Source: Macrostomum lignano (lineage: Eukaryota). From it: DNA of 64,000 nucleotides. Below are positions 1-64,000 of the stretch, piece after piece. Both the position numbers and the translations under genes were made by a program. How positions within the stretch are numbered: the first letter of the stretch is position 1; each line of letters opens with the position of its first letter. The notes beneath the pieces are model-generated. The model had not been told where the DNA came from. It ran no database searches and saw only the letters and a list, made by a program, of their open reading frames with translations. The stretch is from NCBI GenBank assembly GCA_002269645.1, contig NIVC01001304.1:186001-250000 (forward strand), in the 5' to 3' direction.

Positions 1-3000
1 ACCTGCGAGCCGCCATCGTCCGCGGAGTGGAGTGCAACGCCAGCATGGCCTCTGTCAGCGCCCTGCGGACAATCGAGGGCAAGCTGGTGCGGGTGCAGCT
101 CCAGCGGAGCTCCGACGGCAGCGCCAGCCTCCTGATCGATGGAAATCGTTTGGTTGAAGACGCCGACCAGCTGGCGTCCAACGGAGTGCTGCATCTGGTG
201 CGGACCACCGAGTCCCTGACTGGCTTTGGTGAGTGCGTGTTCACCAGTTAGGAAGCCGTGGCTTGACTGACAGTTGTACCGGCTGCAGGACAGTTCATGC
301 ATTCATGAGTTTTACTCTAGGTACACGGGTACAAGTGGGGTGGATAGGCTGTTCATGACCAAACGATAGAAATTGAGACGAAAACTGACCATGGCTACGA
401 TTTCTTACTACGCTGGTGCAACCAACCGAAGGGAATCGGACGAACTGCCTTGCACTTCAGCCAAAACGACAAAACGATCCAGGTGACGAAATTCTTCGAA
501 CGAATTTTCTGAATACCCGTTGGAATTGCTTGCTTGGTCTCTGACTACTCGAGACCTTGTTAATGACTATACCTCGACCTTTAACCCTTGCTGAGATGCC
601 ACCGCGATTCCCGATCGCCCGCAGCCAACGAGGCCACGAGAAGGCTGAAGGCCGCCGCAGAGTTCCGGCCGCTGTTCGCCCGGCCGAACCGAACCGAGGC
701 CGACTTGGTGCTGCTGCTGCCGCCGATCAACGGCAGCTACTCCTATGAGAACACCTCGGCCAGGTGGGCCAACGCCACTGAACTGGCGGGCTTTGGCCGA
801 CGGCATCTGCTAACCAACGCCACCTGCCTGCGAGGTGCGAGCAGCCGCCTCACCATGCTGGACGGCGCGCGGCGGGACTTCGTCCAGATGCTTCAGCGCA
901 CCGGGGCGTCTATTTTTTCGCCTGGGCGCCTCGTAAGGCGTCGGTTTGTTGACTGCGTGCAGGTGACCCGGATCGCCAAGGACTGCGGAGGCACCGTCTA
1001 CTTTCTCTTGAGAGGGGTGAGCTGGGGGGCTTCCACAACTTCATGCCTTTTCAATAATGCAATTCTAGCAGTCAGGACAGCCGGTCAGCTCACAGAATTC
1101 ACAGAAGACAGAATTCTTTGGTTAAAACCGCAGTGATTTCCCAAATTAGAAAAGTTCGGAGTCAGCATACTTCAGCCTCGAAGGAGAGATGCAGCAACTC
1201 AGCACTGAAGTCTTATTTTTCTTTGAAATTGGTTACAGTGCAGTTGGTTACAGTGCAGTTGGTTACAGTGCAGTTGGTTACAGTGCAGTTGGTTACAGTG
1301 CAGTTGGTTACAGTGCAGTTGGTTACAGTGCAGTTGGTTACAGTGCAGTTGGTTACAGTGCAGTTGGTTACAGTGCAGTTGGTTACAGTGCAGTTGGTTA
1401 CAGTGCAGTTGGTTACAGTGCAGTTGTTTACAGTGCAGTTGGTTACAGTGCAGTTGGTTACAGTGCAGTTGGTTACAGTGCAGTTGGTTACAGTGCAGTT
1501 GGTTACAGTGCAGTTGGTTACAGTGCAGTTGGTTACAGTGCAGTTGGTTACAGTGCAGTTGGTTACAGTGCAGTTGGTTACAGTGCAGTTGGTTACAGTG
1601 CAGTTGGTTACAGTGCAGTTGGTTACAGTGCAGTTGGTTACAGTGCAGTTGGTTACAGTGCAGTTGGTTACAGTGCAGTTGGTTACAGTGCAGTTGGTTA
1701 CAGTGCAGTTGGTTACAGTGCAGTTGGTTACAGTGCAGTTGGTTACAGTGCAGTTGGTTACAGTGCAGTTGGTTACAGTGCAGTTGGTTACAGTGCAGTT
1801 GGTTACAGTGCAGTTGGTTACAGTGCAGTTGGTTACAGTGCAGTTGGTTACAGTGCAGTTGGTTACAGTGCAGTTGGTTACAGTGCAGTTGGTTACAGTG
1901 CAGTTGGTTACAGTGCAGTTGGTTACAGTGCAGTTGGTTACAGTGTAGTTGGTTACAGTGTAGTTGGTTACAGTGCAGTTGGTTACAGTGCAGTTGGTTA
2001 CAGTGCAGTTGGTTACAGTGCAGTTGGTTACAGTGCAGTTGGTTACAGTGCAGTTGGTTACAGTGCAGTTGGTTACAGTGCAGTTGGTTACAGTGCAGTT
2101 GGTTACAGTGCAGTTGGTTACAGTGCAGTTGGTTACAGTGCAGTTGGTTACAGTGCAGTTGGTTACAGTGCAGTTGGTTACAGTGCAGTTGGTTACAGTG
2201 CAGTTGGTTACAGTGCAGTTGGTTACAGTGCAGTTGGTTACAGTGCAGTTGGTTACAGTGCAGTTGGTTACAGTGCAGTTGGTTACAGTGCAGTTGGTTA
2301 CAGTGCAGTTGGTTACAGTGCAGTTGGTTACAGTGCAGTTGGTTACAGTGCAGTTGGTTACAGTGCAGTTGGTTACAGTGTTACACCATCCCGAAAAAAT
2401 GCAGGAGTTGCCAAATTTCAACTCGTCGTCTACAGCCATGGACTATCTGGACGCCAGGGACTCCTACAGCATGACCAAGACCATCCTGAGCTTCGGCCTT
2501 CGCAACAACATCAGCGGTCTGGATGCTACCTTCCGCCGTCAGGATGCGTCCATCCTGCTGGTGAGCGACACCGACATGGTGAAGCTGAGCGGCCGGCTGC
2601 TGCTGCGCAGGAGGCGGCCAACTCGGGAGCAAATGACCGAGCTGGCGCAGTGGTTCACGCGGTACTTTGTGGCTGGTGAGTTGCCTTGCCTGGTCGCTTG
2701 AGTTCTGCATGGCCTCTTGGCATCACTCTCTGCATGGGATCTTGGCATCACTCTCTGCATGGTGTCTTGGCATCACTCTCTGCATGGGATCTTGGCATCA
2801 CTCTCTGCATGGTGTCTTGGCATCACTCTCTGCATGGGATCTTGGCATCACTCTCTGCATGGGATCTTGGCATCACTCTCTGCATGGTGTCTTGGCATCA
2901 CTCTCTGCATGGGATCTTGGCATCACTCTCTGCATGGGATCTTGGCATCACTCTCTGCATGGGATCTTGGCATCACTCTCTGCATGGTGTCTTGGCATCA

Positions 3001-3435
3001 CTCTCTGCATGGGATCTTGGCATCACTCTCTGCATGGGATCTTGGCATCACTCTCTGCATGGGATCTTGGCATCACTCTCTGCATGGTCTCTTGGCATCA
3101 CTCTCTGCATGGGATCTTGGCATCACTCTCTGCATGGTCTCTTGGCATCACTCTCTGCATGTTGTCTTGGCCTCTCACGGTGCTCATGAGCTCTTGAGCG
3201 GGCAGCTTCAAGCTCCGACCCGAACGGCCTTTCAGCCCGATCTGTGTGCTCGGCAAAGCAGTTGGTCCCCAGCCTCCGGGTGCCTGAGTTTCGCGTCGAC
3301 CTACGACCGTGCAGGTCCGTCGTGTGCGCCATGCGCCGACGGATGTACCGAAGGACGAAGCTGGTGCAGCTGCAGCCAGGCAGTCACGTGACCATCAAGG
3401 AGGGCTTTCTGTTGCCGGGCAGAGTGGCGCGCTAG
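1..3435 (+). CDS. Multi-FAS1 (fasciclin/periostin/TGFBI-like) protein, 3' part; exons <1-228, 625-1016, 2405-2675, 3206-3435
   Basis: Exon 1 ends in a FAS1 H2-like motif (EDADQLASNGVLHLV). Later exons carry divergent FAS1-like segments (LVLLLPP...RRHLL...LTMLDG...RIAKDCGGTVYFL; ILLVSD; GSHVTIKEGFLLPG). Donors (GTGAGT 229, GTGAGC 1017, GTGAGT 2676) and CAG acceptors (624, 2404, 3205) are phase-compatible (1,0,1). Stop at 3433-3435. The last acceptor context is weak. Confidence 0.7.
1231..2380. repeat. 15-bp minisatellite (GGTTACAGTGCAGTT), ~77 copies, intronic
   Basis: Near-perfect tandem array between exons 2 and 3 of the FAS1 gene; only a few variant units seen (~1426, ~1946, ~1961). Confidence 0.98.
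2716..3172. repeat. 25-bp minisatellite (CTTGGCATCACTCTCTGCATGGGAT), ~18 copies, intronic
   Basis: Tandem units with GGGAT/GGTGT/GGTCT variants inside the last FAS1 intron. Confidence 0.95.
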
Positions 3436-4047
3436 AGGGATTTGAGGACGCCTCACTGACATCCTATGAGTACATCTGTGTGTGGAAACCCGTTGTGCTG
3501 GTGGAACAGAATCAACTGTTCGCTCAACTTCAACTGCTGCTTTTAGCGGCTTGATTTCAGCAAAATTGATTGCTTGCAGTTACTCAGCTTTCTAATGAAC
3601 TCTGATTCCTTCCATCACGCACAATTATTATTTATTAGCTTAGAAAAATAAACTTTTGCCAACAAAACTTTCAAAGTTAATCCGCGTGACTCATTGTACA
3701 TTTCTAGCATTCAGGACCACAGGGGTCTGACGCAGAGAGAATTTATGAGCATTCTGGGTATGGGTATATTCATGGTCAACACGGCAAATCAATTGACTAA
3801 CAAAGAAGCACTCGAAGTGATTTTGCCCTACAAAACTCAAATTAAGAACCGCTTTAAGTTGGGCATCATTGAAATTGTCAGCTGCATTTTCAGTTAAACG
3901 TATGGGCGGTCCGTAGAAACAGGACCCATTGATCTGTAGACTGCGACTGTCTCCGCCAGCGCATCTCCGTGAAACTCGACTGCACGGCAGAAACTTTTTT
4001 CAACATCTTCTGCTGCAGTTTCGTCACCTTCTGCTAAGATTCTGCTA

Positions 4048-4623
4048 GGATTGCTAATCTACCGACTGGATTGCTAATCTACCGACTGGATTGCTAATCT
4101 ACCGACTGGATTGCTAATCTACCGACTGGATTGCTAATCTACCGACTGGATTGCTAATCTACCGACTGGATTGCTAAACTACCGACTGGATTGCTAATCT
4201 ACCGACTGGATTGCTAATCTACCGACTGGATTGCTAATCTACCGACTGGATTGCTAATCTACCGACTGGATTGCTAATCTACCGACTGGATTGCTAATCT
4301 ATTGGCTGGATTGCTAATCTACCGACTGGATTGCTAATGTACCGACTGGATTGCTAATCTACCGACTGGATTGCTAATCTAGTGACTGGATTGCTAATCT
4401 ATTGACTGGATTGCTAATCTACCGACTAGATTGCTAATCTAGTGACTGGATTGCTAATCTACTGACTGGATTGCTAATCTACTGACTGGATTGCTAATGT
4501 ACCGACTGGATTGCTAATCTACTGACTGGATTGCTAATCTATCGACTGGATTGCTAATCTACTGACTGGATTGCTAATCTACTGACTGGATTGCTAATCT
4601 ACCGACTGGATTGCTAATCTACC
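4048..4623. repeat. 20-bp minisatellite (GGATTGCTAATCTACCGACT), ~29 copies
   Basis: Tandem array between the convergent 3' ends of the FAS1 and CUB-LDLa genes; same unit as 6228-7794. Confidence 0.97.
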
Positions 4624-4765
4624 AATTATCTGTCTTTTTTAGTGTGCACTTCAATTTCAAGGATTTGCGTGTGCATTTAGGATGATGGAGACAGTCCCAG
4701 TTTTAGAAAACAAACCGTCCGTCTCTTCAAAAAACATTCTCACTGTCGGCCCCTGACTGTTGCTC

Positions 4766-5064
4766 TCAAGCAGCTGGCTTGGCATCGAGTGAGAGCGCGG
4801 TCTTGCCGACCACGGTCAGTACGGGGCCTCGCAGCTGCACCGGTCTGGGAGGTGCCGCTTCGCTCAGCCCTGATGAGCTCGGAGCCCGCGGCTTTGCATT
4901 GTTGAGCAGCCGGGCGCCAGCAGCTGACTCGGCCTCCACTTTGCTGCCGGGCGGCCGGGCTCCGTAGGCCGCCTGCAGCTGCCTCAGCTTGGCCAGGTGC
5001 TGCACCTGTAGGACCCGGTGCCTCTCCATCAGCTGCTCCATGTGCTTGGCTTGGGCCTCCATGC
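4766..5064 (-). CDS. Probable alternative terminal exon of the CUB-LDLa-TM gene (G|MEAQAKHMEQLMERHRVLQVQHLAKLRQLQAAY...)
   Basis: GC-rich open frame preceded by CTGCAG| (phase 1) at 5065. Phase-compatible only with a GC donor (CCGG|GCACGT) at 6006. Heptad-like Q/L/E-rich helix. Confidence 0.5.
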
Positions 5065-5989
5065 CTGCAGCAGGTGTCGCGGTGCAAATATCAGGCAGCT
5101 CTCCCTGAGTAGCTTGATATACTCCATGCAGCTCAAATGTTTGACTTATCCCAACTGCAGGACAGGCTCAGGCTGTGTACTCAAAGATAAGCTGAGAAGA
5201 AAGGCTGCCTTTTCTCCATGGGACAGCAGGTTGGGAAGCAGGGAGCTGTGCTCAAAGCCAGGGGCAGAGACACAAGAAAATGTCAAGCGTTGTTGAGCAG
5301 AACAAGGCTGAGCCTGTGCGCTGTGCGAGGTGAAATGAAGACAATTCTTTTGTGACTTTGGGATTTTTAGCAATTCTTTGTCTCTTCGTCTTCCAGTTGT
5401 CTGCTCGCTCCCCCCCCGGTAATCAGTTGTGTTGCCATGGCAACAGAGTTCCTAGCAATCACGGCTGTAACTCTGGGCTTAAAAAATTCTAAGTCTCAGG
5501 TAGGTCCCCGACTCGAATCTCGGCTGTGCAATCATATTTTCGATAATAAAAAATGCCAGGTGTAGATCAGGCGTTGTGGGAAATTTTCCGATAATTTTCT
5601 GGCATCAAATAAAAGCATAAAAACAGTCAGAATCAGACAGGAAAATCAGAAAATTTTTATAAGTTAACAGAAGTATCAAGGACACAGTGTGGCTAGATAT
5701 TTTCATTTACTTTCGATACATATCGGCTATTTAAATGTGCACAGTGCTTCTAGCAAAACTGCTCCTTAGTAAAATAATATTAATGATGAAAAGAACAAAA
5801 AACGTGCAAATTCTGTGATAATTCAGAGCGAAGTAGAGCCACTAATTATGAAATTACGGAAACAATAAACTAAAGTCTCACATTCAGACACGGATAACAG
5901 ATTCGGGCACAACTTGCCCAGCATACTACTTCCACGTAGAATGTTTCGAGAAAAATCTCATCGCCTGTCTTTTTTCTTATTTCTCTGCT

Positions 5990-8125
5990 TCAGACGGCCG
6001 ACGTGCCCGGCACGGCCAGAGTCGCCGTTTTCGCAGCCGCGGAGGGTGACGGAGCCGCCGCGGACCTGGTCGGCTGTTGCTGCGTTGGCGGCAGGTCGCG
6101 GGGGCTGAGGGTGTTGCCGTAGGAGGCCGCGGACAGCGACAGCTGGTAGGACGAGCGCCGACTGCCGGACACCGAGCCGCTGTGACCGGCATCTGACTCG
6201 GACTCGGTTTCCCTGGCGGGTGCGGGAGATTGCTAATCTAGTGACTGGATTGCTAAACTACCGACTGGATTGCTAATCTAGTGACTGGATTGCTAATCTA
6301 CCGACTGGATTGCTAAACTACCGACTAGATTGCTAATCTAGTGACTGGATTGCTAAACTACCGACTAGATTGCTAATCTAGTGACTGGATTGCTAAACTA
6401 CCGACTGGATTGCTAATCTAGTGACTGGATTGCTAAACTACCGACTGGATTGCTAATCTACCGACTGGATTGCTAATCTACCGACTGGATTGCTAAACTA
6501 CCGACTGGATTGCTAATCTAGTGACTGGATTGCTAAACTACCGACTAGATTGCTAATCTACCGACTGGATTGCTAAACTACCGACTGGATTGCTAATCTA
6601 CCGACTGGATTGCTAATCTACCGACTGGATTGCTAATCTAGTGACTGGATTGCTAATCTAGTGACTGGATTGCTAATCTACCGACTGGATTGCTAATCTA
6701 GTGACTGGATTGCTAATCTACCGACTGGATTGCTAATCTAGTGACTGGATTGCTAATCTAGTGACTGGATTGCTAATCTACCGACTGGATTGCTAATCTA
6801 CTGACTGGATTGCTAATCTACCGACTGGATTGCTAATCTACCGACTGGATTGCTAATCTAGTGACTGGATTGCTAATCTACCGACTGGATTGCTAATCTA
6901 CCGACTGGATTGCTAATCTAGTGACTGGATTGCTAATCTACCGACTGGATTGCTAATCTACCGACTGGATTGCTAATCTACCGACTGGATTGCTAATCTA
7001 TCGACTGGATTGCTAATCTACCGACTGGATTGCTAATCTAGTGACTGGATTGCTAATCTAGTGACTGGATTGCTAATCTACCGACTGGATTGCTAATCTA
7101 GTGACTGGATTGCTAATCTACCGACTGGATTGCTAATCTAGTGACTGGATTGCTAATCTAGTGACTGGATTGCTAATCTAGCGACTGGATTGCTAATCTA
7201 GTGACTGGATTGCTAATCTACCGACTGGATTGCTAATCTACCGACTGGATTGCTAATCTACCGACTGGATTGCTAATCTACCGACTGGATTGCTAATCTA
7301 CCGACTGGATTGCTAATCTAGTGACTGGATTGCTAATCTACTGACTGGATTGCTAATCTACCGACTGGATTGCTAATCTACCGACTGGATTGCTAATCTA
7401 CCGACTGGATTGCTAATCTACCGACTGGATTGCTAATCTACCGACTGGATTGCTAATCTACCGACTGGATTGCTAATCTAGTGACTGGATTGCTAATCTA
7501 CCGACTGGATTGCTAATCTACCGACTGGATTGCTAATCTACCGACTGGATTGCTAATATAGTGACTGGATTGCTAATCTACCGACTGGATTGCTAATCTA
7601 GTGACTGGATTGCTAATCTACCGACTGGATTGCTAATCTACCGACTGGATTGCTAATCTACCAAATGGATTGCTAATCTACCGACTGGATTGCTAATCTA
7701 CCAAATGGATTGCTAATCTACCGACTGGATTGCTAATCTACCGACTGGATTGCTAATCTACCGACTGGATTGCTAATCTACCGACTGGATTGCTTACCAG
7801 CGCAGCGGGTGCCGGTTGGCGCTCATCCTCTCCAGCATGTTTTTGAACTGGTTGCCGGATTTCCTCTGGTCCACTTTGTTCCGCTTGCAGCGCTGCGTGC
7901 AGGCCAGCAGGCAGCGGCTGCTTTCGCCGCGATCAGAACCGAGGCCGCTCGCCCCGCGCTGCATGCACTCCGGGCGCTTGTGCTGCGGCATCTCGTGCAG
8001 GCCGAAGACCACCAGCAGCAGCAGGCCGATGAAGAAGCCCAGACCGACACCCAGGCCCCAGTTGAAGCCGGCGTCTGGAAAGGCGGTGGAAGGTTGCAGA
8101 CAGACAGACAGACAGACAGACACTA

Positions 8126-8175
<50 letters not shown>

Positions 8176-8205
8176 TAAGACAGACAGACAGACAGACAGA
8201 CACTA

Positions 8206-8298
<93 letters not shown>

Positions 8299-10342
8299 GT
8301 CAGACTCACAGTTTAGTGCTGTGAAGGTCCAGCACTTGGTCTCATCGCAGCCGTAGTCGTCGCAGCCGCAGTCATTGAAATTGTCGCACTGGTACCCGGT
8401 GTAAACGCACTGCTTGTTAGGGCAGGTGAGCTCAGTCAGGTGACAGGCTGCATCGGTCCGTGGGAAATCAGTGTGAGAAATTTTATTCTTCATGACTGCA
8501 TAATTGGATTGTTACAGTGTAAAAAAACATTTAACAGTGATGGCCTAGAATGATGCAAACACTTAGCAAACAGTGACACCCTGATTTCACTATCTGATGC
8601 CTGAAGTGACACCTCCGACACCTGAAGCAATACCCCCTGACACCTGAAGCAACACCCCTGACACCTGAAGCAACACCCCTGACACCTGAAGCGACACCCC
8701 TGACACCTGAAGTACCCCTGACACCTGAAGCAACACCCCCTGACACCTGAAGCAACACCCCCTGACACCTGAAGCAACACCCCCTGACACCTGAAGCGAC
8801 ACCCCTGACACCTGAAGCAACACCCCTGACACCTGAAGCAACACCCCTGACACCTGAAGCAACACCCCTGTCACCTGAAGCGACACCCCTGACACCTGAA
8901 GCAACACCCCTGACACCTGAAGCAACACCCCTGACACCTGAAGCAACACCCCTGACACCTGAAGCAACACCCCTGACACCTGAAGCAACACCCCTGACAC
9001 CTGAAGCAACACCCCTGACACCTGAAGCAACACCCCTGACACCTGAAGCAACACCCCTGACACCTGAAGCAACACCCCTGACACCTGAAGCGACACCCCC
9101 TGACACCTGAAGCGACACCCCTGACACCTGAAGCAACACCCCCTGACACCTGAAGCAACACCCCTGAAACCTGAAGCAACACCCCCTGACACCTGAAGCG
9201 ACACTCCTGACACCAGGAATCTGTTTTCTACCCGAGCCTCTCACCTTTCACTGGCGAGTCCGTCCGATTCGCCAGCTCGTTATCAGCGGCGCTGACGGTG
9301 AGCTGGAAGCCGCGGTCCTGCACCTGGTGGTCGCTGCGGAACTGAATCCATAAGTAGCGGTTCAGCGTCACCAGCCAAGTGGCTGTCGAGGCGCTGCACA
9401 GCGAGCCAAGCAGCGGCGCGGTGGCGCTACCCTCGCGCACCTGGACGAAGTCCTTGCAGGTGCCGTTGACGCCGGTCTCCAGCTGCATGAAGCTGACATT
9501 CACCCGCAGCTCGGTGAAGTTGGTGGCTGCGAACAGCCAGATGCAGTTGGTGTTGCGCTCGTAGTTGCTCGGGTAGTTGGGGGACTCCAGGCTGAAGCTG
9601 TCGCCTGCGGCAACGTTGGCCCAGTAGCCGCCGCAGGCTGCCTCGGAGACTGCGGGGATGCGGCGGGGCAGTTGAGCACTGCTGCTCAGGCATGGGCGCT
9701 ACACATTTGTTTCAATATACTAGTATGACTTTGCCAAGAGGCTCATGGGCTGCATATACCTGAACACTCCAATGCTCACATGCTCACGTGATTGAGCACT
9801 CCAATGCTCACCACCATCTGCATATACCTGAGCACTCGAATGCTCAAATGACTGAGCACTCCAACCAATGCTCACCATCTGCATATATCTGAGCACTCGA
9901 ATGCTTACATGACTGAGCACTCCAATGCTCACCATCTGCATATATTTGAGCAGTCCAATGCTCACATGACTGAGCACTCTAATTCTCACCATCTGAATAT
10001 ACCTGAGCACTCCAATTCTCACCATCTGAATATACCTGAGCACTCGAATTCTCACCATCTGGATATACCTGAGCACTCCAATGCTCACCATCTGCATATA
10101 TTTGAGCACTCCAATGCTCACCATCTGCATATATTTGAGCACTCCAATGCTCACATGACTGAGCACTCCAATTCTCACCATCTGAATATACCTGAGCACT
10201 CGAACACACACGGCTCAGCACTCTGACTCAAGTAAACTTATACATGATCTGAGCACTCCCGAGACTCACCCTGGACCGAACAGCTCAGCAGAAGCCATGC
10301 CATCGGCAGCAGCCGCAGCGTCAGGCGCAGTGAAGTCAGCAT
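5990..10342 (-). CDS. Type I membrane protein: signal peptide-CUB-LDLa-TM-cytoplasmic tail (Neto/SOL-2-like but with a single CUB); exons 10342-10270, 9649-9245, 8447-8310, 8074-7798, 6212-5990
   Basis: MLTSLRLTLRLLPMAWLLLSCSVQVSEA signal peptide; CUB (CGGYW...SPNYPSNYERNTNCIW...CKDFVQVREG...C...WIQFRSD...RGFQL); LDLa (CHLTELTCPNKQCVYTGYQCDNFNDCGCDDYGCDE); TM (GLGVGLGFFIGLLLLVVFGL). All four GT-AG introns are phase-consistent (1,1,1,2). Confidence 0.9.
6228..7794. repeat. 20-bp minisatellite (GGATTGCTAATCTACCGACT), ~78 copies, filling almost the whole intron
   Basis: Array runs from within ~15 bp of the acceptor (6213) to the donor GTAAGC (7797) of the minus-strand gene. Confidence 0.98.
8098..8300. 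repeat. (ACAG)n microsatellite, intronic
   Basis: Tetranucleotide array with two CACTAAGATA interruptions between the LDLa and TM exons. Confidence 0.97.
8635..9215. repeat. 21/22-bp minisatellite (TGACACCTGAAGCAACACCCC), intronic
   Basis: Tandem units between the CUB and LDLa exons. Confidence 0.95.
9755..10210. repeat. Degenerate ~33-bp minisatellite (GAGCACTCCAATGCTCACCATCTGCATATACCT), intronic
   Basis: Repeated GAGCACTC core between the signal-peptide and CUB exons. Confidence 0.9.
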
Positions 10343-10749
10343 TGCGGAGTGGCGGTCGAGCTGTAGGTGAGGGCCGAGCACTGCCAGCTACTCAAGAGCC
10401 AAGGCAAAAAACAGACAGACCTGCTCGGCGCGCGACCGAAAGTGCAAGCAAAACGAATGGGGCAGCTACAGATAAAAATGAGTGAGTAGAGAGAGCAGAC
10501 AGCGCAGCGCCTCTTATTGTAACCAGCCAGCCTTGGCGCAGAGCAGAGGTGAGGAGGCGGGGCGCCAGTAGGCGGCAGGCAGACGGAACAATAAAAGCAT
10601 AGAAGCAGAATTCGGTAAGAGAGATGCGGAGAGATGCGGAGCGGCTTAAAAGCCCGCTGGCATTGCAAGAGGGGACAGCCAAGCAGCTGCTGCAGGGGGT
10701 GGATGGGGTTTAGGGTCTGAACTGAACTGAGTTCACGCTCGCAGGACAG

Positions 10750-13485
10750 CCAGGCACTCCCTGGCCCCCGCTGCCTTCCACTCCAGCTCACTCTGTCAGG
10801 GACTCTCTGGCCCCCGCTGCCTTCCACTCCAGCTCACTCTGTCAGGGACTCTCTGGCCCCCGCTGCCTTCCACTCCAGCTCACTCTGTCAGGGACTCTCT
10901 GGCCCCCGCTGCCTTCCACTCCAGCTCACTCTGTCAGGGACTCTCTGGCCCCCGCTGCCTTCCACTCCAGCTCACTCTGTCAGGGACTCTCTGGCCCCCG
11001 CTGCCTTCCACTCCAGCTCACTCTGTCAGGGACTCCCTGGCCCCCGCTGCCTTCCACTCCAGGTCACTCTGTCAAGGACTACCTGGCCCTGCTGCCTTCC
11101 ACTCCAGCTCACTCTGTCAGGGACTCTCTGGCCCCCGCTGCCTTCCACTCCAGCTCACTCTGTCAGGGACTCCCTGGCCCCCGCTGCCTTCCACTCCAGC
11201 TCACTCTGTCAGGGACTCTCTGGCCCCCGCTGCCTTCCACTCCAGCTCACTCTGTCAGGGACTCTCTGGCCCCCGCTGCCTTCCACTCCAGCTCACTCTG
11301 TCAGGGACTCTCTGGCCCCCGCTGCCTTCCACTCCAGCTCACTCTGTCAGGGACTCTCTGGCCCCCGCTGCCTTCCACTCCAGCTCACTCTGTCAGGGAC
11401 TCCCTGGCCCCCGCTGCCTTCCACTCCAGGTCACTCTGTCAAGGACTACCTGGCCCTGCTGCCTTCCACTCCAGGTCACTCTGTCAGGGACTCTCTGGCC
11501 CCCGCTGCCTTCCACTCCAGCTCACTCTGTCAGGGACTCTCTGGCCCCCGCTGCCTTCCACTCCAGCTCACTCTGTTAGGGACTCTCTGGCCCCCGCTGC
11601 CTTCCACTCCAGCTCACTCTGTCAGGGACTCTCTGGCCCCCGCTGCCTTCCACTCCAGCTCACTCTGTCAGGGACTCTCTGGCCCCCGCTGCCTTCCACT
11701 CCAGCTCACTCTGTCAGGGACTCCCTGGCCCCCGCTGCCTTCCACTCCAGGTCACTCTGTCAAGGACTACCTGGCCCTGCTGCCTTCCACTCCAGGTCAC
11801 TCTGTCAGGGACTCTCTGGCCCCCGCTGCCTTCCACTCCAGCTCACTCTGTCAGGGACTCTCTGGCCCCCGCTGCCTTCCACTCCAGCTCACTCTGTCAG
11901 GGACTCTCTGGCCCCCGCTGCCTTCCACTCCAGCTCACTCTGTCAGGGACTCTCTGGCCCCCGCTGCCTTCCACTCCAGCCCACTCTGTCAGGGACTCCC
12001 TGGCCCCCGCTGCCTTCCACTCCAGCTCACTCTGTCAAGGACTACCTGGCCCTGCTGCCTTCCACTCCAGCTCACTCTGTCAAGGACTACCTGGCCCCCG
12101 CTGCCTTCCACTCCAGGTCACTCTGTCAGGGACTCCCTGGCCCCCGCTGTCTTCCACTCCAGGTCACTCTGTCAAGGACTACCTGGCCCCCGCTGCCTTC
12201 CACTCCAGGTCACTCTGTCAAGGACTACCTGGCCCCGCTGCCTTCCACTCCAGCTCACTCTGTCAGGGACTCTCTAGCCCCCGCTGCCTTCCACTCCAGC
12301 TCACTCTGTCAGGCACTCCCTGGCCCCCGCTGCCTTCGACTCCAGCCCACTCTGTCAGGGACTCCCTGGCCCCCGCTGCCTTCCACTCCAGCTCACTCTG
12401 TCAGGGACTCCCTGGCCCCCGCTGCCTTCGACTCCAGCCCACTCTGTCAGGGACTCTCTGGCCCCCGCTGCCTTCCACTCCAGGTCACTCTGTCAGGGAC
12501 TCCCTGGCCCCCGCTGCCTTCCACTCCAGCTCACTCTGTCAAGGACTACCTGGCCCCGCTGCCTTCCACTCCAGGTCACTCTGTCAAGGACTACCTGGCC
12601 CCCGCTGCCTTCCACTCCAGCTCACTCTGTCAGGGACTCCCTGGCCCCCGCTGCCTTCCACTCCAGCTCACTCTGTCAGGGACTCCCTGGCCCCCGCTGT
12701 CTTCCACTCCAGGTCACTCTGTCAGGGACTCTCTAGCCCCCGCTGCCTTCCACTCCAGCTCACTCTGTCAGGGACTCCCTGGCCCCCGCTGCCTTCCACT
12801 CCAGCTCACTCTGTCAGGGACTCCCTGGCCCCCGCTGCCTTCCACTCCAGCTCACTCTGTCAGGGACTCCCTGGCCAACGCTGCCTTCCACTCCAGGTCA
12901 CTCTGTCAGGGACTCCCTGGCCCCCGCTGCCTTCCACTCCAGCTCACTCTGTCAGGGACTCCCTGGCCCCCGCTGCCTTCCACTCCAGCTCACTCTGTCA
13001 GGGACTCCCTGGCCCCCGCTGTCTTCCACTCCAGGTCACTCTGTCAGGGACTCTCTAGCCCCCGCTGCCTTCCACTCCAGCTCACTCTGTCAGGGACTCC
13101 CTGGCCCCCGCTGCCTTCCACTCCAGCTCACTCTGTCAGGGACTCCCTGGCCCCCGCTGCCTTCCACTCCAGCTCACTCTGTCAGGGACTCCCTGGCCAA
13201 CGCTGCCTTCCACTCCAGGTCACTCTGTCAGGGACTCCCTGGCCCCCGCTGCCTTCCACTCCAGCTCACTCTGTCAGGGACTCCCTGGCCAACGCTGCCT
13301 TCCACTCCAGGTCACTCTGTCAGGCACTCCCTAGCCCCCGCTGCCTTCCACTCCAGCTCACTCTGTCAGGGACTCTCTGGCCACCGCTGCCTTCCACTGC
13401 AGGTCACTCTGTCAAGGACTACCTGGCCCCTGGCCCCGGCTGCCTTCCACTCCAGCTCACTCTGTCAGGGACTCCCTGGCCAACG
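10750..13485. repeat. 46-bp minisatellite (GACTCTCTGGCCCCCGCTGCCTTCCACTCCAGCTCACTCTGTCAGG), ~59 copies
   Basis: Period 46 measured at 10801/10847; recurring variant units (CAAGGACTACCTGG). Confidence 0.97.
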
Positions 13486-14379
13486 CAAGAAACTGCGAAC
13501 CCATAAAAGTTGCCCTTGAACGAGCAGTTCCGCAGAGCCTATCAATTCATCAGCGCAGTCCATTATCCGGACACCGCTGTCTTCAACATGAGGGACTCAG
13601 CAATTCCCCAGCGGCTCAGGGATCGCCTGCAGCCAGGCGGTCTCAGAATCAATCAATAATTAATGGGCGAAGCGGCCGCAGTGGATCGCCAAATAATGCC
13701 CAGAATGCGAGCTATTTGCCATAAAAGTAGAAACTAAAAGAATGACGAGACGGAGTTTTGTTTTCTTCACTCAAGTTTCACGAATCACCTGAGCGACTCG
13801 GCTTGGTGCAACTCTGTGTTTATTTTGATGAGATGGTCGCTTTGGCCCGGAATTGAAAACCCAGATTTAAAAATATTTGTTTGGGCTTTATTAAGCTGTG
13901 GAATACCATACTACTTAGTGCAGCTGCTGAGCAGTAGTAAGCTAATTATCAATATAATAACTATTAAAAAGAAGACACTTTGAATTCAGTAGCGCGTTGG
14001 CACCAAACGATTTGAACTTTAAAGAAAAATTAAAGCAATACTACGAGCGTAATTGCCTCCTACTTAGTCAAAGTAGCAAGTAGAGCATATTGCGAAAAAT
14101 ATTTAGGAAAAATTAAGTAAATAAGATGATAAATAAGTATGCAAAAACCACTGTAACAAAACTGCAAAAGAGACACAAGACAATTAAAAGCTGGTTTTGC
14201 GGTCCAAAATGGAGGGTAATGTTGGAAACAATAACTGCGTCAACTCCCGTCTCGAAACCGCCAGTAGCTGGGCGGCAAACCCGATTGGCTGGTAAAAATG
14301 AACAATAAAATTGGAGAAATGCTGACAGCTGCTCGCAACTGGAGCTTTAGCCTGCGGCTTTCGCGCCTGGAGTTTCAGA

Positions 14380-15630
14380 GCGATTCTCTGGGGGTATGAG
14401 GGCGATTCTCTGGGGGTGTGAGGGCGATTCTCTGGGGGTGTGAGGGCGATTCTCTGAGGGTGTGAGGGCGATTCTCGATTCTCTGGGGGTGTGAGGGCGA
14501 TTCTCTGGGGGTGTGAGGGCGATTCTCTGAGGGTGTGAGGGCGATTCTCAGAGGGTGTGAGGGCGATTCTCTGGGGGTGTGAGGGCGATTCTCAGAGGGT
14601 GTGAGGGCGACTCTGAGGGTGCGAGGGCGACTCTGAGGGTGTGAGGGCGACTCTGAGGGTGCGAGGGCGACTCTGAGGGTGTGAGGGCGACTTTGAGGGT
14701 GTGAGGGCGACTCTGAGGGTGTGAGGGCGACTTTGAGGGTGTGAGGGCGACTCTGAGGGTGTGAGGGCGACTCTGAGGGTGCGAGGGCGACTCTGAGGGT
14801 GTGAGGGCGACTTTGAGGGTGTGAGGGCGACTCTGAGGGTGTGAGGGCGACTTTGAGGGTGTGAGGGCGACTCTGAGGGTGTGAGGGCGACTTTGAGGGT
14901 GTGAGGGCGACTCTGAGGGTGTGAGGGCGACTTTGAGGGTGTGAGGGCGACTCTGAGGGTGTGAGGGCGACTCTGAGGGTGTAAGGGCGACTCTGAGGGT
15001 GTGAGGGCGATTCTCAGAGGGTGTGAGGGCGATTCTCTGGGGGTGTGAGGGCGATTCTCTGGGGGTGTGAGGGCGATTCTCTGAGGGTGTGAGGGCGATT
15101 CTCAGAGGGTGTGAGGGCGATTCTCTGGGGGTGTGAGGGCGATTCTCTGAGGGTGTGAGGGCGATTCTCTGGGGGTGTGAGGGCGATTCTCTGAGGGTGT
15201 GAGGGCGATTCTCAGAGGGTGTGAGGGCGACTCTGAGGGTGCGAGGGCGACTTTGAGGGTGTGAGGGCGACTCTGAGGGTGCGAGGGCGACTCTGAGGGT
15301 GTGAGGGCGACTTTGAGGGTGTGAGGGCGACTCTGAGGGTGTGAGGGCGACTCTGAGGGTGTGAGGGCGACTTTGAGGGTGTGAGGGCGACTCTGAGGGT
15401 GTGAGGGCGACTTTGAGGGTGTGAGGGCGACTCTGAGGGTGTGAGGGCGACTTTGAGGGTGTGAGGGCGACTCTGAGGGTGTGAGGGCGACTTTGAGGGT
15501 GTGAGGGCGACTCTGAGGGTGTGAGGGCGACTCTGAGGGTGTAAGGGCGACTCTGAGGGTGTGAGGGCGATTCTCAGAGGGTGTGAGGGCGATTCTCTGA
15601 GGGTGTGAGGGCGACTCTGAGGGTGTGAGG
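14380..15630. repeat. 20/22-bp minisatellite (GAGGGTGTGAGGGCGACTCT / ...GATTCTCT) with higher-order blocks
   Basis: Alternating blocks of 22-bp and 20-bp units; the block order is repeated twice. Confidence 0.95.
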
Positions 15631-16157
15631 GCAATTCTAATAGAAATCTCAAAGTTTCTGGAGCGATTGCAAAAACCGGCCACTTCAAAGAGAACTTACA
15701 AAACACTTACAGTACAGAATTAACAAGGAAATGTTAGACAAAAAGCTACATAATCATGATTACTAACAGTAGAAGTAGGTCGGTAGCACAGTGGAATATT
15801 GAAACAAAAAACAAGATAATAAAATAGCTAAAATAAGAAGCTGCTAAACAAGAGCTGGAAAAGCCAACAAGGGTATTGCTTAAAATGTATGAACAAGAGC
15901 AATGAATGCATGGAAAGAAACTATTCATAAGCAGAACAGCTATCAATAATGTTCGTATCGAATCAATAACAAACAGAGCTACTTGAAATTTCGAAATTCA
16001 ACGAAGATTCCGTGTGATAAAGAAAACAACCAGAGCAAATAGAAACTTTAACAAAACCCTTCTACTTCGTCAGTTCAATCAGTTTGGACACAATCCGTCA
16101 ATAGCCAGACTACTGTAAGTAGCCAGTAGATCGGCAACCTGAATGAACAGCCGCAGC

Positions 16158-19100
16158 TCAACTGGCCCAGCCCTGCTGCAGTAGCAGGCGAGTCTTCAGC
16201 GCCGGCCCAGCCGAGCTGTCCATCAGGCGGCTCTGCGAGTCCGTCAGGCAGGCCAGGCTGAGGCCGCCAGCGCCGCCGCCGCCGCCTCCGCCGGGTGTCG
16301 CCACTGACGGCGGGAGATCCGGCAGCTGGCGGCGCGGTGGTGGCGGCAGCGGCCGCTGAGGCGCAGTCGGACCGGAAGCGGCACCGGAAGCGGCGCCGGA
16401 AGCGGCACCGGAAGCGGCACCGGAAGCGGAGCCGGAAGTGGCACCGGAAGCGGAGCCGGAAGTGGCACCGGAAGCGGCGCCGGATCGGGAAGGCAGAGCG
16501 GGCGTGTCGTAGCAGGGCGCGGTGGCCAGGATGAGCTGCTTGATCCAGGCGCCCAGGCGGGTCTTGTCGGTCACGTCCAGCAGCAGCCAGTCGCGGTCGT
16601 CGGCCTCCGAGTAGAGCCGCAGGGCGCTGCGCCGCTTCCGGTCGTCCCTCAGAGGGCCGATGCGCAGCTGGGCGAGCGGCAGGCGGAACTCGCAGCTGCC
16701 GTCCGGCTCGGCCAGCTGCACGCAGGAGCTCGGCAGCAGCTGGGCGAAGCGGCGGCACCAGTGTCCGACAGCCGGCTGCTGGCCGGAGGCGGCCGTGACG
16801 GATGGCAGCGCGGCCGGCAGGAGCTTCGCAAACACCAGGCCGGACACGAGCGCGTCCGGGGAGGCCAACGGCGGGCCCTGGGAGGCCGATGACTTGTCAC
16901 CGGAACCGCCGCCGCTGCCAGCGCCGAAGGAGCCGCGGAAGCGACGAATCAGGCCCTCGCCTGGGGACTTGGAGGACTTGGCCGGCTCGCCTGGAATGGT
17001 TCGTTGTCGGACAGCGGCTTGTTGCTAGGCAGCGATTTGCTACTATAAGCTAAAAGTACAGCAATTCACTAACGCAGTTTGCGCTGCCCTCGGCTATATT
17101 TAAACTAAAAGATTATCTACTCCCGCAAAACTCCTATTTGGCATGTTGAATATATCTATTCTCCAAGAGAGTGGCCTCTAGTCTCACAGGCTTATCTGCA
17201 GTATCACAGGCTAATCTCTAGTCTCACAGGCTTATCTCTAGTCTCACAGGTTGATCTCTAGTCTTACAGGCTAATCTCTAGTCTTACAGGCTAATCTCAC
17301 AAGCTGATCTCTAGCCACATGCTGATCTCTACCTAGTCACACAGGCTGATCTCTAGTCTCACACTGATCGCTGGCTTTACAGACTAGTCTATTGTAGTGA
17401 TCCGCTAGTTTAGCGTTAGGCGTCGCACTATGTCAGCAGTCTCCCTTGCCCTCGCCCTCGTCCTGGGTCGCTGTCTGCCGCTCGTCAGCTTCCCGCCTCC
17501 CTTTGTCTGCCTGTTTGCTGTTCCCTTTTCCCCTTTTGCCCGTTTCCTGCGCCTCTGTTCTCAGCCCTCAGCTTCTCTGCTGTGGTCTGCTCTTGGTTCG
17601 TTCCTGTCCCTCTTGCTTTCTTGGAGTCCTAAAGTGCACTGTAAACATGTTTACTGCACTCGCTGGTCCTGTTTACTGGGAGAATCACGTGCTTCTGGGC
17701 CCTTGCCTTCTCTAAGGTAAAGGGTAACTCACGTTTCTAAAAGTAGATACTGAGTCATGCGGCCCTGTGCACTTTGCCCGCAGACCCTGCCTTCTCTAAG
17801 GCGGAGGGTGACGTCAGTTCTAAAAATAGACACTGAGTCACAGCTTGGCGCACTCTGCCCGAAGACCCAAGTGACGTCAGTTCTAAAAATAGAACAAGTC
17901 ACGAGGTCTTGTGCGCTCTTGGGCAGAGGAGAATCCCGCGCTATAAATAGGACCCCCTCCCCCTTGTTTCCGTCAGGGAGTTTCTGGTCCGCTAGTTTCG
18001 GAGAGTCTTGATTCCAGTACTAAGTTTCTGTTTCAAGTCTTCCAAGACTTAGTCTTCTGCGAGTCTGAGATTGAACGCCCGTTCTCTGTCTGCATACATT
18101 GAGTTCTCTGCTATTGGTCTGACTGAGACCCTCTAAAGCCAACCCCGAACCTACGATAGGCTAACACAGCCCTCCCATCCGCCAACCAAGCCCGGCAGGT
18201 ACTGCTGACGTTGAGCTGCAAATCTGCATGTTGTGCTGAGTTCGCTGACTTCGTTATTTCGTTCCAACGGGAAGCTCACCTCACCGAAGGCCGAGACCTG
18301 AAGGAACTGGTGGCAGCACTACCTACGCTACTAAGAGCTAAGAAGGCTTCCGACAGAAGAGGCTCGAGACTTAAGGTAAAGCTTAAGTGCCTAAACCCGG
18401 AAGCAAACAGCGATCTACTTCACTATCCTCTATAACTGCTCGATAGTTTCACACAGAAACGCAAAAATAGACTCAGAGCTCACCAGCAGCACCAGACGCG
18501 GCGGAGGCGGCAGCGTGATGCACCGGGCTAGTCTCCGGCGAGAAGGACAACGACGAGGACAGCGAAGGCGGCAGGGAGCCGCGCCGGTGGTGGTCGATGC
18601 CCGCAGCCGGTGACTGCGACTCGGGGCCGCCGTTCGCAGCAACCCCGCCGCCGCCGCCACCACCGCTGTAGGAATCGTTGGAGTTTGAAGTGCTGGACGA
18701 TGAACTGCAGCGAAATGCGGCCCAGGCGGGCGAGAATGAAGCGGCGGCCGCGCTGACGGAGTTGGTCGGCGGGTGTCCGCCGCAGCCGCCGGTGCCGCAT
18801 GCAGCATTCAGGGCGGCAATCCAAACGCAAGCCTCCGCTTCGGAATCGGCGGCCAGAGCGTGCATTGGCAGGCTGGCGTGGGCCAGCTTGATCACGTGAC
18901 AGATGCCGGACTCGCGGTCCGAGTAGATGGCGGAGTAGCCGGCCAGCTGCAGGGTTTGGATTGGCCGCTGCTGATGGCGGCAGCACAGGAGGCGGCTGCC
19001 CTGCAGAGTGCAGTGGCCGAAGCGGACCCAGCGGCCCGAGTCTGACTGGCGCAGCTGCAGCGGCCCGCTCACGGCGGCTGCCGACGCCGACGCTGCCGAA

Positions 19101-22056
19101 GCCGCAGACGGCGCCACCCAGGACTCGGCAAAGGCGGCCGAGGCTGGCCAGCCGGCTACGGACTGGCGGCGACGCGAGTTGACGGCGAGCTTCGAGGGCA
19201 GGCTGGGAACAGGGAGATGGGGATTTCAGAAATGGGATTGAGGTAGACTGAAAGCCAACGAATTTCGAGACCCCCCAGCCCTAGATATTCAGTGCTGTGG
19301 CGAGCCAATTGAACTTTATGAACTCTAGCGGTAGTTCGAGTCCTTATGTCTGGTATCGATGGTACGAATTGAATCGAATTTATGCAGCTGGATGATCGGA
19401 GCGATGCATCCGGGAGGTCCTGCTCAGAATTGAAGTACCTACTTTAGGTTTCCAGTGGATATACTCGTAGTTGGATTAAATGTGGATTTTTGTGTCAATT
19501 TAATGCTCATTAACTTTCAGCGAAAGAATGGCTCAGAATTTCCTAACTTGTGTGTTTTTGTCAATCTCAGAAAGCAGTCAGAAGATGCCAGATTCTATCA
19601 AATATCCAATGGTACCATTTTCATCGGGTTAGTGATTTCAGCATGGCATAGGAAATAAAGCGGCATTGGTGTTCGAAACCTCAATATATTCCGCCAAGCA
19701 AGGGCTATAGCTGTATACACAGTCCAGGACATAATCTGGTACACTATAATAGCAGAGTAAGCGCTGGGCAGCTTAAACACAAAAAGAGCAACCGCGACAG
19801 AGAACCGCGGATGACTCACTTATCCCTACCCCTCCCCTGTCCCGTCTCACAGCCCACAGTAACGCAGAATTGAAGTCCCCTGAGTTGAGCTGCCTTCTTT
19901 GCTCTGCAGCGCCTGACCAGTCAGCCAAGTCAAGGCGATCTTACCTGCTTGCTCTGGTTACTGGTCAGAATTTTTTTTACAAATTTTTCACTGGTGTAAA
20001 GGAAAACATTGTTCAATATCTCAACGGCATCAGCAACTAAAATACCGTTTTTACAAAGCAATAAAGTTGTTAGCAGAGATTTAAACAGATTAATAAAGAC
20101 TCTGTTTTGTTTAAATTCACTCGGGCACAGAAGCAATGTCATCGGTGATCCAGCTGCCCCAAAATACCATCAGCCGTGGATTCTTCAAACGTTATTGAAT
20201 CATCAATGAAATTCAAGCTGAAATTCTGTGCCTGCTCGATAGCGTGAGCTATTAGAGGGGATTTGGCTGTTGCTGGGTGGCTTAGTGGATGAGTTGCCAC
20301 TCTAGACTTGCAGACTCATGTCGCATTGGCTGGCTGTGGCGGAGTCATTCAACAAACTGCCAACTTCACCCCCCCCCCGCAGAGCCACGTCGACCAGCTG
20401 GAAGCGCAGGCCAGCAACGCTTAGCATGAGTCAGCCAGCACACAATTCCGGGTGCGGGAAATTTATCCCCTCTGCCTACCCCACACAAGGACCCTCAGCG
20501 TTTTTCCCAATATAGGAAGAAATAATAGCGGCGATAAAGGAGCGCTTACGCGATAGGATTGGACCTGGACGGACTCCACGGCTCCTCGTAGTCTGGAATG
20601 CGATGTTGGGATAAAAGTGCAAATTGTAAGGCTTTTTTTGGAACAAAAATTCGAGAAGCGGCACAACTTACCGACTTCGTCACGGTTGGCTGCCTCAGAG
20701 GGAGGCGGCGAGCTGCAGTTGTTGGCGCTGAAATGCAGAAACCGGAATCTACTCTGCTATTCGGTTCTAGAAATCTGCTAGTCTGAGCAAACAGCCAGTT
20801 CAAGTACTCAATGTACTTACATAGAGAACATCTGCGGAGGCAAAGACATTCTGACTCGGGCGTCTAGAAAATTAATTGAACAGTTAAAAACAGATGTAAA
20901 TTCGTAATGACACTTTTTCAAGCGGGAAGGGAAGAGCGGGAGAAGGGGAAGAGAAGATCGGGAGAAGGGGAAGAGAAGGGGAAGAGAAGGGCGGGAGAAG
21001 GGGAAGAGAAGATCGGGAGAAGGGGAAGAGAAGATCGGGCGAAGGGGATGAGAAGAGCGGGAGAAGGGGAAGAGAAGGGGAAGAGAAGGGCGGGAGAAGG
21101 GGAAGAGAAGGGGAAGAGAAGGGCGGGAGAAGGGGAAGAGAAGATCGGGAGAAGGGGAAGAGAAGGGGAAGAGAAGGGCGGGAGAAGGGGATGAGAAGAG
21201 CGGGAGAAGGGTAAGAGAAGATCGGGAGAAGGGGAAGAGAAGGGGAAGAGAAGGGCGGGAGAAGGGGAAGAGAAGGGCGGGAGAAGGGGAAGAGAAGATC
21301 GGGAGAAGGGGAAGAGAAGGGCGGGAGAAGGGGATGAGAAGAGCGGGAGAAGGGTAAGAGAAGATCGGGAGAAGGGGAAGAGAAGGGGAAGAGAAGGGCG
21401 GGAGAAGGGGAAGAGAAGGGCGGGAGAAGGGGAAGAGAAGATCGGGAGAAGGGGAAGAGAAGATCGGGCGAAGGGGATGAGAGGAGCGGGAGAAGGGGAA
21501 GAGAAGGGCAGGAGAAGGGGAAGAGAAGAGCTGGAGTAGGGGAAGAGCTAGAGAAGAGGAAGAGAAGAGCGGGAGACCTCTATCTCTATCCCTCCTTATA
21601 AATAATAAAGGAGGGATAGAACAGAGGGTAAAGGCAGAGAAAATTAATACGCAGGTGTTCCAGGTCACCTCGCTGCGCGGTAGTGGCGGCCTTCTTGTCG
21701 CGCCTGGTCACAGCGGCAGCGGCAGCGACTGCGGAGGCCCCAGACGGCGGCGACCGCGCCTGCCGATCAGTAGCCGCCGGCATCGGCTGCACTTTGCCCA
21801 GCAGACGGGGCGGCTCGGCCAAACTCTCGGCGGGGCACCGGCCGAGGCAGCAGCAGCGCCGGCCGGCTCCCCCAGGCTCCTGGAGCTCCATCGCGGTCAG
21901 GCGGTCCAGCAAGCTTCGCTGGGCGAGCCGTGACCTGTCGGAGAGTGGCTCACTGGCCAGGTCGTGGCGGAGGAACTGCATCAGGCTGACCAGAAGGTCG
22001 TCGCGGGGGCAGCGGTTGGAGCAGCCGCAGTGGCCGGCTGTCTGCTGCTGCGCCAT
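16158..22056 (-). CDS. Two-PH-domain adaptor with AFAP1/SKAP-like N-terminal helical region; exons ~22056-21647, 19202-18484, ~17024-16158 (joins not fully resolved)
   Basis: PH1: VSGPLQLRQSDSGRWVRFGHCTLQGSRLL...ALAADSEAEACVWIAALNAA. PH2: LVSGLVFAK...HWCRRFAQLLPSSCV...FRLPLAQL...WLLLDVTDKTRLGAWIKQLILA, followed by CYDTP. N-terminal exon DDLLVSLMQFLRHDLASEPLSDRSRLAQRSLLDRL. The obvious splice sites are not phase-matched, so small exons or other acceptors are probably missed. Confidence 0.65.
16372..16482 (-). repeat. 12-bp coding repeat (ASGA/TSGS)n in the PH2 exon
   Basis: CCGGAAGCGGCA-type units, in frame within ORF 16158-16868. Confidence 0.8.
17175..17360. repeat. Degenerate 20-bp minisatellite (CTCTAGTCTCACAGGCTTAT)
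   Basis: About 8 imperfect units in the intron next to the LTR-like element. Confidence 0.8.
17393..18422 (+). mobile_element. Putative solo LTR (Ty3/gypsy-like), antisense within the PH-gene intron
   Basis: Starts TGTAGTGATC and ends GATCTACTTCA (imperfect inverted ends, TG...CA); flanked by 4-bp CTAT on both sides; internal repeated enhancer-like module and CTATAAATAG TATA-like box at 17941. No gag/pol seen. Confidence 0.45.
17737..17950 (+). promoter_or_regulatory. Clustered CRE (TGACGTCA 17809, 17872), MEF2-consensus (CTAAAAATAG 17820, 17883; CTATAAATAG 17941) and AP-1 (TGAGTCA 17751, 17834) motifs
   Basis: Exact matches to established consensus motifs, arranged as a repeated module. 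Function not demonstrated. Confidence 0.5.
20925..21570. repeat. Purine-rich ~22-bp minisatellite (GGGAGAAGGGGAAGAGAAG[ATC/GGC])
   Basis: Polypurine/polypyrimidine tandem array, C/T-rich on the sense strand of the minus gene. Confidence 0.93.
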
Positions 22057-22154
22057 CGATGCGCTCTGGAATTCCCGGGTGGCTGGTGGCAGCTGCTGCA
22101 GAGGCGGGCGAATGCCAGGAACTGCTGGCGAGCATGAATTCGTGAACAGGAGAT

Positions 22155-22415
22155 TGTGTGACCCTGCCCTCCACCTGTGTGATCCTGCTCTCCACCTGTG
22201 TGACCCTGCTCTCTACCTGAGTGACCCTGATCTCCACCTGTGTGACCCTGCTCTCCACCTGTGTGTCCCTGCTCTCCACCTGTGTGACCCTGCTCTCTAT
22301 CTGAGTGACCCTGCTCTCCACCTGTGTGACCCTGCTCTCTATCTGAGTGACCCTGCTCTCTACCTGAGTGACCCTGATCTCCACCTGTGTGACCCTGATC
22401 TCCACCTGTGTGACC
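22155..22415. repeat. 21-bp minisatellite (CTGTGTGACCCTGCTCTCCAC)
   Basis: About 12 units between the AGA 3' end and the first exon of the PH gene. Confidence 0.93.
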
Positions 22416-22749
22416 CCGAACTGTGTGATGGAAATTCGAAACTATTTTATTTTCTGCCATTTATACTATTTGATAACGGGATAACTAAATGTATTAGCCT
22501 TAAAACATTACAAAAATTAACAAGAGACATTCAAAAATATTTTTACAAAATAAATAGAAAATCATTTATTGTTGAACCCCCACAATGAGACAGTAGTCTT
22601 AGGTGCGATAGAAGACAACAGGGCATCAAATACGAGCTATCAATCATATTACAGCGCATTATTAAATCCGAATGATAAGAATCGAAGTATTGGTAAATAT
22701 TTTTGCGTCAATCGAAAGACTCGGCTTAACAAAAAATAGCTGCCACTGC

Positions 22750-24357
22750 TCAAAGGCGCGCGGGCCGGCCCGGACTGCAGGGCACGGGCAGCAGGCTCGG
22801 CTCCGGCATGCCCGGCCGCATCACGCTGATCTGGAAGCTGTCGAAGCCGATGCAGGCGCCGCCGACATTGCCATCGGCGTCCACCGCGGCCAGAGCTCCG
22901 TGGAAGCCGCTGGGCGGCGGCCGCACCGAGGCCAGTGCCGCTCTGCAGGCAGCCTCGGGCGACGCTCCGAGTGACATTTCGCTGACTGCGGCGAAGGCCA
23001 GCAGGTAGCGCATGAGGATGTCGCCGTCCCCCGTGCCGACTGCCGCGCCGACTCCCGCCTTTGCGTAGCCGCCGGCGCCGACCACCGCAGTGTCGCCGAC
23101 GCGCCCCGGCACCCGGTGGGCCGCGCCGTTGGTGGTGGTGCCGACCGCCAGCCCGCCGCCAGCGTCCATAGCAACCATGCCAATGGTGTCGTGGCCGAGG
23201 CGCCGGTTGCCCGGGTTCGAATCGCGGCTGCTAGCTGGCCGGTAGGGGCCGCAGCTGTGGTCGGCCGGCGGCTGCACGTTGCGGCGGAAGTTTGGCTGGC
23301 AGTTGCCTGACCGCCACTGCCGCCAGTCCGCTGCGGACCTGTGGGAACGCCGACAGTCTTGCCGCTGCTAACACCATGCAGACTGCCAGTCACCTGCCAC
23401 CAACACCATGCAGACTGCCAGTCCCCTGCCATTAACACTGATGCAGACTGCCAGTCCTCTGCCACCAACACCATGCAGACTGCCAGTTCCCTGCCATTAA
23501 CACTGATTCAGACTGCCAGTTCCCTGCCACCAACACCATGCAGACTGTCATTCTTCTGCCACTCACACTGATGCAGACTGCCAGTCCCCTGCCACCAACA
23601 CCATGCAGACTGCCAGTCCTCTGCCATTAACACTGATGCAGACTGCCAGTCCCCTGCCATTAACACTGATGCAGACTGCCATTCCCCTGCCACTCACACT
23701 GATGCAGACTGCCATTCTCTGCCACTAACACTGATGCAGACTGCCGCCACTCGCACAGCCACTAATACAGAGTCCATCTAGAGATCAGGCTCCCAGCTAT
23801 TTGACACCAGCGCTTGAAGTCACAGTATCCTGAGCTGCTCAATATTGAGGCAGATATAGAGTCAATACAGTCACCCAGCCGCACCTGTCAGTATTAAGCG
23901 AGCGCCGCTTGAAGCCCATCTCAACAGCGAAGTCGGCGGCCCGATCGCCTACCAACATGGTGTGGCCGGTCCGCTCCATCACAGCTCTGGCCACGCTCAC
24001 AGCCTCCAGAATGTCCGGCATGGCGGCCACAGCGCCGACTTCCATGGTGACGCCGTTCATCAGCATGGCGTCGAAAGTGACATTGCCAGCCTCATCCGGG
24101 TGGTGGCCATAGGACACAGACTCCAAGCTTTGGTCCGCTTCGGCCTGCAAGCAGCCGGCCTCAACAGCATCCAGGGCGCTGCCTGTGCGGCTGAGGGCAG
24201 CGAAGGCTGCCCTGGTGGCGTTGACAAACGGCCAGGTGTTGATCACCAGCACAGGTTGAGATGCTGGCTGCTGATGCATTTGAAACACCTGGCAACTGCC
24301 GCACAAGACTGCAATGGTCATCAGGTGTGCAAGCAGGCTCATCACACAGCGCACCAT
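22750..24357 (-). CDS. AGA: N(4)-(beta-N-acetylglucosaminyl)-L-asparaginase (glycosylasparaginase, Ntn hydrolase); exons 24357-23885 and 23338-22750
   Basis: PVLVINTWPF, SALDAVEAGC, PDEAG.VTFDAM, VGAVAAM, VARAVMERTGHTMLVG, NCQPNFRRNV, CGPY, autocleavage site GHD|TIGMV, GRVGD, GTGDGD; hydrophobic leader. Phase-2 intron (GACAG|GTGCGG...CACAG|G) restores the frame. An upstream in-frame ATG at 24405 lies beyond an acceptor at 24396. Confidence 0.95.
23375..23745. repeat. ~30-33-bp minisatellite (CACTGATGCAGACTGCCAGTCCCCTGCCATTAA) in the AGA intron
   Basis: Recurrent GCAGACTGCC core with two alternating unit types. Confidence 0.9.
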
Positions 24358-25156
24358 TGCCTCCAGCAAGCCAAACAATTTCTCACTATTAAGTACTGAA
24401 TGCAAGAATATCGATAATTTCCTGTCTCTTATGGCTCAGTGATAGAGAACCTTTGCACTGAAGTACATCTATTCGATTTCGTGTGGCATGCATTTTTATA
24501 GAGACTCATGCGATTGAGGCTAAGGTAAGTGTGTATGCTGCTTGTGAAGTTAGATTAGTTTTTTTTTCAGTTCTCAGGGTCAGTAGGATGAGTATGCCAT
24601 TGTACATGTAATTGTCCCATTACTAGTTTTTTTCAAAAATTAAGACAACAATAGCTGCTTTAGTATCAATATTTAAGCTACTATATTAAAGTACAATAAA
24701 ATTTAATGACATTAAAATGCAATGTAACAATGGCACAAAGATTTAAAGATCTTAGTTATATACCCATTGCCACCTTTTGTCATTTGTAACTTTTTTAAAT
24801 TCTTTGTTTATTTTAACAATAGCATAGCCATATAAGTCTCAAACATTCTGGAATGTGGCAAATATTCCAAAATTGTGCAATTTCAAGTTTTACATTTACA
24901 GCAAATGTGCAAAACTAGGGCAATTAAAGTAGCAAAAAGACACTTAATACAATAGTTGGCCTTTGAACTCTGTATAATGTTCATTTGTAGAATCTATTGA
25001 TTAAAATTGGCTCTCTTATTGTCTAGCATTTTATGTAATTTTATAATAACTATTAAATTTAACTTTTTATAATAATATTCAAGAGACAAAGTGACAGGTG
25101 CCAATACGTCTCTAACTCTAACTCTAATATGTGTCTAATTCACAGAGAAGTGAATT

Positions 25157-26483
25157 CTGAGGGTCACTCAGAAAGTCTTTAGCCTGAGTAGGATCTACGA
25201 GATGTACTCGTAGAAGCATGAAATTCGTCTATGGTAAAGACCAACTTTTAAAAGTATAGCAGCAAAATTTTCAAACAGAAGCAGCCACTTTTGAGTCCAC
25301 TGCAGTGAGTTAAAGTCAGTTCACACATTGAGTTCTTCAATTCAACAATGAAGCTGGAAATCCGCGATTTCAGAGCAATTATATACTTGCACTTCAAGCA
25401 AGGCAAGTTGCTGGCGGATTTGTATCAAACTCTACAGAACATTTTCACCCATCCATATCCTTCATACTCAACCATCAAAAACTGGTTTGCTGAGTTTTGC
25501 CAGGGTCAAGAAAGCCTCGAAGATGAACATCGATCCAGGAGACCCTGCGACATAGTGACTCCAGAAAATATCTGCGCTGTGTGCAGCATGATTGCTGCTG
25601 ACCAGCGAGTGACCTACTAGCAGATCTAGCAGGAGATTGGTATTGGATTGGGGAGTGTGCACGCCATTCTGCACGAATAAATTGGAATACGGAAGCTGGC
25701 TTCCCAGTGAATCCCACATCAGCTGTCGGATGTGCAGATTCAGAAGGACACCAGGGTGGCTTGGTGCCGATTCATGCTGCAGAAATTCGAATCTGGGACC
25801 ACCCGGCATATCTGGGACATCCTTACAGGCGATGAGACCTACAGTTATCAATACGACCTGGAAAGCAAGTGCCAGTCAGTCATGTAGACCTTCGGAGACA
25901 AGGACAGCCCTACCAAGTTTCAACGTAGCCGGAGTGTCGGCAAACAGATGGTGGCCTGTTTCTTCATGCGCACTGGGCATGTGGCTTCCGTTTTACTGAA
26001 AGATCGCCAGACAATCACCACTGACTGGTACACAATGGTTTGCCTGCCAAAGTTTTTTCTGCTGTGAGCCAGAGGTGCTTAAGGTGTGGAATGCGCGGGA
26101 AGCTTCTGCACCATGACAATGCCAGTGACAACATGGCGGCTCAAACTCTCAAGTTTCTGACTGACTGTGGGGTCCAGCTGATGACTCATTCTGTGTATAG
26201 TCCAAACTTGGCACCATGTGACTTTTTTCTGTTTCCAAAGTGCAAGGAGACTCTGAAGGGCCAGGTCTTTTCTTCACTGGAAGAAGCTGTGAATGAGTTC
26301 AAAAACATCATCGAGGAGCTTCAGGATGAGGATCAGCGGCAGTGCTTCGACAGCTGGTTTCACAGGATGCAAGCCTGTATCAATGCTGGTGGAGAGTATT
26401 TTGAGCACTTGTAGTTCTTTTTTTGGTTTATTTTTTGCTGTTTTCTTGTTCAAGCTAAGAAATTTCTGAGTGACCAATTTGTA
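25157..26483 (+). mobile_element. Degenerate full-length mariner (DD34D) transposon, ~1.3 kb
   Basis: Transposase relic from 25348 (TIKNWFAEF, LEDEHRSRRP, TGDET, LHHDNA, YSPNLAPCDFFLFPK, GEYFE) with several stops and a frameshift. TIR remnants GGTCACTCAGAAA at ~25162 and its complement TTTCTGAGTGACC at ~26463. Confidence 0.9.
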
Positions 26484-26949
26484 TACTTGGTCACTAATTT
26501 AAAAATTAATAGCCTTGAAAATCAAAAGATTTTTCTGAGCAAATTAAACAAAATGGCTTACTGGATAAAATGCAGCCTGTAGATTAAATGACCTAGATGA
26601 AAAGTCTAAAGAAAAAATGTCCTATGACTATATATGAATTTTTCAGGTAAGTTTTGGCCACAAAATTTTATATATATATATACTTTTTTTCATTTTTTAC
26701 CCAAGTGATCTGCTATTTTTAAATTTTAACCCCATATTCCCAAGCAAATTTGGCAGTTAAATGTAGATAATGTTTGACAATTTGTATCTTTGTAATGTCA
26801 TATACTTTGGGTATGTCATAAGTAATGTCACTGCATGTCTCTGTCAAAAGTATAAAGGCATATGCACTAGTGGGTAGTGCAAGTGCAAAGATACTTATTG
26901 AAGTAATACCAGTGCATTTGATATGTGATAGGATGTTTATGGCCCAACT

Positions 26950-27900
26950 TATTGCAAGAACTTGATAAGCAGTTTTTGCAAGTGCAACATGATGAAAGGT
27001 TGTCTATATGGTGAACAAAAACCTCCATGAATCACAAGATGCACATCCAGTTCTACACTTTTGTTTGCTTTTAAGCTAAGAAAATCTATAGTAGAAGTAG
27101 AAGAGGATCTTTAGATCACAATGCCAAACAGCTGCCCAACTTGCTTATTGATGAAACCTGGCTCCACTTGGATGACAAGGGTAGCAAGGCAGACAATTGC
27201 TGCTGGCTAGGAGCTGGGAACACTGAGGCAGCTATGACTAGGAGATCCATCTCAGACAAGAAAACTATGCTACTAGTAGACTTCATACCAAATAGATGAG
27301 TCTCTATCTGCACAACTCTGTCAAACACCAAGGTCAATGGTCAATATTTTATCAACTTTGTCTAGTATACCCTTGGGAACCTCTGGCACTCTCTCTGGTC
27401 AAATAATATTCACCTAGATAAGCATACATGCCCAACCTCAAAATTTGCCCAACCCATCCAATGCAACTTAGTTCCTCCTGATTGCAACTTAGTTCCTCCT
27501 AATTGTGACTTAATTTTCACTTTGTATATGACTTTTCTTGCCTTTTTCTCTTTCTCTTTCCTCTTTTCCTTCTTTCTTTTCTCCCTCCTTTCTTTGCCTT
27601 TTCTCTTTCTCTCCTTTTTTTCTTCCTCAAATTTTTCGTTTTTTGCATTTTTGATTTTGTGACTTATCTTGGCTGGTAGCCATTTCACCCGTCCAGTTTG
27701 GACAGGTTGGATGGATGTTGGGCATGTATGTAGACAAGGTTATGTGGCCAATGGACAATGTATGGCCATATATCTATAAGGCTATTTCAGATTTTCTAGC
27801 TGGGTGGCAAGTGAATCTACTTTGGCAGAGACCATACAGCCTAGACTTCAACCTGTGTGATAGATCTCTATTCAAATGGTTGAATACTAAAAGGAGCAGT
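26950..27900 (+). pseudogene. Second mariner-like (DD34D) transposase relic, split by a hAT MITE
   Basis: LIDETWLH...RRSISDKKTM...VNGQYF...HLDK | VMWPMDN...PYSLDFNLCD..LF. Removing 27423-27730 plus one TSD restores the frame; 34 residues lie between the second and third Asp. Confidence 0.75.
27423..27730. mobile_element. hAT-type MITE, 308 bp
   Basis: Perfect 14-bp TIR CATACATGCCCAAC / GTTGGGCATGTATG; 8-bp TSD TAGATAAG / TAGACAAG (1 mismatch). Confidence 0.8.
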
Positions 27901-28059
27901 AAGTGGGCGCAGGGCCCAAACTGATATATTTATAAAACTAACTTAAAGAGGGGTTGAACCCAAAATAATAAAACGAGGGATGAAGTGCGCAACTAAAAAA
28001 GAGCTAGGCCTAAGAATGAGGAGCCAATCAGAAGGTAACAAGGAAGAAAGATAAGAAAA

Positions 28060-28756
28060 TAGAGCTGTCAAAATTAGGCCTAGGGATTTTATTTGAGACG
28101 AGATTTGAGATGAGAAAGGCTTATAAGTCGAGAATTTTGAGACGAGACAAGACAAAGTAAATCTAAAAATATATATTTCAGAATTGCATCTTGTCTTGCT
28201 CTCATCTTGTCTTATCTTGTCTTAAATTTCTTGATAAGATACAATTCTAAAATATATTTTTTAGATTTTCCGGAATACTTTCTTAATTCTAGTTTTAATT
28301 CCTTGCTATTTATTTATAAATATTTATGCTTTAGCATATAGGCCCTTGGCCCTACTATGTCTATTACTAATTCATCAAAAGATCTATGTAGATTGTCTTT
28401 GAGTCTGCTGTGATACACCTTGTCGCAGAACTGAAATGATAACTAAAAGAGCGCATATGCAATACAAACTTGTATATAATGACATTTGTTAAATAACTAA
28501 AATAGCTCGACATTGGCTAGATTTTACCATTTGAAAATTGCCCTATCAAGCGTGTTACAACAAACAGTTGTATTTATATGAAGATTTGCTTCCTTTTTTA
28601 TATCTTATCACTTAAAAGCTTTTGAAAAAAGGTATTAGAAAAATTCTTGAAATCTCGTCGCAAATTTCTTGACAAAATTCAAAATTTCTCGAGATGAAAA
28701 AAAATGTCAAGATCTTGTCTCGAATCTTGTCTTGTCGAGATCTCGTGATAGCTCTA
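28060..28756. mobile_element. hAT-type non-autonomous element, 697 bp
   Basis: TIR TAGAGCTGTCA / TGATAGCTCTA; perfect 8-bp TSD TAAGAAAA (28052-59, 28757-64); subterminal GAGAC/TCTTGTCT repeats. Confidence 0.85.
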
Positions 28757-29025
28757 TAAGAAAAATAACTAGATTGAACTAGATAGAGAAAATAGTAAAC
28801 AAAGACAAGTGAAGGTAGGCCTAAACTAAAGAAATGACTAAAGTTTTGACAATGTAGGATATATATATTATATTATCCTATATATATCCTATTTATAGGT
28901 GCTCTTGGAAAAAGCAATTTTATTATTTAATATATTCTATATAAAGTCTATGTTCTATGTTAAGTTATTCTATAACTTATATAGTAGGAACATACTACTT
29001 TACATAGAATATAATAAGAAAATTG

Positions 29026-29136
29026 GGCTATCCTGTAGTTTCGCACGTTTAATTATTTCCGGAATTATTTCGCCCTCTATTCAAGGGTGGTGGGGGGTGG
29101 GGGTTGGAATTAAACGTGCGAAACTATAGGATAGCC
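29026..29136. mobile_element. 111-bp hairpin mini-element
   Basis: 29-bp inverted repeat GGCTATCCTGTAGTTTCGCACGTTTAATT / AATTAAACGTGCGAAACTATAGGATAGCC (1 mismatch); TSD not clear. Confidence 0.65.
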
Positions 29137-29800
29137 AAAAATTGCTATTTTAAAGTGCAATACAATCTATAAATATACAAAATTGATTCATTTTTAGAAA
29201 GGTTATTCTGATTTCCTAGTTTTTTATACACTTAAATTAATCAAAAAACTTATTTGAACAAAAAGTAACTGAAAAGTAAGATTTTATGCTAAAATATTAT
29301 TTAAGAATCCAAAATTCCTAAAATTCCTATTTTGACTATTTAACAAAACTCAACCCAAATTCTCAGTCTAAACCCCAAAGTTTGGTCAAGTAGGCCCCTA
29401 CTTGATTCAACAAGAGCAAGACCCAGGTTTGTCTGGGTCGGTCACTGGTCAGATCGTCATATTCCATTTCGTCATATTGGATGATGAAGTGACCAAAAGT
29501 AGCAAAGTAGCTTGAAAAATAATAAGACGAAGTGACCAAATATTTAGGGCCTATGTAGTTGTGCTGGATACTTCATCAATCGTCATCAATCTATGTGGGA
29601 TTCGAGTTTGTGTAAATTTTATTTGTTTAATCACAATAAGCTGCGGCAAGCAGAACCGATCGATCGATCGACAGGTTTTATCAATTAAGATGACAAAATG
29701 ACTGGGATCATTAGGATTCCAAGATATGTTTGATTGTTACATTAATTCACTTGAAGTTGGAACTAATATGATCGGTGGATGACGAAATGACTCTCTTCAG

Positions 29801-32800
29801 CCCAGTAAAAAAGGGTAGTCGGAATCCGATCGGAATGTCCGGTCGGAATTTGTCAGCAAAGTGGCTCGTGCAATCCGGTCGTTTTCTAGTCGGAGTTTTC
29901 CGATCGGAATGTTACGCTAATATCCGACTAAATTACGATTAGGTTGTATTTTTCAGAATTTGCTTTTGCATCGGCTAGCTTGCGTAAAAAATAAACAAAT
30001 CGGTTTTCAAAGTGCTTAGCAAAATAATACATTATTTAAAATATTATTCTGTTTGAAGAGTGAAGCACAATAATGATTGGCTATTTAATTTACTCAATGC
30101 ATTGTATATTATGCAATTATAAAGATTACAGTAAGCAATTTCTGCACAACACGTCAAGAGAGTAACTGTATTACACGTGGATGCAAGGAAACATCAAGAA
30201 AGAGCATAATAATAATGCAATATATGCAGAAAATGAGTGCCGAAAACAAATAATAAAATACAGAAAACAAATGCAGAATAATACAATAATATGATTGATG
30301 AACAACACATGAATGCAAAAAGCTAGCTAGCTAGATAAATGTTGTGAACCAAACGGCTGCATTATCAGTCAGCGAACTTACAGCCAGAGTCAGCACATGG
30401 TTTGTCATCACAGGTGGCGGCAGAGGCGCTTCATTGTCGCAATTGCTTCCCCCACTGACACTCCACAAATGTTGGTCTGGAGCTCTTGCACTTTCAGACG
30501 CCATCGCAGAAGCTCTAAATGGCCTTTGATGCAATCCAGAGAACTCGGAGGATATGGTCCTGCATTGAGTAATTTAGAGAGTTAATGGCATGATCAGCAG
30601 ACCAGTTGGGCACCTTCACTGTCATTAGAAAGATTTGGAAATAAAAAATAAGGAGAATAGTTGTCTTCAGGCAAGGCAAGAAAAAACTTAACATTTGCAA
30701 TCTTTAAAACTGGTATAAAAGCAATTGGAATATACTATAAGAATAAAAACACAAAGAACACATACCCTTGAAGATCTCACCAAAGTATGCTTGTACATAT
30801 TCAAAGACAATTTGACCTTTGATCCTTGTTAGCTAGGCCTAGTCAGCTCTTCCAGGATCCTTTTCCCCAGTCTTGAACTGAACCTAGAGATCCCATCCAT
30901 TATGTAGCAAACAGACTGTGGCACCTTTGCACTAATGCACCACATCTAGACCAGCAGTGTCATAAATAGAAGTAGAAGCCATTGATAAGATAATAATACA
31001 AGCTATAGCATGCTTAGTAAAGCTAGAACTAGGGGCCTAGTCTTAGTCTAACAGTGCTCTATGATAACTAAGAGAAATAATATAAACAATAAAAAATTAA
31101 TACTAGCATAATCAAAATGTACAATCATATTTACTATTATAAATAATGTATTCTAAGGATATAATGTCCTGAGTATTTTTTTCTTATTGACCTGTTGTCT
31201 ATTTGAACTTTCATTTGACATTGAGATATATAGTACTTTATTTATCTAAATATACTAAATCTTAGTATTTCTAAAGGCTAAATTAAAAGACCAAATTATT
31301 CTAAGTCTTAGCTAGGGTTTGGATTGTGTAATAGTATATGCTAGAACAAGAATCTTATCTTAGCTAAATGTATGCCAGTGTATGCCAAAAACAAAAAAAT
31401 CCTTAAAATGTAAACTAAAAAAGCCTCCTAAAAAGGTCATTTGGTTTTCACAAGTTGAGTTTCCTAAGAAAGGTTTTTGTATGAAAAGTATTCTTTAAAA
31501 TATTATAAATATTTTCATTTTAGACAAACTTAATTGTACCTATAAAAATAATGATGCAACATTTACATTTTAATAATAATTTTACTACTCTAAATCATTT
31601 TTAATTATAAAGAAGTAGAAAGTTTATTATTAATTTCTTGAGTATACAAATATAATATTTCTTTATTTTACATAAAAACATTAATTTACATTGAAATTTT
31701 CATGCTTAACATAAATTTATTCACCAAAAGTTGTAGGCCAAAAATGGATGTGAATTTGTATACCAAAATTTGTATGCCAAAAAATGTATAAATTGTACAC
31801 CAAAATTTGTATGCCAACTTTAAAATGAGCCATTTGACATTTGCATATCCAAATTTTCTGACATACATATAACATTCCAGAGTCTTAGTTTAATTAGAGT
31901 TCTAGAGTTCTAAGCATAGAAATGTTTTATAAGCAAGTGTAAATAGCTATTGACATGTGGCCTATATTATTTACTTACTAGGCCTAGTCTATAAATAATA
32001 AGTTAATAATTCTTCATTATAATATTAAAAAGAAAGTCTTAGGCCCCTATCTAAAAGCAAATTATAATATACAATTGTAAACTATAGACATTATTCAATT
32101 ACTTTGCTTAAATGCCTTAGCCTAAACAAATGTCTATTGATTGTTAGGTATATTGAGTAAACCTAATAAGACACACTAAATGTCTAAAGTAAGTTTAACT
32201 AGGGCCTGGCCAAGGCCCTATATTTTTAGATTCAATGACTAAAAGCCTAAAACTAGGTAGTATTAATTTCATATATAAGAAAAACAAGGTATAAGTTGTA
32301 GTTGTAGTTAAATGAAAATACTGCTTTAAAGACAATCTTGAGAAAAATGTGTAGCAAAATAGGCTAGGCCTAGGCCCTATTAAAGTAGGAATTGCAATAG
32401 GAATAGGCCTAGGAGTATTGCAATTAGCAATAATTAATAAGATAGTGGTTAGGCATTAAGTAGGTTTTTAATAACCATTTAGTAATATTTTTTTGCCAGT
32501 GCCAGTGCTAGTGCCAGTGGAAAGACGCTATAAGCAAAAATATAACGAAAAGGTTATATAGAGAGGTAAGGTAAAAAATAAAACGCTTTTTAAATACTTT
32601 CGATATAAATTGGATGGCCAGCATTTTTTTGTGGCATCAAAACAAAAACTGAATTATTGTAGTAATTTTTTGTATCATAAAGGTATATTCTGCACATTCT
32701 GGCAATACATAAAAGCAAGAAAACACGTTTAGTACAGCACATGCGTTATGAATATGGCTGTATCGGAAAGTAGGAAGAAAAATGAGTACAAATTCCGATC

Positions 32801-33008
32801 GGAAGAACAAGAGATGGTTTCCGACTAATTTCCGATTGCGCAAATATAGCTCGAAAAACATTTTCTTGTATTTTTATGCTTATTATTATCATAGTAACGT
32901 GTTATATAAAACAAAATATTGTGGTTTAAACCTTTTCCGGCAAATTCCGACTGCCGATTAAATTCCGATCAGATTCCAATCGATTTCCGACTACCCTTTT
33001 TTACTGGG
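29801..33008. mobile_element. Non-autonomous CMC/EnSpm(CACTA)-like DNA transposon, 3,208 bp
   Basis: Perfect 24-bp TIR CCCAGTAAAAAAGGGTAGTCGGAA; 2-bp TSD AG; subterminal TCCGATCGGA-type repeats at both ends; no transposase ORF. Confidence 0.85.
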
Positions 33009-33339
33009 AGGTAGGCCTAGTGCATGTTAATTAAGATGACGAAGTGACCATAGTTGAGGTGAGCACCCCAGACACCCAGATGACGAAATGGCAGATGACA
33101 AAATGACTAGGAACCTCTGGGTTCCATTGCTAAAATATTATTTGAGAGTCTTTGAGAATTAGAGAATTGTTTAGGAATTGGTCTACACTAAGCTCTAGGG
33201 CTTATTTATATATTCTCATCAATCTCATGTAGTTTTAGTGTCCTAATCACATACATGTGCAACCTCCAAAATTCGGTCAGCCGTGCGACTTAGTTTTAAC
33301 AAAAAAGCGACGTAGTTTTTGGCCAAAAATGCGACTTAC

Positions 33340-34180
33340 ATATAATAAAACCCGAAAGCAAAATTAACGCAACTTTGGGTAAACGGCAGGAGTAACTACG
33401 ACTGTTTTATTAAGATAAAATGTCTCGTCAGCTACTTAGTACTACTACTTGGGGGTTTTTTGGGTGGGCATTTTTGCGACTTCATTGGTTGGCCGCCAAA
33501 TCGGTCGGCCGGATTGGCCGACTCGGCCGACTGTTGCGCATGTATGCCTAATCAGATTATGGCATTATAAAAATCAAAAATCAAAATGAAGCCCTGGCAA
33601 TTGTCAATAAATAGGCAATATTCTAAATCTAAACGATATCTAAAAACGACAATACGGGGCGTGCGTTGAATGAATGAAAAGTTATTTTGAAGGACAGTCG
33701 AAAACATTTTAAACTGAATTCACAGAAAAGGATGAACTTTGTTCGCTGCTTTGTAAAGTTTTGTTTAGTGTGACATTTAAAACAAAACAAATTCGCAACA
33801 CGTTTGTTTTGTCGTTTGCTAAGTTAATATATCCTAAAGTTTGACACGAAACTTTTTTTATTTTTGGAGCTGTGATTTTGAATTTGAAAGATGATTGTTT
33901 ACATCCTAATTACTTGGGCCTTACAAGAGTACTACGGCTACCCTTACCTTAGTCTTTGCTTCCTATCAAACTCATACAGTATCCGTTTCAACATTGTCAG
34001 TCATTTCTTATTTATATTACATGTTTTAGAATTTCCTATTAAAATCTTGTTGTTCCATTGTTGGTCGTCGAAGTTCGTCTGAAGATACCGTAAAAGAGTT
34101 CAGGCGCGCTTTCAAATTCTAAATTTTTACAAACATCGATCTCGATAATTAATTTGTAATCATAATTATTACTCGTTTCG
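33340..34180. promoter_or_regulatory. Candidate bidirectional promoter / leader-exon region (AGA minus, C18orf32-like plus)
   Basis: CpG-retaining patch within CpG-poor DNA; several ATTGG (CCAAT) boxes; outward-facing GTAAGT donors at 33339 (-) and 34180 (+). Confidence 0.4.
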
Positions 34181-36689
34181 TAAGTAAACCTTCCTTTTCG
34201 ATTTTGAATTAAATACATTGGCTTATATTGGCTAAACAGGCTCTTTAGTCTTTGCCCGAGCCAAACTCTTACTAACTAACTACTACCCTAGCTTGGCCCA
34301 TCCACCCTACTGGCCTACTATCCTTTTTTGGGGCATAACTTATGAACCATATCCATAGGGCCTAATCTATAAATCTATAAGATTTTACTGCAGCCGCATC
34401 TTGGGCATTAGTTTAAAATTTTTACGCGGCTGAGACGTGTCTAGACGACTAGAGACATGGAAGTGGCTGTGTAGATGTAATGTTAACAATCCTTATTACC
34501 AAATGTAGTAGCAATCAAGCAGTGGTGAATGGTGTTAGCATTTGAATTTATATGAGTGCTTTAATATCTTTATTAACATTTTCATACAAAAAATCAATTT
34601 TTTGAAAAGGTCAAAATGTATTATGAAATGTGACATTTTATAAAATAAAAGTTCATAGGCCTAATTAGACCTATTCTAGGGTCAGGATCGTGTACCGCTG
34701 TACACCAGAATGAAAATTGCTTCTGTAGCTCATGCACGCCAATGTATGCCTATGAACTTTAATGTACACCAACAAACAACTAATATTAAAAGCTTACAAT
34801 ATTTTATTATTCAAACAACTAATGTGTTAAAACTGAAAATCTTTTTACTAAACTGTAGAGAACTAGTTCATTTTAACTATTTTTTTTGTTTTACTTTTAC
34901 TTTCTTGGAAAAGTTAAACCCAGTTTTATAAATTTAGTTTTCTGTTTTTTCGTAAAGGGCCTACTATTCTTTCTGATCAAAATTTAGCTACTGTAACTAT
35001 GTACATCTAGAACTTAATAATTTTTGTATGTTAATTATGTAGATTGATTGTTGAGACTTGGAACTTTTGGTCCCACCTGCTGATCTCGCAATCTCTATAT
35101 GCTAAGCTGTATGCCAAGAGGCAAGAGGGCATGCCAGGCCCCTTTGTATGACAAGTTGTATGCCAATGTGTAATCTAGGTCCCTCTATATGCTGGAAAAT
35201 TCTGGCGTACATGTATACCATCCAGAGTCTGGGACCTATTTAATTTTTGCAAATAACTTAATTAAAACAATATATTGAGTTTAATATAATTTTTAGACTT
35301 TTATTTAGGATTAATATGAATATCATAATAAAAAATAATTTTTCATATAGTATTCTAGCTCTAAATTTGGGATTATAATATATCTACCACATTCAGGAAC
35401 ATACATTATGGCGAAAAATTCTGGCGCACATCAATAAAAAATGTGCACAAAGTGGCGCACATGGCGTATAACAAAGGCTTCGCAAAAGTTTTTAGTGCAC
35501 AGTGGCATACAGCAAAACCTGATCAGAAAAATTTAGCTCACAATGAGTCACCTAAATGTATAATCTCATTAATCTGCATATGCAATGCATAAAATATGCT
35601 TTTAAGATTATGTTTTTCTAAGCATATCAATAAAAAAATTGTTTCTTGGTTAGTGAAATGAATAATAAAATTCAAAATGGAATTTTACCATAAGGTTAAA
35701 GTTTTTTTGATAATTTTCTACATGACTCATGAGCTAAAATAAAGCAGAAGTTTTGAGTTGAAAAAAGCCTATATAAGGTATAAACATTGATCCATTTTTA
35801 GTTTTGGTTTAATTGGACTTTTACTAAGTTTTTGTGCTATGGCACATTAGTACTCTAGCTATGTATTTGTCAATAAACGAATGTAGACCTTGGTGCACAA
35901 ATTTATATTTTAGCTTTGTGCATAGCACACACTCTAAAAATATGCTGAAATATATTCTTGCGCATATGTGACACCTTCCTAAGTGTGGTATATCTATAAG
36001 GATTAAGTTTTAGATAATGTTAGACTTGGGCATAAAGATTTTTATTTAGTTTATGATATACAAAACTTTAAAACTTTTTTATATAATAAGACACACAGAC
36101 AGACAGAGTTTTGATTTTTATATATGATACTCGTATAGCTATACTTAGTTTTAATCTTAAAATTGTTTAGATATAAATTATATATATTTACATTGTAGTT
36201 AATATAGTGGAGTCCTATTGGAATAAGTGGACACAAGGGTCATCTACTCCCTAGGCACTTTAGGCCTATCATCCACTGTCTGAAAAACTTATGTATCAAT
36301 AGTCATTAATATAAGTGGCCACACTGCTTCTGAATATATGCAACTATAAAGATTAAGATTAAAGACATTATACTATATATGACATGTATATATATAGTCA
36401 CGCTCCTCCTTTTACATTCTGGGCTTGGGACCAGACAATGGAAGATATACAGGAAATACAGGAATATATAGAAATATTAGACAGAAGTTCATAATCCTAA
36501 AATTTAATTTCATTAAAGTTTCTAACTCTAAATCAGAAATTATTCTCAAAAGCATTGATATTATTAATACTAGTATATAACTTAATTAACTTACTTGGTT
36601 TCCATAAGTACAGCCACTGGTCAAAAGCACACTTGCTTTGTCTTAGTCTTCATATCAACAATCAATTGCCATTTTAGCCCTTCCTACAC

Positions 36690-37340
36690 CTTAGCTTTGC
36701 AGGTGTTGTTCGATTGCCCACTTTAAAACTCACCTTGAATCTTGACAGCCATGGCAGGACATTTAAATCTAGAATTGTGACTAGTGCAATGCCAGTAGTG
36801 CCTTCCATTTTTTGGTAATTAAAACTAAGAACATACTCACAGCCCTGAATCACTTGAAGAAGTAAATCCTTGCCTTTATTTATGTCACTTGTAATGCAGC
36901 AAAATGTCTCTCCTTGAGGCTCGGTCAAAAACTGATGGGGCTTAGGCCTTGGCAGGTTCTTGTAGCCGTTGTGGTTCCTCAAAGGGGCCTGTATCAATAG
37001 GGTACAATTCAGCTAGGATAAGCTCTGCAAACAGCTCTACCTGCTGCTAGATGGCTGGAGGCTCTGCAACCTAAAGCTGCAAGATGGCTGGCAGATCTAC
37101 CTGCTGCTTGACAGCTGGAGGCTCTACAACCTGAAGCTGCATGGCTGGCAGTTCACCTTGACAGCATGTGCAGCACCATGGAAAGTTCCCTTGGCTAGAC
37201 AACTCTCAATGTTCTTCCTTAGAAATTCCTGTGCCATAATGCAGCCAATGGTGCTGGCCATTGCTGACACATGTCACATTGAAGCACTTGTTGTTTTTTG
37301 CTAACTGGCTCTTAGCAAAAGACACAGATGTCTGCCATTT
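36690..37340 (-). pseudogene. Decayed PHD-finger + FLYWCH ORF (probably from a Mutator/MULE-type transposon)
   Basis: MADICVFC*EPVSKKQQVLQCDMCQQW(fs)QH...GTGISKEEH*...FPWCCTCCQ, then GKDLL...EYVL...(fs)KNGRHYWHCTSHNSRFKCPAM...GEF*SG; stops and frameshifts throughout. Confidence 0.6.
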
Positions 37341-38569
37341 TTACTTAATTATAAACTATAGCTATTTCTTACAATTTGCTTCTCATATGTGATTTTATGC
37401 ACCATATTTATAATAAAATTCTAGGGGTTATGATTTAAGCATTAAGTCCCTACAGGTGGAGCAGGGAGAAATCCATTATGTAACATCACATGGCCATATA
37501 CTTTGTTGCCTCCACTAGTTATGGAAGTGAAGCAATAATGCCCATAGGCCTACAGCAATTTTCTAAACAAGCAAACAAACAAAAAATAATTATTAGAGCT
37601 TGGCAAGTTTGTACCATAGAATAAAATTACAATGAACACTTGTACACATACAATGTGCATTTAGATGCCAATTATAGCAACAAGTTGAATCTCTTAGCAT
37701 GCATTTACTATTTAATCCTATATTTTGCAGACTATTGATTGAGTAACAATTTACATGTATAACAAAAACAATTGAATAACAATTTACAGCTTTGCAGAAT
37801 CTTAGGATGACAAAGTGTCCTCAAAATTTGGTCACTTCATCATCTAGATTTCTAACAATTTTTTGGTATGACAAAGCATCCAAAAACCATGGTCACTTTG
37901 TCATCTGGATGACAAACTGGTAAGATAACGAAATGTCCAGGAACTAGACAAAATGCATCTAACTGTCCACTGCAATTTTGGAACTTTCTGGTAATCCTTG
38001 GCCTTAACTGTGTGGTCTCTGCAGCTTGAGCAGCAGCACTTTGTATAGTAGCTCAGGGCAGTGGGCCTCTGATTAGATGACATGGCTAGTCAAAGTCGTT
38101 GCCCACATAGCAAGTCAGAAGACAGCATCAGTATACCATTATGGAGAGTGTGGCATTAGTCTCACTGTCTAGACTAATATGCATTCCAAATATTGCATGT
38201 AGCATAGCCACATATGTATTGTCAAGCTGTTTCTCCAAGGTCCTTGTCTCAGTTTTGTATAGTAGTTACAGAAAGTTTATTAGCTATGGATACAGATAGG
38301 CTATAGAAAAATTTTTGAGATATAGCTATAGATATAAATATGGGAAAATTTGGTTATAGTGGAACTGTATTAAACTGATTATATGACAAGGCATTTTATG
38401 CTAACAATATAATACATATTACTCCTGCCTTATACCTAAAATATTTGGGCCCAAGTTTTATCAAGAGTGACATCATCTTAGATTTTAAGACTTTTCTTAT
38501 TTGCTTTGTGTTGCCATTTAGTATAGAAAAAAACAAGCTTCAAAATGCAATGTATTCACTCTATCCTCA

Positions 38570-38710
38570 TCAATCACCCTATCCTCAGCAATCACCCATC
38601 CTCAGCAATCACTCTATCCTAAGCAATCACCCCATCCTCAGCAATCACCCCATCCTCATCAATCACCCCATCCTCATCAATCACCCTATCCTCAGCAATC
38701 ACCCCATCCC
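38570..38710. repeat. 18-bp minisatellite (CACCCCATCCTCAGCAAT); copy at 46660-46800
   Basis: Same family as 39640-40045. Confidence 0.9.
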
Positions 38711-39431
38711 TCTTTGTATACTTAAATTTTATGAACAATTTCTAATAGAGTGGAAGAAAAATGATTTCAAATTTGTGTTATGAATGCAAAAACTACATAA
38801 AAGGAGCAAAAAATTTATGCAAAAATCTTTGTTGGTTATGGAGTTCTCAGTTCTATCAACTTATAATATGAAAAATAAAAAAATTAGGAACAAAACTGGG
38901 TTGTACAATTTTTCTTTTTTCATTGAAAACAATGAAACTTTTTTTTCATTAACTTTGTTAAAAAATGTTTTGAATGAAAAAATTGACTTTACAATTGTAC
39001 CTATTTTATATGAAAAGTCATAATTATTTCCTTAAAAAACAGTAATTCACTTTCTTAGGTCATTTTTTTGAATTTATTGCATTTTTCTTCTAGATTACAG
39101 TGTAAATTTTTTAAATTCAATTTAGTTTCAAATAATTTTACATTTGAAGTACATTTTTATATTAATGATTATAAAATAAGCAAAATATTAACCAATGTGT
39201 GTTTATATTGTTAAGTTCAGTCAAATTGTATTACAAATTGTTTCTTTTTGGCTGTTAGACTGTGTAGTGGTTAGGCCTAGTTGTGCATTTTAATTATTTA
39301 AAATTTTTTAAGGTATTGGGATTAGTAATTGTTAATATGCACCAATTTCAACATTAGATTCTAATAAGACACTTGCTGAATATTTTTATTAATATTAATA
39401 ATATACAAAGGACAATTCTCATTTCCAGAGA

Positions 39432-40211
39432 ATGGTTTGTGTACCCTGCATTGTCATCCCTTTTGTGCTGTGGGTTTTCCACCGCTATCTGCGACCCCTG
39501 CTGGCGCCCTTCCTGCCCAGCTGGATGCTCGGCACCGCCAGCTCTGAGGATTCGGATGGGAAACAGCCTGGGGCCGCCTCTGCTGACTCGACTGCGCCTG
39601 CAAAGGCCAAGGTAAAACTTCTGTGTATTGCATGCTCCACCCCATCCTCAGCATTCACCCCATCCTCAGCAATAACCCCATCCTCAGCAATCACCCCATC
39701 CTCAACAATCACCCCATCCTCAGCATTCACCCAATCCTCAGCATTCACCCCATCCTCAGCATTCACCCCATCCTCAGCATTCACCCATCCTCAGCATTCA
39801 CCCTATCCTCAGCATTCACCCATCCTCAGCATTCACCCTATCCTCAGCATTCACCCCATCCTCAGCATTCACCCATCCTCAGCATTCACCCTATCCTCAG
39901 CATTCACCCATCCTCAGCATTCACCCTATCCTCAGCAATCACCCCATCCTCCGCAATCACCGATCCTCAGCATTCACCCTATCCTCAGCAATCACCCCAT
40001 CCTCCGCAATCACCGATCCTCAGCATTCACCCCATCCTCAGCAAGCATGACTGCATTCCCAATAAAACTTGGCTCAGTCTAAATACGTATGAAGGATCTA
40101 CTAAACCCCCAATATGTTAGTATTAGAAAGCAAATATTTTCCCGAACAGTCCGCAATCTCAATCCGGTAATTTCTGCCTCAATTTCCACGCAGATGTTCT
40201 TCGCTCTCTAA
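39432..40211 (+). CDS. C18orf32: UPF0729 / C18orf32-like small protein, copy 1; exon 39432-39611 plus probable exon 40194-40211
   Basis: MVCVPCIVIPFVLWVFHRYLRPLLAPF matches the family N-terminus (MVCIPCIVIP.LLW...). Acceptor TTTCCAG| 3 nt before the ATG; donor AAG|GTAAAA at 39612. The short last exon (MFFAL*) is tentative. Confidence 0.8.
39640..40045. repeat. 17/18-bp minisatellite (CACCCCATCCTCAGCATT), intronic; copy at 47730-48135
   Basis: Begins ~30 bp after the C18orf32-like donor. Confidence 0.95.
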
Positions 40212-40870
40212 CGATCAATCTCATTAGACATTCCACTGCAACCTGGCTAGAATCTCCTTATCGATGGGTCTCATTCCTGCATAAAATTCCCCAGCTGACT
40301 GCTCGCCCTCGCCCGCCCCTTCGCAGTGCCCGTTCGCCTCTTCGTCCACGGCAGCCGCTGGCTCTGAGAATCCGCACACAAAAAAGACAGAATGAAGCTC
40401 AGTCTGTTCACCTGTGGTAGCATCCTTGACCATCGGTACATGGCAGGTGGAATGCGGATTATTATATTAATATCTGAAAACTGAAGTCTCTGTTGTTGCT
40501 GCTTCATTTTTATTCAAATTAAGTATTTTACGAGTTTTTGTACACTCTTGAGCTGCAATGAGAATATAATTTCATAGAATCCTTAATGATGTACTGCAGA
40601 CGGTCGCGCTTGCTGTGCACAGAAAGTGAAATAAAATGTATCAACCATTTGAAAGATCTGTTATCCAGGCACCCAGTCAGTCTTGGCTTTTTTGTATTCT
40701 TTCTAAGTTTTCATTAGAAATCTACTGCATCACAGTTCAGCTAAATGTTCAATATTGGAAAGCATTGATTGAAATAAGTTTTGCGATTCATTTCAGCTTG
40801 GAGATTGAAGCTGAATTTTGCGGATTGCGGCGCAGCTTCAGACGATTTTTCATAAACTTTCAGCAGCTTC

Positions 40871-42892
40871 ATGGGGCGAAAGAAGATTCAAATTGCCAGG
40901 ATTGAGGATGAGAGAACTCGGCAGGTGAGTGCAACTTGCAGGAATCTCTGCTGGAAATCTCACTGTCTCAAGTATCAATCTTAACTGTCAGATCAGGAAT
41001 CTCACTGTCTCGAGTATCAATCTCACTGTCTCGAGTATCAATCTCACTGTCTCGAGTATCAATCTCACTGTCAGATCATAAATCTCACTGTCTCGAGTAT
41101 CAATCTCACTGTCAAATCAAGAATCTCACTGTCAGATAAGAAATCTCACTGTCTTGAGTATCAATCTCACTGTCAGATCATAAATCTCACTGTCTCGAGT
41201 ATCAATCTCACTGTCAAATCAGGAATCTCACTGTCAGATCAGGAATCTCACTGTCAGATAAGAAATCTCACTGTCTTGAGTATCAATCTCACTGTCAGAT
41301 CATAAATCTCACTGTCTCGAGTATCAATCTCACTGTCAGATCATAAATCTCACTGTCTCGAGTATCAATCTCACTGTCAAATCAGGAATCTCACTGTCAG
41401 ATCAGGAATCTCACTGTCAGATAAGAAATCTCACTGTCTTGAGTATCAATCTCACTGTCAGATCATAAATCTCACTGTCTCGAGTATCAATCTCACTGTC
41501 AGATCATAAATCTCACTGTCTCGAGTATCAATCTCACTGTCAAATCAGGAATCTCGCTGTCAGATCAGGAATCTCACTGTCAGATAAGAAATCTCACTGT
41601 CTTGAGTATCAATCTCACTGTCAGATTAGAAGTCTGTCTCGGGTATCAATCTCACTGTCTCGGGTATCAATCCCACTGTCTTAAGTATCGATCTCACTGT
41701 CATTAGAAGTCTGTCTCGGGTATCAATCTCACTGTCTGCAGATATCAATCTCACTGTCTCGGGTATCAATCCCACTGTCTTGAGTATCAATCTCCGAATA
41801 TCAGCGCGGAAATCTCGCGCTCTCTCAACCCAAACCCTCCAACGTCCCGCCCTCCTCCGCGCCGCCAAATTCAGGTGACCTTCACCAAGCGCAAGTTCGG
41901 CCTAATGAAAAAGGCCTACGAGCTCTCTGTCCTCTGCGACTGCGAGGTGGCGCTGATCGTGTTCAACGGCAACAACCGGCTGCACCAGTACGCCAGCACC
42001 GACATGGACCGCCTGCTGCTGCGCTACACGGACTACAGCTCACCGCACGAGAGCCGCACTAATAAGGACATTATGGAGGTGAGCGTCAATTTCTTCGGCA
42101 GCAGCAGATGCTTAAATGCTATTGCTCGAAGCTGGGTTCCCCATCCCTAAATTCGGTGTAAGTTTCGGGGTATGAAAGTCTATTCGCGATTTTACAGGGT
42201 AATGGGATTGTGTGGGATTCTTGTGTAATTGGGCTGTTACTTGGAATAACTTGGGTATGTGATTTACGTTGGGATTCTGGGGAATGGTTTGTTGTAGCCA
42301 AGGTTGTAGCCTAGTGGTTGGAGCGTCCGACTGAAAGGTCGGGGGTTCGACTCTCAACCTGTGGCGACCCCTTAGTCCTTGAACTGAACAGCCGTACGCA
42401 GCCTTCAGATCGCCGCGCAATAGCTGCGGCTGAGCTGTCGGAGCTTGCACATTAGGGCAGGTGCAATCAATGATTACAGGTGAATTTTTTGGAATTTTCT
42501 ATTGTTGGTGAATGTGATCAGGACACGGATGCCTCCCGCTCTTCCAGTACTTGACCCGCAAGTCCGGCGCCTCCGCCGATGCGCCGCCCGACCAAGAGGA
42601 CTCGCAGCCGTCGCCGACGACGCAGCAACAGCCGCAGCAGCCACGGCAGCAGCCGCTTTGCCAGTCCATCAGGCTGCAGTCTTTGTCGTCTAGCAGCGCA
42701 GCAGCATCGTCCCAGCAGGGGCTGCAGCTGCCGCAGGCACCGCAGATTCTGCAGCTGCAACAGCCGCAGCAGCAGCAACAGCAGCAGCAGCAGCAGCAGC
42801 TGGATCAACAGTATCCAGTTGTGGACTTCCTCACCCAGCTGAAGTCGGAGGGCACCGAGAATGAAGGTGTGATTGTGAGCGGCCCGCTGTGA
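40871..42892 (+). CDS. MEF2: MEF2-family MADS-box transcription factor, copy 1; exons 40871-40924, 41875-42078, 42548-42892 (possible alternative end via donor 42867 to exon 44443-44633)
   Basis: [18 protein letters not shown]|[68 protein letters not shown]|YLTRKSG: complete MADS + MEF2 domains, two phase-0 GT-AG introns, Gln-rich tail. Confidence 0.95.
40945..41795. repeat. Compound 20/21-bp minisatellite (AATCTCACTGTC core) in MEF2 intron 1; copy at 49035-49885
   Basis: Units such as AATCTCACTGTCTCGAGTATC and AATCTCACTGTCAGATCATA in recurring order. Confidence 0.95.
42300..42480 (+). mobile_element. tRNA-derived SINE-like element in MEF2 intron 2; copy at 50390-50570
   Basis: Pol III A box TAGCCTAGTGG (42307) and B box GGTTCGACTCT (42344) with a CCGAC-TGAAAG-GTCGG hairpin between them; no complete cloverleaf; right boundary uncertain. 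Confidence 0.55.
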
Positions 42893-43144
42893 GCCGCTGC
42901 CCCGGCAGCTCATTGCGATGTGCGACTCTTAAATATTTTGCTCACTGTTTCCATTTGTTTTGTACTTTAGCTGTTGGCTTTGCTGCTAATCTCGCCTTAT
43001 ATCTGCCCGGATTTTCTCTCAACAATTATTATCCACCCTTAAACCGCTAACTCGCCCATCTGTCATCATCTCTTTTTTCTGCTTTAATCAGAAGTTTGGT
43101 CTGTTCTCTCTGTTCTTCTCTTCGTTCACCTGTGATTCTCTTTG

Positions 43145-44070
43145 CATCCACCCGTGAGTCTCCCCACATCCACCCGTGAGTCTCCCTGCATCCACCCGTG
43201 AGTCTCCCCACATCCACCCGTGAGTCTCCCCACATCCACCTGTCTCCCTGCATCCACCCGTGAGTCTCCCTGCATCCACCCGTGAGTCTCCCTGCATCCA
43301 CCCGTGAGTCTCCCCACATCCACCCGTGAGTCTCCCCACATCCACCTGTGAGTCTGCCCACATCCACCTGTGAGTCTCCCCACATCCACCTGTGAGTCTC
43401 CCTCACATCCACCTATGAGTCTCCCCACATCCACCTGTGAGTCTCCCCACATCCACCCGTGAGTCTCCCCACATCCACCTGTGAGTCTGCCCACATCCAC
43501 CTGTGAGTCTGCCCACATCCACCTGTGAGTCTCCCTCACATCCACCCGTGAGTCTCCCCACATCCACCTGTGAGTCTGCCCACATCCACCTGTGAGTCTG
43601 CCCACATCCACCTGTGAGTCTCCCTCACATCCACCTATGAGTCTCCCCACATCCACCTGTGAGTCTCACCACATCCACCTGTGAGTCTCCCCACATCCAC
43701 CTGTGAGTCTCCCTCACATCCACCTATGAGTCTCCCCACATCCACCTGTGAGTCTCACCACATCCACCCGTGAGTCTCCCCACATCCACCTGTGAGTCTG
43801 CCCACATCCACCTGTGAGTCTGCCCACATCCACCTGTGAGTCTCCCTCACATCCACCCGTGAGTCTCCCCACATCCACCTGTGAGTCTGCCCACATCCAC
43901 CTGTGAGTCTGCCCACATCCACCTGTGAGTCTCCCTCACATCCACCTATGAGTCTCCCCACATCCACCTGTGAGTCTCACCACATCCACCTGTGAGTCTC
44001 CCCACATCCACCTGTGAGTCTCACCACATCCACCTGTGAGTCTGCCCACATCCACCTGTGAGTCTCCCCA
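43145..44070. repeat. 22-bp minisatellite (CCACATCCACCTGTGAGTCTCC), ~42 copies; copy at 51235-52160
   Basis: Tandem array downstream of MEF2 exon 3. Confidence 0.96.
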
Positions 44071-44714
44071 CATTCGCTCGTCTCCCTGCATTCCTCTGCT
44101 CTCTGTCATTAATACCGCTATCGAGTTAATCGCCACACTACTAAACCTTGCATAACCTGTTACTATCTGCTCATCTAACGGATGCTCATCCGTTCTCACT
44201 AAGGCAAAGAGCTCATGACTTTATTCAGACTGTACAGAAACTGTATTCAATATCCACTGTTGACTTGCTGTGAACCGAATCAGACTGTTGAACACTTAGC
44301 AGTTTATATTTAGCTTTGCTCAAAGCTGCCTAGACCTGACCGAATTTGATTTCCGCCAAAGCTTGTTCATAATGGTTCGTCTTCTATCTTGTACTATTTT
44401 CTCTTTACTAGTAGCAGACTATAAAAAATGTTTTGTTTGCAGATTTCGCGCTGCGCATTCCGGAATGCAAAGGTCGCCCCGTTTGTCTAACATCAATCCG
44501 AACATATTTAAATACATATAATACGTGCTACTCTTATCAAAATGTTACTATTTTATTTTGTTATTCTGCATGCAAAATCAACGGCGCCGCAGCTCTCGCA
44601 GTTGGACCCGCGGTTTTGAATGATGATAATTAAATTTAAAAAAATATTAAAAACTTGTCATTCAATTATCATAATGCTGTTCTTGCTTTGGGGCGACTGG
44701 TCTTTCACACTGCA

Positions 44715-45400
44715 CACCAGCCTGGCACACCTGACCAACCTGGCATACCTGACCAACCTGGCACACCTGACCAACCTGGCACACCTGACCAACTTGACAC
44801 ACCTGACCAACCTGGCATTCCTGACTAACCTGGCACACCTGACCAACCTGGCACACCTGACCAACCTGGCACACCTGACCAACCTGGCACACCTGACCAA
44901 CCTGGCACACCTGACCAACCTGGCACACCTGACCAACCTGGCACACCTGACCAACCTGGCACACCTGACCAACCTGGCACACCTGACCAACCTGGCATTC
45001 CTGACTAACCTGGCACACCTGACTAACCTGACACACCTGGCCATCCTGGCATTCCTGACTAACCTGGCACACCTGACCAACCTGGCATTCCTGACTAACC
45101 TGGCACACCTGACTAACCTGGCACACCTGACCAACTTGACACACCTGGCCATCCTGGCATTCCTGACTAACCTGGCACACCTGACCAACCTGGCACACCT
45201 GACCAACCTGGCACACCTGACCAACCTGGCACACCTGACCAACCTGGCACACCTGACTAACCTGGCACACCTGACCAACTTGACACACCTGGCCATCCTG
45301 GCATTCCTGACTAACCTGGCACACCTGACCAACCTGGCACCCCTAACCAACCTGAAACATCTGACCAACTTGACACACCTAGCTGGCACACCTGACCACA
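44715..45400. repeat. 18-bp minisatellite (ACCTGACCAACCTGGCAC), ~38 copies; copy at 52805-53490
   Basis: Tandem array; gives spurious HLTNLA / QVCQVG ORFs. Confidence 0.96.
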
Positions 45401-45836
45401 CTTGCCACCTTCCTGCCAAACGATCGCAATTAAACTATGCATTTTTGGCTCATGCGGATTGCTTTACTGCTTCCATCAGCGGAAAGTTGCCAAAGATTTG
45501 CCATGAGCCATTTCTGGCCTGACCTGAAGTTTAGCCACCAATGAAAATCAAGGCAACAGCGAATTAGAAAAGCTCCCGTTTAAAAAATAAGTTACCCTTC
45601 ACAAATCTATTTAATGCGTTGTAGACTACACTTTCTACGGGTCTTGTCACTGCCCGAGTGATGTGCTGGTTCTACACCGAATCTTTCGGCTTCCTGCAAT
45701 CTGGCTGTCTGCTCTCACGCTGACCAAATTTCCTCTTTGTATCGGCTGTAGTTCAGGCGCTCTCTTCATGCCCTACAAGGAGGCCACCAGCGTCGGACGC
45801 TTCACATTGGCACTGATACTCCTGCACTGGCTCTGC

Positions 45837-46299
45837 CCCTCTGGTAAATAAACCAGATAACACCACAAGATAATTTGCGAATCTTGTCAGATTCACTACC
45901 GATTTCCTTGTTTGAGGTGCGAAACTGGTGAAACCACCAGATTCGTCGAAAGGTAATTTTAGTGTTATCTGGTTTGACTGTTATCTGGTGAGTTATCTGA
46001 ATTTCACCAGATAACATGGCCCGAATCTTGCTTAGAAATCAGATTACATGACAAGATTCGCCATCAGATAATTTTTTGTTTTCTTGTTTTACTGTTATCT
46101 GGTGAGTTATCTGAATTTCACAGGATAACATAGTGCGAATCTTGTTTGAAAATCAGATAACAGTACAAGATTCGCCACCAGATAATTCTCTGTTATCTTG
46201 GTTGATCGAACCTTGTTTGAATCGGAATTTCACAGGATAACATGGCGTGAATCTTGTTTAAAAAACAGATAACAGTACAAGATTTTAATCAAGATAACT
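45837..46299. mobile_element. Truncated left end of the CMC/EnSpm-like element, cut by the duplication breakpoint
   Basis: Same as 53927-54389 (offset 8090); no matching right TIR before the junction. Confidence 0.85.
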
Positions 46300-47521
46300 T
46301 TTCTCCAAGTTTCTCCAAGTTTCTCCAAGGTCCTTGTCTCAGTTTTGTATAGTAGTTACAGAAAGTTTATTAGCTATGGATACAGATAGGCTATAGAAAA
46401 ATTTTTGAGATATAGCTATAGATATAAATATGGGAAAATTTGGTTATAGTGGAACTGTATTAAACTGATTATATGACAAGGCATTTTATGCTAACAATAT
46501 AATACATATTACTCCTGCCTTATACCTAAAATATTTGGGCCCAAGTTTTATCAAGAGTGACATCATCTTAGATTTTAAGACTTTTCTTATTTGCTTTGTG
46601 TTGCCATTTAGTATAGAAAAAAACAAGCTTCAAAATGCAATGTATTCACTCTATCCTCATCAATCACCCTATCCTCAGCAATCACCCATCCTCAGCAATC
46701 ACTCTATCCTAAGCAATCACCCCATCCTCAGCAATCACCCCATCCTCATCAATCACCCCATCCTCATCAATCACCCTATCCTCAGCAATCACCCCATCCC
46801 TCTTTGTATACTTAAATTTTATGAACAATTTCTAATAGAGTGGAAGAAAAATGATTTCAAATTTGTGTTATGAATGCAAAAACTACATAAAAGGAGCAAA
46901 AAATTTATGCAAAAATCTTTGTTGGTTATGGAGTTCTCAGTTCTATCAACTTATAATATGAAAAATAAAAAAATTAGGAACAAAACTGGGTTGTACAATT
47001 TTTCTTTTTTCATTGAAAACAATGAAACTTTTTTTTCATTAACTTTGTTAAAAAATGTTTTGAATGAAAAAATTGACTTTACAATTGTACCTATTTTATA
47101 TGAAAAGTCATAATTATTTCCTTAAAAAACAGTAATTCACTTTCTTAGGTCATTTTTTTGAATTTATTGCATTTTTCTTCTAGATTACAGTGTAAATTTT
47201 TTAAATTCAATTTAGTTTCAAATAATTTTACATTTGAAGTACATTTTTATATTAATGATTATAAAATAAGCAAAATATTAACCAATGTGTGTTTATATTG
47301 TTAAGTTCAGTCAAATTGTATTACAAATTGTTTCTTTTTGGCTGTTAGACTGTGTAGTGGTTAGGCCTAGTTGTGCATTTTAATTATTTAAAATTTTTTA
47401 AGGTATTGGGATTAGTAATTGTTAATATGCACCAATTTCAACATTAGATTCTAATAAGACACTTGCTGAATATTTTTATTAATATTAATAATATACAAAG
47501 GACAATTCTCATTTCCAGAGA

Positions 47522-48301
47522 ATGGTTTGTGTACCCTGCATTGTCATCCCTTTTGTGCTGTGGGTTTTCCACCGCTATCTGCGACCCCTGCTGGCGCCCT
47601 TCCTGCCCAGCTGGATGCTCGGCACCGCCAGCTCTGAGGATTCGGATGGGAAACAGCCTGGGGCCGCCTCTGCTGACTCGACTGCGCCTGCAAAGGCCAA
47701 GGTAAAACTTCTGTGTATTGCATGCTCCACCCCATCCTCAGCATTCACCCCATCCTCAGCAATAACCCCATCCTCAGCAATCACCCCATCCTCAACAATC
47801 ACCCCATCCTCAGCATTCACCCAATCCTCAGCATTCACCCCATCCTCAGCATTCACCCCATCCTCAGCATTCACCCATCCTCAGCATTCACCCTATCCTC
47901 AGCATTCACCCATCCTCAGCATTCACCCTATCCTCAGCATTCACCCCATCCTCAGCATTCACCCATCCTCAGCATTCACCCTATCCTCAGCATTCACCCA
48001 TCCTCAGCATTCACCCTATCCTCAGCAATCACCCCATCCTCCGCAATCACCGATCCTCAGCATTCACCCTATCCTCAGCAATCACCCCATCCTCCGCAAT
48101 CACCGATCCTCAGCATTCACCCCATCCTCAGCAAGCATGACTGCATTCCCAATAAAACTTGGCTCAGTCTAAATACGTATGAAGGATCTACTAAACCCCC
48201 AATATGTTAGTATTAGAAAGCAAATATTTTCCCGAACAGTCCGCAATCTCAATCCGGTAATTTCTGCCTCAATTTCCACGCAGATGTTCTTCGCTCTCTA
48301 A
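47522..48301 (+). CDS. C18orf32: UPF0729 / C18orf32-like small protein, copy 2 (exons 47522-47701, 48284-48301)
   Basis: Identical translation to copy 1; the putative leader exon (~34.1 kb) is not in the duplicated unit. Confidence 0.75.
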
Positions 48302-48960
48302 CGATCAATCTCATTAGACATTCCACTGCAACCTGGCTAGAATCTCCTTATCGATGGGTCTCATTCCTGCATAAAATTCCCCAGCTGACTGCTCGCCCTC
48401 GCCCGCCCCTTCGCAGTGCCCGTTCGCCTCTTCGTCCACGGCAGCCGCTGGCTCTGAGAATCCGCACACAAAAAAGACAGAATGAAGCTCAGTCTGTTCA
48501 CCTGTGGTAGCATCCTTGACCATCGGTACATGGCAGGTGGAATGCGGATTATTATATTAATATCTGAAAACTGAAGTCTCTGTTGTTGCTGCTTCATTTT
48601 TATTCAAATTAAGTATTTTACGAGTTTTTGTACACTCTTGAGCTGCAATGAGAATATAATTTCATAGAATCCTTAATGATGTACTGCAGACGGTCGCGCT
48701 TGCTGTGCACAGAAAGTGAAATAAAATGTATCAACCATTTGAAAGATCTGTTATCCAGGCACCCAGTCAGTCTTGGCTTTTTTGTATTCTTTCTAAGTTT
48801 TCATTAGAAATCTACTGCATCACAGTTCAGCTAAATGTTCAATATTGGAAAGCATTGATTGAAATAAGTTTTGCGATTCATTTCAGCTTGGAGATTGAAG
48901 CTGAATTTTGCGGATTGCGGCGCAGCTTCAGACGATTTTTCATAAACTTTCAGCAGCTTC

Positions 48961-50982
48961 ATGGGGCGAAAGAAGATTCAAATTGCCAGGATTGAGGATG
49001 AGAGAACTCGGCAGGTGAGTGCAACTTGCAGGAATCTCTGCTGGAAATCTCACTGTCTCAAGTATCAATCTTAACTGTCAGATCAGGAATCTCACTGTCT
49101 CGAGTATCAATCTCACTGTCTCGAGTATCAATCTCACTGTCTCGAGTATCAATCTCACTGTCAGATCATAAATCTCACTGTCTCGAGTATCAATCTCACT
49201 GTCAAATCAAGAATCTCACTGTCAGATAAGAAATCTCACTGTCTTGAGTATCAATCTCACTGTCAGATCATAAATCTCACTGTCTCGAGTATCAATCTCA
49301 CTGTCAAATCAGGAATCTCACTGTCAGATCAGGAATCTCACTGTCAGATAAGAAATCTCACTGTCTTGAGTATCAATCTCACTGTCAGATCATAAATCTC
49401 ACTGTCTCGAGTATCAATCTCACTGTCAGATCATAAATCTCACTGTCTCGAGTATCAATCTCACTGTCAAATCAGGAATCTCACTGTCAGATCAGGAATC
49501 TCACTGTCAGATAAGAAATCTCACTGTCTTGAGTATCAATCTCACTGTCAGATCATAAATCTCACTGTCTCGAGTATCAATCTCACTGTCAGATCATAAA
49601 TCTCACTGTCTCGAGTATCAATCTCACTGTCAAATCAGGAATCTCGCTGTCAGATCAGGAATCTCACTGTCAGATAAGAAATCTCACTGTCTTGAGTATC
49701 AATCTCACTGTCAGATTAGAAGTCTGTCTCGGGTATCAATCTCACTGTCTCGGGTATCAATCCCACTGTCTTAAGTATCGATCTCACTGTCATTAGAAGT
49801 CTGTCTCGGGTATCAATCTCACTGTCTGCAGATATCAATCTCACTGTCTCGGGTATCAATCCCACTGTCTTGAGTATCAATCTCCGAATATCAGCGCGGA
49901 AATCTCGCGCTCTCTCAACCCAAACCCTCCAACGTCCCGCCCTCCTCCGCGCCGCCAAATTCAGGTGACCTTCACCAAGCGCAAGTTCGGCCTAATGAAA
50001 AAGGCCTACGAGCTCTCTGTCCTCTGCGACTGCGAGGTGGCGCTGATCGTGTTCAACGGCAACAACCGGCTGCACCAGTACGCCAGCACCGACATGGACC
50101 GCCTGCTGCTGCGCTACACGGACTACAGCTCACCGCACGAGAGCCGCACTAATAAGGACATTATGGAGGTGAGCGTCAATTTCTTCGGCAGCAGCAGATG
50201 CTTAAATGCTATTGCTCGAAGCTGGGTTCCCCATCCCTAAATTCGGTGTAAGTTTCGGGGTATGAAAGTCTATTCGCGATTTTACAGGGTAATGGGATTG
50301 TGTGGGATTCTTGTGTAATTGGGCTGTTACTTGGAATAACTTGGGTATGTGATTTACGTTGGGATTCTGGGGAATGGTTTGTTGTAGCCAAGGTTGTAGC
50401 CTAGTGGTTGGAGCGTCCGACTGAAAGGTCGGGGGTTCGACTCTCAACCTGTGGCGACCCCTTAGTCCTTGAACTGAACAGCCGTACGCAGCCTTCAGAT
50501 CGCCGCGCAATAGCTGCGGCTGAGCTGTCGGAGCTTGCACATTAGGGCAGGTGCAATCAATGATTACAGGTGAATTTTTTGGAATTTTCTATTGTTGGTG
50601 AATGTGATCAGGACACGGATGCCTCCCGCTCTTCCAGTACTTGACCCGCAAGTCCGGCGCCTCCGCCGATGCGCCGCCCGACCAAGAGGACTCGCAGCCG
50701 TCGCCGACGACGCAGCAACAGCCGCAGCAGCCACGGCAGCAGCCGCTTTGCCAGTCCATCAGGCTGCAGTCTTTGTCGTCTAGCAGCGCAGCAGCATCGT
50801 CCCAGCAGGGGCTGCAGCTGCCGCAGGCACCGCAGATTCTGCAGCTGCAACAGCCGCAGCAGCAGCAACAGCAGCAGCAGCAGCAGCAGCTGGATCAACA
50901 GTATCCAGTTGTGGACTTCCTCACCCAGCTGAAGTCGGAGGGCACCGAGAATGAAGGTGTGATTGTGAGCGGCCCGCTGTGA
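48961..50982 (+). CDS. MEF2: MEF2-family MADS-box transcription factor, copy 2; exons 48961-49014, 49965-50168, 50638-50982
   Basis: Identical translation and splice sites to copy 1 at +8090. Confidence 0.93.
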
Positions 50983-53900
50983 GCCGCTGCCCCGGCAGCT
51001 CATTGCGATGTGCGACTCTTAAATATTTTGCTCACTGTTTCCATTTGTTTTGTACTTTAGCTGTTGGCTTTGCTGCTAATCTCGCCTTATATCTGCCCGG
51101 ATTTTCTCTCAACAATTATTATCCACCCTTAAACCGCTAACTCGCCCATCTGTCATCATCTCTTTTTTCTGCTTTAATCAGAAGTTTGGTCTGTTCTCTC
51201 TGTTCTTCTCTTCGTTCACCTGTGATTCTCTTTGCATCCACCCGTGAGTCTCCCCACATCCACCCGTGAGTCTCCCTGCATCCACCCGTGAGTCTCCCCA
51301 CATCCACCCGTGAGTCTCCCCACATCCACCTGTCTCCCTGCATCCACCCGTGAGTCTCCCTGCATCCACCCGTGAGTCTCCCTGCATCCACCCGTGAGTC
51401 TCCCCACATCCACCCGTGAGTCTCCCCACATCCACCTGTGAGTCTGCCCACATCCACCTGTGAGTCTCCCCACATCCACCTGTGAGTCTCCCTCACATCC
51501 ACCTATGAGTCTCCCCACATCCACCTGTGAGTCTCCCCACATCCACCCGTGAGTCTCCCCACATCCACCTGTGAGTCTGCCCACATCCACCTGTGAGTCT
51601 GCCCACATCCACCTGTGAGTCTCCCTCACATCCACCCGTGAGTCTCCCCACATCCACCTGTGAGTCTGCCCACATCCACCTGTGAGTCTGCCCACATCCA
51701 CCTGTGAGTCTCCCTCACATCCACCTATGAGTCTCCCCACATCCACCTGTGAGTCTCACCACATCCACCTGTGAGTCTCCCCACATCCACCTGTGAGTCT
51801 CCCTCACATCCACCTATGAGTCTCCCCACATCCACCTGTGAGTCTCACCACATCCACCCGTGAGTCTCCCCACATCCACCTGTGAGTCTGCCCACATCCA
51901 CCTGTGAGTCTGCCCACATCCACCTGTGAGTCTCCCTCACATCCACCCGTGAGTCTCCCCACATCCACCTGTGAGTCTGCCCACATCCACCTGTGAGTCT
52001 GCCCACATCCACCTGTGAGTCTCCCTCACATCCACCTATGAGTCTCCCCACATCCACCTGTGAGTCTCACCACATCCACCTGTGAGTCTCCCCACATCCA
52101 CCTGTGAGTCTCACCACATCCACCTGTGAGTCTGCCCACATCCACCTGTGAGTCTCCCCACATTCGCTCGTCTCCCTGCATTCCTCTGCTCTCTGTCATT
52201 AATACCGCTATCGAGTTAATCGCCACACTACTAAACCTTGCATAACCTGTTACTATCTGCTCATCTAACGGATGCTCATCCGTTCTCACTAAGGCAAAGA
52301 GCTCATGACTTTATTCAGACTGTACAGAAACTGTATTCAATATCCACTGTTGACTTGCTGTGAACCGAATCAGACTGTTGAACACTTAGCAGTTTATATT
52401 TAGCTTTGCTCAAAGCTGCCTAGACCTGACCGAATTTGATTTCCGCCAAAGCTTGTTCATAATGGTTCGTCTTCTATCTTGTACTATTTTCTCTTTACTA
52501 GTAGCAGACTATAAAAAATGTTTTGTTTGCAGATTTCGCGCTGCGCATTCCGGAATGCAAAGGTCGCCCCGTTTGTCTAACATCAATCCGAACATATTTA
52601 AATACATATAATACGTGCTACTCTTATCAAAATGTTACTATTTTATTTTGTTATTCTGCATGCAAAATCAACGGCGCCGCAGCTCTCGCAGTTGGACCCG
52701 CGGTTTTGAATGATGATAATTAAATTTAAAAAAATATTAAAAACTTGTCATTCAATTATCATAATGCTGTTCTTGCTTTGGGGCGACTGGTCTTTCACAC
52801 TGCACACCAGCCTGGCACACCTGACCAACCTGGCATACCTGACCAACCTGGCACACCTGACCAACCTGGCACACCTGACCAACTTGACACACCTGACCAA
52901 CCTGGCATTCCTGACTAACCTGGCACACCTGACCAACCTGGCACACCTGACCAACCTGGCACACCTGACCAACCTGGCACACCTGACCAACCTGGCACAC
53001 CTGACCAACCTGGCACACCTGACCAACCTGGCACACCTGACCAACCTGGCACACCTGACCAACCTGGCACACCTGACCAACCTGGCATTCCTGACTAACC
53101 TGGCACACCTGACTAACCTGACACACCTGGCCATCCTGGCATTCCTGACTAACCTGGCACACCTGACCAACCTGGCATTCCTGACTAACCTGGCACACCT
53201 GACTAACCTGGCACACCTGACCAACTTGACACACCTGGCCATCCTGGCATTCCTGACTAACCTGGCACACCTGACCAACCTGGCACACCTGACCAACCTG
53301 GCACACCTGACCAACCTGGCACACCTGACCAACCTGGCACACCTGACTAACCTGGCACACCTGACCAACTTGACACACCTGGCCATCCTGGCATTCCTGA
53401 CTAACCTGGCACACCTGACCAACCTGGCACCCCTAACCAACCTGAAACATCTGACCAACTTGACACACCTAGCTGGCACACCTGACCACACTTGCCACCT
53501 TCCTGCCAAACGATCGCAATTAAACTATGCATTTTTGGCTCATGCGGATTGCTTTACTGCTTCCATCAGCGGAAAGTTGCCAAAGATTTGCCATGAGCCA
53601 TTTCTGGCCTGACCTGAAGTTTAGCCACCAATGAAAATCAAGGCAACAGCGAATTAGAAAAGCTCCCGTTTAAAAAATAAGTTACCCTTCACAAATCTAT
53701 TTAATGCGTTGTAGACTACACTTTCTACGGGTCTTGTCACTGCCCGAGTGATGTGCTGGTTCTACACCGAATCTTTCGGCTTCCTGCAATCTGGCTGTCT
53801 GCTCTCACGCTGACCAAATTTCCTCTTTGTATCGGCTGTAGTTCAGGCGCTCTCTTCATGCCCTACAAGGAGGCCACCAGCGTCGGACGCTTCACATTGG

Positions 53901-54904
53901 CACTGATACTCCTGCACTGGCTCTGCCCCTCTGGTAAATAAACCAGATAACACCACAAGATAATTTGCGAATCTTGTCAGATTCACTACCGATTTCCTTG
54001 TTTGAGGTGCGAAACTGGTGAAACCACCAGATTCGTCGAAAGGTAATTTTAGTGTTATCTGGTTTGACTGTTATCTGGTGAGTTATCTGAATTTCACCAG
54101 ATAACATGGCCCGAATCTTGCTTAGAAATCAGATTACATGACAAGATTCGCCATCAGATAATTTTTTGTTTTCTTGTTTTACTGTTATCTGGTGAGTTAT
54201 CTGAATTTCACAGGATAACATAGTGCGAATCTTGTTTGAAAATCAGATAACAGTACAAGATTCGCCACCAGATAATTCTCTGTTATCTTGGTTGATCGAA
54301 CCTTGTTTGAATCGGAATTTCACAGGATAACATGGCGTGAATCTTGTTTAAAAAACAGATAACAGTACAAGATTTTAATCAAGATAACTGTGTGTTATCT
54401 GGTCTGTAAGAAACCTGTGTGAATCTGAAATTTGCCGGATAACATGATGCGAATCTTGTTTGCAAAGCAGATAATGGAAAAAGATTTCAATCAAGATGCC
54501 TTTGTGTTTTCCGGTCTGTAAGAACCCATTGTGCTTTTCAGCCAGAATTTTTTTCCAGAGTTTCGTGATCCGGGCCCGATTTATTAATTGATTTCCAAGT
54601 GAAGGCTTGGATCAGAATTTTTGGCCCGGAATAGCCCCTCTTTTGCGGAAAATTTGATCCTGCAAAAGTTCGGGAAAGGAAAAGCTGTTCCAGCTGGATT
54701 TATCAAAATTTTTAACCTGAAACAGCTGCTGAATTCTGATTGCAGACCCAAATTTCAGGTTTTCCAAATGAAAATTTTCTGGATGAGATTTTGGGAGTTC
54801 AATCGGAATTCCTCAGCGATCTAGACCAAGTGATCCGGAAAATCCACAGGGATCAGCTCCCATTGACAGGAATCTCAATGAAGTTACGGATAAGACTGGT
54901 CTTC

Positions 54905-55757
54905 CGTCTGTTGTGGCTTAAGGCAGCTGCTAAGCTGACCTGCGATGGATAATCAATCCTCGCTTCTGTTGTGGCTCAAGGCAGCTGCTAAGCTGACCTG
55001 CGATGGATAATCAATCCTCGCTTCTGTTGGGACTCAAGGCAGCTGCTAAGCTGACCTGCGATGGATAATCAATCCTCGCTTCTGTTGTGGCTCAAGGCAG
55101 CTGCTAAGCTGACCTGCGATGGATAATCAATCCTCGCTTCTGTTGTGGCTCAAGGCAGCTGCTAAGCTGACCTGCGATGGATAATCAATCCTCGCTTCTG
55201 TTGTGGCTCAAGGCAGCTGCTAAGCTGACCTGCGATGGATAATCAATCCTCGCTTCTGTTGGGACTCAAGGCAGCTGCTAAGCTGACCTGCGATGGATAA
55301 TCAATCCTCGCTTCTGTTGTGGCTCAAGGCAGCTGCTAAGCTGACCTGCGATGGATAATCAATCCTCGCTTCTGTTGTGGCTCAAGGCAGCTGCTAAGCT
55401 GACCGGCGATGGATAATCAATCCTCGCTTCTGTTGTGGCTCAAGGCAGCTGCTAAGCTGACCTGCGATGGATAATCAATCCTCGCTTCTGTTGTGGCTCA
55501 AGGCAGCTGCTAAGCTGACCTGCGATGGATAATCAATCCTCGCTTCTGTTGTGGCTCAAGGCAGCTGCTAAGCTGACCTGCGATGGATAATCAATCCTCG
55601 CTTCTGTTGTGGCTCAAGGCAGCTGCTAAGCTGACCTGCGATGGATAATCAATCCTCGCTTCTGTTGTGGCTCAAGGCAGCTGCTAAGCTGACCTGCGAT
55701 GGATAATCAATCCTCGCTTCTGTTGGGACTAAAGGCAGCTGCTAAGCTGACCTGCGA
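54905..55757. repeat. 58-bp tandem array (CTGTTGTGGCTCAAGGCAGCTGCTAAGCTGACCTGCGATGGATAATCAATCCTCGCTT), ~14.7 copies, inside the transposon
   Basis: Period 58 measured at 54908/54966; a further partial degenerate copy at ~56170-56225. Confidence 0.96.
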
Positions 55758-57726
55758 GGGGTAAAGTGCCATATATCAGCAAACGCTAGCGCTCGTAATG
55801 TGAGGCCGTGCCCACCCTCCCTGCAGGTGATAGCTTTGTTGGCTCTCCGACAAACTATTGCATTTTTATTGTGCTGGAGAGGTTTGACTCCCAATGGCAT
55901 GTAGTCTGTCGCGGTTACTTAGTGTATCAGATTACCCTATTATCTGGTGCAGCTGGGTGTCTAGATGGAGCTGTGGCATGGTTCCAAAAGCTCCTACTGG
56001 CCCAGTTCTAAGGTAGCCTTTTTTTAAGACAGACGTTATTCTAGCTCTTGCTAGAGCATGCTCCATTGGGTTGTCTAAAGCGTCTGCAGTGTTGGTGTAT
56101 GGCCACCAGCGAGGGATAATGGAACCCCGCTTCAACCGATGAATCAGAGTTGAGCAGTTGACTGAAAATTCTGACCTACGAGGGGTAATCAATCCTCGCG
56201 TCTGTTGTGGCTCAAGGCAGCTGCTTAGAGTAGTCACTTCTATTTGACTATGCGGGTCAATCTAATCCGAGGGGTAATAAAGCCTCGAAATTGCAAGGTG
56301 AATTGATCTGCTTTTCGGAGGCACTGTAGCGTCCGTAATGTGAGGCTGTGCCCATCCTCCGTACAGGTGACAATTGAAAAATTGTTGCGCCCTGATTGTG
56401 TGCGAGAGGTTTGACTTCCACTGGCATGTAGTCTATCACAGCTGCTTAGTGTGTCAACGGGCTGAATGATTCTATCGTCATATTTGACGCTTAGAAGCAT
56501 GAGTCAGCCAACCATATTGTTTGGCACAGCTGGGTGTCTAGACGGAGACTGTGGCATGGTTCCAAATAGCTCTAACTGGCCCAGTATGCAAAGCAGCTTT
56601 CCTATTAAGATAGACGCTAATCCGATTTTTGTCGGTGCATGCTCCATTGGTTTGTCTAAGGCGTTTGCAGTTGCACCAGCCGTAAGCAGATCAAGTCAAG
56701 AGAGTAGTCGTTACAGACTACGAGTGTCGGAAATCTTGTCGAGATTTAATAAATCCTCGAACAAGTCAAAAGAGTAGTCGTTACAGACTACGAGTGTCGG
56801 TAATCTTGTCAGCCACTTTTTCCGGAGGGTGTCACTGCTTCGAACGACGCAGTTGATGACGCCATTGGACGATCGTCCATCGCACTAGCGACATCTGCAA
56901 CGCCAAGTCGGTTGGATATTACCGTTGGCACACGGGATTGCGAAGATAATCATGTAAGAGTTTCCAGCGTAGTCGGCATTTCGTGGACGCAACGAAGCCA
57001 GCGCCGCGCGAGCCGGCGCATCAGATGATACACCATTCACTTTGTCTCCGGTCTACGAGCAGCCGATCAACGAAAGCCAGTTGATTCCGGATGTCGACTA
57101 TGCAACGAATGACAATTCTATCGACGCAGCTGACATTACTAGTGAACAGTCTTACAATCTGGCAATGATTGTCGGCGAACCGTCGCTGTCTGTTAGAGCT
57201 AGACGATCGAGTGTGTATGTACATTACTGTTTCTTTATAACTGTGTATATTTCGGAGAAACTGCCTTCCATCGCCATTTAATTTAACTTTAATAATGCAG
57301 AGTCGTTCCATTGCGCCGGCATATAATGCAAGCCCCCGTCAGTGGTCTCATTAATCGCCTTCCGTGCGCGCGACCCGATCTTTCAAACGTCTGGCTCACG
57401 CGTCGACTGCCATCAGAGTCGCGTCCGAGTACAGCAGGTCCGACCTGCGACTCAGCACCAGATCGCAGCAGATCATCAATTCAGTAGTATCAATTGGTAT
57501 CCACAGTATAAGTAGGTCTACTTATAACTGAACCCCCAAAATCAGACGTATGCCACGCTGTTCTCCATAAGTTTCCGTTCCTGTTGAGCTACTGTTTAGT
57601 TTGTATAAGGCGCTTACAAATGACACCCCGCTGTTAAATAGATGCTACTCATAAAATCTTGAAGCACCAACTTTTTATACGCTTCTTTGCTGCGAAATTT
57701 GATGTCAATGCCTTCTGGATTTTTTC

Positions 57727-58065
57727 GCATGAATTACCCAACTGTTACCTGGTCAGCGAATCCTGTTTGCCAGACAAGATAACAAACAAGATAACAAACA
57801 GGATAACACGATGTTTTCCTGCAGGATTCGCATGAATTACCCGACTGTTACCTGGTCAGCGAATCCTGTTTGCCAGACAAGATAACAAACAAGATAACAA
57901 ACAGGATAACACGATGTTTTCCTGCAGGATTCGCATGAATTACCCGACTGTTACCTGGTCAGCGAATCCTGTTTGCCAGACAGGATAACAAACAAGATAA
58001 CAAACAGGATAGCACGATGTTTTCCTGCAGGATTCGCATGAATTACCCGACTGTTACCTGGTCAA
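57727..58065. repeat. 103-bp subterminal tandem repeat, ~3.3 copies
   Basis: GCATGAATTACC recurs at 57727, 57830, 57933 and 58036. Confidence 0.92.
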
Positions 58066-59082
58066 TGAATCTTATTTGTATCTTGTTTGAAACAAGGAAA
58101 CGTAAGATTTCGTCACGCAAACAGGATTCATACAAGATAACATTTTGCATAACCGGAATGGGGCATGTTATCTTGTTTGAGCGAAAGTTATCTTGTGATG
58201 TTATCTGGTTTATTTACCAGAGGGGCCGAATGGAGACGCTGTCAAGGCCCATGACGACCTGTAGAGCGCTTGCCGAGGAAGAGATCTCTCGTATGAAGAG
58301 TTCCCTGCTGCGCTACGCAATAGACATGTCTATAATATGCATAAACTATCACAGACCTGATCGCTCGCGCTGGCTTCCCAGAACCGAGCTCCCCATATCC
58401 ATAAACTTCGTCAAATGCTACATGTACTTGGACAATGGACACTGCCTGAGCAGTTACGGACACTGTCACGGCCCCCCAAGGTCGCTTTACACTCCTGTAT
58501 TAGTGTCTGTGTGTACGACTGCGTACGTATCCGCGCACTCGTGGGGTGGCTTTTTGCCTGCTCAAGGGAGTCGGCGGAACGAGCAGTAATGCCTCTCGCC
58601 AGCTGTACGACAATAATGTCGCTTAAAGCGCGCCAGGGTGCACACAGCCCTCTGCTTCTAATCTAACAAAATACATACATACTCGTACCTTTACAATCTG
58701 AAGATTTTGAATCGACAAAGATATGCCAGATTTTGAGACGGAAAAGCGGCCAAAAAGCCTTAAAGCCGATTCCAACTGTGGCTTTAACGTCTTGAAAGAC
58801 GTCCCAGCTGGCTGCGACGATTTGTACAGCAAATACAAGGGACAATCGAATGATCAGTAAGCGTGACAGGTGATCGAATGCTGGATGCGCTGGCAGGTGA
58901 AAAAATCAAAAGGTGACCGCTGACGGCGGAGACGATAAAAAATGAATAAAACTTGTCAGAATCACACGAGTTAGGCCAGAAAATTCTGTTTTAAAAATGC
59001 CCAGCTTGAATTGCCAGCCGAGTTATCGATTTGCTGTGGCTCGTATATCTGCAATGCACTAATCATTGATGCCAAATGCACA

Positions 59083-61475
59083 TCAGGTAATTGCTGAACC
59101 AACTTCGCTATCAACAACAATGTCTGGGCGAGACACCAGCTTCTTTTCTGCCTCATCAAGCAGCGGCTCGCTGGCGGCCAGCAGCGGATCGGCAGCCGGA
59201 CGGTAGTCGGGGACGCGGACTCGCAGGCGGTGCGCCAGAGCCCGGCACACCGAGTCGCAGTCCGCCCGGATGGCCACCTGGGCGCGGCGGTCGAATGGCG
59301 TCGCCTGCAGGTTGACGATGGCCAGAGGCGTGCCTGGTGGCCACAGCGAGGGGTAGTGGCGCAGCACCTGGCGGCGGGTAGAAATGGGGGGTGGCAGATC
59401 AGCGGGAAGAACTGCGGGAGGGGTGGCAGATCAGCGGGTAGAACTGGGGGAGGGGTGGCAGATCAGCGGGTAGAACTGGGGGAGGGGTGGCAGATCAGCG
59501 GGTAGAACTGCGGGAGGGGTGGCAGATCAGCGGGAAGAACTGGGGGGGGTGGCAGATCAGCGGGTAGAACTGGGGGAGGGGTGGCAGATCAGCGGGTAGA
59601 AATGGGGGAGGGGTGGCAGATCAGCGGGAAGAACTGAGGGGTGGCAGATCAGCCGGAAGAACTGGGGGGGGTGGCAGATCAGCGGGAAGAACTGGGGGGG
59701 GTGGCAGATCAGCGGGAAGAACTGGGGGGGGTGGCAGATCAGCGGGAAGAACTGAGGGGTGGCAGATCAGCGGGTAGAACTGGGGGGTGGGTGGCAGATC
59801 AGCGGGTAGAACAGAGGGAGGGGTGGCAGATCAGCGGGAAGAACTGGCAGCGGGGAGGTCAGGAAGCGGAGCCCAGGCCCACCTGCAAGCTGGTGCCCAG
59901 ACACAGGATGAGGCGGGCCCGGCTGGCGGCAGCCTCCGCGGCCCGCCACTCATAGACTCGATCGGCGGTGCAGCGGCGGCCGAACTCGCCGAAGTGTACG
60001 ATGGTGTCCAGCAGCCGTCCAGTGCAGCCGCCGCTGCCGCAGACCCGGCCGGTGTCGTGCCGACGCAGGCGGCTGCGCTCGGTGACGTCAAAGCGGCGGC
60101 GGACCAGGCGGCCACAGAGCTCGCAGGCCTCCACAAAGACGTTGCCGTGCAGCTCGGAGAGGCGGCTGGGCGGCACCCCAGATCGAAGATGGAGCCCGTC
60201 GCAGTTCTGCGAGACCACGTGACAGACAAGCGGCAGCTGGACTGGGGTTTCAGCGGGTTCATGCGCTGATGGTGAAGGGAGACCAATTGAAGATGATGAA
60301 GCTGAGGCGGCTGGGAGACCAACCGAAGATGATGAAGCTGAGGCTGGGAGACCAGTCGACGAGGATGAAGCTGAGGAAGCTGGGAGACCAGCCGAAGATG
60401 ATGAAGCTGAGGCGGCTGGGAGACCAACCGATGATGATGAAGCTGAGGCGTCTGGGAGACCAACCGATGATGATGAAGCTGAGGAGGCTGGGAGACCAGC
60501 CGAAGATGATGAAGCTGATGCGGCTGGGAGACCAACCGACGATGATGAAGTAGAGGTTAAAAGTTCAGGCGTAACCAACGATGAGGCTGAGGAGGCTGAG
60601 CCTTCCGCTGACGAAGCCACTGCGGACTCTGAGCAGCCCACCAGTGCAGCGATGAAGCGGTGCGCAAAGGTGGGCCGGGCGGCCTCCACGCCGGGCAGGC
60701 AGAAGCGCGGCAGGGCGCCACGAGGCAGCCGCGTCCACAGGCCGTCAGGGCCACGGTAGTCGGGGATGTCAGCGGCCGTGCTGACGCCGGCGCCCGTGTA
60801 CACCACGCAGCCTCCGGCGGCGCAGCCTGCCAAGAGACTCGCCAGCTGCTCGACTTTGGCGGAAACCTCCGGTGCAGAATCTGGCGTCTCGGTGCGGCGC
60901 GATCGGCGCGCAGCTCGGACGGCGCGCCCGCGAAGGAGGCGCGCGGTGAGCGACTCGCAGACTTCGGCATGACGCTGCAGTTCGGCCTCCTCGGCTGGCG
61001 TCAGCGACTCGCCGTCCAGGCTGCGGCGTGCGAGGCGGCGAAGCTGCGCGGGGTGCAGCAGTGGGAGGGGCGGTCAGTCAGCAGCTGGTAAATCAGGGGG
61101 TGCAGCAGTGGGAGGGGCGGTCAGTCAGCAGCTGGTAAATCAGGAGGTGCAGCAGTGGGAGGGGCGGTCAGTCAGCAGCTGGTAAATCAGGGGGTGCAGC
61201 AGTGGGAGGGGCGGTCAGTCAGCAGCTGGTAAATCAGGGGGTACAGCAGTGGGAGGGGCGGTCAGTCAGCAGCTGGTAAATCAGGGGGTGCAGCAGTGGG
61301 AGGGGCGGTCAGTCAGCAGCTGGCAACTCAAAGACAGTTTGCTCACCTTGGCCTGCAGCACTCGAGTTTCAGTCAGCCGTTTCCTGTCGAGGGCGCAAGA
61401 TCGAGTTGAGCCGGACCGCTGCGGGGTGGCCGGGCTCCGCTTTCCCCCTTCGCTTTGATCATCGGGGCTGTCCAT
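59083..61475 (-). CDS. SIRT7: NAD-dependent deacylase sirtuin 7; exons 61475-61347, 61043-59883 (containing a 405-nt in-frame insertion or intron, 60641-60237), 59367-59083
   Basis: Basic N-terminal helix, VVYTGAGVSTAADIPDYRGPDGLWT, PTFAH, HVVSQNCDGLHLRSG, LSELHGN, zinc CxxC...C...C, FDVTERSRLRRHDTGR, LLDTIVHFGE, LCLGTSLQ|VLRHYPSLW, IVNLQATP, DCD: SIRT7-type rather than SIRT6. Phase-0 GT-AG introns. Confidence 0.92.
59385..59850. repeat. ~29-31-bp minisatellite (GGGGTGGCAGATCAGCGGGAAGAACTG) in a SIRT7 intron
   Basis: Constant GGCAGATCAGCGGG core with variable G runs. Confidence 0.93.
60278..60550 (-). repeat. 36/33-bp frame-preserving repeat (GLPAASASSSSV)n inside the SIRT7 catalytic region
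   Basis: About 8 units, all lengths multiples of 3. Confidence 0.9.
61050..61322. repeat. 47-bp minisatellite in SIRT7 intron 1, ~6 copies
   Basis: GGGGTGCAGCAGTGGGAGGGGCGGTCAGTCAGCAGCTGGTAAATCAG units; period measured at 61054/61101. Confidence 0.93.
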
Positions 61476-61619
61476 GCGACTGAGCTGCCATGAAATGCAG
61501 ATTAGAGTACAAGACAGCTTTACTGAATGTCAACACTCAGTATATGGCCTGCTTATGGACTGCTCAAAAGCTACTTACCCCCGTGTCGGGGTGCACTTAA
61601 AGTGCATTCAGTGGTTATT

Positions 61620-62350
61620 CTAGTCAGGGGATTCTTATAGTGTTTAGGGCCTGTTCACAGTGTGCTCAGGACCTTTTTACAGTGTGCTTAAGACTGTTTA
61701 CAGTGTGCTCAGGGCCTGTTTACAGTGTGTTCAGGACTGTCTACAGTGTGATTAGGGTCTGTACAATGTGTTCAGGGCCTTTTTATAGTGCATTTAGGAG
61801 CTGTTTACAGGGTGTTCATGGTCTGTTAATAGTGTGTTTAAAGTGCACCGGTATACAATAACTTAAGGGCCTATTTCCTGTGTTTTAAGGGCTGTTCACA
61901 GGCTGTTTAGGGCTGCTGACAGTGTGTTTAGGGCTGCTGAAAGTGTGTTTAGGGCAGTTGACAGGCTGTTTAGGGCAGTTGACAGGCTGTTTAGGGCTGC
62001 TGACAGTGTGTTTAGGGCAGTTGACAGGCTGTTTAGGGCAGTTGACAGGCTGTTTAGGGCAGTTGACAGTCTGTTTAGGGCAGTTGACAGGCTGTTTAGG
62101 GCAGTTGACAGTCTGTTTAGGGCTGTTGACAGTGTGTTAAGGGCAGTTGACAGGCTGTTTAGAGCTGTTGACAGTGTGTTAAGGGCAGTTGACAGGCTGT
62201 TTAGGGCAGTTGACAGGCTGTTTAGGGCAGTTGACAGGCTGTTTAGGGCAGTTGACAGGCTGTTTAGGGCAGTTGACAGGCTGTTTAGGGCTGTTGACAG
62301 TGTGTTTAGGGCAGTTGACAGGCTGTTTAGGGCTGCTGACAGTGTGTTTA
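61620..62350. repeat. 21-bp minisatellite (GCTGTTTAGGGCAGTTGACAG), degenerate on the left
   Basis: Homogeneous from ~61900; decayed 20-21-bp units before that. Confidence 0.92.
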
Positions 62351-63607
62351 GGTGTCAACCCTCTGTTGACAGGGTCTTTGGGGACTCAAAGTAACTTTCT
62401 GAAGGCTTTGACCTAGAGACGCGCTCTCTGACTCCCCCCCCTTTCTGGCAACTGCGTGGCTGGCGAGTGAAGTACTTTGTTGTTGTTGACAGGGTGTTTA
62501 GGGCCTTACAGTGCCCGCAGTGAGGATTGGTAGCAGCTAAAAAGGGTTTACGAACTTCAAGGTCCCAAATAATAAAAACAAACTAAACTACAATTACAAT
62601 TGTCGACACAAGCGAGTATTCCTCATAGTGATAAACTCATACGAGTATATTTTTTATTTGACATATTTCCCAGAAATCCTGACACGGGGAAGTTCAACTT
62701 GCATAAACAAGGGGGTCAAAGCCACACGCAGAGGGTAATAGGTATTTAGCGTAAGAAACAGTAAAATAAATCGCAATATCCAACTAGATAGTTTTGCAAT
62801 TTTTTAATTAGTTCAAGGTTCGATTGACTAATATAAAGTATTGCCACTTATTACAGGAGAGCAGCTGTACTTTTACTTGACAGTTTACTAACTATAAAAA
62901 ATAAAAGTACAAACGCAGTCTGGAAACAGGAAACATGGAAACAAGCCATGGAAACAGCTTGTAAATAGGAATACATAGGAACTTAACCAATACAAAGACT
63001 TGCGTGCAATACTACTAGCTCAGAGAATAGTAAGTAGCACAGCACAATACATAGGCTAACATCATTTTTGGCCAATTTTATAACCTACAATTTTAAGGGA
63101 GAATTAAAAAAACGAGATAAAAGTACAGCTCAACATTTATATTAATAAATAAAAGTTATAAATCGATGTTCACAGCTACTAAAAGTAGTTGATTAGCATG
63201 CGAGCGGAATATTAGCGCGGTACGATATAAATACGCTGATAAAAGGCTAATAAAGAAGGCGGGAAAGTCAGCAGCCATGCGTGGAGGGGAGCACACTGCA
63301 GGGACTAAAAGAACCCAAATCAATTAATTCGCAAGGTAAAAATCGCGTACATTTAGGCTGCACAGAGATCGATGAAGGACTGACCCGTGCAGACGGCAGG
63401 GACAAAATAATCAAATTCTATTTGCAACGGAGAATCTTCAGGAAAATCAGGAAAGCTCTAAAATCTGAAATTGCAGCGGAATTGTGAGCGTAAAATTCCG
63501 CGTGAGCTGCCGCTCTGATTTTTACATACACAGGTATATATGGCTGACACCTTGCCAATGTTGCTTTTGCTGAGCGTATCTTCTAGGACTTACCCTACAA
63601 ATAAAAA

Positions 63608-64000
63608 ATCCTGCTCAGAATCTCACCCAAAGAGCTCATAACTCTGCTCAGAATCTCACCCAATGATTTCATAATCCTGCTCAGAATCTCACCCAATGAT
63701 TTCATGATTCTGCTCAGAATCTCACCCAATGATTTCATAATCCTGCTCAGAATCTCACCCATTGATTTCATAATTCTGCTCAGAATCTCACCCAATGATT
63801 TCATAATTCTGCTCAGAATCTCACCCAATGATTTCATAATTCTGCTCAGAATCTCACCCAATGAGTTCACAATCCTGCTCAGAATCTCACCCAATGAGTT
63901 ATTCTGCTCAGAATCTCACCCAATGATTTCATATAATTCTGCTCAGAATCTCACCCAATGATTTCATATAATTCTGCTCAGAATCTCACCCAATGATTTC
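63608..64000. repeat. 33-bp minisatellite (AATTCTGCTCAGAATCTCACCCAATGATTTCAT), runs off the window
   Basis: 11-codon periodicity in the ORF track; ~12 units. Confidence 0.95.

Follow-up and report, generated by a model that had tools for sequence, protein, structure and literature searches.

Two copies of a MEF2 gene stand head to tail in the draft genome of the flatworm Macrostomum lignano, and the question that they raise is whether the genome itself carries a duplication at this locus or whether one of the copies was made during assembly, and, if the duplication is real, how it came about. The sequence that we examined is a stretch of 64 kb (NIVC01001304.1:186001-250000, hereafter the window) from the Mlig_3_7 draft, GCA_002269645.1, and the features discussed below are collected in Table 1. 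M. lignano is a neopolyploid, transgenesis-capable animal, the DV1 line's karyotype is known to be unstable, and the DNA that was sequenced came from pooled worms.

Table 1. Features of the duplicated locus, with positions counted from the first base of the window.
Feature	Position	Strand	Details
Native single TTTCTCCAAG at left breakpoint	38230-38239	+	Template of the junction insertion; sequence read; same site in L001
Duplication unit, copy 1 (8,070 bp)	38230-46299	+	100% identical to 46320-54389; counterpart L001 7250-15504
DUF4512 gene, copy 1 (83 aa)	39429-40395	+	Coding exons 39429/39432-39611 and 40327-40392 plus stop; GCA_002269645.1 gene calls
MEF2 gene, copy 1 (200 aa)	40871-42892	+	Exons 40871-40924, 41875-42078, 42548-42892; splice sites read
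Truncated left end of transposon in copy 1 (468 bp)	45832-46299	+	Terminal repeat motif at 45838; array 45954-46284 (Tandem Repeats Finder)
Junction insertion (20 bp)	46300-46319	+	TTTCTCCAAG twice more in direct orientation, copied from the unit's first 10 bp
Duplication unit, copy 2 (8,070 bp)	46320-54389	+	Unbroken into native right flank; L001 aligns through 54389 into the flank
DUF4512 gene, copy 2	47519-48485	+	Copy of gene 39429-40395
MEF2 gene, copy 2	48961-50982	+	Identical to copy 1
Non-autonomous DNA transposon, complete (~4.3 kb)	53922-58229		48-nt terminal inverted repeats 53922-53969 and 58182-58229
Small hairpin-forming palindrome AGATAAC-TGTGT-GTTATCT	54382-54400	+	Sequence read; right breakpoint after first loop base

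The two units do not differ at a single position: a string comparison on the same strand matched 8,070 of 8,070 bases, with 0 differences. A sequence-only reading of the window had proposed identical 8.07-kb tandem units with a constant offset of 8,090 across the minisatellites, and both proposals were borne out, the former by this pairwise comparison and the latter by Tandem Repeats Finder, which found each array of copy 1 again 8,090 bp further on in copy 2 (18-mers at 38556, 39638 and 44716, a 21-mer at 40956, a 22-mer at 43127, a 114-mer at 45954 and (GCA)n at 42751). At this offset the longest exact self-match covers 8,071 bp (38229-46299 versus 46319-54389), the additional base, a G at 38229, being a chance match to the last base of the 10-mer found at the junction. 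Tandem repeats make up 42% of the unit (about 3.4 kb), and the two units are the only large repeat pair that a filtered self-BLAST recovered from the window.

Complete DUF4512 and MEF2 genes, preceded by 1.2 kb from upstream, are present in both copies; copy 1 also includes 3.4 kb from downstream of the genes and, at its end, a transposon's first 468 bp. The presence of a whole MEF2 gene in each unit, as suggested earlier, was confirmed by three exons that encode a 200-aa product (P0121) identical to PAA69656.1/PAA69658.1 in GenBank, where Mlig030141.g1 and.g3 are the existing annotations of the two copies. What had been overlooked is that each unit also has, upstream of MEF2, a complete DUF4512 gene; its protein (P0123) matches Pfam PF14975 at 29 bits (cut-off 27). 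A tRNA-like stretch in MEF2 intron 2 was unsupported by ARAGORN or Rfam.

The DV1 genome contains three paralogous subgenome copies of the locus, namely the window, L001 (NIVC01002821.1 in the same assembly) and L002, a third and more diverged paralog, and both L001 and L002 are single-copy. L001 is collinear with the window on both sides and holds one unit and one copy of TTTCTCCAAG, the 10-mer with which the unit begins; both breakpoints are uninterrupted, and at the right one ATAACT runs directly into GTGTGTTATC. The ancestral arrangement is the single-copy one, and it is still visible in L001. The flanks of the window and L001 diverge by 0.2-0.36%, and since SNPs and array lengths differ throughout, L001 is a separate paralog or allele and not the window haplotype minus the duplication. 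No minisatellite differs in length between the two copies, whereas nearly every one differs between the window and L001, a pattern that argues for a young duplication. The doubling of MEF2 dosage that had been proposed was overstated, because with three paralogous copies of the locus the change is from 3 to 4, in addition to which we found a second MEF2 paralogue family (P0039).

The seam between the units has an ordered structure. The 10-mer TTTCTCCAAG occurs at only four sites in the window, once at 38230 and then at 46300, 46310 and 46320, and the sequence of 46300-46319 is TTTCTCCAAGTTTCTCCAAG, in full agreement with the earlier description of a triple 10-mer and 20 bp of new sequence. Microhomology at the original breakpoints amounts to 0 nt, and the slip-back steps proposed below would match by at most 1 nt (G). 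Local alignment of 600 bp around each breakpoint revealed no homology between them (score 16; shuffles averaged 17.3 and reached at most 28). The junction is a blunt join without microhomology to which 20 bp were added, copied twice from the adjacent 10 bases. Unequal crossing-over (NAHR) is ruled out because the breakpoints share no repeats, and so is repeat-induced misassembly, because sites without similarity or microhomology have been brought together; the junction joins two unrelated sequences and is therefore not a repeat-induced misjoin. The right end of copy 2 lacks the 10-mer, which rules out a target-site duplication or the integration of a mobile unit.

The right breakpoint, between 54389 and 54390, falls 468 bp inside the transposon, the left end of which is at 53922-53928. 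The sequence-only reading had stated that a transposon was cut here, and the element found between the inverted repeats agrees with this: the terminal repeats are 92% complementary, and the element is present in L001 and absent at the exact site in L002. The truncated end in copy 1 stops at the right breakpoint, within the 112-114-bp subterminal repeats of the element. By eye, no transposase was recognised among its ORFs of at least 90 aa, and the only one of its ORFs put through Pfam, at 58017-58589 and overlapping its right end, gave no match. A DNA fold predicts a 7-bp stem for the palindrome at the breakpoint, with the whole 81-nt region folding no better than shuffles (z = -1.0), and the hairpin is only a possible break site. 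Alternative transposition, which like NAHR can yield a tandem product with a transposon at one breakpoint, is ruled out by the position of the break inside the element rather than at its terminus; unlike the products of either process, the breakpoints here lack repeats.

The two-unit structure also appears in a second annotation. An older gene model in UniProt, A0A1I8HRV6 (P0122), has the order DUF4512-MEF2-DUF4512-MEF2 with the allele of the window; all of its exons map exactly on the window, and one of its introns (42875-47518) crosses the junction. Its accession series and model style differ from those of the BOX15 (Mlig_3_7) annotation, and it therefore probably derives from the ML2 assembly. 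The ML2 assembly was built with a different algorithm but from the same PacBio reads (Wudarski 2017), so that the model is not independent at the level of the reads. Exact-protein look-ups with both 32-aa ORFs that span the junction and the two adjoining ORFs returned no independent record, a look-up of A0A1I8HRV6 for a contig of the other assembly gave no record, and a search for RNA-derived support with the MEF2-to-DUF4512 splice-junction peptide matched only the DUF4512 protein of this contig.

We considered the possibility that the genome contains a single unit, and that the second copy and the seam stem from the layout or consensus step of Canu, local reassembly by Pilon, merging by SSPACE or aberrant reads. 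Mlig_3_7 was assembled from PacBio CLR reads with Canu and then passed through Pilon and SSPACE, and in this draft only 64% of the bases were called error-free by REAPR (Wudarski 2017); the draft is error-prone as well as redundant. Furthermore, blocks with four copies in Mlig_3_7 mostly show three-fold read coverage and are hence erroneously expanded (Zadesenets et al., 2023), and the MEF2/DUF4512 block has four copies when the duplication is counted. The perfect identity, even across 3.4 kb of minisatellites, is what would be expected if one set of reads underlies both copies; the same assembly has the locus in single copy as L001; and no independent sequence with the junction was found in the searches described above. 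The unit, at about 8 kb, is also of the order of a CLR read in length.

However, an assembler needs overlapping reads to join the end of the unit to its start, and these two sites share no sequence. An ordered, templated insert of 20 bp is expected from no known step of an assembler or polisher, in line with the earlier argument that a simple assembly duplication is unlikely to make such a junction. In chimeric PacBio inserts the fragments joined are random, and an adapter that is missed yields a copy in inverted rather than direct orientation. False duplications are marked by gaps and haplotype-specific k-mers (Ko et al., 2022, PMC9516828). The present case resembles them in that a whole gene lies beside its copy in a draft that was built from long reads without phasing and whose genome is highly redundant, but the junction is novel and structured. 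The window contains no N characters, the seam is gapless and the copies show neither haplotype nor error differences, and the two marks of a false duplication that would be visible in the sequence are thus absent. The same two-unit structure in A0A1I8HRV6, a different annotation probably made on the differently assembled ML2, likewise speaks against an artefact, which we consider unlikely, although it is the alternative to be taken most seriously.

The junction could also be real yet belong to a circular extrachromosomal molecule 8,090 bp in size, or be confined to a minority of the pooled DV1 animals or cells, with the assembler having threaded the reads in question into the chromosomal contig as a tandem copy. 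Closure of a circle by end joining gives the same junction, pooled worms from a line with an unstable karyotype could harbor such variants, and the un-duplicated L001 coexists in the assembly. Yet a chromosome-like coverage would be needed to enter the consensus of what are probably two assemblies, and the differences in SNPs and array lengths throughout L001 mark it as a separate paralog or allele; this scenario appears improbable to us. Least credible is an older tandem duplication, the copies of which were later homogenized by gene conversion. Conversion does occur at the locus, as indicated by L001 and L002 being 99.1% identical over 42801-43126 and about 90-92% identical around it, but here it would have to have run over the entire 8,070 bp, ended precisely at both edges, and erased all differences, those in the minisatellites included. 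Such a complete conversion is in practice indistinguishable from a recent duplication, and less parsimonious.

We therefore favor, with a probability of roughly two in three, a real and very young head-to-tail tandem duplication of 8,070 bp in one of the three subgenome copies of the DV1 line, formed by repair of the polymerase-theta or template-switch type. The sequence-only reading had called the duplication real and very recent, and this has become the better-supported interpretation through the junction of unrelated sequences, the lack of gaps and differences, the intact site in L001 and the gene model A0A1I8HRV6; what tempers it is the error-prone draft and the sharing of reads with ML2. 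One hypothesis is that breakage or the collapse of a replication fork generated a DNA end 468 bp inside the transposon, among its subterminal GATAAC/GTTATC repeats, which are rich in hairpins, and that this end became connected to the sister chromatid at a position 8,070 bp upstream. During joining, the polymerase may have used TTTCTCCAAG for priming and copied it two times in succession, slipping between the two rounds, after which the newly made 10 nt would themselves supply the homology for annealing in register. Overall, this would amount to synthesis-dependent end joining of the polymerase-theta type, and a replicative template switch would give the same product. As a consequence, each genome set would have four gene copies of the locus where it had three, and transcription could read through from MEF2 copy 1 into DUF4512 copy 2.

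Templated insertions are a hallmark of polymerase-theta end joining, and tandem duplications that depend on polq-1 in C. elegans are mostly 10-20 kb in size (PMC7368036). The flatworm duplication is similar to those in C. elegans brc-1/brd-1, tnsl-1 and helq-1 mutants and to the BRCA1-type class of about 10 kb in tumors in its head-to-tail orientation and 10-kb size class, in having breakpoints without long homology and in an insertion copied from immediately adjoining sequence, its 20 bp being two exact copies of the adjacent 10-mer. It departs from these cases as a variant of the germline or lineage in a flatworm whose repair is presumably proficient, with a putative role for POLQ, and in its junction, where microhomology is 0 nt and the direct copy is iterated (x2) as opposed to a single templated stretch. 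Its non-recurrent tandem nature, the short templated insertion and a breakpoint in hairpin-prone repeats that could stall a fork are also reminiscent of FoSTeS/MMBIR. Junctions formed by FoSTeS/MMBIR usually carry 2-5 nt of microhomology per switch. The flatworm junction, in contrast, has 0 or at most 1 nt, and it is single and simple, with no complex rearrangement.

The tandem is probably an ordinary gene duplication and not a new kind of biological system. If it is real, it represents a newborn gene duplication caught before divergence, with the pre-duplication site kept in a paralogous subgenome and with a junction that records how the join was made. It would then be useful for studies of the origin of tandem duplicates in a recently polyploid flatworm and of the dosage effects of a MEF2 paralogue. 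Most affected are the users of the Mlig_3_7 annotation, for whom the extra copy in Mlig030141.g1/.g3 and in the two DUF4512 genes is either genuine or a spurious gain of genes. A far more speculative and, in our opinion, improbable extension is that a general process operates in this neopolyploid, whereby breaks in the hairpin-rich subterminal repeats of non-autonomous DNA transposons and their repair by polymerase-theta-type joining would continually spawn kb-scale tandem duplications, so that, as the genome rediploidizes, regulator dosage, that of MEF2 included, would be re-tuned across the three subgenomes. Under this broader hypothesis, the DV1 line might even have acquired the copy described here while in laboratory culture.

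The duplicated MEF2 gene encodes a short member of its family. PF12347, which is present in vertebrate MEF2, was not detected in the 200-aa flatworm protein, which has a glutamine-rich tail and, unlike vertebrate MEF2, no counterpart to the C-terminal transactivation region. The N-terminal MADS box matches PF00319 over residues 10-57 (E = 6.8e-25) and is followed directly by the MEF2 domain, residues 1-92 aligning end to end with the crystal constructs of MEF2A/B/C/D (E ~1e-44), and over 106 aa the protein shares 74% of its residues with human MEF2D.

A scan of all offsets in the window returned a longest exact self-match of 8,071 bp at an offset of 8,090 (38229-46299 against 46319-54389), and string comparison showed that the two 8,070-bp units within it are identical at every base. 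Tandem Repeats Finder placed the same arrays at +8,090 in both copies, and such arrays make up about 42% of the unit. A sequence-only reading of this DNA had proposed identical units with a constant 8,090 offset running through the minisatellites and had named a pairwise alignment as the check; run base by base, this gave 0 differences in 8,070 bp, and all particulars of the observation hold. Filtered self-BLAST identified no further large repeat pair in the window, and N bases are absent from all of its 64 kb.

Coordinates of the duplicated units and of other features, in window numbering
Feature	Position	Description
Unit, copy 1	38230-46299	8,070 bp
Unit, copy 2	46320-54389	8,070 bp
Minisatellite arrays, copy 1 (Tandem Repeats Finder)	38556, 39638	18-mers
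	40956	21-mer
	42751	coding (GCA)n
	43127	22-mer
	44716	18-mer
	45954	114-mer
DUF4512 gene	39429-40395 (copy 1), 47519-48485 (copy 2)	complete, 83 aa, upstream of MEF2
MEF2 gene exons, copy 1	40871-40924, 41875-42078, 42548-42892	canonical GT-AG introns
4.3-kb element	53922-58229	cut by the right breakpoint
Terminal inverted repeats of the 4.3-kb element	53922-53969, 58182-58229	48 nt, 92% complementary
Left 468 bp of the 4.3-kb element in copy 1	45832-46299
58-bp minisatellite in the 4.3-kb element	54907-55764	14.8 copies, 98% matches
Insertion absent from L001	29801-33008	3,208 bp
ORF (+)	1189-2679	496 aa
tRNA-like stretch, MEF2 intron 2	42290-42390, 50380-50480
Further long minisatellite arrays	3900-7800, 10750-13480, 59370-59860, 63600-64000	20-bp, 46-bp and other periods

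The unit extends from 1.2 kb upstream of the DUF4512 gene to 3.4 kb past the stop codon of a MADS-box gene with three exons. The spliced product of the latter has 200 aa and shows 97% identity to a Macrostomum lignano protein and, according to the cluster listing, 100% identity to P0121, the protein deposited in GenBank as PAA69656.1 and PAA69658.1 (BOX15_Mlig030141g1 and g3). The genes for these two entries share one contig of 317,232 bp, NIVC01001304.1 of assembly GCA_002269645.1 (Mlig_3_7), of which the window covers positions 186001-250000; the loci fetched from this contig are identical to the window sequence at every base. Judged by the end-to-end alignment of residues 1-92 with the MADS+MEF2 crystal constructs of MEF2A-D (E ~1e-44), the 74% identity to human MEF2D over 106 residues and the SRF-TF MADS box found by Pfam, the predicted protein is a bona fide MEF2-type factor. 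It is short, with a glutamine-rich tail in place of the vertebrate C-terminal region. Both annotated gene copies (Mlig030141 g1 and g3) are already on record in GenBank, and the event itself, a probable tandem segmental duplication of recent origin whose junction points to end joining, is of a well-known kind; our literature search found no publication describing the duplication of the MEF2 unit.

Two further contigs of the assembly encode P0001, the closest relative of the MEF2 protein. One of these, NIVC01002821.1 (L001), contains one unit, and to either side of it L001 and the window are collinear. At its left breakpoint, ...GTCAAGCTG is followed by a single copy of the 10-mer TTTCTCCAAG and then by GTCC..., and its right breakpoint is uninterrupted, with ...CATGATAACT running directly into GTGTGTTATCTGG.... 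The other contig, NIVC01000738.1 (L002), is a more diverged paralog and is likewise single-copy. The ancestral arrangement was, as these contigs show, single-copy. The DV1 genome has been described as consisting of three paralogous subgenomes, with which the window and the two paralogous contigs agree (PMC10733133).

The copies are separated by 20 bp, TTTCTCCAAGTTTCTCCAAG, which together with the opening 10 bases of copy 2 form (TTTCTCCAAG)3 at 46300-46329, corresponding to 232,300-232,329 of the contig. Copy 1 begins with a single copy of the same 10-mer (38230-38239), which elsewhere in the 64 kb occurs only in this triple; this confirms the earlier description of a triple 10-mer junction with 20 bp of new sequence. 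The join reads ...AATCAAGATAACT, two copies of TTTCTCCAAG and TTTCTCCAAGGTCC..., and junction-specific 31-mers lie within, for example, TAATCAAGATAACTTTTCTCCAAGTTTCTCCAAGTTTCTCCAAGGTCCTT. The sole new sequence at the join consists of two direct copies of the 10 bases downstream. Between the 600 bp around each breakpoint no similarity was detected (local score 16, shuffle mean 17.3), and microhomology at the join amounts to 0 nt. These data show a non-homologous, blunt junction with a direct templated insertion of 2 x 10 bp. Unequal crossing-over is ruled out because the breakpoints lack homology, and a repeat-induced false overlap is ruled out because there is no similarity between the two sites.

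At the right breakpoint, the unit ends 468 bp into a 4.3-kb element, which is present in L001 and absent from L002 at precisely that site; copy 1 has just the left end of this element. The inverted repeats and the empty site support the earlier suggestion that this breakpoint cuts a transposon. No transposase was seen by eye in the element's ORFs of at least 90 aa, and Pfam, applied to the 58017-58589 ORF only (which overlaps the right end), gave no match. The break falls within 112-114-bp subterminal repeats rich in GATAAC/GTTATC, in the loop of a palindrome with a 7-bp stem (AGATAAC-T/GTGT-GTTATCT, the slash marking the break). The stem was predicted by folding, and the region around the palindrome was not significantly structured as a whole. 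Alternative transposition, which uses the element termini, does not fit a break that is internal to the element.

A DNA end may have arisen inside the hairpin-prone repeats of the transposon and joined the sister chromatid at a point 8,070 bp upstream. The polymerase would then have copied TTTCTCCAAG, dissociated, re-primed on a G match of at most 1 nt and recopied it, with in-register annealing via the newly made 10 nt as the last step. Such a scheme would correspond to the synthesis-dependent microhomology-mediated end joining attributed to polymerase theta. C. elegans forms tandem duplications, mostly of 10-20 kb, in a polq-1-dependent manner, and the hallmark of the polymerase theta pathway is the templated insertion (PMC7368036). 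A replicative template switch (FoSTeS/MMBIR) would yield the same product, and sequence alone does not separate the two.

We favor the hypothesis that the units represent a real chromosomal tandem duplication, with a probability of about 0.68. Mlig_3_7 is a Canu 1.4 assembly of PacBio CLR reads with subsequent Pilon polishing and SSPACE scaffolding; only 64% of its bases are error-free according to REAPR, and its redundancy is large (PMC5730564). Furthermore, the majority of its four-copy blocks have three-fold read coverage (Zadesenets et al., PMC10733133), and the MEF2 block is four-copy once the duplication is counted. An error-prone and redundant draft of this kind could contain an assembly or read artefact, which we nevertheless consider unlikely here. 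To join unit end to unit start, an assembler needs reads overlapping there, and since the two sites share no sequence, any such reads must contain the junction itself. What stands at the seam is a templated insert in ordered form, and neither a gap nor abruptly ending reads nor junk. Two hallmarks of false duplications that are visible in sequence (PMC9516828) are both missing, as no gap separates the copies and they show no haplotype or error differences.

Another argument against an artefact is provided by the UniProt gene model A0A1I8HRV6 (P0122, 521 aa), which has the order DUF4512-MEF2-DUF4512-MEF2 and the window allele. All of its exons have exact matches in the window, where one of its introns (42875-47518) crosses the junction. 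The accession series and model style are unlike those of the BOX15 annotation, and the model presumably derives from the earlier ML2 assembly. ML2 was made from the same PacBio reads as Mlig_3_7 with a different algorithm (PMC5730564), and if the model comes from it, a glitch specific to assembler, polisher or scaffolder is unlikely, though a problem at the read level could still underlie the model. Exact look-ups of junction ORFs and a splice-junction peptide search found no independent sequence with the junction. That the junction is real and resides on a circle or in a minority variant seems quite improbable. The earlier proposal of a real and very recent duplication gains from the structured seam, the complete identity and the two-unit gene model, and loses from the quality of the source assembly. 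As the draft annotation is widely used, the duplication is a concrete point to verify in it.

Outside the unit, substitutions distinguish the window from L001 at a level of 0.36% (left flank) and 0.22% (right flank). The differences are mainly transitions, and 1-bp indels are almost absent, which argues that both contigs are well polished. Nearly all minisatellites differ in length between the window and L001 (+246, +204, -106, -41 and steps of ~18-23 bp), and none differ between copy 1 and copy 2. Given 0 substitutions in 8,070 bp, the copies would be at least ~10 times younger than the window-L001 split, or else not independent sequences at all; an old duplication with copies homogenised by conversion is highly improbable.

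The divergence from L001 is a mosaic, with 0.1-0.5% in the flanks and unit edges and 1.5-2.5% in the unit centre (~39.0-44.7 kb). L001 and L002 are 99.1% identical at 42801-43126 (MEF2 exon 3 and 3' UTR) and ~90-92% identical around it, and in this segment each differs by ~5% from the window. This pattern suggests gene conversion between subgenome paralogs, which would explain why L001 and L002 encode the same protein.

Because the genes are complete in each unit and are preceded there by an identical 1.2-kb upstream segment, both copies are probably expressed. The predicted gene dosage of the MEF2 paralogue is raised from three to four copies per genome set, and a second MEF2 family of more canonical type (P0039) exists in M. 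lignano, so that the claimed doubling of MEF2 dosage was overstated. If real, the duplication would be of modest interest as a newborn duplicate in a transgenic model flatworm in which the empty site is still preserved. In A0A1I8HRV6, DUF4512 exon 1 is followed by a small exon at 40600-40623 and by MEF2 exons (window 39414-42874 and 47519-50910), with an internal donor of MEF2 exon 3 (42874) spliced into the DUF4512 gene of copy 2, a splice that requires the tandem arrangement. The model hints that DUF4512 and MEF2 may be co-transcribed (operon-like or as precursor RNA) and that transcription may read through the junction.

Several other features of the window were observed. The 3,208-bp insertion is bounded by terminal inverted repeats of ~24 nt (CCCAGTAAAAAAGGGTAGTCGGAA...) that match perfectly, shows an apparent target duplication of 2 bp (AG) and lacks ORFs of 100 aa or longer; these traits suggest a non-autonomous DNA transposon whose movement postdates the split between the window and L001. 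The termini of the 4.3-kb element start CCC...GGG, as in this insertion, and the two may belong to one superfamily. Comparison of the 4.3-kb element with the empty site in L002 (14930-14960) gave an ambiguous target duplication of 0-3 bp, possibly 2-bp GC. Among the window and the fetched loci, its copies are confined to the one at 53922-58229, the truncated duplicate in copy 1 and the L001 counterpart, and its internal 58-bp minisatellite has four units more than in L001. In MEF2 intron 2, a stretch (...TAGCCTAGTGGTTGGAGCGTCCGACTGAAAGGTCGGGGGTTCGACTCTC...) resembles by eye the head of a tRNA-derived SINE, which neither ARAGORN nor Rfam recognised. The 496-aa ORF, in repeat-rich and GC-rich DNA, matches the Pfam family "Decapeptide repeat region" (E = 5e-42) and, weakly, Lamprin, and could be a repetitive secreted-protein gene or merely a translated tandem repeat. 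The GC content of the window ranges from 31% to 61%, with strong local swings in GC and GC skew. Simple and tandem repeats constitute 15% of the M. lignano genome (PMC5730564), a share with which the long minisatellite arrays in the window are consistent.
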